Source: Squatina squatina
Taxonomy: Eukaryota
Direction: 5' to 3'
NCBI GenBank assembly: GCA_031763465.1
Contig: JARFOE010000008.1
Coordinates: 31,115 to 95,114, forward strand
DNA: 64,000 bases
A program made the position numbers and the translations under genes. Below the pieces are notes generated by a model. That model was not told the DNA's origin. It saw only the letters and a list, made by a program, of their open reading frames with translations, and did not search any database. Positions within the stretch are counted from its first letter, which is position 1. Every line of letters begins with the position of its first letter. Positions 1 to 64,000 of this stretch are shown here, piece by piece.

Positions 1-526
1 CCATTCTCTCCCATTGCAAATTCAAAATCGGAAGATTATGGATCGCTAAATAAACAATTACATTTATAAAATCATGAGATAGAATTTAAACTGCATTTTA
101 ATTGCAAACCACGGAATGAGCCGGTGCTCGACATTTTGCTCAAATTACCTGGAGAGTTTATTCTTTAAATCTGTTCAACTGTTATTTCGGCAACATCAGA
201 GATCATCACTCTTATATCAGGGATCTAATGATCACTCCGACAACAGACAGGATCATTTGTTAATTCCTTTGTTCACTGATCCGTGACGGCAAGCAAATGG
301 AGTCATTAAAACTAATGAGTTCTAAAGAACGGATACCCCTGGAATAAAACAAACGCATTAACACTCATGTGCTTTATGTTCAGAATGAACAGGCAAGGGT
401 TTCCTTCCCACCTTGGTCTCCAAAAGCGGAAGCATTCCTCTATAAAGACACTGACTATGGCCCAGCCGGGGGTGTTTCCCTTCGCTGGCAGCCAGCTACC
501 ACCAATCAATCTCATAGCATCACTGG

Positions 527-545
527 TGACATAAGGAAGTGAGGT
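527..545 (+). promoter_or_regulatory. Candidate V-segment promoter (CRE-like TGACATAA next to ETS GGAAGT)
   Basis: TGACATAAGGAAGTGAGGT lies about 100 bp upstream of the leader ATG at 643, with CCAAT at about 502. CRE/ETS motifs are typical of TCR V promoters. Motif match only. Confidence 0.35.
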
Positions 546-642
546 GAGAGCATGCTGAGACATTGCAGCAGATTATTGAGGGTGAGGCTTAGAACGGGTG
601 TCTTCAAATATCCAAGCACTCTTTTATAGGGCGGACAGGATA

Positions 643-688
643 ATGTGGTTACACAGCATCTGGATTGTGATGGGAGCATTTGTGACAG
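643..688 (+). CDS. Leader exon of TCR alpha/delta V segment V1
   Basis: ATG at 643 encodes MWLHSIWIVMGAFVT plus G, followed by a phase-1 donor gtaatt at 689. It splices in frame to the acceptor ttttcag ending at 803. Confidence 0.88.
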
Positions 689-803
689 GTAATTATGGAC
701 CAAACACATTTTATCTATTCTCTCATTTCCCAAACATGGTTTGGATGTGAATTTTAAACACCCGCCGGTCTAATCTACTACTGCTTGAACATGTTTTTTT
801 CAG

Positions 804-1110
804 ATCTGTGTCTTGGAGATTCTGTCACTCAGCTTCAGTCCACAGTAGTTAAGAAAGAAGGAGAAATGGTGACTTTAAGCTGCACCTATGCAACTACATG
901 GACGAGCTATTCTTTGTACTGGTACCGGCAACACCCAGACTCACAGCCCGAGTTTATAATGAGGAAAGTCTCGAACGGATATGAAAATAAAGCAGATTTT
1001 GCTAAAGCCCGATTCTCTGGAGAGCTCGAGACCTCGACAAAATTCACCAGTTTATCCATCTCCGGGCTGCAGCTGACTGACGCTGCAGTTTATTACTGTG
1101 CTCTGAGACT
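804..1110 (+). CDS. TCR alpha/delta V exon V1, apparently functional
   Basis: Encodes DLCLGDSVTQ...LSCTY...WYRQ...RFSGEL...DAAVYYCALR, with both canonical Cys and the Trp, no stops, and an RSS directly after. Confidence 0.93.
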
Positions 1111-1149
1111 CACAGTGATGCAAAACAGTCTCACCTCCGTACAAAAACT
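1111..1149 (+). other. 23-RSS of V1
   Basis: CACAGTG (1111-1117), 23-nt spacer, ACAAAAACT (1141-1149). Confidence 0.95.
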
Positions 1150-1379
1150 GCCATTGGGCTGTAGGTCAGAACTCATGTCTGTTGGGGGTTGTGTGGAATC
1201 GCGGGCAGATGTAGCCACAATGTGCAGCGCGCTGTCAGGCGCTCAGATGCACAGCGAGAGGAAACCAAATTAACCTCGGNNNNNNNNNNNNNNNNNNNNN
1301 NNNNNNNNNNNNNNNNNNNNNNNNNNNNNNNNNNNNNNNNNNNNNNNNNNNNNNNNNNNNNNNNNNNNNNNNNNNNNNN

Positions 1380-1493
1380 CGACTAAATTCACCAGTTTAA
1401 CCATCTCCGGGCTGAAGCTGGCTGAGGCTGCCGTGTATTACTGCGCCCTAAGACTCACAGTGATGGAAAGCAGCCTCGGCCTGTACAAAAACT
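1380..1493 (+). CDS. 3' end of TCR V segment V2 (5' part in gap) with RSS
   Basis: TKFTSLTISGLKLAEAAVYYCALRL, then CACAGTG (1456-1462), 22-nt spacer, ACAAAAACT (1485-1493). Close paralog of V1. Confidence 0.85.
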
Positions 1494-1702
1494 GCCATTG
1501 GACTGTCGAAGATCCTGTCTGCTGGAGTTGAGCATAATCGCTGGCAGATGCAACCACGACGTGCAGCGCACTCTCACGTGCTCAAACACACAGCTAGAGG
1601 AAACCAATATAACGTCGGATCAAACTGTCACCCAACTATTTTCCGGAGCGGCCGAACGAATGAACCGCAGAATCCAATTGGATCAAAGATCGATCGCAGA
1701 AT

Positions 1703-2093
1703 GGTTTGGAATTCAGCAGGTAAAACAGGAACCGAAACCTTCTCCTGCCAGTTGCTTTGTGTCCCAAGACCGTCCCCTTATTGCAAACTGCGGCTCCTTT
1801 TCTGCTTGTTGCCGGTACCAATGTAAATAATACTCATTTGCTGTGGCACGATAGGTACATAAAAAAGTCAGCGCTACACCTTCGCTCCTGCCCACTGAAG
1901 ACTGGGACTGAGTAATAGAATCTCCATCACTCTGATCCGCAACATGTTTTCAGGAAGAAGATAAGACCAAGTGTTAACTGCTGTTAGTGAAATAATATTG
2001 ACACTTTAGTTTGAACAGACATGATTGGACTCATCCTTACCAACAATAAAGACCCCGAACTCAACCCAGGCCCTGATTACCTGTCGGTCCCGT
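1703..2093 (-). pseudogene. Truncated TCR V pseudogene V3
   Basis: DGDSITQSQSSVGRSEG...CTY...WYRQQAEKEPQF...GEGFG, then a frameshift and truncation at about 1703 (no YYC, no RSS). Acceptor is mutated to cgg; the leader (2041-2093) has no ATG. Paralog of the segments at 51392 and 53069. Confidence 0.82.
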
Positions 2094-2495
2094 TAACTGC
2101 CCAAATCTGGTCTGCAGTAGAAGCCGACAGAGGCTCCTATTGGTTCAACATCAATTCCTGGTCTCATTATTCCTTGCACTGATGCTGTGGTCAATCCAGC
2201 CGCCATATATTGAAGTGAGGTTTCTTGGGTCACCTGATGCCGCTTTTGCCCACAGCAAAGGAAAGCTTCAGCTTTGCTGTGGTTTGGGGTTTTATTCAAC
2301 CAGCCCAAATCAATCACTTTATTGACTGCTTATTTATTTTGTGTCGGTGTATAACGGCTGTTCGGGAGCATCAATCATTGGCCTGCACGTTTTGTNNNNN
2401 NNNNNNNNNNNNNNNNNNNNNNNNNNNNNNNNNNNNNNNNNNNNNNNNNNNNNNNNNNNNNNNNNNNNNNNNNNNNNNNNNNNNNNNNNNNNNNN

Positions 2496-2880
2496 CGTCA
2501 GCCGACAAATGGCAGCCCCTCGGCCGGATCGGGCCACCATCGCCTCGGCATGTCAGGCTGGTGGCCCGGTCGCACGTGACCCAGGGTAGCGCGTTCAGGA
2601 TGGCCGGCAGCCCCCCTCTTTAAGGGAGGCCCGGCTGTTCTGATGTCAGCGTGCTGTGCGCTAATGTCAGCGTGCAACGTGCTGACGCAGTGTTTCGGTG
2701 GCGTAGCGCTGAAGCCACTTCACTGCCGTCCGACCCGAGCCGCCCCAGGAGCGTCCACGAGCACGCTGTGTCCCACAGGCAATCCGGAGCAGCGAATACT
2801 GGGAGCGTCGGGGCAGGGCAGGCGCTGCCGGCTCCCACCCTGCATGTGTTTCAAACACGGCGCCAGGCAATTTTGGCCCC
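2496..2880. mobile_element. GC-rich repeat, probably the end of a non-autonomous DNA transposon
   Basis: CpG-rich block ending in AATTTTGGCCCC. Similar GGG-N-AAATT termini recur at about 5514, 7670, 22776 and 53858. Family not determined. Confidence 0.35.
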
Positions 2881-4354
2881 CGAGCCTCGTGGTTTCAAAC
2901 ACCATAATCAAGCTCAGAACAACAGATTGTCTTTCACTGACTTTATTAACATTACTGCAAAAATATAGAGTCTAGTCACTCAATCCGGAGAACAGAGATA
3001 ATACAGTGGATTCAGAGCTCTCTTCTCCCCAGATCTGTTCCAACAAGCTGCAACCACACTGGCAATATTTATATTTAACTTGTTTACCACATTCATGCTG
3101 ACCCTGCTCAAACTATAGCAACAAGGATATCTGTGCATTGTACTGATTGTGACCACAAGGCTGTGTCACTATCACTCACAGACACCGTTTCCTTGTTTTT
3201 ATTTTCCATACAAAGACATCTCTTTGCACATCCCCTTTCTACAAAATTGCAGTCGACATGAGCAAGGACTTGAGGCTCATTAAAAGACACACATTTCATA
3301 ACAGCAAAGGTTACACTGGGAAAAGTGTTAAGTCAGTTTTCATTACAGGCAAATTGCAGAGCAGCTCACTGGCACCTTAACAGAGTCCCATCGACCTATA
3401 ATATAGAGCTGGCAGATTGGGCGATGATCTGTTTACTTGTTCACCTTTTGTTCAATATATTTGCTGAGTGCATTTTGATTGAAAACCTATTCACACATCG
3501 AAGGTATCAGAGATGCTGTGGGGTACACGCTAAGTTACAGATTAACAGACTAGGTTTTGTGTTTATTACTGATACCTTCCCGGGATCCCAAGGCTAGTAG
3601 AAGCACTCTGGAAGACATGGGGAGCTGGGATTTGTCCATGACAGTAACCGAAGGTATAAGAGCTGAAACAGAGTTAGAAAGGAGAAAAGGCCCAAAAATA
3701 GAACAGNNNNNNNNNNNNNNNNNNNNNNNNNNNNNNNNNNNNNNNNNNNNNNNNNNNNNNNNNNNNNNNNNNNNNNNNNNNNNNNNNNNNNNNNNNNNNN
3801 NNNNNNCTTCACTCCATCCACCAGCGTTCTGTATTCCTTGTTATCTTTTCCTTATTGGAAAGCTATTTATCAATATCAACAACGACTTGCAATTATATCT
3901 CACCTTTTACGTAGTGAAATGTCCCAAGGTACTTAATAGGAGCGTTATCGAACAAATTATTTCACCCAGCTACAAAAGGAGATATTAGGACAGATGGTTA
4001 TAAAGGGAATTCCAAGCTTAGGGCCAAGGCAGCTGAATGCATGGCTGCCAATGGTGGAACGAGTCGAACTCGGAATCATCAACAGACTAGAATTGGAGGA
4101 GCGGAGATATCTCAGAGGGTTGTCGTGTCAGTGATCTGAAGTTAATGCAAATGCATTTTGAACGTTTCCCTTTGTTGTTAATTCTCGGAATGTGGACTTC
4201 ACTGGCAAGGTCAGCATTTACTGCCCATCCATTGGTTGCCCCTTGAGAAGCTGGTGGTGAGCCGCTTTCTTCTGAAACCAGTGCAGTGAGGAGTTTTTCC
4301 CATATCACGAGTCACCATTTCCCTTCCCATGTGATTAATTTCAGCACAATGGAA

Positions 4355-4372
4355 TGGCGCCTCCTGCTGGTT
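4355..4372 (-). promoter_or_regulatory. Candidate CTCF site
   Basis: Minus strand reads AACCAGCAGGAGGCGCCA, close to the CTCF core CCASYAGRKGGCRS. About 750 bp downstream of the V4 RSS in the same contig. Confidence 0.45.
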
Positions 4373-5102
4373 ACAGGCAGACATTATTCTTCACGGTTTC
4401 AGCAGATATTTGGGGAAAGGGTTCAGCCACTCCTCTGAGACACAGCAGGCAATATGTTGCCTCGACATGACCAAATATCGCTTTGAATAAAGATGAAGAT
4501 GTTCAGTTTTTGACTCACTCTCACTCACCAGACTGAGGTGGTTGCAGGGGATCGGGTTTAATTAAGCTTCTACCAGGGGCACACAAGGAGAAGATTTCTT
4601 CCAGTCTTTCTGTCGGAATCTCCTCTGAAAGTAGTTTTAGTGAAATCGGAAGCTTATTATTTTAGAATGCGTTCATTGTTTAACTAGAAATATCGACCAG
4701 AAGAAATCTACTGCACAGAGCGGTAAGTTCAGTGCAAACATGAATGTTACAGGAGCATTAAGTTAACGCTCTCGATGAGTTGACACACCACAAACACTCA
4801 GTAAAGTGAGTGATTCAAGCCCGGTGAATATAATCCCACAATTAAGCCCAGCTGAAGCCATCCTCACACCAAAGAGTGCATTCACCGAGGAAGTGGCTCC
4901 ACAGGCCGATACTTTATGCTGTGACTGTTAGTATCTCTGATCAAACCCAATATCAAATGGAAATTATAGATACAAACCTTGTGGTAACACTGGCTGCGGA
5001 AGTTCCGCCCACAGCTTCCGTTTGCTGCTCTCGCTCTGACTCCCATTGCCTGACTTGTGTTATTGGAGAGATTGCTGCAGCTGTAACTGTGAACAGGAGG
5101 GA

Positions 5103-5428
5103 AGTTTAAATACATTCACTGTCACGTTGCCTCTCAGTGTGAGGCTGTATGGCACAGTAATACACCTCGGTATCCGCGCTCTCCGTGCTTGCAATGACCA
5201 ACTGGCCGCGTTTGTCCACAGTGGAAAGATTCATTTCAAGTCAGGCCCTGCTCTCTTTCCCAGCCAATGCTCGCATTATCCAGTCCAGTCCCCGACTGGA
5301 TTTCTGTTTGTACCAGTGCTTGGCGTAAATGCTGGACGTGTCAGAGCTGTAGTTTATCTGCACAGAATCCCCGTTCCGGACTGTTATCGTAGCGGGAGGC
5401 TGCAGCACTCGGTCCGAGAAACACGGAC
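5103..5428 (-). pseudogene. TCR V pseudogene V4 with degenerate 23-RSS
   Basis: Acceptor at 5429. Encodes PCFSDRVLQPP...QINYSS (first Cys lost)...WYKQK...RA*LEMN...DTEVYYCAIQP, with an in-frame TGA at 5241-5243. RSS: CACACTG (5141-5135), 23 nt, ATTTAAACT. Confidence 0.85.
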
Positions 5429-6019
5429 CTGTAAAAACATTCAGATAATAAAACACTGGAGCAACGAGAATAAAAAAATATTGCAGATTATTCAGCTCAG
5501 CTCCTGTAACATTGGGCCTGAAATTGCGATTTGAGGCTTCCTGAGTGCGGCTTCTTCCAATTGGAAAAAAAGTTATGAACTGACCTAAGTGGACTGGAGC
5601 TACGGGAGTTTCCGATCTTCAGCCCCGCTGAGTTGGAAATTCGGAGCGGAGCTGTCTGGGCTCCTCGCAAGAGGTTGGAGAGGTCACATGGGAGGCCGCA
5701 GCCAATCAGGTAGGTGTATCTTTCAATGAAGTTTTGACAGTTCTCAGCGATCNNNNNNNNNNNNNNNNNNNNNNNNNNNNNNNNNNNNNNNNNNNNNNNN
5801 NNNNNNNNNNNNNNNNNNNNNNNNNNNNNNNNNNNNNNNNNNNNNNNNNNNNGCCTGATTTTTCCAAGTATACTGGTGCAGCTTTGGGTAGGAATCTATG
5901 TTTGGGGCTGATCGTCTGCCAGTCTCAATCTTCCAGCCGCCATTTATTTGGATTGAAACTCTGTATTGCACAGAATCAAATCATCGGTTTGATGTCAAAT
6001 CCGATCAAAACAGAGAACC

Positions 6020-6520
6020 GGGGTTAAAGGTAGTTACTCAAATTGTCAAATGGTGGGAAGTGGTGTTCCACAAGGATCGGTGCTGGGACCACTGTTGTTC
6101 ATCATTTACATCAATGATTTGGACTCTGGAATTAGGGGTACTGTTTCAAAATTTACAGATTACACCAAATTGGGGGGTGAAATTTGCAGAATGACGTGTA
6201 ATTGGCAAACGAACTTCAATGTAGATAAGTGTGAGGCAGTACATTTTGGTAGGAAGAATAAGGAGGCTGCACACTCCTTGGAAAATAAGTGTCTAAATGG
6301 AGTAGAGGAACAGAGGGATCTGGCGGTACAGATACACAGATCACTAAAAGTAGCGACACGGGTTAATGAGGCCATAAAAAAAGTAAACAAAGCACTGGGG
6401 TTCATTTCTAGAGGGATAGAATTAAAAAACACAGAAGCTATGTTAAATGTGTATAGAACTTTAGTTGGACCACACAACAATTCTGGTCACCATATTATAC
6501 AAAGGACATTGAGGCATAGA
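6020..6520 (+). mobile_element. CR1-type LINE ORF2 (RT C-terminal) fragment
   Basis: SGVPQGSVLGPLLFIIYINDLD...FTDYTKLGG...FNVDKCEAVHFG...QRDL: degenerate CR1 reverse transcriptase motifs. Confidence 0.85.
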
Positions 6521-8507
6521 ATCATAGAAATTTACAACCCGGAAGGAGGCCATTCGGCCCATTGTGTCCTCATCGGCCGACAAAGAGCTTATCCAGTCTA
6601 ATCCCACTTTCCAGCTCTTAGTCCGTAGCCTTGTAGGTTACTGCACATCAGGTGTACATCCAANNNNNNNNNNNNNNNNNNNNNNNNNNNNNNNNNNNNN
6701 NNNNNNNNNNNNNNNNNNNNNNNNNNNNNNNNNNNNNNNNNNNNNNNNNNNNNNNNNNNNNNNCCAGAATCTATAGAATGTTGGAAAATGATCACCAATG
6801 CATCCACTATTTCTGGGGCTACTTCCTTAAGTACTCTGGGGTGCAGACTATCAGGCCCTGGGAATTTATCTGCAGGGGCAATGCCAAGTGATGTAATGGA
6901 GATGGAAGTTGGTAGCTTCGGTGATGGCACGGATATGTGCTTGGAAGCTCGGATTCAAATACATTGTCACGGTTGCGAACAGTCTGGTTCTGCCTCAGAC
7001 AGTTGACAGGGAGAGGGATGGAGTTGGTGGCTAGGGAACGGGGTTTGTGACGGGGCTGAAGTCAATGGCTTTTGTTATTGTCAATGGTAAACTGATGGCT
7101 TTAGTTTAGTAAAATGGGCACCTTAATCTGTATGAAAGTAGTTCACGATGCTCATCCGCTGTCTATGTCAGAGGCTTAGCCATTTTTCTTAGCACCTGGT
7201 TGCTCACATGATTTTCAGTTAGCTAGATGAAATACTGAAGGTAATCATTTCCCGGTACATCAACATCTGGCGCTGTGAATCACAGAAATCCTGCTTCGAA
7301 CTCCTGGAACTCTTTTTGCAAGCCCCGAATCCTATTCCTCCCTACAGCTGAAACATGACTTCCAACTGACCCCCACCCCTCCATGTTTAAGAGCCCAAAA
7401 ACTAGATCCATATTGCTCTCATTAGACGCAATAACCCCACTTGGAGACTCAGCAAAGCTGCTACTGGTGGAATTCCTGGAATAGCCTAGGAATACCCAGA
7501 GACATGTTCCCAAACACGACCCAAAAACTGCAGGGTTGAGGTGACTGGGGCAGGTCGTGGATGAGGATTTCTTGTGTTGCATGAGCTTGTCCCTCAAATC
7601 CCATGCATAGTACCAAAGTGTCATTCATCAATGTGCTCATGCCACGTCAGTCACATAAGCATGACATTTGGGGGACAAAATTCATATCCTGCTGCACCCC
7701 ATTAGTGCCTCCGAGGGGCGCTAATGGGGCGTAACAGGNNNNNNNNNNNNNNNNNNNNNNNNNNNNNNNNNNNNNNNNNNNNNNNNNNNNNNNNNNNNNN
7801 NNNNNNNNNNNNNNNNNNNNNNNNNNNNNNNNNNNNNNCTTGAGACCAATGTTCCCGATCTTTTTTTTTTGCGTTGTGTGGCCCCTTTAACGGGCTGCGT
7901 GGCCCATTCAATTTCTCGCTCATGCGCGGTTATTTCAATTGTAAAGCCATTGAATGGCCTTCGCAGGGCCTCCAGCCACGCAGCTAAACAGGAATATTGC
8001 TTGAGGCGTGTAAGAAATATGCCCCAGCCTCTCTCTTCCGTGGTTCGGCACGAATATAAGGCTCCTTTACAACTGTGTTTAGAGTCAGGAATAATAATGG
8101 TAAATGCTGGAAACGTGCTGTCAAATCAGAGATTGGTGCAAAACTGCAATCTGTTCCTGACTGAAAGTGAAACGGCAGGTTTAAGTTTCCAGTATAAAAA
8201 TGACTGGTAATTATTCCATGAAGAATTAACATGTTTGTGTGACAGTCCTGAGTTTACCAATTTAAGGCAGGCATTAATCCATCTAAAATAAATCTGTTTA
8301 AAATAAATTGGATAAAGTCTGCATTAAAACAGCAGATGGAGGAGTTTACAGGAGCCTGTTAACTGCTGGTACAATTATACAACAGTCATTTGATCTCCAG
8401 ATAAAGGNNNNNNNNNNNNNNNNNNNNNNNNNNNNNNNNNNNNNNNNNNNNNNNNNNNNNNNNNNNNNNNNNNNNNNNNNNNNNNNNNNNNNNNNNNNNN
8501 NNNNNNN

Positions 8508-11500
8508 TGTGTAACAGACACAGGCACAAAGTCTTGTGTAATATAACCAGAGGCAGGTTCTTGTGTTATATAAACAGTCGCAAAGTCTTCTGTAACGTAA
8601 ACAGAGACAGGGTCTCGTGTAATAAAACCAGAGACAGGGTCTAGTGTAATTTAAACAGAGACAGAGTCTTCTGTCTTCTCCACAGAGAAGCAGTCCACAT
8701 AATGGACAAAGACACAAAGTCTAGCGCAATATAAATAGAGACAGGGTCCAGTATAATATAAATAGAGACAGGGTCGAGTGTAATAGAAACAGAGACAGGT
8801 TCCAGAGTCATCTAAACAGAGATTTTGGGTTATGTAATATAAACAGAGACAGGGTCTTGTGTAATCCAACCAGAGAAAGGGTCTAGTGTAATTTAAACAG
8901 AGACAGGGTCTTCTGTAATATCAACGGAGATGCAGTACACATAATGGAAACAGACACAAAGTCTAGTGTGATATAATTAGAGACAGGGTCTTGTGTAATA
9001 CAACCAGAGACAGGGTCCAGTTTAATATAAACAGAGACAGGGTCTTGTGTAATACAACCAGAGACAGGGTCCAATTTAATATAAACAGAGACAGGGTCTC
9101 CTGCAATATAAACAGAGACAGGGTATTGTGCAATATAAACAGAGACAGTGTCCAGAGTATATAAACAGTGATATTGTCTCATTTAATATAAACAGACACA
9201 AGGTCTTGTGTATTATAAACAGAGACAGAGTCTAGTGTAATATGAACAGAGACAGGGTCTAGTTTAATATAAACAGAGACAGGATCTTGTTTAATATAAA
9301 CAGAGACAGGATGCAGTGTAATATAAACAGGGACATGGTCTTCTGTAATATCAACAGAGAAGGACTACATATAACGGAAACAGACACAATGACTAGCGTG
9401 ATATAACTAAAGTCAGCGTCCAGTATAATATAAACAGAGACAGGGTCGAGTGTAATATAAACGGAGACAGGATCATGTGTAATATAAACAGAGACAGAGT
9501 CTCATGTAATGTAAGCAGACACAGATTCCAGTGTCGTATATACCGAGACAAGGCCGAGTGTAATATAAACAGAGACAGGATCCAGAGTCTTGTAAACCGA
9601 GATATTGTCTCCTGTAGTATAAACAGAGACAGGGTCTTGTGTAATACAACCAGAGACAGGGTCTTGTGTAATATAAATAGAGACAGTGTCCAATGCAGTG
9701 TTAATAGAGAAAGGGTCTATTTTCATGCAACCAGAGACAGAGTCTTGTGTAATATAAACAGAGACAGGATCTATTGTAATAAAACCAGAGACAGAGGCTA
9801 GTGTAATATAAACAGAGACAGGGTCCAGTGTAGTATAATCAAAGACAGGGTCTACTGTGATACAATCAGAGACAGAGTCTCATGTAATAAAAACAGACAC
9901 AGGGTCAAGTGTAATACAACCAGAGACAGAGGCTCGTGTAATGTAAACAGACATAGGGTCTTGTGTATTATATCTGATACAAAGTCCAGCGATATAAACA
10001 GAGACAGGGTCCAGTGTAATATAAACACAGAGAGGATTTTGTGTAATATAAATAGACACAAAGTCCAGCGTGATATAAACAGAGATAGGTTCTTGTGTAT
10101 AACAACCAGAGACAGGATCTAATGTAATAAAACCAGAGACAGCGGCTAGTGTAATATAAACAGAGACAGGGTCCAGTGTAATTTAATCAAAGACAGGTTC
10201 TACTGTGATACATTCAGAGACAGAGTCTCATGTAATAACAACAGACACAGGGTCTANNNNNNNNNNNNNNNNNNNNNNNNNNNNNNNNNNNNNNNNNNNN
10301 NNNNNNNNNNNNNNNNNNNNNNNNNNNNNNNNNNNNNNNNNNNNNNNNNNNNNNNNCAGTGTATTATAAATAGAGACAGGGTTTAGTATAATATAAACAG
10401 ACTCGGTGTCTGGTTTAATATAAACACAGACAGAGTCCAGTGTAAAATAACAGAGACAGGGCCTGGTTTGGTATAACCAGAGACATGCTCCAGTGTAATA
10501 TAAACTGTGACAGGGTTTTGTGTAATGTGAACAGATACAGGGTTGAGTGTGATACAAACAGAGGCACAGCGTAGTGTAATATAAACAGAGACAGGGTCTA
10601 GTGTAATATAAACAGAGACTGGGTCCAGTGTAATATAAACAGACACAGGGTCAAGTGTAATATAAACAGAGACTGGGTCCAGTGTAATATAAACAGAGAC
10701 AGAGTCTAGTGTAATATAAACAAACACAGGGTCTAGCGTAAAATAAACAGAAACTAGGTCCAGTGTAATATAAACAAAGACTGGGTCCAGTGTAATATAA
10801 ACAGAGACAGGGTCTAGTGTAATATAAACTGAGACAGGATTGAGTATAATATTAACTGATATAGGGTCCACTGGAATATAAAATGAGACAGGGTCTAGTG
10901 CAACAAACTGAGACAGAGTTTAGTACAACAAACTAAGAAAATGTCTTGTGTAATATAAACAGAGACAGGGTCCAGTGTAATATAAACAGAGACAGAGTCC
11001 AGTCTAATATTAATAGAGACAGGGTCCAGTGTAATATAAACTGAGAGAGGGCCTTGTGTATTATAAACAGAGACAGGGACCAGTGTATTATAAATAGAGA
11101 CAGGGTTTAGTATAATATAAACAGACTCGGTGTCTGGTTTAATATAAACACAGACAGGGTCCAGTGTAAAATAACAGAGACAGGACCTGGTGTAGTATAA
11201 ACAGAGACATGCTCCAGTGACAGGGTCTTGTGTAATGTGAACAGATACAGGGTTGAGTGTGATAGAAACAGAGGCATAGCGTAGTGTAATATAAACAGAG
11301 ACAGGGTCTAGTGTAATATAAACAGAGTCATGGTCTAATGTAATATAAACAGAGACTGGGTCAAGTGCATTGATAATTGAAACAGGGTCTTGTATAATAT
11401 AAACAGAGACAGAGTTTGTGTAATATAAACAGAGACAGGATCTAGTGGAATATTAACCGAGATAGGGTCTCGTGAAATATAAACAGAGACAGGGTCTAGT

Positions 11501-12779
11501 GGAATATTAACCGAGATAGGGTCTCGTGTAATATAAACAGAGACAGGGTCTAGTGTAATATAAACAGAGACAGGTTCTAGTGTAATATAAACAGAGACAG
11601 GGCCTAGTGCAATATAAACTGAAACAGGGTCTCGTATAATATAAACTGAGGCAGGGTCTAGTGTAAAATAAATAGAGACAGTGTCTAGTGTAATATAAAC
11701 AGAGACAGGGTCAAGTTTAATACAAACAGAGACAGTTTCTAGTGTAATATTAACAGAGATGGGGTCTCGCGTAATATAATCTAAGAGATGGCCTCGTGTA
11801 ATATAAGCAGAGAAAAGGTCTAGTGTAATATAAACAGAGACAGGGCCTAGTGCAATATAAACTGAAAAAGGGTCTCATATAATATAAACTGAGGCAGGGT
11901 CTGGTATAAACTAAACAGAGACAGGGTCTAGTGTAATATAAACAGAGACAGGGACTTGAGTAATATAAGGAGACTGGGTCAAGTGCATTAATAATTGACA
12001 CAGGTTCGAGTATAATATAAACAGACAGGGTCTGGTGTAATACAGAGAGAGACAGGGTCTAGTGTAATATAAACAGAGACAGGGTCCAGTGTAATATAAA
12101 CAGAGACTGGGCCAAGTGCATTAATAATTGAAACAGGGTCTCATAATTATAAACCGAGACAGGGTCCAGTGTAATATAAACAGAGGCAGGGTCCAGTATA
12201 ATATAAACAGAGACAGGGTCCAGTGGAATATAAACCGAGACAGTGTCTAGTGGAATATAAACAGAGACAGGATCTAGTGTAATATAAACAGAGACGGGGT
12301 CCAGTGTAATATAAACAGAGACTGGGCCAAGTGCATTAATAATTGAAACAGGGTCTCGTAAATATAAACCGAGACAGGGTCCAGTGTAATATAAACAGAG
12401 GCAGGGTCCAGTATAATATAAACAGAGATAGGGTCCAGTGGAATATAAACAGAGACAGTGTCTAGTGGAATATAAACAGAGACAGGATCTAGTCGAATAT
12501 AAACAGAGACAGGATCTAGTCGAATATAAACAGAGACAGGGTCCAGTATAATATAAAATGAGGCAGGGTCCAGTATAATATAAACAGAGGCAGGGTCTAG
12601 TGGAATATAAACAGAGACAGGATCTAGTGTAATATAAACAGAGGCAGGCTCCAGTATAATATAAACAGAGACAGGGTCTAGTGGAATACAAACTGAGACA
12701 GGGTCTAGTGGAATATAAACAGAGACAGGATCTAGTCGAATATAAACAGAGACAGGATCTAGTCGAATATAAACAGAGA
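8508..12779. repeat. 27-bp tandem satellite (AAACAGAGACAGGGTCTAGTGTAATAT)n
   Basis: Well over 100 diverged copies, interrupted by a gap at 10257-10356. It produces spurious ITLDPVSVY / YYTRPCLCL ORFs. Confidence 0.95.
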
Positions 12780-13205
12780 NNNNNNNNNNNNNNNNNNNNN
12801 NNNNNNNNNNNNNNNNNNNNNNNNNNNNNNNNNNNNNNNNNNNNNNNNNNNNNNNNNNNNNNNNNNNNNNNNNNNNNNNTTCTCACTTATAGGATGCCAT
12901 CATTTCCAGTAATTTAATAACGTTCATCATATCCATCCATTTACAGGATTCAGTTTCCCTCTCTGATCTATGCAATTCTGCATCTTGGCACCTCAGGGAT
13001 CTTTCGTACTACTGGCTTCCAAAGATTTCAGAGAGGAACTTCACCCAGTCTGAATCAGTAAGACAGGAATAACGTGATTGAGACCCAACTGAGAACTTCA
13101 GCAAATCATAATCTTACTGGAGAGTCTCAACTGTTTTTGGACAATATCGACTTATTACTCCCACATTTGTCAACGGTTGCTCTTTATTAATTGACGTAAC
13201 ACCAA

Positions 13206-14180
13206 ATGGCTACTTTTGTGAGTTGGAATGAAACGGTTACCGGATCCTGGGCGGAGATCAACTCATCCAATCAGACTGCGTCCTCGATGGACAATGCCTA
13301 TGATGCAGCGGCTCGGATCAAAACAATCCTTCTTCCCTGTTTCCTTAGCTTAGTAGTTGTATTGGGCATAACTGGGAACTCAATTGCACTGTGGCATATC
13401 ATAGGAATGAAGCAGGTATCATCAGCAAGTGATGTCCTCTTGCTTGACTTAACCATCATAAACATTATGATTATCCTGGCTTCTATACTTTCCTTTATTC
13501 AATTGATACCAGGAAGTGGATTAGTGGAATCATTCCGTGATGCCAGTGTCCTCTTGCATCTATTCAACCTTTACGGCAACCCACCCTTCATGACCTGCAT
13601 TGCTATTGACCAATTCATTGCTGTTGTCCACCCAATCAGGTCTCAAGCCTGGAGAAGGCCACGATACTACGTTGTTCTATCCATTGCCACTTGGCTGGTA
13701 GTGTTGTCCCTGAGCCTGGTGGCCTTTTACATAACGAGAAACCAAATAGCTGGTGAAGTTTCATGCAAGGACATGCAGTTATCATGGAGACCATGTCAAA
13801 TCTTTATGCTATTTTCTGAAATTATATTATTTGTCATCCCAGTCCTGATCCTGTTGATGTGCTATGCCCTGACAGCAAATAAACTGATCAAAGTGGGAGC
13901 TGGGAAGGAATCAATGGAACTGATGAAGAAGAAAGTGCTGAAGACCATTGGGGCAATCTTGGCTCTTCTTCTTTTCTGCTTTGCCCCTTATCACATCCCT
14001 GAACTGTATTTTGAGATTAAGGATCTGCTAGATCCATTGGATCCAGTCTCAGATTTTTACAGGTGCAATGTAAAACTTTACACCTGGACCCTCACTTCTA
14101 TCACTGCCTTCCTCAATCCCTTGCTGTACATTTTCAGGTCCCAGAAGTTTCAATGGAGACCATGCTGCTGCTCTGTGTAA
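13206..14180 (+). CDS. Intronless class A GPCR, P2Y/LPAR6/CysLT-like delta group, with atypical motifs
   Basis: 324-aa ORF with seven hydrophobic segments and N-terminal N-glycosylation sites. Motifs: GN (TM1), NLYG...CIAIDQFIAVVHP (TM3), W (TM4), FVIP...CY (TM5), CFAPYH (TM6), LNPLLY (TM7), and a C-terminal CCC. Confidence 0.9.
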   Translation: MATFVSWNETVTGSWAEINSSNQTASSMDNAYDAAARIKTILLPCFLSLVVVLGITGNSIALWHIIGMKQVSSASDVLLLDLTIINIMIILASILSFIQLIPGSGLVESFRDASVLLHLFNLYGNPPFMTCIAIDQFIAVVHPIRSQAWRRPRYYVVLSIATWLVVLSLSLVAFYITRNQIAGEVSCKDMQLSWRPCQIFMLFSEIILFVIPVLILLMCYALTANKLIKVGAGKESMELMKKKVLKTIGAILALLLFCFAPYHIPELYFEIKDLLDPLDPVSDFYRCNVKLYTWTLTSITAFLNPLLYIFRSQKFQWRPCCCSV

Positions 14181-16070
14181 CATGTTCAAAACAATGACCC
14201 ACACGCTCAAATCAACAGGGGCTGGGTTACAGTATATGATCTCACATTCTCCTTTTCCACACTGAGTTCAGAGAGAATGTGCTGAAGGCAGGGACACCCG
14301 GAGCAACCTTGTTTGGGCCAATATTTGCGGATGAGCAAATACTCCGAGAATGTAAACAGACTGAACTTGCCCGAAGTGCAATCACTCCGAACTTAGCATG
14401 TGTTTCTGCCTAGAACGAAGTTTTACATTTATCCATCAACGTTACTTACTCATGTAGTTGTTATCTGTCCATCTATCTTTCTATCACGACAACTATCTTT
14501 TAACCATATGTGCATCTCTAGCCAAGTATCTGATTATTAATGCATCTTAATACTGGGACATGGAATGAAAGCCCTGGTTTACCCTTGGAGTTTATTTCTG
14601 GAATTAAGTTATTATGATCAGTAGCGTCAAAGGGTTCACCCTGGGCTTGTTGTGGGGTGGCGTCTTCCATTCAGAGAGACAGGAAGAATGTGACAACTGG
14701 CTTCAATACGACTGTGCTCGAGGGACCGGCGAGGATATTTTGAGATTGCCACTCCTGAAGAATGTCCAGTAAAACCTGAGTCAATGATGAGGGGAGACAT
14801 GACCTGGCAACCATCTGATGATCCCCGCCCTCCACTCCCCCCACACAGACGAATATCCGTCACACCTTCAATGTTCCGGGTTTCTAACGGAAGAATAGAA
14901 AATGGGTCCAACTCTGGAAGATTCACCTGCCCACCTTGAGACCACAGTAGGAGAGTGCACTGTATAGACCTGGGGGAAAGCTGCAAGAAGTGAAATTGTG
15001 GACTTCAAAGAACCTGCAACTACCGTCAGCCCTTCAGCCTCACGGCAGCTGTTCAGCGTTGCAGAGTTTGTTGACCATACAATGTACCACTTGCTTAAAT
15101 TATGGCTTAAATATTACAAATTCAATATTAATTTTGATGATCAGTGTACAATTGATGGAAATTCTAAATAAAAGGTGGGGGGGTCAGGATAAATGTAACT
15201 TACGATGATTATAACGTATTACATTCAGGTTAATTGTGAGGTAGGGTGACGTGGAACAATTGAAGGTCAAAAACCAGCAGAGTCTATCAACTGGATCCCA
15301 GCTGGTTGTCCCCTCTTGGAACTAACTCAAAGTGCGCCCTCCTGTATAATGCATGAAACAGGATTTGTGGGGTTCCTTTAATGGGACTCTGGATGTGCGC
15401 GACATGAATACACTAAAAACGCTAAACTGGGATATATGTTACTGCCGAATACAAGGATTATCATTGCTTTAGATGATTACTAGTCGACCTCACCTGGCGT
15501 TTCACATAGAGAGCAGATACTAAGTGCAGCGTTCAGCTAGAAGGGGGTTGAATGGCTGGGAGAGAAGTAGACCAGAGGAGTGCAGAAATAATGCAGACCC
15601 CATTTTAACGTCAAACATGCTGCCTTCATTTCAATAGAATGTTTTGGTTTCACATTATTATTTATAGCTAAGTAGCAAGTCTTAGGGTACTTTGGGAAAC
15701 AGAGAAATAGAGTTGAATCCAACACAGGAAATCCTCTGCTGCAGAGGCGGGGAAGCCAAACTGAGGGATTACAGTGCATCGCTGTCCGTAGGGTGCAATT
15801 ACAACGTGGCACATTTACATAGGCAATTTGCATTATAAATGAAGAGATAGGAATTTAATATGAGAGCAGTTGGCACAAATTACGCAAGGATACGAGGTTT
15901 TTTTAAGATATTATGGGCCGATATATTGTGGACTCGTAGCTTGTTATTGTGACACCTCGCCGAGGGCAGCNNNNNNNNNNNNNNNNNNNNNNNNNNNNNN
16001 NNNNNNNNNNNNNNNNNNNNNNNNNNNNNNNNNNNNNNNNNNNNNNNNNNNNNNNNNNNNNNNNNNNNNN

Positions 16071-16330
16071 GCCAACCAGCTCTCTATCCACATCAATACA
16101 TTACCCCCAATACCATGTGCTTTAAGTTTGCGCACTAATCTCTTGTGTGCGACCTTGTCAAAAGCCTTCTGGAAGTCCAAATACACCAAATCCACTGGTT
16201 CACCCCTGTCCACTCTACTAGTTACATCCTCAAAAAATTCTAGAAGATTTGTCAAACATGATTACCCTTTCATAAATCCATGCTGATTTTGACCGATCAT
16301 GGCACTGCTTTCCAAATGCGCTGCTATTTT
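16071..16330 (-). mobile_element. CR1 LINE RT fragment
   Basis: TNLLEFFEDVTSRVDRGEPVDLVYLDFQKAFDKVAH...WIESWL. Confidence 0.9.
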
Positions 16331-16686
16331 TTCATTTATCTGGTCAAATTTTGAGCACCTCCCACTGATCTCCTTTTACCCTTTGTTCTAATGAAAAGTG
16401 CCCCAGTTTCTCCAATCTCTCCTGATAACCAAAGGCTCTTCCCTGGTATCATCTCAGTGAGTCTCTCTGCATCCTCTCCATGGCCTCGATATCTTTCCTG
16501 CTGTAAGGTGCCCAAAACCTGACACAAGATTCAACTGCAGCCTAGCCCATGATTTCTACAGGTTTACATGACATCTGTCCTTTTGTACTCTACACCCCTA
16601 TTTATAAAACTTGCAATCCCATGGGCATTTAACCACTTCATCAACTTGTCCTCCCACTTTTAAAGGTCTGTGTCTCTGAACCCCTT

Positions 16687-17450
16687 GTCGGTTTTAGAGA
16701 TATTAACATAACATGGTTAACATACATTGACTTAAATTGGCTGATATAATGTGCATTATGAGAAAGAGAAGTTTGATCTGAGTGAGAAACTCAAATAGGA
16801 GCTTCACTGCAGACAGGTCGCCATAGAAACTCTGATAAGGCATTCCGTTCCACTGAACCCACTGGTTGGAATCTGTCATCAGATCAGGGGAAAGAACAGG
16901 GTTTGTCTGTTATTAGCCATAATATAAACTTAAACCAGAGTGAGTAATAGAATCGATTAAATTACAAAAGTGTGATGTTTATACCTATAATTGGGAAATT
17001 GTTAAAAATAATATTATTAAGAGCAGGCGGGATAGTTTAGGGATAATGAGAAAATTACTGAAGAAAAGTAACTGCTGGGAACCAGGGAAAGTGTCATTGA
17101 AAATCACAGATTGGAGAAGTTCCAGCTGTCTTTTCCCAGCTTCCTGCCAAAACCCAGAAGAGAAGACAAAGAGTCCGGTGCCAGAGATGTATCACCGCAG
17201 GGTATAAAAGTAAGGGGACACTGATGTAAGGGGGCAGTCGGGACTGGGGACACCGCAGATCAAGCTCAGGGCGCCCGAGGTTCCATCCAGTGGGCTGACC
17301 TCGTGTCAATTACTGTGGACACGCAGGAAATGCATGTTTACTCTCTTCCTCTTGAGATTATTATGATTATACTGGTTAATTAAGAGTTGTAGGTGCTATT
17401 TTAGAAATAATAAAAGCAGTAATGTTTCGATGAAAAAGTGAGACATTTGT
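16687..17450 (+). mobile_element. LTR-like element adjoining a CR1 3' fragment
   Basis: Starts TGT, has TATAAAA at about 17203 and AATAAA at about 17409. A near copy with the same CR1 flank is at 47797-48621. The 3' boundary is uncertain. Confidence 0.4.
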
Positions 17451-18319
17451 TGAATTTACAACTATGCTTTTGTTCCTGAAATAGTCTAAGAAAATTACTG
17501 GATTGGAAAAACATCACCTGAAGGAAAATGTCAGATCAGTGAAGGAAGGTCATTTATGTATTGAACAGCATTGCAGGGTTGATGTCATTTTCATTTTCCC
17601 ATGTGTATTCTGCATACATGTATGAACCTAATTTGCATCCTATTACAGGAACATTTGTATGCGGTTTTGATTTGGTATACTTAGGAGTACTGTTAAGGGT
17701 TGAGGGAGGAAAAATTAATTAATTACAGGAAGATAACTCCTGATTGGGGCTCTGTTTATGAACTTGAAACGTTAAACATTGTGGAAAATGAAAGTGGAAA
17801 AGAAGTAAATACTTGAACAAGGTTCCAACTGATGTGATGGAAGAGTGACTAATACTAATTGCTGTAAGGAATTCATAAGTGACTGATCCATGTGGAGTGG
17901 GAAGAGGCACCATGCTGTGTGATTGTTACTGCTGGGAGAAATCATAGACTACAGGCAATAAGAGGTTTTAAGAATGAAATAGAAAAAGATTTCAAGATAG
18001 TAAGAAAGCAGTGGTGTCATAATCAATTCTAAGCTGCCACAGGGTAAAGCAAAGTCTAGTAATGGCCTAGAATTTATGGTTGGAAAGATTATGTAGGAAA
18101 GAAGAGAGTGGGAAATGGGGACCTTTTTGGTAAATATTTAATTGGAATGGACCACACTTAAATTGAAAGCATTAAATGATGAAGGAAAATAAAAAATACT
18201 ATAAGATGGAGTAAGTATTNNNNNNNNNNNNNNNNNNNNNNNNNNNNNNNNNNNNNNNNNNNNNNNNNNNNNNNNNNNNNNNNNNNNNNNNNNNNNNNNN
18301 NNNNNNNNNNNNNNNNNNN

Positions 18320-19457
18320 GAGTCCCATCTGCAAATCCTCCCCTTCTAATACCCTGTAAAATGAAATTAAAACAGGAAAAAGGGAAGGTGAGAGAGAACC
18401 CACAAAAAGAGGCAGGTTAGGAAATTGAAGTTAATAAATCTGCTAATTTGTGGGGTTGGCACGAGAACAAAGTGACTGTGAAAGTGGCCGGATTGTCGTA
18501 AAAACCCAGCTGGTTCACTAAAGTCCTCAGGGAAGGGAACCTGTCACCGATCTGGGCCTATACAAGACTCTGGCCTCTACGGGTGGAGAGAGGTGGGAGG
18601 GGGTGAAGGAGAGGGACTTTTTACATCTGCAACTTGGCTATAACATTGACAGAACCTCCCAAACCCATGACCTCTACCGCCTAGAAGGACAAGGGCAGCA
18701 GGTGCATGGGAACACCATCCAATTTTCCTTCCAAGCCACACACCATCCCGTCTTGGACATATATCGCTGTTTCCACATCGTTACTGAGTGAACCTCCTGG
18801 AACTCCTTTCCAAACAGCACTGACAGAGTACCTTCACCACACAGACTGCAGCAGTTTAAGAAGGGCCACCACCACCTTCTCAACAGGAAACTGGGGATTG
18901 GCAATATATGATGGCCTTACCAGCGATGCCCACATCCCAAGAATCAATTAAAACAAATCTGTATAAGTAAAATGAGTTAAAAGCCTCTATTGAATTACTT
19001 TTGCCAAAAACAAAACTCTTTCATATTGTTCATGCAGTGACAGTATCACACTGAAAATCGTTGGTCCTACTGGCCTCAAAAGTACTTGGGGTTAAACCCA
19101 GCAGCTTCTCCATTATCTCCACTCCAGCTCAAACTGATGCAACAAACAGACCTATACAGGAAGCCAGGGACCGACTTTCGCATCCAGCGCCCGCCCTGTT
19201 GCAAATCGGCTCTTAATTGTTCCTTCTGTGTTTCCAGATTCGGTTCTGTGAGCAACGTGTGCAATGAAACAAAAGCAAAATACTGCGAATGCTGGAAATC
19301 TGAAATTCTTACATCATTTTTCAGGCTGTGTAACTGGTTAAAGCTCTTCCCACACTCTCACTCGGGTGTGTGTGTGTCTCGGTGCTTTTCCAGTCACACT
19401 GATGTTTGAAATCTTTTCCAACAGACAGAACAGACAAACATGTCTCCTTCCACAGTG
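18320..19457 (-). other. Inverted paralog of the intron/5' region of the zinc-finger gene at 20500-21615
   Basis: Reverse-complement similarity of 19050-19290 to 20560-20790 and of 18320-18560 to 21290-21540. Confidence 0.65.
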
Positions 19458-19578
19458 AAAGGCTGATGCATGGAGTGANNNNNNNNNNNNNNNNNNNNNN
19501 NNNNNNNNNNNNNNNNNNNNNNNNNNNNNNNNNNNNNNNNNNNNNNNNNNNNNNNNNNNNNNNNNNNNNNNNNNNNNN

Positions 19579-20235
19579 AAACCCCTCTCCCCAGTCTCCT
19601 CCACCCTCGCCTCCCATAAGTGCAAGGAGCTCCTGGACTTCTTTGGTCCAAGATCAGCTGTCTCTGCCACTTCCCTTCCTTCCCCTAGCCCAGCGAGCCA
19701 AACTTTCTGTAAGGCTTCCTCCCTGCCCTAGCCCTGAACTCACATCTTTCTCCAGTTTCTCTCCAATCTCCTGCTCATCTTGTCCATGACACCTGCTTCC
19801 TGCTCCCTTGACCCTATTTCCACTAAATGCAGACCACCCAACATCCTTTTCTGGCTCCCATGTTAGCTGACATAGTTAACTGCTCTCTCCCCTCTGGTTC
19901 TGTCCCCTCTTCTTCAAATCAGCCATCACCCCTCTCAAAAAAAAAACCTTGACCTCTCCACCCTCCCTTTCCTCTCCAGTCCTTGAATGTGTATAGTCTC
20001 CATGCCCACCTTTCCCAGAACTCCATGTTTGAATTGCTCCAATCTGGTTTCTGCCCTTGCCACAGTACCAAAATGGCATTCAGAATCACAAATGACATCC
20101 TTCATGACTCTGACAAAGGTAAACTATCCTTCCTCGTCCAGTTTGCACCCTTGAACACTGTTGACCAGTCCATCCATCTTCAACGCCTCTCCACTGTCGT
20201 CCAGCTGGGTGGGACAGCACTCGCCTGGTTCCATA
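19579..20235 (+). mobile_element. L2-type LINE ORF2 fragment
   Basis: QSGFCPCHSTKMAFRITNDIL...DKGKLS...LAWF. Homologous to 43562-44472. Confidence 0.75.
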
Positions 20236-21614
20236 AGTAGGAGCAGGAGTAGGCCATTCGGCCCGTTGAGCCCGCTCTGCCATTCAATTGGATCATGGNN
20301 NNNNNNNNNNNNNNNNNNNNNNNNNNNNNNNNNNNNNNNNNNNNNNNNNNNNNNNNNNNNNNNNNNNNNNNNNNNNNNNNNNNNNNNNNNNNNNNNNNCA
20401 TTAGTCCATGGCTGTGGGTCATGATTTTATTACATGCTGAAGGGAAGGTCAGCATCCTGAACCGTTAACTCGGTTACTCTCTCTCCACAGATACTGCCTG
20501 ATCTCCTGCGCATTTTCAGCATTTTCCACTTTTATGTCAGATTTCTAGTCCCTGCAGTATTTTGCTTTTGTTTTATTGCATTGTTCACAGAACCGAGTCT
20601 GAAAAAACAGAGCGACCAGTTCAGAACCGGTCTGTATCAGGGTGGGCGATGATGAGGAAGTCGGTCCCTGGCCCTCCTGTGTCGGTCTGTTTGTTGCATC
20701 AGTTTGAGCTGGAGTGGAGATGGAGGAGAAGTTGCTGGGCTTAACCCCGAGTACTTCTGAACCCTATAGGGCCCAACAATTTCCGATGTGAGAGTGTTAA
20801 TGGAGGTCGATTCTAGGAGAGATTAGGTTGCTAACCAGACACTGTCTGTACAATGTAAAACAGTATTTAGGGACAAGAATTGCTGTAGTTTAATTTACAG
20901 ATTTATTTTCATTCATTCTTGGGATGTGGGTATCATTAGCAATGCCAGCATATATTTCCATTTGCCCCTTGACGACGTGATGATGAGCTTTCTTCATGAC
21001 CAGCTGCAGTCCATGTGGTGAAAGTATTCCCACACTGCTGTTAGGGAAGGAGTTGCAGAATTTTCACCCAGTGATGAAGGAACGGCGATATATGTCCAAG
21101 TCAGGATGGTGTGAGACTTGGAGAGGAACTTGGTGGTGATGGTGTTCCCATGCACCTGCTGCCCTGGTTCATCTTGGTGGTAGGGGTTGCGGGTTCTGGA
21201 GGTTCTGTCAAAGTACTGGTCGACTTGCAGATGTATAAAATCACTCACCTTCACCCCATGCACCTCTCTCTCCTCCCATAGAGGCCCGAGTCTTGTGTAG
21301 GCCCAGAACAGGTGGCAGATTCCCTTCCCTGAATGACATTAGTGACCATTTGGGTTTTTATGACAATCTGGCAGCTTTCACGGTCACTTTTATCGAGTGC
21401 CGGCCCCACGAATAACCAGATTCATTGAGCTCAATTTCACAACCTGCCTTTGTGTTTTTTGTGGGTTCTCTCTCACCCTTTTTCCTGTTTGAAATTCATG
21501 TTACAGGGTGTTGGATAGGGAGGATTTGTGACTGGAAGCTCAAACCAAATAGCACACCAAGATCTGACGGAGTCACTCGATTCACCAGGACTGGATTATT
21601 ATCGGCCTTTGAAC

Positions 21615-22316
21615 ATGGAAGCAAAAAGCACCGTTCACAGTGGGGAGAAACCATACATGTGCCCTGTGTGTGGACGAGGCTTCAGCCGATCATCCAACCT
21701 GGAAAGACACAAGCGCAGTTACACCGGGGAGAGGCCGTTCACCTGCTCTGAGTGTGGGAAGGGATTCATTCATTCATCCGACCTGCTGATACACCAGCGA
21801 GTTCACACTGGGGAGAGGCCGTTCACCTGCTCCGAGTGTGGGAATGGTTTTGTTCGGTCATCTGACCTGCTGACACACCAGCGAATTCACACTGGGGAGA
21901 GGCCGTTCACCTGCTCTGAATGTGGGCAGGGATTCACTCAGTCAACCAACCTGCTGAGACACCAGCGCATTCACGCTGGGGAGAGGCCATTCACCTGTTC
22001 AGAGTGTGGGAAGAGATTCACTTGTTCATCCCACCTGCTGACACACCAGCGAGTTCACACTGGGGAGAGGCCATTCATCTGCTCCGACTGTGGGAAGGGC
22101 TTCACCACATCATCTGACCTGCTAAAACACCAGCGAGTTCACACTGGGGAGAGGCCGTTCACCTGCTCCGAGTGTGGGAAGGGATTCACTCGGTCAACCA
22201 TCCTGTTGGCACACCAGCGAGTTCACACTGAGGAGAGGTCATTCACCTGTTCAGAGTGTGGGAAGGGATTCACTTGGTCATCTAGCCTGTTGAGACACCA
22301 GCGAGTTCACAAGTGA
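21615..22316 (+). CDS. C2H2 zinc-finger protein (7 intact fingers plus 1 degenerate, no KRAB visible)
   Basis: ATG at 21615 ([13 protein letters not shown]). Repeated CxxC...HxxxH fingers with TGERPF linkers, ending HK-TGA; AATAAA at about 22450. Upstream exons may extend the N-terminus. Confidence 0.88.
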
Positions 22317-24414
22317 CTGCAGTGGTTGGATTTTGCTGTTAATTACTTTCAGGACTGAGCCACGTTCATTCTGACAGTTGGGGTTTGTTTCTGCTGAATT
22401 TAATAACCCCAATAATTTGGCTGGAGTTTAATATTCTGGATAGATGTCAAATAAACCAGGTTTGCTTCAAACACATTNNNNNNNNNNNNNNNNNNNNNNN
22501 NNNNNNNNNNNNNNNNNNNNNNNNNNNNNNNNNNNNNNNNNNNNNNNNNNNNNNNNNNNNNNNNNNNNNNNNNNNNNGGGGCCCTCGACCTCCTGGACTC
22601 CACAGCTGCCATCACTTGACACTCAGAAGCACAGCACTTGCCAAAACAAAGGCTACTCATCACGCACGAGCTCAGAATTGACTGACCAAAACAGTACTTG
22701 AGTCTCCAGAAAAGCCCCTTTAAGGTATAAGCTGGCCTGACAAATAATTGCAGCTCCTTAGATCGGTTGGTGAATTGGCCCACTGAAACTAGTAAAGTTC
22801 AAACAGCGCTGATCAGGAACACATTTTCATTCATTTTTTAACCAGTTTTTAACCTGCCCAAAACGATTTCTCAAAGTGGCGATTACTGCAAAATAGTGGG
22901 GTAGCGCAAAACAGGTGCAAAAATTACACTTCTTGATCCCCTTGCATTTAAAACATAGGAAAGATCAATCAGGATCCATCTCTACTTCTGAATGTGCGAC
23001 ACAGGCTGAACCCAGAGCTGCTCCGTTTAAGATCAGGAAGCCTCATTAACATGGTCAAGTTGTCTGTTGCATCTTCCCTTTACCCACATCTGGCAAAACA
23101 ACTTTTCATGACCTAGTTTTTTGAGGGGAAAATGGAAAACCACAGGATGTTAGTAGTATTGATCAAATGAAATAAATTTCATGATGAAATATTTTGCGAT
23201 GGTAACCCCGAACAACAGTTTCCATTTAGTGCTTTTTGAGATAAGTGGAAGATGGCAGCATAACCTTCGATTGTATCAGTTATTTTAATGTTTCTCCAAA
23301 CCTTTGTGTGCTCGCTGTGTGTGAGAGTGGGAGAAGGGGTGTTGTAAAGCATTGGTAACAGTAGAAAAATAGAGAGGATAGCAATCCTGGAAATATCCCA
23401 ATCAGAAAGCGATTGAAATGTAACACGAGACAGTCAACATCTGAAGGAGAGGTCAACACTTTACTGGGAGAATTCAGCGGCTGAGAGCTTTTAAGATTCA
23501 TTAATTCACCGGCTGTTTTATTGAATAATTTTCATTTTTTTATCGGATTAATAGACCCTGGACACTATCCTTATATTCAGTGGAAAGGAACCTCTGGTGT
23601 AAATAAAACGATTTTCATCAACTTAAGATCAATCATTGCCCTTCAAACTCAAAGTACTATATTTTATTCCGGGTGCTATTTTTGCAATGTATTCACACAT
23701 TTTCTGAAAATGTAGCACATTTGCTTTCACCATAACGAAGTATTTAGCAGCGTGGTGCTTAATTCAAATCTCGCTGACACCTTCACTGAATTATCAATAA
23801 CGTATCCAGTCGTCCTGGTTCTAAAATACTTCCAATCGTACCAGTTCTTCAAATGAAACTGTTTGGTGCAGATGGTAGTCCTATTGGCATCGTGGACACC
23901 AGGGATAGTGAGAATCAGCAAGAGTTACTGCGACTAGGATATGACTTTAGTAATCTGTGTGTACATAACATGTGGGAACAGGAATCGGAGAGAGGAAGAC
24001 AAAATGCATTGATTGATAAATTCCACAAAATACATGTAAATTGAGTAGAAATACTTCTGACCAAAATAAGGAGACAAATCAGAATCTAACAGATTGCGGT
24101 GGAATAAAATTTGAACACCATAAATTTGAAAACATTCTTTAAAGTTCCGAGTTATCTGATACTAGGGTTTAATATTATTAAAATTCAAAGTGCTTTCTGC
24201 CGCTTGAACCACCTTGACACTCCTTTTCCTGACAGAGGTTAAAATAAAAGTGCTTTCTGCGACTTGTACCAACCTGAGGTTCATGTTTCTGAGAGTCCAT
24301 CCTGGCCATTCTGGAGAAACATCAACAGAAATCGGAATAAGAGTAATATCAAGATACTTGGAACCTTAACCATGATTTTTCGGGAGTTCTACTTAAATAT
24401 TCAAATTTACCATT

Positions 24415-24725
24415 TTCCCTCTCTGTCTCTTTCGCAACCGAGCTCTTTCTGTCTCTGACTCTCCACACTAAATCTCTCTCACTGTCTGTGTGTGTGTGTG
24501 TTTCTCTCTCTCTCTCTCTCTCTGCGTGTGCGCACATCTTTTTCTCTGTCTCACTATATCACTCACACACTCTCTCTGTCTCTGTCTCTCCGAGTGTCTG
24601 TCTCTCTCTCTCTCTCTGCGTGTGTGCGTGTCTCTTTCTCTGTCTCACTATATTACTCACTCTCTCTCTCTCTGAGTGTGTCTGGGTCCCTTTCTCTATC
24701 TCAATATTTCTGTTTCTCTCTCTCC
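24415..24725. repeat. (CT)n/(GT)n microsatellite-rich tract
   Basis: Visible TC/TG dinucleotide runs. Confidence 0.9.
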
Positions 24726-24999
24726 AGCGATTATATGTCAGTTATCACTTGCTGAAGTGAAGTGGAATGCGCCATCTGCACTGCCCCACCAACCATTTCA
24801 ACTTCCCATACAACACTGGTGAGATGCCGGATGAAGCTCCCTTTCTGCTGCCCCACTAAAGTCACTAATGTCAGCTACTGATTTGTGAAATGCCATGTGA
24901 ATTTATATGAATAGAGTTCCACCAGATGCTCAAACAGTAGCTTCAAAAAGTGTTGGAAGACAGTAATTCTTCGCAAAAAGCATTCATCAGGGACGTTTT

Positions 25000-25355
25000 G
25001 CACGAGTTAGATACAGAGTAAAGCTCCACCTACATTGTCCCATTAAACACTCCCAGGGCAGGTGCAGCAAGGGTCAGATATATAGTAATGCACCCTCTGC
25101 ACAGTCCCATGAAACACTTCCATAGCAGGTACAGTATCAGTTAGTTGCAGAGTGAAGTATCCTCCACACTTTCGCATCAAACAGTCCCAGGGTGGGTGCA
25201 GCATGGGTTAGATAACGAGTAAAGCTCCCTCTACACAATGCCATCAAACATTCCCAGAGCGAGAACAGCAAGTGTGAGATACAGTATAAAGCTCCCTGTA
25301 CACTGCGACATTGAACACTTCCAAGTCAGGTACAGCACGGGTTCGATACAGAAGA
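25000..25355. repeat. ~67-bp minisatellite, about 5.5 copies
   Basis: GTTAGATACAGAGTAAAGCTCCCTCTACAC...AAACACTCCCAGGGCAGGTACAGC recurs at about 25006, 25072, 25140, 25207, 25274 and 25341. Confidence 0.85.
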
Positions 25356-26199
25356 AGGTGTTGCAACAAACACTTACATGTCAGCTGCGGCAACCGTTAA
25401 ATAAATGTCAATGCTTCCTTTATTCCGCCCCATAAAAGACCATGATGTCGGGAGCACCATCGCTGATATGCAGAATATTTCAGATCGATCCTGTTCCTGA
25501 TTGAGCCGGAAACATACTGATCAAGAAGGTTCTTCGGAACACACGTCAGAAATTCTCCTCCCCCACCCGGCTTTTACCTCTGTTACTATCCCAATCTAAA
25601 CGTTAACAGTTTATTGCTCCCATTGTCACTACTTGATAGTTCTTGCACCTCTCTGTAATTTCCCTGTATGTTCCCTGTAAAGCGCCTTCTGGAGTCTTCT
25701 CACTAAGTGACAGCCTGCAGAATATATCTAGTAGTGCAATGGAAACTCTTTTTTTTCTAAGGCTCACTAACTAGATTTGTCCTTGTCCCATCCTGGACAT
25801 CGTCTCTCTCCAGCGCTGTAACATTCTCCTCAACCAATACTGGCACACCTCATCTTTTCTTTCCTTCCCTATCTTTCCCAAACTCCTGATTTCCAGGAAC
25901 ATTTAGTACGCAATCCTGCTCTTTCCTTAGCCAGTCTCCGTTATTTCCATGCATCATATTCCAATGTGGCTATTTGCACCTGAAGATCACCAACATTATT
26001 TCCCATGCTTCGTGCACATGCATGGTAAACCTCGATTAGACCTTCTCTATCAGTCTGACCTCACCTAATACCTTACTATTCTTTACTCTCGTGCTATCTC
26101 TCTCTCTCCCAACCCTTTGTGCAGTTTGTTTCTCCGTTCTGATTGTACGCTGTGGTGACCATCTGCAGCGAAATTAGTTGATACCTGCCCAACAGCGTG

Positions 26200-26527
26200 C
26201 ACAACGTATCTTGCTCTCATCCAGCCTCCCACCCACCCCCACCGCCAGAATATTGTTCCGTGCCTCTGTTCAGGTGCAACCCGTCCGGCCTGCACAGGTC
26301 CCACCTGCCCCAGAATCCGTCCCAATACCCCAGGATTCTAAAGCCCGCCCTCCTGCACCATCTCTCTCGCCACGCTTCATCTACTCTGTCCTGCTACTGC
26401 TGGGCTCACCAGCTCGTGGCACCGGGAGTGATGTGGAGATTATTACCTTTGATGTCCTGCTTTTTAATCTCATTCCTATCTCCCCAAAAATGCCTGCAGG
26501 AGCTAACCCCGCCTTCTATCTTGTTAT
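26200..26527 (-). mobile_element. CR1 LINE ORF1 (SGNH esterase) fragment abutting the last RSS
   Basis: The minus strand encodes degenerate RLKSRTSKVIIS..LPVPRA...W..RWCRRAGFRILGYWDGFWGRWDL..PDGLHLN, typical of the CR1 ORF1 esterase. Confidence 0.75.
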
Positions 26528-26816
26528 GGTTTTTGTACAGCTCTCTCCGTGCTCTGTCTCACTGTGTGTCTGTAATCCCCACCATGTTCAGGTTTTTGTA
26601 CAGCTCTCTCCGTGCTCTGTATCACTGTGTGTCTGTAATCCCCACTTTGTCAGGTTTTTGTACGGCTCTCTCCGTGCTCTGTATCACTGTGTGTCTGTAA
26701 TCCCCACTTTGTCAGGTTTTTGTACAGCTCTCTCCGTGCTCTGTATCACTGTGTGTCTGTAATCTCCACCATGTTCAGGTTTTTGTACAGCTCTCTCCGT
26801 GCTTTGTATCACTGTG
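26528..26816 (-). repeat. Tandem array of five perfect 23-RSSs
   Basis: Heptamers (CACAGTG on minus) at 26810-16, 26747-53, 26685-91, 26623-29 and 26560-66. Nonamers (ACAAAAACC) at 26778-86, 26715-23, 26653-61, 26591-99 and 26528-36. All spacers are 23 nt; periods are 63, 62, 62, 63. Confidence 0.95.
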
Positions 26817-27122
26817 CTGCGCGCGGACTCAGTGCACAGTAGTACACAGCGGATTCACTCAGTTGTACTTTCGCGATGTTTAACCGGCTGATTTTCTCGG
26901 CAGGATCGATCGAAGCAGAAATTCGGCCCCCTGCAGCGTTTTCTTTATTCCCCTCTCCTGAAGTGTGTCTCTGTAGCAGGTATTTCGGAGCCTGCCCTGG
27001 GGACTGACGGTACCAGTGTACCGTGTACTGACAGAACCCTGAATATTCGCAGCTTAATGTAACGGTGTCACCGACAGCAGAGGTTTGTAGAGGCGGACTC
27101 TGGGACACCGAGAAACTAGAAT
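26817..27122 (-). CDS. NAR-TCR supporting-type TCR delta V exon V5 (extra Cys in CDR1)
   Basis: Acceptor ttttaatcctgcag, then (D)SSFSVSQSPPLQTSAVGDTVTLSCEYSGFCQYTVHWYRQ...ESAVYYCALSPRA. Open frame, non-canonical Cys in SGFCQY, no functional leader, and an in-frame J lies upstream. Confidence 0.88.
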
Positions 27123-27645
27123 CTGCAGGATTAAAATGGATACTATTATTACTTTAGCTGCTGTTTACCCGGAGTCACTTGCCAATCACAGGAACAGTTC
27201 TGCCCGTCGCGCTAATGCTGTTCGTCATTCGAAACTATAATCACTGTCGTGGCCATAAGAATCGGTGCGGGAGCGAGGGGCAGATGAGGAGATTTCTTTT
27301 ATGCGGCCAGTTGTTACGATCTGGAATTCACTGCCTGAAAAGATGGTGGAAGCAGATTCAATCTTAACTTTCAAAAGGGAAATTGGATCATTGATGGAAA
27401 AGGACACATTTACAGGGCCACCGGGAAAGAGCACGGGGCTGGGACCAATTGGACAGCACCTTCAAAGAGCCAGCACCTGCACGATGGGCCGAGTGACTTC
27501 CTTTTGTGCTGTGTGATGCTATAATTCCTGTTACTTTTCTGTTTCTACTATTCTTGATGGAATATAAATCAGCTGAAATATTTAAATAGTACATCCTCCT
27601 CCTCACTGACAGGATCAGATTACATTGATGTTTGACCAGAGTTAC

Positions 27646-27702
27646 CCGGCTGTGCTATCACACTGCGCACAGCAAGATGCAAAATAAAACAGTGAGATTC
27701 AT
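27646..27702 (-). pseudogene. Inactivated leader exon relic of V5
   Basis: ATG at 27702 reads MNLTVLFCILLCAV, then TGA TAG; donor gtaact at 27645. The 57-nt length gives phase 0, but the V exon needs phase 1. Confidence 0.75.
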
Positions 27703-27965
27703 GAGCACCGATTGAGCAAAGCTGAAACTGCAAATCTGTGGGTCAAATGTCAATATTTACTGCAGTTTATCAGTTCAAGAGAGCTGCTGTCTGCCTCCCG
27801 CTCCATTTGACTCTTTTCTTCCGTCAATTAGGCCCATTTTGCTCCATTTTTCTTTCATTTGAATTATTTCTAAACTTTATTTCTACATCTGGGTCGCTCA
27901 CTTTGTGCTGTTTGCGGTTTTTTGCCAGCCTGAGAACTTGTGCCAAAGTCTCTCAATTGTCGGTT

Positions 27966-28004
27966 GGTTTCAGTCTCTGTAATTTCCGCAACGGGTTCAC
28001 TGTG
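27966..28004 (-). other. Orphan 23-RSS-like element
   Basis: Minus strand: CACAGTG (28004-27998), 23 nt, ACTGAAACC (7/9 match to the nonamer). No intact gene segment adjacent. Confidence 0.4.
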
Positions 28005-29934
28005 ACTCACTGGGAACTGGCGGCTCTCTGACAATTTCAATTCCTTCAGCCGATTGGCTGATTCTGTCCCGTGTTCTCCGGGCGGAGTTTCCTCTGAGTT
28101 TCCTTGATACAGAAACTGCAGAACAGGAACAAGCCATTCGGCCCGACCGCTCTGTGCCGGTGTCAATACTCCACACGAGCCTCCTCCCACTCTAAATACC
28201 TCTTTCCACCCTGATCCCTGTGTCCCTCCATTCCATTCTACATCCGGTATTTTTCAAGCCTCCCTTAAATGCAGCAACGCTGTCTGCTTTAACCACTCCA
28301 CGTGGCAGCTAGTTCCACATTCTGACGCCTCTCTGTGTAAATACATTTTTCCTCATGTCTTTATTTGTTCTGTTAGTGACTATATTATATTTGTGGCCTC
28401 TTGCTCCGGACTCAACGGCAAATGGAAAAAGTTTCCCAACGCGCAGCCTACCGAACCCCTTCATGATTTTAATGACCTCCATCAGCTCTGTTCGTTATCT
28501 TGTCTTTTCCAAAGAAAAGAATCCCAGGCTGTTCAATCACTCCAGGAATGTGTGGATTGCTGCTGCTGTCTTTTCTCGGGCGTGTAAGGAAGCCAAAACG
28601 AAGAGAAGGGCCGGAGTCCAATCACAGCCCTTCCCTCCAGTAAATCTTACTGCACCGGTGTCGAAGTGTGCTTTGAACGGCCCACAGCGCGGTGTCTCCA
28701 CAACCTGCCTGGCCGGTGAAGTCCGTTATTTCTCTGCCTTTCAGTTAATTCATTTTTGCTGATTCTGAGTGGACATTTCTTCAGACTGTACATGTTCCCT
28801 CGGGTGTTCTTCTTCTCCTTTATAGGAATATTAGATCCTCACCCTCACTCGCTCACTGCCCTGCGTTGTTTCCATTAACATTAACCAGGGATAAAGTTGC
28901 ATTTCTGCAATCTGATCTCTCAAACATCAACATTAAATAATACATAGAATTACACCTGAATGTAGGGCACAGAAGCAGGCTATTCATCACAACTGGTCCA
29001 GGCCTGTGTTCCTGCTCCACACGAGCCTCCTCCCACTCCTACTTCATCTCAGCCCATCAATATAACCTGATATTTCTATCGACCTCACGCAATTATCCAG
29101 ATTCCCCTGAAATGCATCTGTGTTATTCGGCACAACTGCTCCTTGTGGCAGCGAGTTCCGCCTTCTCACCACTCTGGGTAAAGAAGTTCCTTTTCAATTC
29201 CCTAATTGATTGATTAGGAAATTTATAACAATATAAATAATATAGAAAAGTTCTTAGCTTTTACATTTCAATTTAATCGGGAATACGGAGGGAAAATGAT
29301 TGTTTATGTAAAGGCAATTGGAGTAAATATCGGATACGATACAACTAATTTCAGTTACTGATTGCCCAATGATGAAATGCGATCGAGACCTCCAAGCGCA
29401 TCTGTTGTACCTGAAGCCCATTGTACTCCCGTTTTTTCGGCTGCTGCAGGTATCAGAAGGGCCGCTGTCCTGTTGCGTTCAATCTCCCGGTCCCTAATTC
29501 ACACTACCCGCCTGCCCAGGAAGTAGCTCTGTGACCTCCTCCCCTGCTCACAGGGACAGGCAGAGCTCCCTCAGTCACAGTTAACACCGAGAGTGGAGGC
29601 CGGAGTTTCGACAATCTGTGGTCATTTAAAACTAACCGGATCGGAGCGTCCGGGATGTTCACCGGAGACCCGAGGTCCCGGTAAAACCAATGAAGGTCCA
29701 GATGGGGTCAAAACCCCCAGCCTGATTTCTCCGTGGTGGTCTCGCACCTCCTCTCTCCGGACTCACACACGGAACCGCTCCCGGTTCATATTGATTAATC
29801 TAAAACTACATTAGAAAATTTCCATGAGAAAACCGCTCGATTTTACTCCGAAGGTGATATTGATCACAATACTGAACTGATGGTGAATATTGATGGGGTC
29901 AGCCTGCAACTCATCGGGGTTTGGAGTCACTTAC

Positions 29935-29987
29935 CGGCTGTCACTGTCACCACCGTCCCGGATCCATCCTCATAGTAAGTCGCCCAC
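29935..29987 (-). CDS. IgNAR-like (NAR-TCR) J segment
   Basis: 53 nt reading g-WATYYEDGSGTVVTVTA-g, then donor gtaagt. It has D-G-x-G-T in place of F/W-G-x-G, as in VNAR FR4. Confidence 0.9.
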
Positions 29988-30026
29988 CACAGTGACACCG
30001 CTCTCAGTCACCCCGGTACAAAAACC
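29988..30026 (-). other. 23-RSS 5' of the J segment
   Basis: Minus strand: GGTTTTTGT (30026-30018), 23 nt, CACTGTG (29994-29988). Perfect consensus. Confidence 0.93.
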
Positions 30027-30248
30027 ACCGACACCTCAAACTGCCGTCCGCTCATCACCAGACAGCTGGCGCGGTCCAATTATTCCCGGGATCAATAAAC
30101 AATATTCCATGTTCCACAGTCCCCGTCGGTTCAAACTGTTCTTTGTGANNNNNNNNNNNNNNNNNNNNNNNNNNNNNNNNNNNNNNNNNNNNNNNNNNNN
30201 NNNNNNNNNNNNNNNNNNNNNNNNNNNNNNNNNNNNNNNNNNNNNNNN

Positions 30249-33170
30249 CCTGTCTCTGTTTATATTACATGAGAGAATATCTCTGTTTATATGACTCTGG
30301 ATCCTGTCTCTGTTTATATTACACTAGACCCTGTCTCTGTTTATATTACACTAGACTCTGTCTCTGATTGTATTACACTAGACCCTGTCTCTGATTATAC
30401 TACACTTGACCCTGTCTCTGGTTGTATTACACAAGACCCTGTATCTGTTTATATTGCACTGGACGCTGTCTCTATTTTATTGCACTGGACCCTGTCTCTG
30501 GTTTTATTACACAATACCCTGTTTCTGTTTATATTACACTGGACTGTGTCTCTGGTTGTATTACACTAGACCCTGTCTCTGTTTATATTGCACTAGGCTC
30601 TGTCTCTGGTTGTATTACACTAGACCCTGTCTCTGTTTATATTACACTGGACGCTGTCTCTGTTTACATTGCACAAGACCCTGTCTCTGGTTGTATGACA
30701 CAAGACCCTGTGTATGTTTATATTACATGAGACAATATCTCTGTTTATATGACTCTGGACCCTGTCTCTGTTTCTATTACACAAGACCCTACCTCTATTT
30801 ATATCACACGAGACTTTGTGTCTGTTTATATGAGACATGACCCTGTGTCTGCTTATATTACACTAGACCCTGTCTCTGGTTTTATAACACAAGACCCTGT
30901 GTCTGTTTTAATTACAGAATACTTTGTGTCTGTTTATATTACACAAGACCCTGTCTCTGTTTATATCACACAAGACTTTGTGTCTGGTTATTTTACCCAA
31001 GATCCTGTGTCTGTTTATATTACACAAGACCCTGTCTCTGTTTCTATTACACAAGACCTTTCTCTGATTGTATTACATGAGACAATATCTCTGTTTATAT
31101 TGCACTGGACCCTATCTCTGTTTATATTACACTGGACCCTGTGTCTATTTATATTACACTAGACTTTGTGTCTGTGTTTATTACACTAGAACCTGTCTCT
31201 GGTTGTATTACATAAGACCCTGTCTCTGTTTATATTACACAAGACTCTGTCTCTGGTTGTATTACATTAAACCCTGTCTCTGATTATACTACACTGGACC
31301 CTGTCTCTGTTTATATTGCACAAGACCCTGTCTCTGGTTGTATTACACAAGACCCTGTGTCTGTTTATATTACATGAGACAATATCTCTCTTTATATTAC
31401 ACTGGACCCTGTCTCTGGTTGTATTACATGAGACAATATCTCTGTTTATATTACACTGGACCCTGTCTCTACTTATATTACACGAGACTTTGTGTCTGTT
31501 TATATTGCACAAGACCCTTTGTCTGTGTATATTATACTAGACCCTGTCTCTGTTTATATTACACTGGACCCTGTCTCTGGTTGTATTACACTAGACCCTG
31601 TGTCTGTTTATATTACACTGGACCCTGTCTCTGTTTATATTATACAAGACTCTGACTCTGGTTGTATTACACAAGACCCTGTGTCTGTTTATACTACACT
31701 AGACCCTGTGTCTGTTTATATTACACTAGACTCTGTCTCTGGTTGTATTACACTAGTCCCTGTCTCTGTTTATACTACACTGGACCCTGTCTCTGTTTAT
31801 ATTACACAAGACTCTGTCTCTGGTTGTACTACACAAGACCCTGTGTCTGTTTATATTACATGAGACAATATCTCTGTTTATATGACTCTGGATCCTGTCT
31901 CTGTTTATATTACACTGGACCCTGTCTCTTTTTATATTACACGAGGGCCTGTGTCTGTTTATATTACACTAGACCCTGTCTCTGTTTGTATTACACTTGC
32001 CCCTGTCTCTGTTTGTATTACACTGGACCCTGTCTCGATTTATATTACACTGGACCCTGTCTCTGGTTGTATTACACAAGACACTGTGTCTGTTTATATC
32101 ACATGACAGAATATCTCTGTTTATATGATTGTGGAACCTGTGTCTGTTGATATTACACTGGTCCCTGTCTCCATTTATATCACACGAGATCCTGCCTCTG
32201 TTTATACTACACTGGACCCTGTCTCTGTTTATATTACACTGGACCCTGTCTCTGGTTGTATTATACAAGACACTGTGTCTGTTTATATTACATGAGACAA
32301 TATCTCTGTTTATATGAATCTGGACTCTGTCTCTGTTGATATTACACAGGACCCTGTCTCTATTTATATCACACGAGACCCTGTCTCTGTTTATACTACA
32401 CTGGACCCTGTCTCTGTTCATATTACACTAGACCCTGTCTCTGTTTATAATTCACAAGACCCTGTCTCTGTTTGTATGACACTAGACTTTGTGTCTGTTT
32501 ATATTACACAAGACCCTGGCACTGTTTATATTACATGAGACCCTGTCTCTGTTTATATTACACGAGACCCTGTCTCTGTTTATATTACATGAGACCCTGT
32601 CTCTGTTTATATTACACAAGACCCTGTCTCTGTTTATATTACATGAGACCCTGTCTCTGTTTATATTACACAAGACCCTGTGTCTGTTTATATTACATGA
32701 GACAATATCTCTGTTTATTTGAATCTGGACGCTGTCTCTGTTGATGTTACACAGGACGCTGTCTCTATTTATATCACACGAGATCCTGTCTCTGTTTATA
32801 CTACACTGGACCCTGTCTCTGTTCATATTACACTAGACCCTGTCTCTGTTTATATTACACAAGACCCTGTCTCTGTTTATATGACACTAGACTTTGTGTC
32901 TGTTTATATTACACAAGACCCTGTCTCTGTTTATATTACATGAGACCCTGTCTCTGTTTATATTACACAAGACCTTGTCTCTGTTTATATTACACTGGAC
33001 CCTGTCTCTGGTTGTATTACACTGGACCCTGTCTCTATTTATATCACACTAGAATTTGTGTCTGTCTATAATACACTACACCCTGTGTCTGTTTATATTA
33101 CATGAGACAATATATCTGTTTATATTACACAAGAACCTGTCTCTGGTTGTATTACACTAGACCCTGTCTT
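30249..33170. repeat. 27-bp satellite, reverse orientation
   Basis: (CCCTGTCTCTGTTTATATTACACTAGA)n, the reverse complement of the unit at 8508-12779. Confidence 0.95.
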
Positions 33171-33371
33171 GCTATGAATGCTAACATACCATTTGCTTTC
33201 TTCACTGCCTGCTGTACCTGCATGCCTACTTTCAATGACTGGTGTACAATGACACCCAGGTCTCGTTGCACNNNNNNNNNNNNNNNNNNNNNNNNNNNNN
33301 NNNNNNNNNNNNNNNNNNNNNNNNNNNNNNNNNNNNNNNNNNNNNNNNNNNNNNNNNNNNNNNNNNNNNNN

Positions 33372-33906
33372 ATCTCACTGAACACAAGCATGTTCACACT
33401 GTGAAAGACCCTTCGTCTGCTCTGTGTGTGGGAAAGGATTCAGTAAATCATCTCACCATCTGAGACATCAGTCTGTTCACACGGAGGAGAGGTCATTCAG
33501 CTGCTCTGTTTGTGGGAAGGGATTCGCATGATCATGGAGTCTCACTGAACACCAGCGCACTCACACCGAGGAGAGGTCGTTCACCTGCTCTGTGTGTGGG
33601 AAGGGATTCACTTCTTCATCCCACCTCACTGCACACCAACTTGTTCACAGTGATAAGAGACCTTTTAAATGTTCTGACTGTGAGATGAGTTGTAAAAGCA
33701 AAAGTGACCTGCTGAAACACCAACGCACTCACACTGGGGAGAGATCATTCACCTGCACTATCTGTGGGAAGGGTTTCACTCGGTCATTCAGCCTCCGGAA
33801 ACACAAGCGAGTTCACAGTGGGGAGAGACTGTTCCCCTGCTCTGTATGTGGGAAGGGATTCACTCAGTCATCCAGCCTGCTGAGGCACCAGCGAGTTCAC
33901 AAGTGA
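33372..33906 (+). pseudogene. C2H2 zinc-finger gene 3' part with an internal stop
   Basis: About 6 fingers ending HK-TGA at 33906, with an in-frame TGA at 33529-33531. The 5' part is in a gap. Confidence 0.75.
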
Positions 33907-35039
33907 CTGCAGGGGTTGGATTCTGCTGCTATTGCTGCTGTTAATTACATCCGGGACTGAACCATGTTCATTTTTACAGTTTATTTCTGCTGATGTCAAT
34001 AACCCCTGTGACTTGGCTGGAGTTTAATATTCTGGATATCTGTCAAATAAATCAGCTTTGCATTAAACGCACAGTGTGTCGAGTCCTTGAAGTCTGTACA
34101 ATAAAATGAGACTAATTGATGTCCTGTTACCGACTGCTCCATTTTTGGGCAATTTCTCCTTTTCTACTCTAGATTACTTCAGCTCTCAGACCTTTGGTTA
34201 CTCTCATGGACAAGTCCCAGCTCTCCATACTTTCCAGATTGCCTCTCCTAGCCTTGGTATCCAGGGAGGGTATCGGTGACACGCCCGGGATCATTAACTA
34301 CAGAATCCAGACTGTTGATCACTTTCAGCTACTGTGCTTAGCTTGTGCCCCACAGCATCCCTCTTACCTTCGATCTGTGAATAGAACATTATGTCTGCAA
34401 ACCTTTAAACTGCACTTGAATCCACTCAACAAATGCATTTAACATCACGTCAAATAATGGGCAAAAAGCCAGAGGAGAGATGGAGACATTATTTTATTCA
34501 GCGAGTTGTTTTGACCTAGAACGCACTGCCTGAAAGAGTGGTGGAAGCAGATTCAACCNNNNNNNNNNNNNNNNNNNNNNNNNNNNNNNNNNNNNNNNNN
34601 NNNNNNNNNNNNNNNNNNNNNNNNNNNNNNNNNNNNNNNNNNNNNNNNNNNNNNNNNNCTGCAGGGATTGGATTCTGCCTATTTTCTATGTTATTGCTGC
34701 TGTTAATCACATCCAGGACTAAACTAAGTTCATTCTGATAGTTAGGGTTTGTTTCTGCTGATGTTAATAACCCTATAACTAGGCTAGAGTTCAATATTTT
34801 GTGTAAATGTAAATTGTATCTGCTTTCTTTTAAATACCTTGTCCTTGATATCTTAATGGTAAGACGAGCTGATTGAAGACTTGTTATGAAGTGAATCCAT
34901 CTTGGAAATGTGTTACAAGAACAGGGTGCCTGTAGTAAAACAGGGGAACTGGAGGCAATAATATGTTGTGAGGAACCCGATATAATAGGGATTACTGAGT
35001 CATGGCTACAGGAATGCAAAGAGGGACTATGAAATTAAA

Positions 35040-36321
35040 TTATCAAGAAACATAAAACAAAATAATAAAATATTCTGCAGACACATAAATAAAAAAAGGA
35101 AAGTTGCAGTGGGAATAGGCCACTAAGGGATGGACAGGATAAAATCACAAACAGCGATAACAAAAAGACAGAAATATTAAATAATTACTTTTACTTCAGT
35201 ATTTACTATGGAGACAGATCAGGCGGGCATGACATTGGAAGATGAAATTAGAAATGATATAAACGCATTTAAAATACAAAGAGGTTGAAATATTGAATAG
35301 ATTAATCAAACTCAAAGGATAAAACCCCTGGTCTAGACAGATTTCTTCTGTGCATCTCCAAAGAATCTGGAGAAGAGATAGCAGAGGCACTGTTACACAT
35401 ACTTAATAATTCTTTACAAAAAGTTGTAGTGCCAGAGGACTGGTGGATAGTTAACATAATACCTAGAGACAGAACATGTCCAAGGAACTACAGACCAGTC
35501 AGGATAACATTGGCTGTAGAAAAAAATAATAGAATCCAAAGGAGAATATAGAAAAACATCTAGAAACCAAAAATATAATAATGAATAGTCAGCATAGATT
35601 TCAAAAGGGAAAGTCTTGCTTGACCAACCTCATTGAATGTTTTGAATAGGTGACAAAGAGAATAGACAAGGGCAATACAGTAGATGTTATTTTTCTAGAT
35701 TTTCAAAAGACCTTCGATAAGGTAGCACATAATAGACTAATGAATAAGGTCAGCGAATGTGGAGTCAGGGGACAAATAACATACAAGTAGCTGGCTTCAA
35801 GACAGAAAGCAGAGAGTGGGGGTAAAAGGTAGCTCGTGACAGAAGGTGGGTAGTGGTATTCCACAAGGATCAGTGCTGGGACCACTGTTGTTTATATTAA
35901 CGTATTACACCAAATTGAGGAGGACTGCAACAAATTACAGGAAGATATTAATAAACTTACAGAATGGACATATAATTGGCAAATGAAATTCAACACAGAT
36001 AGGGAGGTCACTTATTACTTGGAGGGTGCGAGTCTGGGTGGGGTGGAGGGACAAAGCGATCTCGGAGAACAAATCCACAAATCACTAAAAGTTGCGACAC
36101 AGGTTAACAAGGTTATAAAAAAGGCAAAACAGGCACTCGGGTTTATTTCCAGAGGGATAGAGTTGAAAAGCAGTGAAGTTATGCTAAACTTGTATCACCC
36201 TTGGTTAGATCACACTAAGATTACTGCGTACAGTTCTGGTCACCATATTATAAAAAGAATATCGAGGCACTGGAGAGGGTGCAGAGAAGATTTACAAGGA
36301 TGATACCAGAAATGCGAGGGT
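35040..36321 (+). mobile_element. Degenerate CR1 LINE ORF2
   Basis: Matches NYRPV / SQH.F.KGKSCLTNLIE.F / FQKTFDKV / GIPQGSVLGPLLF / LGFISRGIE, with frameshifts. Confidence 0.85.
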
Positions 36322-36609
36322 NNNNNNNNNNNNNNNNNNNNNNNNNNNNNNNNNNNNNNNNNNNNNNNNNNNNNNNNNNNNNNNNNNNNNNNNNNNNNNN
36401 NNNNNNNNNNNNNNNNNNNNNCGGGGGATAAAAACAATGGCTTCGGTCTCCCCAATGTTCAATTGGAGAAAATTTCTGCTCATCCAGAACTGGATATCGC
36501 ACAAGCAGTCTGACAATTTAAAGATGGGAGGGTTCGAGAGAGGTGGTAGTGAGGAAGAGCCGGCTGTCATCAGCATACCATGGGGAAACTGATGTGTGAT
36601 TTCATGATC

Positions 36610-38470
36610 AATATAAACTGGGACAGGGTCCCGTGAAATATAAGCTGGGACAGGGTTTGCATTATAAACAGAGACAGGTTCCAGCAAAAGAAAACAGAGA
36701 CAGTGTCTCGTATAATATAAACTGGGACATGGCCGAGTGTAATATAAACAGACAGTGTCTCGTGTAATATAAACAGAGACACTGTCTAGTATAATAAAAA
36801 CAGACAGTGTCTAGTGTAATATAAACAGAGACACTGTCTAGTGTAATAGAAAGAGAGACAGGTTCAAGTTTAATATAAACAGACAGTGTCTAATGTAATT
36901 TAAACAGAGACAGGGTCAAGTTTAATATAAACAGAGACAGGGTCCAGCGAAAGAAAACAGAGACAGTGTCTAGTGTAATATAAACTGGGACACGGCCGAG
37001 TGTAATATAAACAGAGACAGTGTCTCGTGTAATATAAACAGAGACACTGTCTAGTGCAATAGAAAGAGAGACAGGTTCAAGCTTAATATAAACAGACAGT
37101 GTCTAATGTAATTTAAACAGAGACAGGGTCAAGTTTAATATAAGCAGAGACAGGGTCTAGTGTATTATAAACAGAGACAGGGTCTAGTGTGATATAAGTT
37201 GAGACAGGATCTCATATAATATAAGCAGAGACAGGTTCCCGTGTAATATGAACAGAGGCAGGGTCTATTGTAATATAAACAGAGACAGGGTCAAGTTTAA
37301 TATAAACAGAGACAGGGTCTAGTGTAATATAAACAGACAGGGTCTAGTGTGATATAAATTGAGACNNNNNNNNNNNNNNNNNNNNNNNNNNNNNNNNNNN
37401 NNNNNNNNNNNNNNNNNNNNNNNNNNNNNNNNNNNNNNNNNNNNNNNNNNNNNNNNNNNNNNNNNGTTCAACAGTAATATTAACAGAAACAGGGTCCAGT
37501 GTGATATAAACTGAGAATGTGTGTAGTGTAATATAAACTGAGACAGGGTCTCCTGTAATATAAATTGAGACAGGGTCTAGTGTAATATAAAAAGAGACAA
37601 GGTCTAGTGTAATATAAACAGAGACAGGGTCTAGTGTAATATAACCAGAGGCAGGTTCAACTGTAATATTAACAGAGGCAAGGTCCAGTGCGATATAAAT
37701 TGAGAAAGTGTGTAGTGTAATATAAACTGAGACAGCGTCTCCTGTAATATAAACAGAGACAAGGTCTAGTGCAGTAATAATTGAGACAGGGCAGCGTGTA
37801 ATTTGAATAGACATAGTCTAGTGCAGTAATAAACAAATCAGGACCTAGTGTAATATAAAATGAGACAGGGTCTTGTGCATTAATAAATGAACAGGGCTAC
37901 AGGGCGTAGCATAATATAAACAACGACTGGGTCCCAATGTAATATACACAGACAGGGTAATTGTAATTTGAGGAGAAGCTGGGTCTTCTGCAATATAAAT
38001 AGGAACTGAATCAAGTGTAAAATGAACAGAGACAGGGTCGAGTGTAGCATGAACAGAGTCTGGGTCAAGTGCATTAAAAATTGACACAGGGTCCAGTGTA
38101 ATATGAATAGAGACAGGGTCTAGTGTAATATAAACAGAGACAGGGTCTGGTGAAATATACAGAGACAGGGTCCAATGTGAGATAGGTACAGATGGGGCAA
38201 AACTAAAAATAATTGACACAGCGTCAGGTGTAATATAAAAAGAGACAGGGTCTAGTGTAACTTCAAAAGAGACAGAGTTTGGTGTAATGTAAACAGCGAC
38301 AGGGTCCAGCGTAGCATCAAAAGAGAAAGTGTCGAGTGTGATATAAACTGAGACAGGGTCTATTGTAATTTAAAGAGAGACAGGGTTTAGTGTAGCTTCA
38401 AATGAGACAGTGTCTAGTATATTAAAAAATGAGACAGGGTCTAGTGTAATGTGAAGAGAGACAGGGTTCT
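36610..38470. repeat. 27-bp satellite
   Basis: Same unit as 8508-12779, more diverged toward 38470; gap at 37366-37465. Confidence 0.92.
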
Positions 38471-38705
38471 GTGCGTAAATTCCAGTGACCCTGACGACTA
38501 CGTGTACAGGAAGTGTGTCCAGCTGCAGCTCCTGGCAGACCGTATTGAGCGGCTGGAGTTGCGGCTGATTTCACTCTGCAGCATCCGCAATGCTGAGGAC
38601 GTCGTGGATAGCACGCTTAGTGAGTTGTTCACACCGCAGGTGAAGGTTACACAGGCAGAAGGGCAATGGGTGACCACTAGGCAGCGTAGAAGAAGGCAGG
38701 TAGTG
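38471..38705 (+). mobile_element. CR1 ORF1 N-terminal (Cys / leucine-zipper) fragment
   Basis: PDDYVYRKCVQLQLLADRIERLELRL...DVVDST.SE..TPQ...WVTTR. Confidence 0.7.
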
Positions 38706-38805
38706 NNNNNNNNNNNNNNNNNNNNNNNNNNNNNNNNNNNNNNNNNNNNNNNNNNNNNNNNNNNNNNNNNNNNNNNNNNNNNNNNNNNNNNNNNNNNNNN
38801 NNNNN

Positions 38806-39791
38806 AAGTAAAGAAAGAAAGGAGGACGGAGTAAGAAAGAAAAAAGAAAGAAAAGAAAGAAGGCTGGAGAAAAAAGAAAGAAAGAGAAAGAAAGAAAAAA
38901 TGAAAGAAGGAAGGAGAAAGAGTGAAAGTTAGAAGCAAAGAAAGAAAGAAAGAAGGAAGGAAGGAGGAACGAAAGAAAGAATGAAAGGAAGAAGGAAAGA
39001 AAGAATGAAAGGAAGAAGGAAAGAAAGAAGGAATGAGGAAGAAAGAAAGAAAGAAAGAAAGGAAGAAAGAAAGAAAGGTAGAAGAAAAGAAAGACGGAAT
39101 GAAAGAGGAGGAAGGANNNNNNNNNNNNNNNNNNNNNNNNNNNNNNNNNNNNNNNNNNNNNNNNNNNNNNNNNNNNNNNNNNNNNNNNNNNNNNNNNNNN
39201 NNNNNNNNNNNNNNNNNNNNNNNNNNNNNNNNNNNNNNNNNNNNNNNNNNNNNNNNNNNNNNNNNNNNNNNNNNNNNNNNNNNNNNNNNNNNNNNNNNNN
39301 NNNNNNNNNNNNNNNNNNNNNNNNNNTGGAAGGAGGAAGAGTGAAGGANNNNNNNNNNNNNNNNNNNNNNNNNNNNNNNNNNNNNNNNNNNNNNNNNNNN
39401 NNNNNNNNNNNNNNNNNNNNNNNNNNNNNNNNNNNNNNNNNNNNNNNNNNNNNNNNNNNNNNNNNNNNNNNNNNNNNNNNNNNNNNNNNNNNNNNNNNNN
39501 NNGAAGGAGATAGTAACAAAGAAAGAAAGAAAAAGGAAGAAAGAAAGATGGACAGAAGGAGAAAGAAACAAACAAAGAAGGAAAGAAGGAAGGAGAAAGA
39601 AAGGAATAAGGAAAGAAAGAAGGAGGAAGAAGGAAAGAAAGAAAGGAAGAAAGTAAGAATGAAGGAAAGAAAGAAAGGAAGAATGAAAGAAACAAAGGGA
39701 GGAAGAAGGGAAGGAAAAAAATGGAAAGAAAGAGGAAGGAAGAAAGAAAAGAAGCCAGAAAGAAAGGAAGAAGGAAAGAAAGAAGGAAGGA

Positions 39792-39824
<33 letters not shown>

Positions 39825-39861
39825 GAAGAAAGAAAGAAAGAAATAATAAAGTAAAGAAAGA
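38806..39861. repeat. Purine-rich (GAAA/GAAG)n simple repeat
   Basis: Almost pure A/G tract with gaps; a similar tract is at 57794-57880. Confidence 0.95.
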
Positions 39862-41358
39862 NNNNNNNNNNNNNNNNNNNNNNNNNNNNNNNNNNNNNNN
39901 NNNNNNNNNNNNNNNNNNNNNNNNNNNNNNNNNNNNNNNNNNNNNNNNNNNNNNNNNNNNNNNNNNNNNNNNNNNNNNNNNNNNNNNNNNNNNNNNNNNN
40001 NNNNNNNNNNNNNNNNNNNNNNNNNNNNNNNNNNNNNNNNNNNNNNNNNNNNNNNNNNNNNNNNNNNNNNNNNNNNNNNNNNNNNNNNNNNNNNNNNNNN
40101 NNNNNNNNNNNNNNNNNNNNNNNNNNNNNNNNNNNNNNNNTAAAGAAGTTTCTTCTGAATTCCCTATTTGATTTCTTGGTGACTATCTTATATTGATGGC
40201 CTCTAGTTATGCTCTTCTTCACAAGTGGAAACACTCTCTCTACATCTACTGTATCAAACCTTTCATAATTTTAAAAACCTCCATTTCGTCACCCCTCAGC
40301 CTTCCTTTTTCAAGAGAAAAGAGACCCAGCCTGTCCATCATTTATGATCGGTATACCCTTCCATTTATGGAATCTTCCTTGTAAATCTTCTCTGCACCAC
40401 ATCTATATCCTTTTTATAATATGGCGACTAAAACTGTACACAGTACTCCAAGTCTGGTCGAACCAAGGTTCGATACAAGTTTAGCATAACTTCACTACTT
40501 TTCCATTCCATAACGATTCAATTCTTTAACAATCAATGCCAATAATTTAAGTCCAATTTTGCCAGCAGGCTATGAAATTTGATGTCTGCAGATAACGAGA
40601 TAAATTTTTTAAACTGCTGGACCTTTTACTGTGCCATCAACCTCTTATCAAACTGGAGCCGGCATTGTCTAATATGGTAGTCTCTGGCTATTGCATAGTC
40701 CAGAGACACAAGTCTGCATTTTCTTCAACATACATCAGCAACATTAGAAGCATATAAAAACACTGTGGTCTTCCTGTGGCAAGTCCAACCCACTCATCTC
40801 TAAACTTTTCTTCTCCTAAAGTAATATTTCTAATCTAAATATTCTATGATGAAAATATCCAATGCCAGTTGGTTGTAAACACCACCTGTAGATCATTGAC
40901 ATTTGTCTCTCTCTCGCTCCCTAATGATACCGATCACATTTTCCCCTCTACCGAATTAACTAAACATGAACACCTTTCAGAAGCTGAATTAACTGAGTTC
41001 CATATGCCAACACTCTCGCAACTTCCCTTGATAGCAAGGCTTGGAGAGACACTCTGGAAGGTATGGGGAACTGAGACTTGCGCATGAGAGTAACCGAAGG
41101 TATGAGAACTGAAATAATCTCGAGTTGGAATGGAGAAAAGGTCCAAAAATGGAGCAATCAGTAACAGGACATTGGTCAATTAGTCTCCTCTTATCTTGAA
41201 GAAATCAAATATGGACAGACTGTGTTATTTGAAATATCAAAATATGAAACTCCAGCCCAGTTATAGGTGTTCTGAACATCATCAGAAACAAACTCGAACT
41301 GTCAGAATGAACACTAATCAGTTGAGATGTGATTAACAGCAGAATCCAAGACCTGCAG

Positions 41359-41949
41359 TCACTTGTGAACTCGCTGGTGTCTCAGCAGGTCAGAAGACTG
41401 AGTGAATTCCTTCCCACACACGGAACAGATGAACGGTCGCTCCCCAGTGTGAACCCGCTGATGTGTCAGCAGGTTGGATGACCGAGTGAATCTCTTCCCA
41501 CAGTCAGAGCAAGTGAACGGTCTCTCTCCAGTGTGAACCCGCTGGTGTGTCAGCAAGTTGCCTGACTGAGTGAATCCCATCCCACAGTCGGAGCAGGTGA
41601 ATGGCCTCTCCCCTGTGTGAACAAGCTGGTGTTCAATCAGGTGGGATGACCGAGTGAATCTCTTCCCACACTCAGAGCAAGTGAACGGCCTCTCCTCAGA
41701 GTGAACTCGCTGGTGTCTCAACAAGTGTGATGACTGAGTGAATCCCTTCCCACACTCAGAGCAGGTGAACGGTCTCTCCCCAGTGTGAATTCGCTGGTGT
41801 CTCAGCAGGTCAGGTGACTGAGCGAATCCTTTCCCACAGTCAGAGCAGGTGAACAACCTCTCCCCGGTGTGACTGTGCCAATGAGCTTCCAGCCGCGATG
41901 GATAATCAAATCTCTTCCCACAGTCCTCACATTTCCACGATTTCTCCAT
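41359..41949 (-). CDS. C2H2 zinc-finger protein (7 fingers)
   Basis: ATG at 41949 (MEKSWKCEDC). Seven fingers with TGERPF linkers, ending HK-TGA at 41359; a degenerate finger lies upstream. Confidence 0.85.
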   Translation of the reverse strand: MEKSWKCEDCGKRFDYPSRLEAHWHSHTGERLFTCSDCGKGFAQSPDLLRHQRIHTGERPFTCSECGKGFTQSSHLLRHQRVHSEERPFTCSECGKRFTRSSHLIEHQLVHTGERPFTCSDCGMGFTQSGNLLTHQRVHTGERPFTCSDCGKRFTRSSNLLTHQRVHTGERPFICSVCGKEFTQSSDLLRHQRVHK

Positions 41950-42519
41950 GGTGCTAGTGTCCTGTGTCTCTCCAGGTTGGACAATCAGGTGAAGCCTCAT
42001 CCACACATAGAACACGTGTAGTTTCTCCCCACGGTGAATGGCGCAATGATTTTTCAGGCCATGTAACTGCTTAAAGCTCTTTCCAGTCTGTGCACTGGAA
42101 CACTCTCACTCGGGTGTGTGTGTCTCGGTGCTTTTCCAGTCACACTGATATCTGAAATCTTTTCTCACAAACCAAACAAACAAACATTTCTCCTTCCACA
42201 TTCAAAGGCTGATTATATTCAGATTCTGAAGAATCGGGTGACTCAGTCAGACCTTGATGTGATGTTTGGGTTGAGTTTCCTGTCTGTTAATCCTCCCCTT
42301 CTAATATCCTGAAAAAGGAGATTACAGAAATCAGCAGTGTGAGTACATGACAGAAATTCAGAAGACAACTCTAGATTCTGTGGGAAATTCTTTCCTCTCT
42401 TGTTCATCAAAAGCTGTGAAATCCCGTCCCACACATTTTGCCTCCTCCCTGTGCTAAATTTAAACACTTTGCATGTCTCAAGACAGTTTGTCCTCCGCTC
42501 CCAGTTTATCACCACCAAC

Positions 42520-42790
42520 TCTGGCTGGGTTCTGTTCTACACTCACTGGTTCCCCTCTCTCTCCTCCCCGAAGGTGCTGACTCTGGCTGTGTTCAGTTCT
42601 ACTCTCACTGGTTCCTTTCCTCTCCTCCTATGAAGGTATTGGCTCTGGCTGTGTTCAATTTAACACTCACTGATCCCTCTCACTTTCTCCTCCCCTAAAA
42701 GGTGCTGACTCTGGCTGGATTCAGTTCTACACTCACTGGTTTCCCTCCCTCTCCTCCCCTGAAGGTGCTGACTCTGGCTGGGTTCAGGAC
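42520..42790. repeat. ~62-66 bp minisatellite in the zinc-finger gene upstream/intron region
   Basis: CTCTGGCTG(G/T)GTTCAGTTCTACACTCACTGGTT...GAAGGTGCTGA repeated at least 4 times. Confidence 0.85.
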
Positions 42791-43561
42791 NNNNNNNNNN
42801 NNNNNNNNNNNNNNNNNNNNNNNNNNNNNNNNNNNNNNNNNNNNNNNNNNNNNNNNNNNNNNNNNNNNNNNNNNNNNNNNNNNNNNNNNNCTGCAATTAT
42901 GTAGAAAGGGGATGTGTGAAGAGATAGTCTTTGTATGGAAAAGATAAACATGGAAACGGTGTCTGTGTGTGATAGTGACACAGGCTTGTGGTCACAGTCA
43001 GAACAATGCACAGATATCTTTGTGGTTATGCTTTGAACAGGGTCAGATCATGAATGTATTAAACAAGTTAAACATAAATATCACTAGTGTAGCTGCAGCT
43101 TGTTGGAACAGACCCGAGGAGGAGCGAGCTCTGAATCCACTGCATTATCTCTATTCTCCAGATCAGGTAAACATACTCTGTCTGTATTTTTCCAGTAATG
43201 TTAATAAAGTCAGGAAGTGACAATCTGTTCTTGTGAGCCTGATTATCTGGTGCCTGAAACCACAAGATTCAATATTTCGAGAAAACAAGATGAACAATTA
43301 AACACATCACGACCCAATACTCCAGCTCCATAATCACAGGAGAAAGTCTGTTATCTAACTCCTCGAGTGAGCAGAATAAAGAAAGATCCCAATTCTAATA
43401 ACCTCTAGAATCATTTATAATTACCTTTCAAATCATGACTGATATCAATTGTCAGCGTGCANNNNNNNNNNNNNNNNNNNNNNNNNNNNNNNNNNNNNNN
43501 NNNNNNNNNNNNNNNNNNNNNNNNNNNNNNNNNNNNNNNNNNNNNNNNNNNNNNNNNNNNN

Positions 43562-44472
43562 TCCCCATTAAACTGCTTCCCTTCCCGGCCCTTTTGCGAG
43601 CCGATACTGTTAATGGTTCCTTCTTCTCAGATACTGACCCCGCTCCCCTTCAAACCTGCCGTCATCACCCCCTCCTAAAAAAAAACAACCCTTGACCCCT
43701 CTGCCCTTGCAAACTACCGCCCCATCTCCAACCTCCCTTTTCTCTCCAATTTCATTTTCAATGGGTTGTCGCCTCCCAAATCCGTATCTATCTTTCCTGG
43801 AACTCCACAGTTGAATCCCTCCAATCAGATTTCTGCCCCATCACAGTACTGAAATGGTTCTTATCAAAGTCACAAATGACATCCTATGTAAATTTGACAA
43901 AGGTAAGCTATCTACACTCATCCTCCTCGACTTGTCTGCAGCCTTTGGTTGACCGCACCATCCTCCTCCATCGCCTCTCCTCCGTCACCCAGCTGGAAGG
44001 GCCGGCACGCACCTGGCCCCATTCTTATCTATCAAGCAGAGCCAGGAAACCCATCTGCAATGGCTTCGCTACCTGCTCCCGCACCGTGACCTCTGGAGTC
44101 TATCCTTAGCACCCCCCAATTTCTCATCTACATACTGCCCCCTCAGCGACATCACATAACTGCACATGTACGCTGATGACACCCAGCATCGCCTCACCAC
44201 CACCTCTCACGACCACTCCATTGTCCTTAATTTGTCAGGCTATTTGTCCGACACCCAGGGCTGGATGAGCAGAAATTTCCTACAGCTGAATATTGGGAAG
44301 ATCAAAGCCATCCGTTCCCTGGTCACCAACTCCATCCATCTCCCTGGCAACTGTATGAGGTTGAACCAGTCTGTTCCCGACCTTGGTGTCCTGCGTGGCC
44401 CTGGGATGACCTTCCGACCACATATCCTCTCCATCATTAAGACCGTCTACTTCCACATCCGTAACGTTACCC
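43562..44472 (+). mobile_element. L2-type LINE RT fragment
   Basis: NYRPISNLPFLS...LLDLSAAF...HMYADDTQ...WMSRNFLQLNIGK. Confidence 0.85.
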
Positions 44473-45280
44473 NNNNNNNNNNNNNNNNNNNNNNNNNNNN
44501 NNNNNNNNNNNNNNNNNNNNNNNNNNNNNNNNNNNNNNNNNNNNNNNNNNNNNNNNNNNNNNNNNNNNNNNNTGCCAAACACCCATGTGCATACCCTTGG
44601 TGAATTACAATTGCCTTCGCTTACACTTCCTACCGCTTCTACATGGTGTCTCCCCTGTTGCTTCAGCAGAGGTAGAGGCAGGCTGCTCAGATCCCTGACC
44701 TGACTGCTAAGATGCTTTTGATCTGCAACCTCTGGGTTTTGGTGCCCCTGAGGGCCCCTCAAAGACTGCTACTTTGCATGGGCAGTCTCGGTCATAGGGA
44801 GATGAAGCAATATGTTTGATACTGGCTGAGCGGGGGCAACGGATGAGAAGTGTGAGCACTGTGAGTGCAGTTTCCACTTCCATGTACCCTTTGGCTATAT
44901 CCCTCTCCTGGACCAGCGCCACATCACTCCTATTACTCTGCTGCAGACCAGCTTTGTGCAGATCAGTGACGTGTTGTAAGGCCAAGGATAAAGTATTTCT
45001 CCTTCTTGTTTAAGGTGACAGCCATCTCCTGTACGGCTGTGGTCATGGCCTGCACAGACTCATTTGAGAGCCACACTTGAAGATCCCGAGAAGTGGCCAC
45101 TCTTTCAATGGCAGATATTCTCGCACTTACTTGTGGTACCAATCCACTACTGCTGGAGCTGGACCCCTCCATCTCTCCGCNNNNNNNNNNNNNNNNNNNN
45201 NNNNNNNNNNNNNNNNNNNNNNNNNNNNNNNNNNNNNNNNNNNNNNNNNNNNNNNNNNNNNNNNNNNNNNNNNNNNNNNN

Positions 45281-46109
45281 CTGAGCCACATCAGAAGAAA
45301 TTAGTGCAGGTGGCCAAAAGGTTGGTCAAAGCAGTGGGTTTTAAGGAGCGTCTTAAAGGAGGAGAGAGAGGTAGAGAGATGGAGAGGTTTAGGCATGATA
45401 TTCCAGAGCTTAGGGCCTAGGCAACAGAAGGCACGGCCACCAATGGTGGAGCAATTATAATCAGGGATGCTCAAGAGACCAGAATTAGAGGAGCGCAGAT
45501 ATCTCGGGGGGTTGTGGGGATGAAGAGATAGGGAGGGGTGAGACCATGGAGGGATTTGTAAACAAGGATGAGAATTTTGAAATCGAGGCGTTGCCTAACC
45601 GGGAGCCAATGTAGGTCAGCGAGCACAGGGGTGATGGGTGAATACGGTTTCGTACGAGTTTTGGATCGCCTTTAGTTTACGTAGGGTAGGATGTCAGAGG
45701 CTGGCTAGGAATGCTTTGGAACAGTCAAGTCTACAGATAAGGGTTCAGCATCGGATGAGCTGAGACAAGGGTGGAGACGGGCGATGTTAAGGAGCCGGAA
45801 ATAAGCAGTCTCAGTTATGCTGCGGATATGTAGTCGAATGCTCATTTTAGGGTCAAATATGACACCACGGTTGCCAACAGTGTGGTTCAGCCTCAGAGAG
45901 AAGTTGGGGAGAGTGATGGAGTCAGTGGCTAGGGAACGGAGTTTGTGGCGGGGACTAAAAACAATGGCTTCCGTCTTTCAATTATTTAACTGGAGAAAAT
46001 TTTTGCTCATCCAGAACTGGATGTCGGACAAGCAGTCTGACAATTTAGAGATCGTGGAGCGATTGAGAATGGTGTTAGTGAGGTAGAGATGGGTGTTATC
46101 AGCGTACAT
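45281..46109 (-). mobile_element. L2-type LINE 3' fragment
   Basis: Reverse complement encodes MYADNT...WMSKNFLQLNNWKTEAIVF, followed by 3' region. Confidence 0.8.
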
Positions 46110-46209
46110 NNNNNNNNNNNNNNNNNNNNNNNNNNNNNNNNNNNNNNNNNNNNNNNNNNNNNNNNNNNNNNNNNNNNNNNNNNNNNNNNNNNNNNNNNNN
46201 NNNNNNNNN

Positions 46210-47080
46210 TAGCTGTTTCCCGTCCACTTTGGCTAAATCACATCTCAGCTTAGTAAAATTGGCTTTTCCCCAATTTAGAACTTTTATCCCTGGTCTATCT
46301 TTGTCCTTATCCATAACTACCCTAAATCTAACTGAATTATGATCACTGCCATCAAAATGCTCTCCCACTAATATCCCTTTCACCTGCCCAGTTTCATTCC
46401 CTAAAATTAAGTCCAGAACTGCCCCTGATTGATGGATTAATATAAGGTACGGTAGAGGACAGAGAATCTGCTCATCTTATATTTCTTAATAAGGTGTTAA
46501 TGTTGCCGACACTGGACTCTCAAACCTGCTAATTAATAAGCCAAGGTATTAGCTAGAATCTGACACCTCTTTACTGTTCTGCTCTTCAACTCCTGTGAAA
46601 CTTTTTCCCTTTAATGTACTTTTCCTACCATTGTCTTCCTTGCAAAATGTATCACCTCACATTTCTCTGTGTTAAATTTCATCAAACTGACTCATTTACT
46701 AACCAGTGTGTCTACACTGAAATCACTTACAGTCCTCTTCACAGTTCCCCATGGTCCCAGTTTTGGCCTGATCTGGAGATTTTAATCTTGTGTCCCATAT
46801 ACCCAAGCCCAGATCATTTCTCCATATTGAGGAGAGCAATGGTCCCAACACTCACCCTGGGGGACACCACTGTTTACATTCCTCCAGTCTGAAGAGCATC
46901 CATTAACCACTACTCTCTGTTTTCTGTCCTTTATCCAACTTCCTGTCCACACTGCCCCACTCCCCTTTAATACCGTGAGCGTTAATTTGATCAACAAGCC
47001 TCCTGTCCGGCACCTTATCAAACACCTTTTGACAATCCATCGACACAACATCCACTGCATTTCCTTTCTCACTACACTGT
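46210..47080 (-). mobile_element. CR1 LINE fragments
   Basis: GEHFDGSDHNSVRF...NWGKANF (endonuclease end) and SWIKDRKQRVVVNG..SDW..V.SGVPQG (RT). Confidence 0.8.
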
Positions 47081-47232
47081 TATTTCCTGAAATAATCACT
47101 GCTGTCAGTCCTGAATGAATCCATTTTTTCTACCAAATATTGCAGTGTTTGCTCCACACCTAAGGGTTCAATTTGTTTAAAGCTACAATCCATAAAGCGG
47201 CCCTGCAGCAAATTCCAGGACAGGGAAGCAGT

Positions 47233-47443
47233 GAGTCAGGGAGCGTCTGTAAATGAAGGAGAAATGGAGACTGGTGAGGGAGCGTCTGTAAATGAAGGAG
47301 AAATGGAGACTGGTCAGGGAGTGTCTGTAAATGAAGGAGAAATGGTGACTGGTCAGGGAGTGTCTGTAAATGAAGGAGAAATGGTGACTGGTCAGGGAAT
47401 GTCTGTAAATGAAGGGGAAATGGTGACTGGTCAGGGAGTGTCT
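47233..47443. repeat. 39-bp minisatellite
   Basis: GTCAGGGAGTGTCTGTAAATGAAGGAGAAATGGTGACTG, at least 5 copies, running into a gap. Confidence 0.92.
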
Positions 47444-47796
47444 NNNNNNNNNNNNNNNNNNNNNNNNNNNNNNNNNNNNNNNNNNNNNNNNNNNNNNNNN
47501 NNNNNNNNNNNNNNNNNNNNNNNNNNNNNNNNNNNNNNNNNNNCTGGAGAATGCTTCAGGCAGACACTCGGTGCTCAGAACACCCCATTCTCTGGCGCTG
47601 ACATCCATCATCTTGGTGAGAACAACATTTAACCCAAAGATAAGAGAAGCCCATGAGTTTCTCCTCGGACACAGAACCGGAGGGACAGTGAATGTCCCGA
47701 ACATTGTTGTACAGTGTGCTCGATAGTTTATCCCTGTGTCTGAGCCTTTTGGTGATGATTTAAATTTGATTCCCTCGATTTACTGACTCACCGACA

Positions 47797-48621
47797 TTTA
47801 CCCGATCAAATTTTGAACACCTCCCTCAGATCTCCTTTTAACCTTTGAATGAAAGGAGACCCAGTTTCTCCGTCTGTCCTGATAGCTAAAGACTCTCTTC
47901 CCTGGCCTTACCTCAGCAACCCTCTCCTTGGCCTTGACATCCTTCCTCTTCCTGGTGTGCGATCCCCAAAACCTGACACAATATTCGAACTGCAGCCTAA
48001 CCAATGATTTGTACAGGTTTACATGACCTCTGCCCTTTTGTACTCTACACTCCTATTTATACAGCCCAGGATCTCATGTATTTTAAACAACTTTATCAAC
48101 TTGTCTTCCCACTTTTAAAGGTTTGTGTATTTGTTCCCTTTGTAGGTTTCAGAGATATTAACACAACAAGGCTAAAACACATTGACCTAAAATGTCTGAT
48201 ATAATGTGTATTGTGAGAAAGGGAAGTTTAGTCCGAGTTAGAAACTCAAACAGGCACGTCACGGCAGACAGGTCGCCATGGCAACACTGATAAAGACATT
48301 CCACATTCATAGAACTGACTGGTTGGAATTTTTAATCAGGTCAGTGGAAAGAACAGGGTTTGTCTGTTATTAACCACAATGTAAGCTTAAACCAGAATGA
48401 ATAATAGAATAGATTAGATTATAATGTGTGTTTATACCTATAATTGTGAAACTATAAGAAATAACCTAATTAACAGCAGAGAGGGTGGTTTAGGGTTAAT
48501 GAGAAAATTACTGAAGAAAAGTAACTGCTGGGAACCAGGGAAAGTGTCCTTGTAAATCACAGATTAGAGAAGTTCCAGCTGTCTTTTCCCAGCTTCCTGC
48601 CAAAACCCAGCAGAGAAGACA
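47797..48621 (+). repeat. Duplicate of 16336-17170 (CR1 tail plus LTR-like element)
   Basis: Colinear similarity, including the identical stretch GAGAAAATTACTGAAGAAAAGTAACTGCTGGGAACCAGGGAAAGTGTC. Confidence 0.85.
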
Positions 48622-48829
48622 NNNNNNNNNNNNNNNNNNNNNNNNNNNNNNNNNNNNNNNNNNNNNNNNNNNNNNNNNNNNNNNNNNNNNNNNNNNNNNN
48701 NNNNNNNNNNNNNNNNNNNNNAAGGCCACTCCCCGGTGTGAACTCACTGGTCTGTCAGCAGATGGGAAGACTGAGTGAATACCTTCTCATACACGGAGCA
48801 GGTGAACGGCAAATACAGGCCAGTCAGTT

Positions 48830-49200
48830 TAATGAGAGGCGGAGCAAGTGGGTCAGCAGCCGGCATACGGGAGCAGATTGTGGGCAGGTGGGTTTAAAAG
48901 CTTTATAAGCACCTGGTTTAGGCCTGAAGCTCTGAATCAGAGCCCCCAAGCCCCGTGTTTGCCCCCCGGTTACAGGCCGGGCCAGAGGAGTCACTGGCCG
49001 CCATCTTGGACCAGGGGTGGTTTGCGGTACTTTGGGCAGGAACAAAGAGTGGGCGGGGCTTCAGGGTCAGTTTGATTGGACCACATGTTTCTGCCCATGT
49101 TAGTGGCCCCCGAATGGGAGCCTTGTGCTGATTCATGTCTGGTGGCACCAGGGCAGCCCAGTTTCACCCGACTGGGCAGCACAAAAGGCCCAGTGACCAG
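48830..49200 (+). promoter_or_regulatory. GC-rich promoter/5' region of a zinc-finger gene paralog
   Basis: YY1 motif GCCGCCATCTTG (48997-49008), GC box GTGGGCGGGGC and ATTGG. Inverted homolog of 60830-61100. Confidence 0.55.
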
Positions 49201-50727
49201 GAGAGAATATCATCAGCTCATTGATTTTATTCTCACTCTGCACATTGTGGGTGTAGAACTGAACCCAACCAGAGCAGAGGGAGGGAGAAAAGTGGGAGTG
49301 GAGAAAAGAAATGTTGGAGATGGTGCGATGGGTTTGGATTTCAGCACAGGGAAGAGGGAAAGTGTGTGGGATGGGGATTTATAGCTTTGGGAGAACAACA
49401 GAGGAAATAATGCTCCAAAAAAATTGGATTGTGTGTTCTGAATTTCTATCCTGTACTCACAGTGATGACTTTACTAAATCTCTTTTGTGGGGTATTAGAA
49501 GGGGAAATTATGTAAATGGAAAACTCAGACCAAAGCTCACANNNNNNNNNNNNNNNNNNNNNNNNNNNNNNNNNNNNNNNNNNNNNNNNNNNNNNNNNNN
49601 NNNNNNNNNNNNNNNNNNNNNNNNNNNNNNNNNNNNNNNNNTTAACTTGCTGTATACCTCTGAATGCAAACATTTCCCAGTATCTCACCAGTCAACAAAT
49701 AGTCTGCGCTTTTTTTTGTTTTTCCTGTCAAGTTAATAACTTCACACTTCCCCACATTGTATTCCATTTGCCATGTTCTTGCCCACTCCAAGTAGTGTGT
49801 CCTTCTTATTCTTCCCACCAAATTGCACCACCAATCTTAAAATTCATTTGCTAATTACCCTCCCATTCTTCAAGCTTATTAATGTATTCTTGCATTTTGT
49901 CAGTCTTCCTCAGTATTGAGTCTCCCACCCAATTTGGTGTCATCTCCAAACTTTGAAATTGTGTATGTAAACGGTGAACAACAGTGGTCCCAGCACCGAT
50001 CCCTGTGGAACACCACCTCCTACTTTCCGCCCTTCTGAGTAAATACCTTTAACTCACCCCGTTACTTTGACTGGATTTGTCTCCATTTCCGTGCTGAGGG
50101 GATTGCTGTGCCAGATGGCTGGGGCAATATTTGGGGACTCTCGATTCTCCACCGATTCCCATTCCCCTTCTTTCTGGCAGATAATGGAGGTGCCACTGTG
50201 TCTAATGTGCAAGTCAGTAAGAATTGTCAATNNNNNNNNNNNNNNNNNNNNNNNNNNNNNNNNNNNNNNNNNNNNNNNNNNNNNNNNNNNNNNNNNNNNN
50301 NNNNNNNNNNNNNNNNNNNNNNNNNNNNNNNATCAGGGGGGAGAAAAAATAGATTTTTTTTAAGACAGCGAGTTGTTGCGACCTGGAATGCACTGTCTGA
50401 AAGTGTGGTGGAAGCAGATTCAATAGTAACTTACAAAAGGGAATTTAATAAATACTTGAAAAGGAAAAATAGTGCAGCGCTCTGGAGTAAGAGCAGGGGA
50501 GTGGTATTAATTGGACATCACTTGCAAAGTACTGGCACAGGCACGATGAACTGAATGTTCTCCTTCTGTGCTGCAGTATTCCATAGCTCTATGGATTGAT
50601 GTTGCATTAATTATGTTTCCCTCCGATACAGATGAAGTTGCTGTTTGTGATATTTGGTCACATGACGGCAGCAAAACCTTGAGGGTGAAACACTGAGAGG
50701 TTCTGTACCTGACGATAAGGCAACCTA

Positions 50728-50746
50728 AGGCCACAAGGTGGCAGTG
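50728..50746 (+). promoter_or_regulatory. Candidate CTCF site
   Basis: AGGCCACAAGGTGGCAGTG; about 600 bp beyond the V7 RSS in the same contig. Confidence 0.5.
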
Positions 50747-51352
50747 AAAGATTGAGTTTTTCTATTACACTGGACCTGATCTCACGAACAGCATGTCTCT
50801 GTTTACATTACACCAGGCCCTGCCTTAGTCACTACGCCACGAGAGCATGTCTCTGTTGATACTACACTAGTCGGTCACGTTTGAGCAGCGTGTCATCGGC
50901 CATGTTTTGTGTGATGTGCGTCCGCCCTGTTTGCTTAACGTACCGTCGGCCTTGTTTGAGTGACATTAATTCGGGCATGCTGTGTGACGTAGCATGGCCA
51001 GTCTTGGTGTGAGCTTTGAGTGTGGGGAACCTCTTTCTCAGAGCTGAACTGAACATCGATCCATTAATCTTTGGGAAACCAGCTGACCAGCAGCAGAAAG
51101 GACGGTTTCACCGGTCGATTCATTCTGTGATCGCTCTTTCGGGCCGATTTGATTCTGCAGTTTCTTTTCTTGGCCGTTCCCTGGAAACAGTTGGGTGACA
51201 GTTTGATCCGCGGTTAATTTGGTTTCCTCTCGCTGTGTGTTTGAGCGCCTGCCAGCACGCTGCACATTGTGGCTGCACCTGCCCGCGATTCCTCGCAGCC
51301 CCAACAGATCGGAGCCGCGACATACAGTCCAATGGCAGGTTTTGTCCGGGGC

Positions 51353-51391
51353 AGTTTTTGTACGGGGGGTGAGACTGTTTCGATCACTGTG
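51353..51391 (-). other. 23-RSS of V7
   Basis: CACAGTG (51391-51385), 23 nt, ACAAAAACT (51361-51353). Confidence 0.93.
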
Positions 51392-51686
51392 AGTCCATGA
51401 GAGCGCAGTGATACACGGCAGCATCGGTCAGCTGCAGCGCGAAGATAGCTGCACTACCGAATTTCGCCGAGGTCTGGAGCTCTGCAGAGAAACGGATTCC
51501 GAAACCTTCTCCTCTCTGTTCCTCTGTGTCGAAAGACCGCCTCCTGATTAAAAACTGCGGTTCCTTCTCTGCTTGTTGCCGGTACCAATATAAATAATAT
51601 ATCGTGGCTGTAGTATTATAGGTGCATCTTATGGTCACCGCTGCACCTTCTGTCCTGCGCACTGAAGACTGGGACTGAGTAACAGA
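51392..51686 (-). CDS. TCR alpha/delta V exon V7 (5' end and leader in gap)
   Basis: SVTQSQSSVRRTEGAAVTIRCTY...WYRQQAEKEPQF...RFSAELQTS...DAAVYHCALMD; open frame. Confidence 0.88.
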
Positions 51687-52507
51687 NNNNNNNNNNNNNN
51701 NNNNNNNNNNNNNNNNNNNNNNNNNNNNNNNNNNNNNNNNNNNNNNNNNNNNNNNNNNNNNNNNNNNNNNNNNNNNNNNNNNNNNNGGTCCAGTTCTGTA
51801 TAACTGAAACAGGGTCAAGTGCAATATAAACAGGGGTATGGTCTAGTGCAGTGATAAACGAGAGGGTGTCTAGTGTAATATAAATATCGTCAAAATTTAG
51901 TGTAATACAAAAAGATACATGGCCTAGTGCAGTACTAACTGAGACATTGCTCAGATCTATAATCAGTGAGTATAGACAAGCATTGAGCTGCTTCACCGAG
52001 GAGAGCCTCACTCACCTGCATAGATACAGGTACTCAGATCATTAACATTTGTGAAGAGGCAGGAATTGAGCTGTTCTACCGTAGGCGTCTTCACTCACCT
52101 GCACAGATACATTGCTGCGATCTCAAAGTATCGAGAGCAGATAAGGATAGGGTGGATACAGCTTTGATTCTGGTGTGGGGGGCTCACACTGCTGCACAGG
52201 TAGATTGCTCAAATCTTTAACAAATGATTACACGTAGACACTGAGATGATTCGCCATGGTGTACCTCACTCACACACACAGGTACATTGCTGAGATCTTC
52301 CTTTCATTCAATCACTTCCATTGTTCTATTTATTGATTTTAACCTGCTGTGTGCTTTTCTGCTCTTTGTTTTTGTTATACCTTTATTTTGCCCATCTGCT
52401 CTTCTTTTCCGATTGCTCAGTTCTCCCCATCTTCCACATTCCCTTTAAAAAGTCAGTTTCCCCCTTTCCCATGTATTCTGGTGAAACCATGCAGTTTGCT
52501 GTATCTG

Positions 52508-52559
52508 TGACGTCAGTCTACAGCCTATGTGACGTCATTCTGCAGTCTGTGTGGCGTCA
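52508..52559. promoter_or_regulatory. Cluster of CRE motifs
   Basis: TGACGTCA at 52508 and 52530, and TGGCGTCA at 52552: 22-bp periodicity. Confidence 0.5.
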
Positions 52560-53029
52560 GTTTGTATTAAGTTGATCCCTGACCTTCAGTCTGAGTCAGT
52601 CTCTCTCGCTGTGTTTGAGGTACGTCAGTTTCCGGTCAGTGTGATGTTTCGTAGGCCACGTTGGAATGAGATATTTTCGAACATGTTTGAATGATGTGAT
52701 ATCGCCGATATTTGTGTGACGTTTGAATGTCAACAATCTCTTTCCCGAAGCTGATCTGCACATCGATCCTTAACTTTAATGGAAAACAGCTGTTCGGAAG
52801 CAGAATGAATAGTTTAACCGGGCGGTTCGTTCTGTGATCGATCATTCGGACAGATTCAATCTTGCAGTTTAATTTCTCGGCCGCTGCTCGAAATATTTGG
52901 GTGACAGTATGATCCGAGGTTAATTTAATTTCCTCTCGTTGTGTTTGAGCACGTGACAGCACACTGCATATTGTGATTGCAGCTGCACGCGATTCCCCAC
53001 AAGCGCAACAGACAGGCGCTTCCACTGGC

Positions 53030-53503
53030 AGCTTTTATCCGATGTTGGTAGTGTTTCCTATCACTGTGATTCCAGAGATAGCGTCAGTCAGCTGCAGTTT
53101 GGAGAGGGTTGAACTGGTGTGATTCGTCGCGGCCTCGAGCACTGCAGAGAAACGGATTCCGAAACGTTCTCCTTTCTTTTCCAATGTTTCCCAAGACCGT
53201 CTCCCCACCACAAACTGGGGCTGCTTCTCTCTTTGTTTCTGGTACCAACATAAGTGAATACGTTTGCTGTGGTCCAATAGTCACTGCTTCGCCATCTCTC
53301 CTGCTCACTGTAGATTGGGACTGAGTAACAGAATCTCCATCATTTGGCCTTACATGTGTTCAGGAATAAGGTAACACCTTGTATCCACAGGTACCAATGA
53401 AATACTATCAACACTTTTGCTTCAACACGACATGCTTGGAATCATCCTTACCGACAATAACCACCCCGAACACAGCCTAGGCGCTGAATATACGCTTGGC
53501 CAC
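53030..53503 (-). pseudogene. TCR V pseudogene V8 with degenerate RSS
   Basis: Leader 53503-53452 starts GTG and has an in-frame TAG. The V exon is frameshifted near the first Cys and lacks AVYYC. RSS: CACAGTG (53068-53062), 23 nt, ATAAAAGCT. Confidence 0.85.
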
Positions 53504-54389
53504 TGCCGAGCCCGAACGTGTCAGTCCTGCAAAAAACCCAGTCCTGAACTCGTATTGATCCAGTTAGAGGCTCCGAATGTTTCAACGTCATTTCCTGCTC
53601 TCATTGTTTTCATCCAATCAAGCAATCTCCATCACCTACACCCACCATGCACAGGTGCACAGGATTGGGGAGCCGACACATCCACCCACCAAGATCTGAC
53701 CCCTCACCCATGTCGTGGATCGAACATACTTGGTCCAGCGATCAGCTTTGGTGTGCTCCCCGCTCGACAGGAAGCTAAACCTGTCAATCAAACTGATGCC
53801 CAGTCAGGGAACCAGCCAAGGCCAAAAGATGCACTCTGTTAAAACTCCACAGCATTTGGGGAAAATTGGACTTTGGGTTTCTTGCCCAAACTCCATCCCC
53901 GCGCCTATGTAACGTGCTCCTGTTAATATCCAGGCCTAGGGGTCTGAACAAGTTGGATTACCGTGGCAACCTTACACAGGATCACTTGGGATATACGGCA
54001 CAGAAACAGGCCATTCGGCCCAACCAGTCCATGCCGGCGTTTATGCTCCACTCGAGCCTCCTCNNNNNNNNNNNNNNNNNNNNNNNNNNNNNNNNNNNNN
54101 NNNNNNNNNNNNNNNNNNNNNNNNNNNNNNNNNNNNNNNNNNNNNNNNNNNNNNNNNNNNNNNATTACAAGGGAATGGCAGACAGAATCTCCTGGCCCGC
54201 CGGGGCCAGTGACAGACTTTGACAGACTCACGAGTCTTAAACCCACAGACCATTTGGAGTTTTCCCTTCACATCACAAGAGGTGAAGGTGAGCAACTGAT
54301 TCCGTTGGAAGGTGCTGAAGCTTCATTAAATGACATTTTATTCAGTCGAACCCAACACCTTCCCGTTGCAGCACCTGCACTGTGGGGAA

Positions 54390-54821
54390 ATGTATTTCTG
54401 TTTAACTTGCCTGATTTAATTCTCAGGTAACTGTTGGTGCTGACGGGATGATTCTGTGGGATAGACACAGTGATATAATGGTGTTAATTTACGATCGCTT
54501 TGGGCTCTTTGCAGGACATTGTCGAGGGGACTCGGTCTCACAGACACCGGCTGAAACCACAGTAAGTGAAGGAGACGATGTTCAGTTGCGTTGTAATTAT
54601 ACAGCTAAAAGTAGCACCACCCTTTACCTGTACTGGTACCGTCAGCATCCCAGCGGATCCATGGAGTATCTGCTGCAGAGTAACAAATGGAGCGAGAGCG
54701 AAGGGACAGGTCCAGGGAACCGTTTTTCAGCAAAGCTCGATGATTCGAGGCGAACCGTCCCATTAAACGTGTCTGAAACACAACTGACAGATTCCGCAGT
54801 GTACTACTGCGCACTGACACC
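54390..54821 (+). pseudogene. TCR alpha/delta V segment V6: intact V exon (54515-54821) but stop codon in the leader
   Basis: Leader 54390-54426 reads MYFCLTCLI*FS with donor gtaact; acceptor ends at 54514. The exon GHCRGDSVSQTP...LRCNY...WYRQ...DSAVYYCALTP is intact. Confidence 0.8.
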
Positions 54822-54860
54822 CACAGAGACACAGAGCTGGGCTGCACCTGTACAAAAACT
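54822..54860 (+). other. 23-RSS of V6
   Basis: CACAGAG, 23 nt, ACAAAAACT (54852-54860). Confidence 0.88.
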
Positions 54861-55096
54861 GTCAGAGCGTCGCTCAACATTTCAATGCGTGAGAGGGTCC
54901 TTGAGATCAGGGGCGAGTCTTAGCTGATCTCTGTATTTGTGATTGGATATTGTGCTGTTAATCCTAATACATATTTATATTTATTCCTGCAATTTGNNNN
55001 NNNNNNNNNNNNNNNNNNNNNNNNNNNNNNNNNNNNNNNNNNNNNNNNNNNNNNNNNNNNNNNNNNNNNNNNNNNNNNNNNNNNNNNNNNNNNNNN

Positions 55097-55140
55097 CTTT
55101 CTGTTGGATCTTGCTGTGTGCAGTTTGATAACACAGCCGG
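55097..55140 (+). pseudogene. Inactivated leader relic of V9 (5' part in gap)
   Basis: FCWILLCAV-TGA-TAA...CCGG|gtaact. Homologous to 27646-27702, with stops at the same two codons. Confidence 0.7.
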
Positions 55141-55665
55141 GTAACTCTGGGTCAAACGTCTTTGTCAGCTGATGGTCTCAGTGAGGAGGAGAATGGACGA
55201 TAAAAATGTTTCTTCTGGTTTACATTTTGGCAAGAAATTTAGAAACAGAAATGTAACAGGAATGATAGCATCACACAGCACAAAAAGAGGTCATCATGCA
55301 GGTGCCGAATCTTTGAAGGTGCAGTCCAATTGGTCTCAACCCCGTGCTCTTTTCCCACACCCCGGCAATTTTTTCCTTTTCCAGCAATGATAAAATTTCC
55401 AATGAAGGTTACGATTGAATCTGCTTCCCCCACATTTTCAGGCAGCGCTTTCCAGATCATAATAATTCGCTGCGTAAGAGAAACCTTCTCATCTCTACCC
55501 ACCAGCCTCCCCCCACACCCCCGCGATTCTATTATCAATTACATTGAAGAAATTATCAAATGACGAACAGCATTAGAGCGAGAGGCAGAATTATTCCTGT
55601 GATTGGCAAGAGTCGCTGGGTCAACAGCACCTAAATAATTAAAAATTTCAATTTTAATCCTGCAG

Positions 55666-55971
55666 ATTCCAGTTTCTCACTGTTCCAGAGTACGCCACTA
55701 CAAACCTCTGCTGCCGGGGACACCTTTTCTTTAAATTGCGAATATTCAGGATTCTGTCAGTGCACCGGGCACTGGTACCCTCAGTCCCCAGGGCAGGATC
55801 CAAAAGACCTGCTTCAAAGACACACTTCAGGAGAGGGGAATAAAGAAAACATTGCCGGGGGCCGAATTTCTGCTTCTATGAATCCTGCCGAGAAAATCAG
55901 CCAGGTAAATATCGCGAAAATGCAAGTGAGTGACGCCGCTGTGTATTACTGTGCACTGAGTCCACACACAA
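55666..55971 (+). CDS. Second supporting-type TCR delta V exon V9 (open frame, probably non-functional)
   Basis: Not in the ORF track because it has no start codon. Acceptor ends at 55665; reads (D)SSFSLFQSTPLQTSAAGDTFSLNCEYSGFCQCTGHWYPQSPGQDPKDLLQRHTSGEGNKEN...DAAVYYCALSPHT. Close paralog of V5. Confidence 0.82.
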
Positions 55972-56066
55972 CACAGTGACACAGGGAGAGATCTGTACAA
56001 AAACCTGAACATGGTGGGGATTACACACACAGTGATACAGAGCATGGCGAGAACTGTTCAAAAACC
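55972..56066 (+). other. Tandem pair of RSSs behind V9
   Basis: RSS1: CACAGTG at 55972, 18-nt spacer, ACAAAAACC (55997-56005). Linker TGAACATGGTGGGGATTACACA. RSS2: CACAGTG at 56028, 23 nt, TCAAAAACC (56058-56066). Confidence 0.88.
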
Positions 56067-56360
56067 TTAACACGATATAAAGAGGGATGAGGACCTGCAG
56101 CCATATTTTATGGAGCTAGACAAGGGATTACAAAGCAGGACCTCAAAGGCTATACTCTCCATATTACTCCCGGTGCCAGGAACGAGTGAGCATAGCAATA
56201 GCAGGATAGAGAAGATGAATACGTGGCTGGAGAGTTAGTGTCGGAGGGTGGGCTTTCGATGCCTGGGACACGGAGACCGGTTCTGAGGCAGGCAGGAGCT
56301 GTTCAGGCCGGACGGGTTGCACTTCAACAGTGCCAGGGAACAATATTCTCGCGGTAGGAG
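56067..56360 (+). mobile_element. CR1 ORF1 esterase fragment, same insertion as 26200-26527
   Basis: KRDEDLQ...SRTSK...LLPVP...MNTWLE...PDGLHFN; starts immediately after the last nonamer. Confidence 0.75.
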
Positions 56361-58295
56361 GTGTGGGCGGGCTGGGGTGGGAAGCTGTTTGGGTGGGGGT
56401 GGGAGGTTGCACNNNNNNNNNNNNNNNNNNNNNNNNNNNNNNNNNNNNNNNNNNNNNNNNNNNNNNNNNNNNNNNNNNNNNNNNNNNNNNNNNNNNNNNN
56501 NNNNNNNNNNNNATTTAAATTACGGCCTCTTGTTCTGGATTCCCCCACAAAGAAAATAGTTTCTCTGTATCTACGCTAATGAAATACCTCAATTAGATCA
56601 CCCCTCAACCATCTAAGCTCAAGGGAATACAAGCAAGGTTTATGTAATCTGTCACCATAAATTAATCCTTCAAGGCCTGGTATTATTCTGGTGAATCTGC
56701 ATTGTACCCCTTCCAAAGCCAATGTATCTTTCCTAAGGTACGGTGCCCAAATCTGAATGCAGTTCTCCAGATGGNNNNNNNNNNGATAAGGAATCTTCAG
56801 CACATGTACAAACATTGGGTTAGGGTCCCAATTACATTCAAGAATTCCTTAAAGTACACCTGGATGATTAGAATTCGAAGCCATAATTAGACTTCTGTAA
56901 CCAAACAAAATAACTAATCAGTTTACCAGAACCTTTTTCCTACTTGAAGCAAAAACATCCCGAGGACTCAGTTCATTTCAGGATGTAGGATAGAGGACAC
57001 AGGTGTATTATATTGAACTGGAAAATGAATGGTTGCATGTCCCCACACATCGTGGGTTTTATTGATATTGATTAACCTTTCAAAATGCTTACACAGGACA
57101 TCCAAGGGTATATTCATTGATTCCACATTCACAGTGGGGAATCAAACCTGAAGGGAGTGCAGATCCAAGTGTAGCCTCAATTCTCTTACCCTTGCTCCCT
57201 TCAAGCAAGGCTCCCCATTGGGACTGTGGAATCAATAAGTTAACCCTCCAGTGTTTGTCAGAAAGAANNNNNNNNNNNNNNNNNNNNNNNNNNNNNNNNN
57301 NNNNNNNNNNNNNNNNNNNNNNNNNNNNNNNNNNNNNNNNNNNNNNNNNNNNNNNNNNNNNNNNNNNNNNNNNNNNNNNNNNNNNNNNNNNNNNNNNNNN
57401 NNNNNNNNNNNNNNNNNNNNNNNNNNNNNNNNNNNNNNNNNNNNNNNNNNNNNNNNNNNNNNNNNNNNNNNNNNNNNNNNNNNNNNNNNNNNNNNNNNNN
57501 NNNNNNNNNNNNNNNNNNNNNNNNNNNNNNNNNNNNNNNNNNNNNNNNNNNNNNNNNNNNNNNNNNNNNNNNNNNNNNNNNNNNNNNNNNNNNNNNNNNN
57601 NNNNNNNNNNNNNNNNNNNNNNNNNNNNNNNNNNNNNNNNNNNNNNNNNGAANNNNNNNNNNNNNNNNNNNNNNNNNNNNNNNNNNNNNNNNNNNNNNNN
57701 NNNNNNNNNNNNNNNNNNNNNNNNNNNNNNNNNNNNNNNNNNNNNNNNNNNNNNNNNNNNNNNNNNNNNNNNNNNNNNNNNNNNNNNNNNNNNGAAAGTA
57801 GGAGAAAGAAAGAAAGAAAGAAGGCAAGAAAGAAGGAGAAAGAAAGATGGAATGAGGAAGAATGACGGAACGAACGAAAGNNNNNNNNNNNNNNNNNNNN
57901 NNNNNNNNNNNNNNNNNNNNNNNNNNNNNNNNNNNNNNNNNNNNNNNNNNNNNNNNNNNNNNNNNNNNNNNNNNNNNNNNTTACGCAGCGAGTGGTTAGG
58001 ATCTGGAATGCACGGCCTGAGAGGGTGGTGGAGGCAGATTCAATCGTGGCTTTCAAAGGGAATTGAATAAGTACCTGAATAACAAAAATTTGCAATGCTA
58101 CGGGGTAAGGACGGGGGAGTGGGACCAGCTGAAATGCACTTGCCGAGCCGGTACAGGCTCGATGGGCCGAAAGGCCGCCTTCTGTGCCATAACTATTCTA
58201 TGATTCTGTGATATCCAGAAAAGTAAACTCCAGCCCAGTTACAGGGATTAATTATATCAGCAGAAGCAATCCCCAACAGTCAGAGTGAACATGGT

Positions 58296-59396
58296 TCAGT
58301 CCAGGATGTGATTAACAGCAACAATAACAGCAGAATCCAACCCCTGCAGAGACTTGTGAACTCGCTGGTGTCTCCGCAGGTTGGATGACTGAGTGAATCC
58401 CTTCCCACACTCTGAGCAGGTGAACGACCTCTCCCCGGTGTGAACTCGTTGATGTGCCAGAAGGCTGGATGATGTGATGAATGCCTTCCCACACATAGAG
58501 CAGGTGAACGGCCTCTCCCCGGTGTGACCTCGTTGATGTGTCAGAAGGTGGGTTGACTGAGTGAATCCCTTCCCACACATGGAGCAGGTAAACGGTCTCT
58601 CCCCAGTGTGAACTCGCTGGTGTTCCAGCAGGGCGGATGATGTGGTGAAGCCCTTCCCACACTCAGAGCAGGTGAACGGCCTCTCCCCAGTGTGAACTCG
58701 CTGGTGTGTCAGCAGGTGGGATGAACGAGTGAATCCCTTCCCACACTCAGAGCAGGTGAACGGCTTCTCCCCAGTGTGAACTCGCTGGTGTGTCATCAGC
58801 TGGGATGATCGAGTGAATCCCTTCCCACACTCTGTGCAGGTGAACGACCTCTCCCCAGCATGAACTCGCTGGTGTACAGTGAGGTGTGAAGAAGAAGTGA
58901 AGACCTTCCCACACTCAGAGCAGGAAAATGGCCTCTCCCCAGTGTGAACTCGCCGGTGTGCCCGCAGGTGGGATAACTGAGTGAATTCCTTCCCACACTC
59001 TGTGCAGGTGAATGGCCTCTCCCCGGTGTGAACACGCTGGTGTACAGTGACGGTCGATAAGTGCGTGAAACTCTTCCCGCAATGAGAGCAACTGAACGGC
59101 CTCTCCCCAGTATGAACTCGCTGGTGTTGAATTAGTTCCTGAGAGGTTTTAAAGCTGTTCCCACAGTCAGAGCATTTAAAAGGTCTCTCCCCAGTGTGAA
59201 CTCGCTGGTGCGTTAGAAGGTGAGATGAACGAGTGAATCCCTTCCCACACACGGGGCAGGTGAACGGCCTCTCTCCGGTGTGACTGCGTCGATGAATTTC
59301 CAGATGGGATGGGCAATTGAATCCCTTCCCACAGTCTCCACATTTCCACGGTTTCTCCTTGGTGTGGGTGTCCTTGTGTCTCTCCAGATTGGATGA
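58296..59396 (-). CDS. C2H2 zinc-finger array (12 fingers); start unresolved, possibly a pseudogene
   Basis: Open frame 59396-58296. The paralogous start ATG (T-M-E-K) reads AAG here, the upstream finger has a frameshift plus TAA, and the usual HK-TGA stop is replaced by TCT. Confidence 0.75.
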
Positions 59397-59881
59397 TTAG
59401 TTGAAGCCTCGTCCACACACACCGCGCGTGTAGTTTCTCTCCACTGTGAATGGTGCAATGTTTTTTCAAGCTGTGTAACTTAAAGCTCGTTCTATAGTCA
59501 GTGTACTGTACTCTCTCTCTGGGGTGTGGGTCTTGGTGGTGTGTGTCTCAGTGCTCTTCCAGTCCCACTGATGTTTGGAATCTTTTCCCACAGACAGAAC
59601 AAGCAAACATTTCTCTTTCCACATTCAAAAGCTGATGATATTCAAGTCCTGATGAATCGAGAGACTGTCAGATCTTGACATCATATTTGGTTCTAGTTTT
59701 CCAGTTGCAAATCCTCCTCTTCTTATGCACTGTAAAAGGAGTTACAAAAGTCAGCACTGGAAGTGCAGGATAGAAATTGAGAACAGACAATTCTAGTTTC
59801 TATGGAACAGTCTTGTTCCCCCAAAGCTGTAAATCCCTGTCCCACACACTCTCCCTCATATGCTACAATCCAAACTCCTCA

Positions 59882-60310
59882 GGTGTCAGCTGTGGCTCAG
59901 TGGGTAACACACTCGCCTCTGAGTCAGAAGGTTGTGGGTTCAAGTCCCATTCCATGGACTTGAGCACATAAATCTAAGCTAACACTCCAGTGTAGTAATG
60001 AGGGAGTGCTGCACTATCGAAGGTGCCATCTCTGGATGAGACATTAAACTGAGGCGCCGTCTGCTCTCACGTGGACGTAAAAGATCCCGTGGCATTATTT
60101 CGAATAAGAGCAGGGGAGTTATCCCAATATTTATCCCTCAATCGACATAACAAATACAGATTATCTGGTCATTATTACATTGCTGTTTGTGGGAGCTTGC
60201 TGTGCGCAAAACTATCTGCCACGTTACCCACATTACAACAGTCACTACACTTCAGAAAGTACTTCAATGGCTGTAAAGCACTTCGAGAGGTCCATGGCTG
60301 TGGAAGGTGC
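59882..60310 (+). mobile_element. tRNA-derived Deu-type SINE (SacSINE1-like)
   Basis: A box TGGCTCAGTGG and B box GGTTCAAGTCC, central GATGAGACATTAAAC...GTAAAAGATCCC domain, and TGTAAAGCACTT tail. Confidence 0.75.
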
Positions 60311-60319
60311 TCTCTAAGG

Positions 60320-60790
60320 ATGTGAATGCACTAGAGAGGGTTCAGTGGAGATTTACCAGGATGTTGCCTGGACTGGAGAATTTTAGCTATAGGAAAGATT
60401 AGATAGGCTGGGGCTGTTTTCGTTGGAGCAGAGGAGGTTTAGTGGAGAAAATTATAAAATTATGCAGGGCCCAGAGAGTGTGGATAGGAAGGACCTATTC
60501 CCCTTTGCTGAGGGGTCAATAACTAAGGGGACAGATTTAGGGTAAGAGGTCGGAGGTTTCGAGCGGTTTTGAGGGACTTTTTTTCACACAGTGGGTGGTG
60601 GGGATCTGGAACTCACTGCCTGAAAGGGAGAAACCCTCAGAACATTAAAAAGTACTTGGATATGCATTTGAAGTGCTGTAACCTCCAAGGCTACGGACCA
60701 AGAGCCGGAAAGTGGGATTCGGTTGGATAGCTCATGGTCGTCCGGCGCGGACACGATGGGCCGAATGGCCTCCTTCCGTGCTATAAATTT
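60320..60790 (+). mobile_element. CR1 LINE 3' end
   Basis: ALERVQWRFTRMLPGL...WNSLP, plus the 3' tail GGGCCGAATGGCCTCCTTCCGTGCT. Confidence 0.8.
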
Positions 60791-60929
60791 CTCTGATAAA
60801 TGTAAGTCTTTCTTTCATAACACCACCTCCAACATTTCTTTCCTCCACCCCCAGTTTTCTCCCTCCCTCTGCTCTGGGTGGGTTCAGTTCTTCACCCGCT
60901 GTGTGCAGAGTGAGGATAAAATCAATGAG

Positions 60930-61440
60930 GCAATGATTGTCTCTCCTGGTCACTGGGACCCTGAAGCCCCGCCCACTCCCTGCTCCTGCACCAAGATGGC
61001 CGCGCAGGCGCGCTGATCCTCCCTGTCCAAGATGGCGGCCGCTCCCCCGGGCATGTCCGCGCGGGGCAAACACGGGGTCTGAGGCCCTCCCCGGGTGTTT
61101 AGGAAGGTTCCCGGCCCACCCAGGGTGTCCAATTTTAATACATAGCGGAGAGAAGCGCGAGCCAGGAGATAAATAAAGATAAAATACAAACCGAGCAGCC
61201 CCCCGGCACCGAGCGAAGCAGAGTGAGCGGCTGCACCACGTGGCCTTCTGCAGGGAACCAGACAGGGGCACGTGATCAACACCGCGGCTGTGACTGACTT
61301 AAGCTCCGACCAATAGTGAGAGAGCGGGGCGGGGCTTGAAGGAGTACGCTGACCAATCGGGGAGTCCTGGGGCGGAACTTTTGCCGCCTGCTTCTCTCAC
61401 TGCTGAGACAAGTGGAATGCAGTAGAGGGCGCTCTTCTGA
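60930..61440. promoter_or_regulatory. CpG-rich promoter, likely of the zinc-finger gene at 58296-59396
   Basis: YY1-like CAAGATGGC at 60992 and 61028, GC boxes, two CCAAT, two CACGTG, and a CTCF-like TGCAGTAGAGGGCGCTC at 61418. Confidence 0.55.
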
Positions 61441-61559
61441 GTTTGGGGCTCAGGCCTGTGAATGGAGCAGTGCAGAGGGAACTTTACTCTGTGCTTTACT
61501 CCCTCAGTACTGCACTGGAGGGGCAGCCTGGAGTATTGGACTCCGCTCTCTGGAGTGGG

Positions 61560-61960
61560 ACTTCAACCCAAAGGTTGTGGGTTCACGCCCCACTCCATGG
61601 AAGTGAGCACAAAAAATCTAAGCTGACACTCCAGTGCAGGGCTGAGGGAGCGCTGCACCGTCAGAGGGGCCGTCTTTCAGATGAAATATTAAACCGAGGC
61701 CCTGCCTGCTCTCTCAGGTGGATGTAAAAGATTCCATGGACCTATGTTGAAGAAAAGAACTGGGGAGTCCCGGTGTCCTGGCCAATTTTTATCACTCAAT
61801 CAACAAACAAAAGCCAGATTTGTGGGAGCTTGCTTGTGTGAAAATTGGCTGCCGGGTTTCCCACATTACAGCAGTGACTACACTCCAAAAGTATTTCATT
61901 GGCTGTAAAGCACTTTGAGATGTCCTGTGCCCGTGAAAGGCACAATGTCAATCTGTCTTT
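61560..61960 (+). mobile_element. Second Deu-type SINE copy
   Basis: Colinear with 59925-60310. Confidence 0.75.
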
Positions 61961-62114
61961 TTTTCTTTTTCTGACTTAGATGTGAGAGTGCTACCACCTA
62001 AACCACGGCTGACACTCTGTGTCTAATCTGTGCTGTCCCTGCCATTGAAAGCGTTTGCTGGAACAACATAGAAAAAAAGACTTGTATTTCTATTGCGTCT
62101 TTCACGACCACTGT

Positions 62115-62650
62115 GTTAAGGGGAAACAGGCACTTCCTATTCACTCTATCTAGGCCCCTCATAATTTTATACTCCTCAATCAAGTCTCCCCTGAACCTGC
62201 TCTGTTCCAAAGAAAACAACCCCAGTCTATCGAATCTTTCCTCATTACTGAAATTCTCCAGTCCTGGCACCATCCTCGTAAATCTCCTCTGTACCACCTC
62301 CAGCGCCATCACATCTTTCCTGCAATGTGGTGACCAGAACTGTACGCAGTACTCTCGCTCTGGCCTAACTCGTGTTTTTTACAGTTCAAGCAGATCCTCA
62401 CTGCACTTATATTCTGTACCTCAATTACTGCATTATCCTTGTTTACTCTTTCTGTTACTGCTTCAAAGAATTCCATGAGGTTGGTCAACATGACTTTCCC
62501 TTTCGAAATCCATACTGAAGACTCTTAATTATATTTTCAGTTTCTAGATGTTTTTTAATTACATTTTTAAGTACAGATTTCATTATCTTTCCTACCACCG
62601 TCATTAATCTAGCTGGTCTGTAGTTCCCTGCACTTGTCCCATTTCCCTTA
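62115..62650 (-). mobile_element. CR1 LINE fragments
   Basis: NYRPARLMTVVGKIM...GFRKGKSC and ALEVVQRRFTRMVPGL...GDLIE.YKIMRG. Confidence 0.8.
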
Positions 62651-62699
62651 AGTATATCAATAACATTAAAATATATATCTTTTCCAACACTGACTAGTT

Positions 62700-63140
62700 T
62701 ATCCTGTCTGATATAAACTAATGCCACAGTCACTGACACCAATCTCTTTCTGCCTGATATAGACCAACCTCATAGTCACTGACACCAATCTCCTCCTATC
62801 TGTTATAAAGCAATCCCACAGTCACTGACACCAATCTCCTCCTGTCTGATATATACCAAACCCAGTCACTGACACCAATCTCCTCCTGTCTGTTATAAAG
62901 CAATCACACAGTCACTGACACCAATCTCCTCCTATCTGTTATAAAGCAATCCCACTGTCACTGCTGCCAATCTCCTCCTGTCTGATATAAACCAACCCCA
63001 CAGTCACTGACACCAATCTCCTCCCATCTGATAGATACCAACTCCACAGTCACGGACACCAATCTCCTCCCGTCTGATATAGACCAATCCCACTGTCACT
63101 AATACCAATCTCCTCTTGTCTGGTATGAACCAAACCCATA
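62700..63140. repeat. 46-bp minisatellite, about 9 copies
   Basis: CAGTCACTGACACCAATCTCCTCCTGTCTGATATAAACCAACCCCA recurs at 62819, 62863, 62909, 62955, 63001, 63047 and 63093. Confidence 0.92.
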
Positions 63141-63690
63141 GGCCCAAAAAGATTAAACTCAGCCCATTAATTGGACTGGACTTGTCTCCATTCTCGTGCT
63201 GTGCTGTTCCAGACAGGGGGGGACGGGGGCAAGATTTGGGGATTCTCGATTCTGCACCAATTGCCATTCCCCTTCTTTCTGATGGATAATGGAGGTGCCA
63301 ATGTGTGTAATGTGCAGGTCAGTAAGAATTGTCCGCAAAGATTAATCTGCACTTTCTAATTGGAGATCTAAATCAGTGGAACCTTTCAGACACTGAATTG
63401 TAGATTTTGTACCAATGGTCAATTTAGGATTGAGGTAAAAGTTCATGATTTTATCGCAAATGAATTTCTGATGAGAGTCCCTGATTGAGGAAATGATCAC
63501 AGACAGCGGTTCTTAAAGGGACACTGCAGCCCCGAGAACACAATCAGCATTATATTCAGAATATTAAACACCCGTCCAGTTATACATGGTAGTAACATCA
63601 ACAGAAACAAATTCCATCTCTCAGAATGAACATGGCTCAGTTGTGAATGCGATTAAAAGCAGCAATAACAGCAGATTCCAACCCCTGGAG

Positions 63691-64000
<310 letters not shown>

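Follow-up and report, generated by a model that had tools for sequence, protein, structure and literature searches.

The locus described here raises the question of what kind of antigen receptor gene carries a J segment in front of a V exon. It lies in a 64,000-nt stretch of the Squatina squatina genome (contig JARFOE010000008.1, positions 31,115 to 95,114; hereafter the window) and consists of the following features, given in the direction of reading.

29988..30026, minus strand: recombination signal (RSS) of the J, with perfect heptamer and nonamer and a 23-nt spacer
29935..29987, minus strand: NAR-TCR J segment of 53 nt, WATYYEDGSGTVVTVTA, with a phase-1 GTAAGT donor (from the sequence and a comparison of the J coding regions of five paralogs)
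27123..29934, minus strand: J-to-V intron of 2,812 nt, zero N, with high-copy repeats inside and no leader exon near the acceptor
26817..27122, minus strand: leaderless supporting V-delta exon with a CDR1 cysteine and an open frame (from the phase-1 acceptor, the tree and the leader scan)
26778..26816, minus strand: perfect proximal 23-RSS of the supporting V, with a TGA in the V frame inside the heptamer (RSS scan)
26528..26753, minus strand: four further perfect 23-RSSs in tandem, with heptamers at 26753, 26691, 26629 and 26566

An earlier note on this DNA had read the J, the intron and the V as half of a shark NAR-TCR cassette. That interpretation was supported by the segment order, the signals, the open frames, an upstream V and D, an intact paralog and the family identity, all of them observed; expression, splicing and rearrangement of this particular copy are predictions. 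It is very probable that the three elements form the 3′ half of a cassette in the order leader-NAR V-D-J-intron-supporting V-delta, likely encoding a two-V TCR delta chain. The NAR-TCR family has been known since 2006. The cassette is a further member of it, ordinary for sharks apart from the RSS array behind its supporting V.

The anatomy reported in the earlier note, namely a perfect 23-RSS on the minus strand, a 53-nt J with a gtaagt donor, a 2.8-kb intron in a gap-free contig and a phase-1 acceptor, was confirmed. J, intron and V belong to a single N-free piece (22578-30148, minus strand). The predicted splice is in phase 1 and gives in silico the read VTVTA-D-SSFSVSQSPP, as the note had it, with the frame open from the J to the end of the V. 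Six perfect RSSs with a spacer of 22-24 nt were found in the window, one at the J and five behind the V, vs. none in each of 100 shuffles. An RSS-like site at 28004 was rejected as a functional signal because its heptamer was altered in relatives. When the 20-aa J alone was searched against the PDB, matches appeared only at E ≥ 0.27 and were uninformative; the note's label "IgNAR-like" is tentative for the J by itself.

The J-to-V splice was also seen in a read contig of a relative. In run X21, positions 27123 and 29937 are joined in a 304-nt contig that has a single letter between them and 33 nt on the J side; the net 2,812 nt skipped make up the predicted intron. This junction appeared in one of the eight read runs aligned, among the joints listed, and the status of X21, a relative's run, as RNA is a guess; all runs compared were those of relatives (best share 0.09). 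In a second read alignment, there was no J-V joint among the 15 listed of 75 joints, and run X22 did not cover the J.

The V exon was compared with the other V segments of the genome. In a tree of 45 rows (29 of 128 genomic V matches plus 16 of 74 homologues, the rows from other species having been picked for similarity to the query), it fell among second domains of shark, ray and chimaera two-V proteins, with 99/99 support for the separation from 22 conventional Vs of this genome. A leader exon was found for none of seven supporting Vs and for 13 of 18 conventional Vs (600 nt upstream, score of at least 7); the conventional Vs had at least 196 nt upstream, four without any upstream sequence being left out, and three of the seven supporting Vs had only 87-363 nt upstream. 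The leader exon shortly upstream that marks a conventional TCR alpha/delta V was thus absent from the window V. These results bear out the note's view of this exon as a supporting V-delta rather than a member of a leader-bearing family. The CDR1 cysteine (CEYSGFCQY) was present in all seven family members of the Squatina squatina genome, which has at least eight supporting-V copies. Being leaderless, the supporting V needs a donor upstream.

A second supporting-V paralog is found in the window at 55666-56066 on the plus strand. It is 78% identical with an open frame, and its J lies outside the contig. The spacer of its proximal RSS has 18 nt, and a second 23-RSS follows 56 nt further on. This paralog is likely non-functional.

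The earlier note had predicted a NAR-type V and D beyond the gap at 30149. Such a V and D were found on an overlapping contig (C650582), and not in the scaffold past the gap, which continues into a satellite repeat. The overlap is the following feature.

30072..30148, minus strand: 77-nt contig end within the D-J interval; the same 77 nt close contig G000:C650582 and open the paralogous contig G000:C368884

A search with the J region gave ten matches, one of which was the end of C650582. This contig carries a leader exon that splices in frame to its V, a V whose RSS has a 22-nt spacer, and a D of 13 nt flanked by two 12-spacer RSSs. With the 23-nt spacer of the J, the 12/23 rule is obeyed. Across the 77-nt overlap, V and D are 389 nt apart and D and J 380 nt. 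The V of C650582 is of the NAR type: VNAR or new antigen receptor was named in 23 of the top 26 rows of a PDB search (50 rows listed). It has an a-b loop cysteine at position 18, and GHFFRQ stands where the Trp motif is expected, so that the tryptophan of WYR is absent. Eighteen DNA matches to the V-D region were obtained in the genome, and the NAR-type V paralogs comprised L011 (which is C650582), L052, L053, L057 and L060.

The 77-mer occurs in three contigs, upstream in C650582 and downstream in the window and C368884. Over 1.44 kb, contig C368884 and the window agree at 90.8% of positions; the mismatch persists at the far end of C368884, and a simple allele bubble was therefore rejected. 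Because the two J contigs are about 91% alike and have the 77-mer in common, the V-D of C650582 may serve the window J, its paralog, or both.

Another paralogous contig, C774625, holds the whole unit free of N: leader, V, D, J, a 2,751-nt intron and a supporting V, all with open frames. Its V-D spacing is 391 nt, its D-J spacing (380 nt) and its V, D and J signal geometry are those of the unit formed by C650582 and the window, and it aligns across window positions 30148-26714 at 76%. The satellite also occurs about 5 kb upstream of the leader of C774625, which fits, weakly, a collapsed piece in the gap of the window.

Here, three other explanations were weighed against the NAR-TCR reading. The first is that the cassette is one by descent and that this copy is dead or orphaned, the V-D being the paralog's or defective and the J-V pair never expressed. 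A single V-D contig faces two J contigs; the V of C650582 has an imperfect RSS and a cysteine in place of a nearly invariant tyrosine, two residues before the second canonical cysteine; several NAR-type V paralogs contain stops or frameshifts; and the proximal RSSs are damaged in two supporting-V paralogs. However, the RSS of the J and the proximal RSS of the V are perfect in the window, both frames are open, the splice sites are canonical, the CDR1 cysteine is kept, and the end branch of the window V (0.015) is the shortest of the supporting-V family in the tree. We consider a dead or orphaned copy unlikely.

The family identity was obtained from homologues in other species. With the white shark protein P0025 (LOC121270138), identity reached 76% for the upstream V and 79% for the window V, and this gene is labelled "NARTCRdV" by hand annotation in Table S1 of PMC12227049. 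In 51 of the 74 longer homologues the J motif was joined to a V of the supporting type, and in 36 of the 74 a NAR-type V preceded it; most of these are RefSeq gene models and do not count as independent proof. In the homologues P0043, P0046, P0062 and P0032, a second J and then a constant region follow. A search of the Squatina squatina genome for the constant domain with a first query gave no match, and a second constant-region search gave only transmembrane exons, among them one of the TCR delta/alpha type that lies on an unlinked 958-nt contig and is 81% identical to its counterpart in P0032. One supplement file of PMC3964593 contained no NAR-TCR text, and the other supplements of that paper may describe cassettes.

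The second explanation assigns the J to an IgNAR antibody cluster, with more distant Ig constant exons as its splice partners and the V standing there by chance. Although the upstream V resembles VNAR and elasmobranchs have linked IgH and TCR loci (PMC12227049), the leaderless V would be left without the donor that it needs, the J-intron-V order recurs in C774625 and in the gene models of many species, and the annotated NARTCR V was matched at 76%. The two intron ORFs that reach 80 aa on the minus strand contained no Pfam family, and the homologous J-to-V splice in the relative contradicts such a cluster; neither result went against the note's interpretation. That this J belongs to an IgNAR cluster is very improbable.

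The surroundings of the cassette contain other V segments, of mixed orientation overall, and further genes and repeats.

803-1117, 1382-1462 and 54523-54828, plus strand: conventional TCR alpha/delta-type V segments or fragments
1767-1937, 5142-5414, 51387-51656 and 53080-53338, minus strand: conventional TCR alpha/delta-type V segments or fragments
13200-14180, plus strand: rhodopsin-family 7TM receptor, a single ORF with a 326-aa frame (Pfam 7tm_1, E 5e-30)
21519-22316, 33532-33906, 41359-42105 and 58296-59396: C2H2 zinc-finger arrays among the V segments (recognized by eye)
8346-12900, 30249-33270 and 36292-38369: long arrays of a satellite of about 27 nt, the one also found upstream of the C774625 cassette

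Some of the conventional V segments have stops or frameshifts, and the order of segments separated by 100-N gaps cannot be relied on. The same scaffold holds, some 15 kb ahead of the window, an IgH-type VH with a 23-RSS and, after it, D segments bearing 12/22 and 12 signals (L015:4943-6344, in G000:C8:11115-21114), an arrangement that fits the known linkage of IgH and TCR alpha/delta. Repeated 12-spacer RSS-like sites in a short tandem repeat at L015:8422-9419 are probably a minisatellite.

The third explanation is a chimera in the assembly that brought J and V together. The assembly is fragmented and rich in repeats (1,152,659 contigs), the window is a chain of short pieces with 100-N gaps, and the intron holds high-copy repeats. 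This explanation is scarcely credible, since no N lies between J and V and C774625 aligns across the whole J-to-V stretch with an intron of its own. A chimera of two close paralogs is conceivable and would leave the architecture the same.

Two independent RAG rearrangements, followed by splicing to a three-domain delta chain, are described for NAR-TCR in PMC5931798, PMC12227049, PMC6795676 and PMC3457774. By analogy with this known biology, RAG would join the NAR V, the single D and the window J across their 22/12 and 12/23 spacers, and in a second event the supporting V would join a TCR-delta D-J via its proximal 23-RSS. The J would then be spliced to the supporting V, giving a chain of leader, NAR V, V-delta and C-delta. 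The a-b loop cysteine and the CDR1 cysteine, both present in the sequence, are predicted to link the two V domains by a putative disulfide, and the NAR V would likely bind antigen unpaired. The cassette adds one more shark to the NAR-TCR family. The germline anatomy gained comprises a single D between 12/12 signals, fixed distances from V to D and from D to J, and the supporting-V copy number.

The five RSSs behind the supporting V, an array absent from the earlier note, have a period of 62-63 nt and 95% identity between units. All five copies in the window are perfect. Among loci with downstream sequence (three were dropped for want of a heptamer or of downstream sequence), the first RSS was repeated within 200 nt behind all seven supporting Vs (local score 20-37 of 39) and behind none of 20 conventional Vs (score 5-9). 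The repeat was thus confined to the supporting-V family, in which the copy number ranged from two to five and some distal copies were degenerate.

Gene models of Hemiscyllium, Rhincodon, Pristiophorus and Pristis have read-through tails that resemble repeated RSS units, as protein rather than DNA. About five RSS-like units were read from the protein tail of an ENA record, and the aligned contigs of three relatives contained joints between array units. Comparable RSS arrays seem to be present in other sharks and a ray. In run X2, the summed depth was 17,000-39,000 over the array unit vs. about 350 over the V exon (window 26480-26848, runs X2 and X15); this hints that an RSS-like repeat has expanded greatly in the relative concerned, summed depth not being equal to copy number.

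The conservation of the units was then counted by position. In the seven proximal units, 48 of 49 heptamer, 63 of 63 nonamer and 141 of 161 spacer positions were conserved; the corresponding numbers in the 14 distal units were 92/98, 112/126 and 279/322, with 144/161 for the linker. Strong selection on the distal RSSs was rejected, as their heptamers and nonamers were barely more conserved than their spacers. Since the first heptamer puts a TGA stop in frame with the V, joining at any of the distal RSSs would yield a non-productive product. The conservation counts favour an old duplication kept by unequal crossing-over rather than by strong selection, although the five window copies are all perfect and the repeat is limited to this V family. 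The most likely status of the four distal RSSs is that of a tandem repeat specific to the family. A function of the array is possible and unsupported.

That the array is an ancient elasmobranch control element for double rearrangement seems doubtful to us. If it were, a distal join would spare the proximal RSS, and the array could in this way govern the frequency of NAR-TCR production; such a join could also bring the cassette beside the D-J-C-delta region before a second, productive join. To our knowledge, it is not settled how the two V(D)J events behind a single chain are coordinated in a T cell. The array is the part of this locus worth following, as a repeat limited to the supporting Vs that bears on the coordination of two V(D)J joins.

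Three known receptor systems invite comparison. NAR-TCR (NARTCR), the doubly rearranging TCR-delta of cartilaginous fish, has the same N-terminal IgNAR-like V with a leader, an a-b loop cysteine and no WYRK tryptophan, and the same leaderless supporting V-delta with a CDR1 cysteine and two separate rearranging segment sets. Both groups of marks are given for the NAR-TcR V and its associated V-delta in PMC1845163, and the architecture of the window cassette does not differ from them. The tandem RSS array behind the supporting V is a possible difference; no description of it was found in the portions of the literature searched, and the primary papers PMC1458790, PMC7039070, PMC7909615 and PMC3222143 may hold one.

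The IgNAR clusters have a related V domain and the same IgH-type RSS geometry, V(22)-(12)D(12)-(23)J. However, their J is followed by constant exons, whereas a V exon follows the J here. They also have three D segments, compared with the one D found in this cassette.

TCR-mu of marsupials and monotremes is the same kind of three-domain chain, in which a supporting V bears an additional, antibody-like V at the N-terminus. It is built as (V-D-J)-(V-J) units, and the marsupial supporting V is germline-joined (PMC3457774). TCR-mu is convergent, with its own locus and VH-like domains, and the supporting V in the window keeps its RSS, in contrast to the germline-joined V of marsupials.
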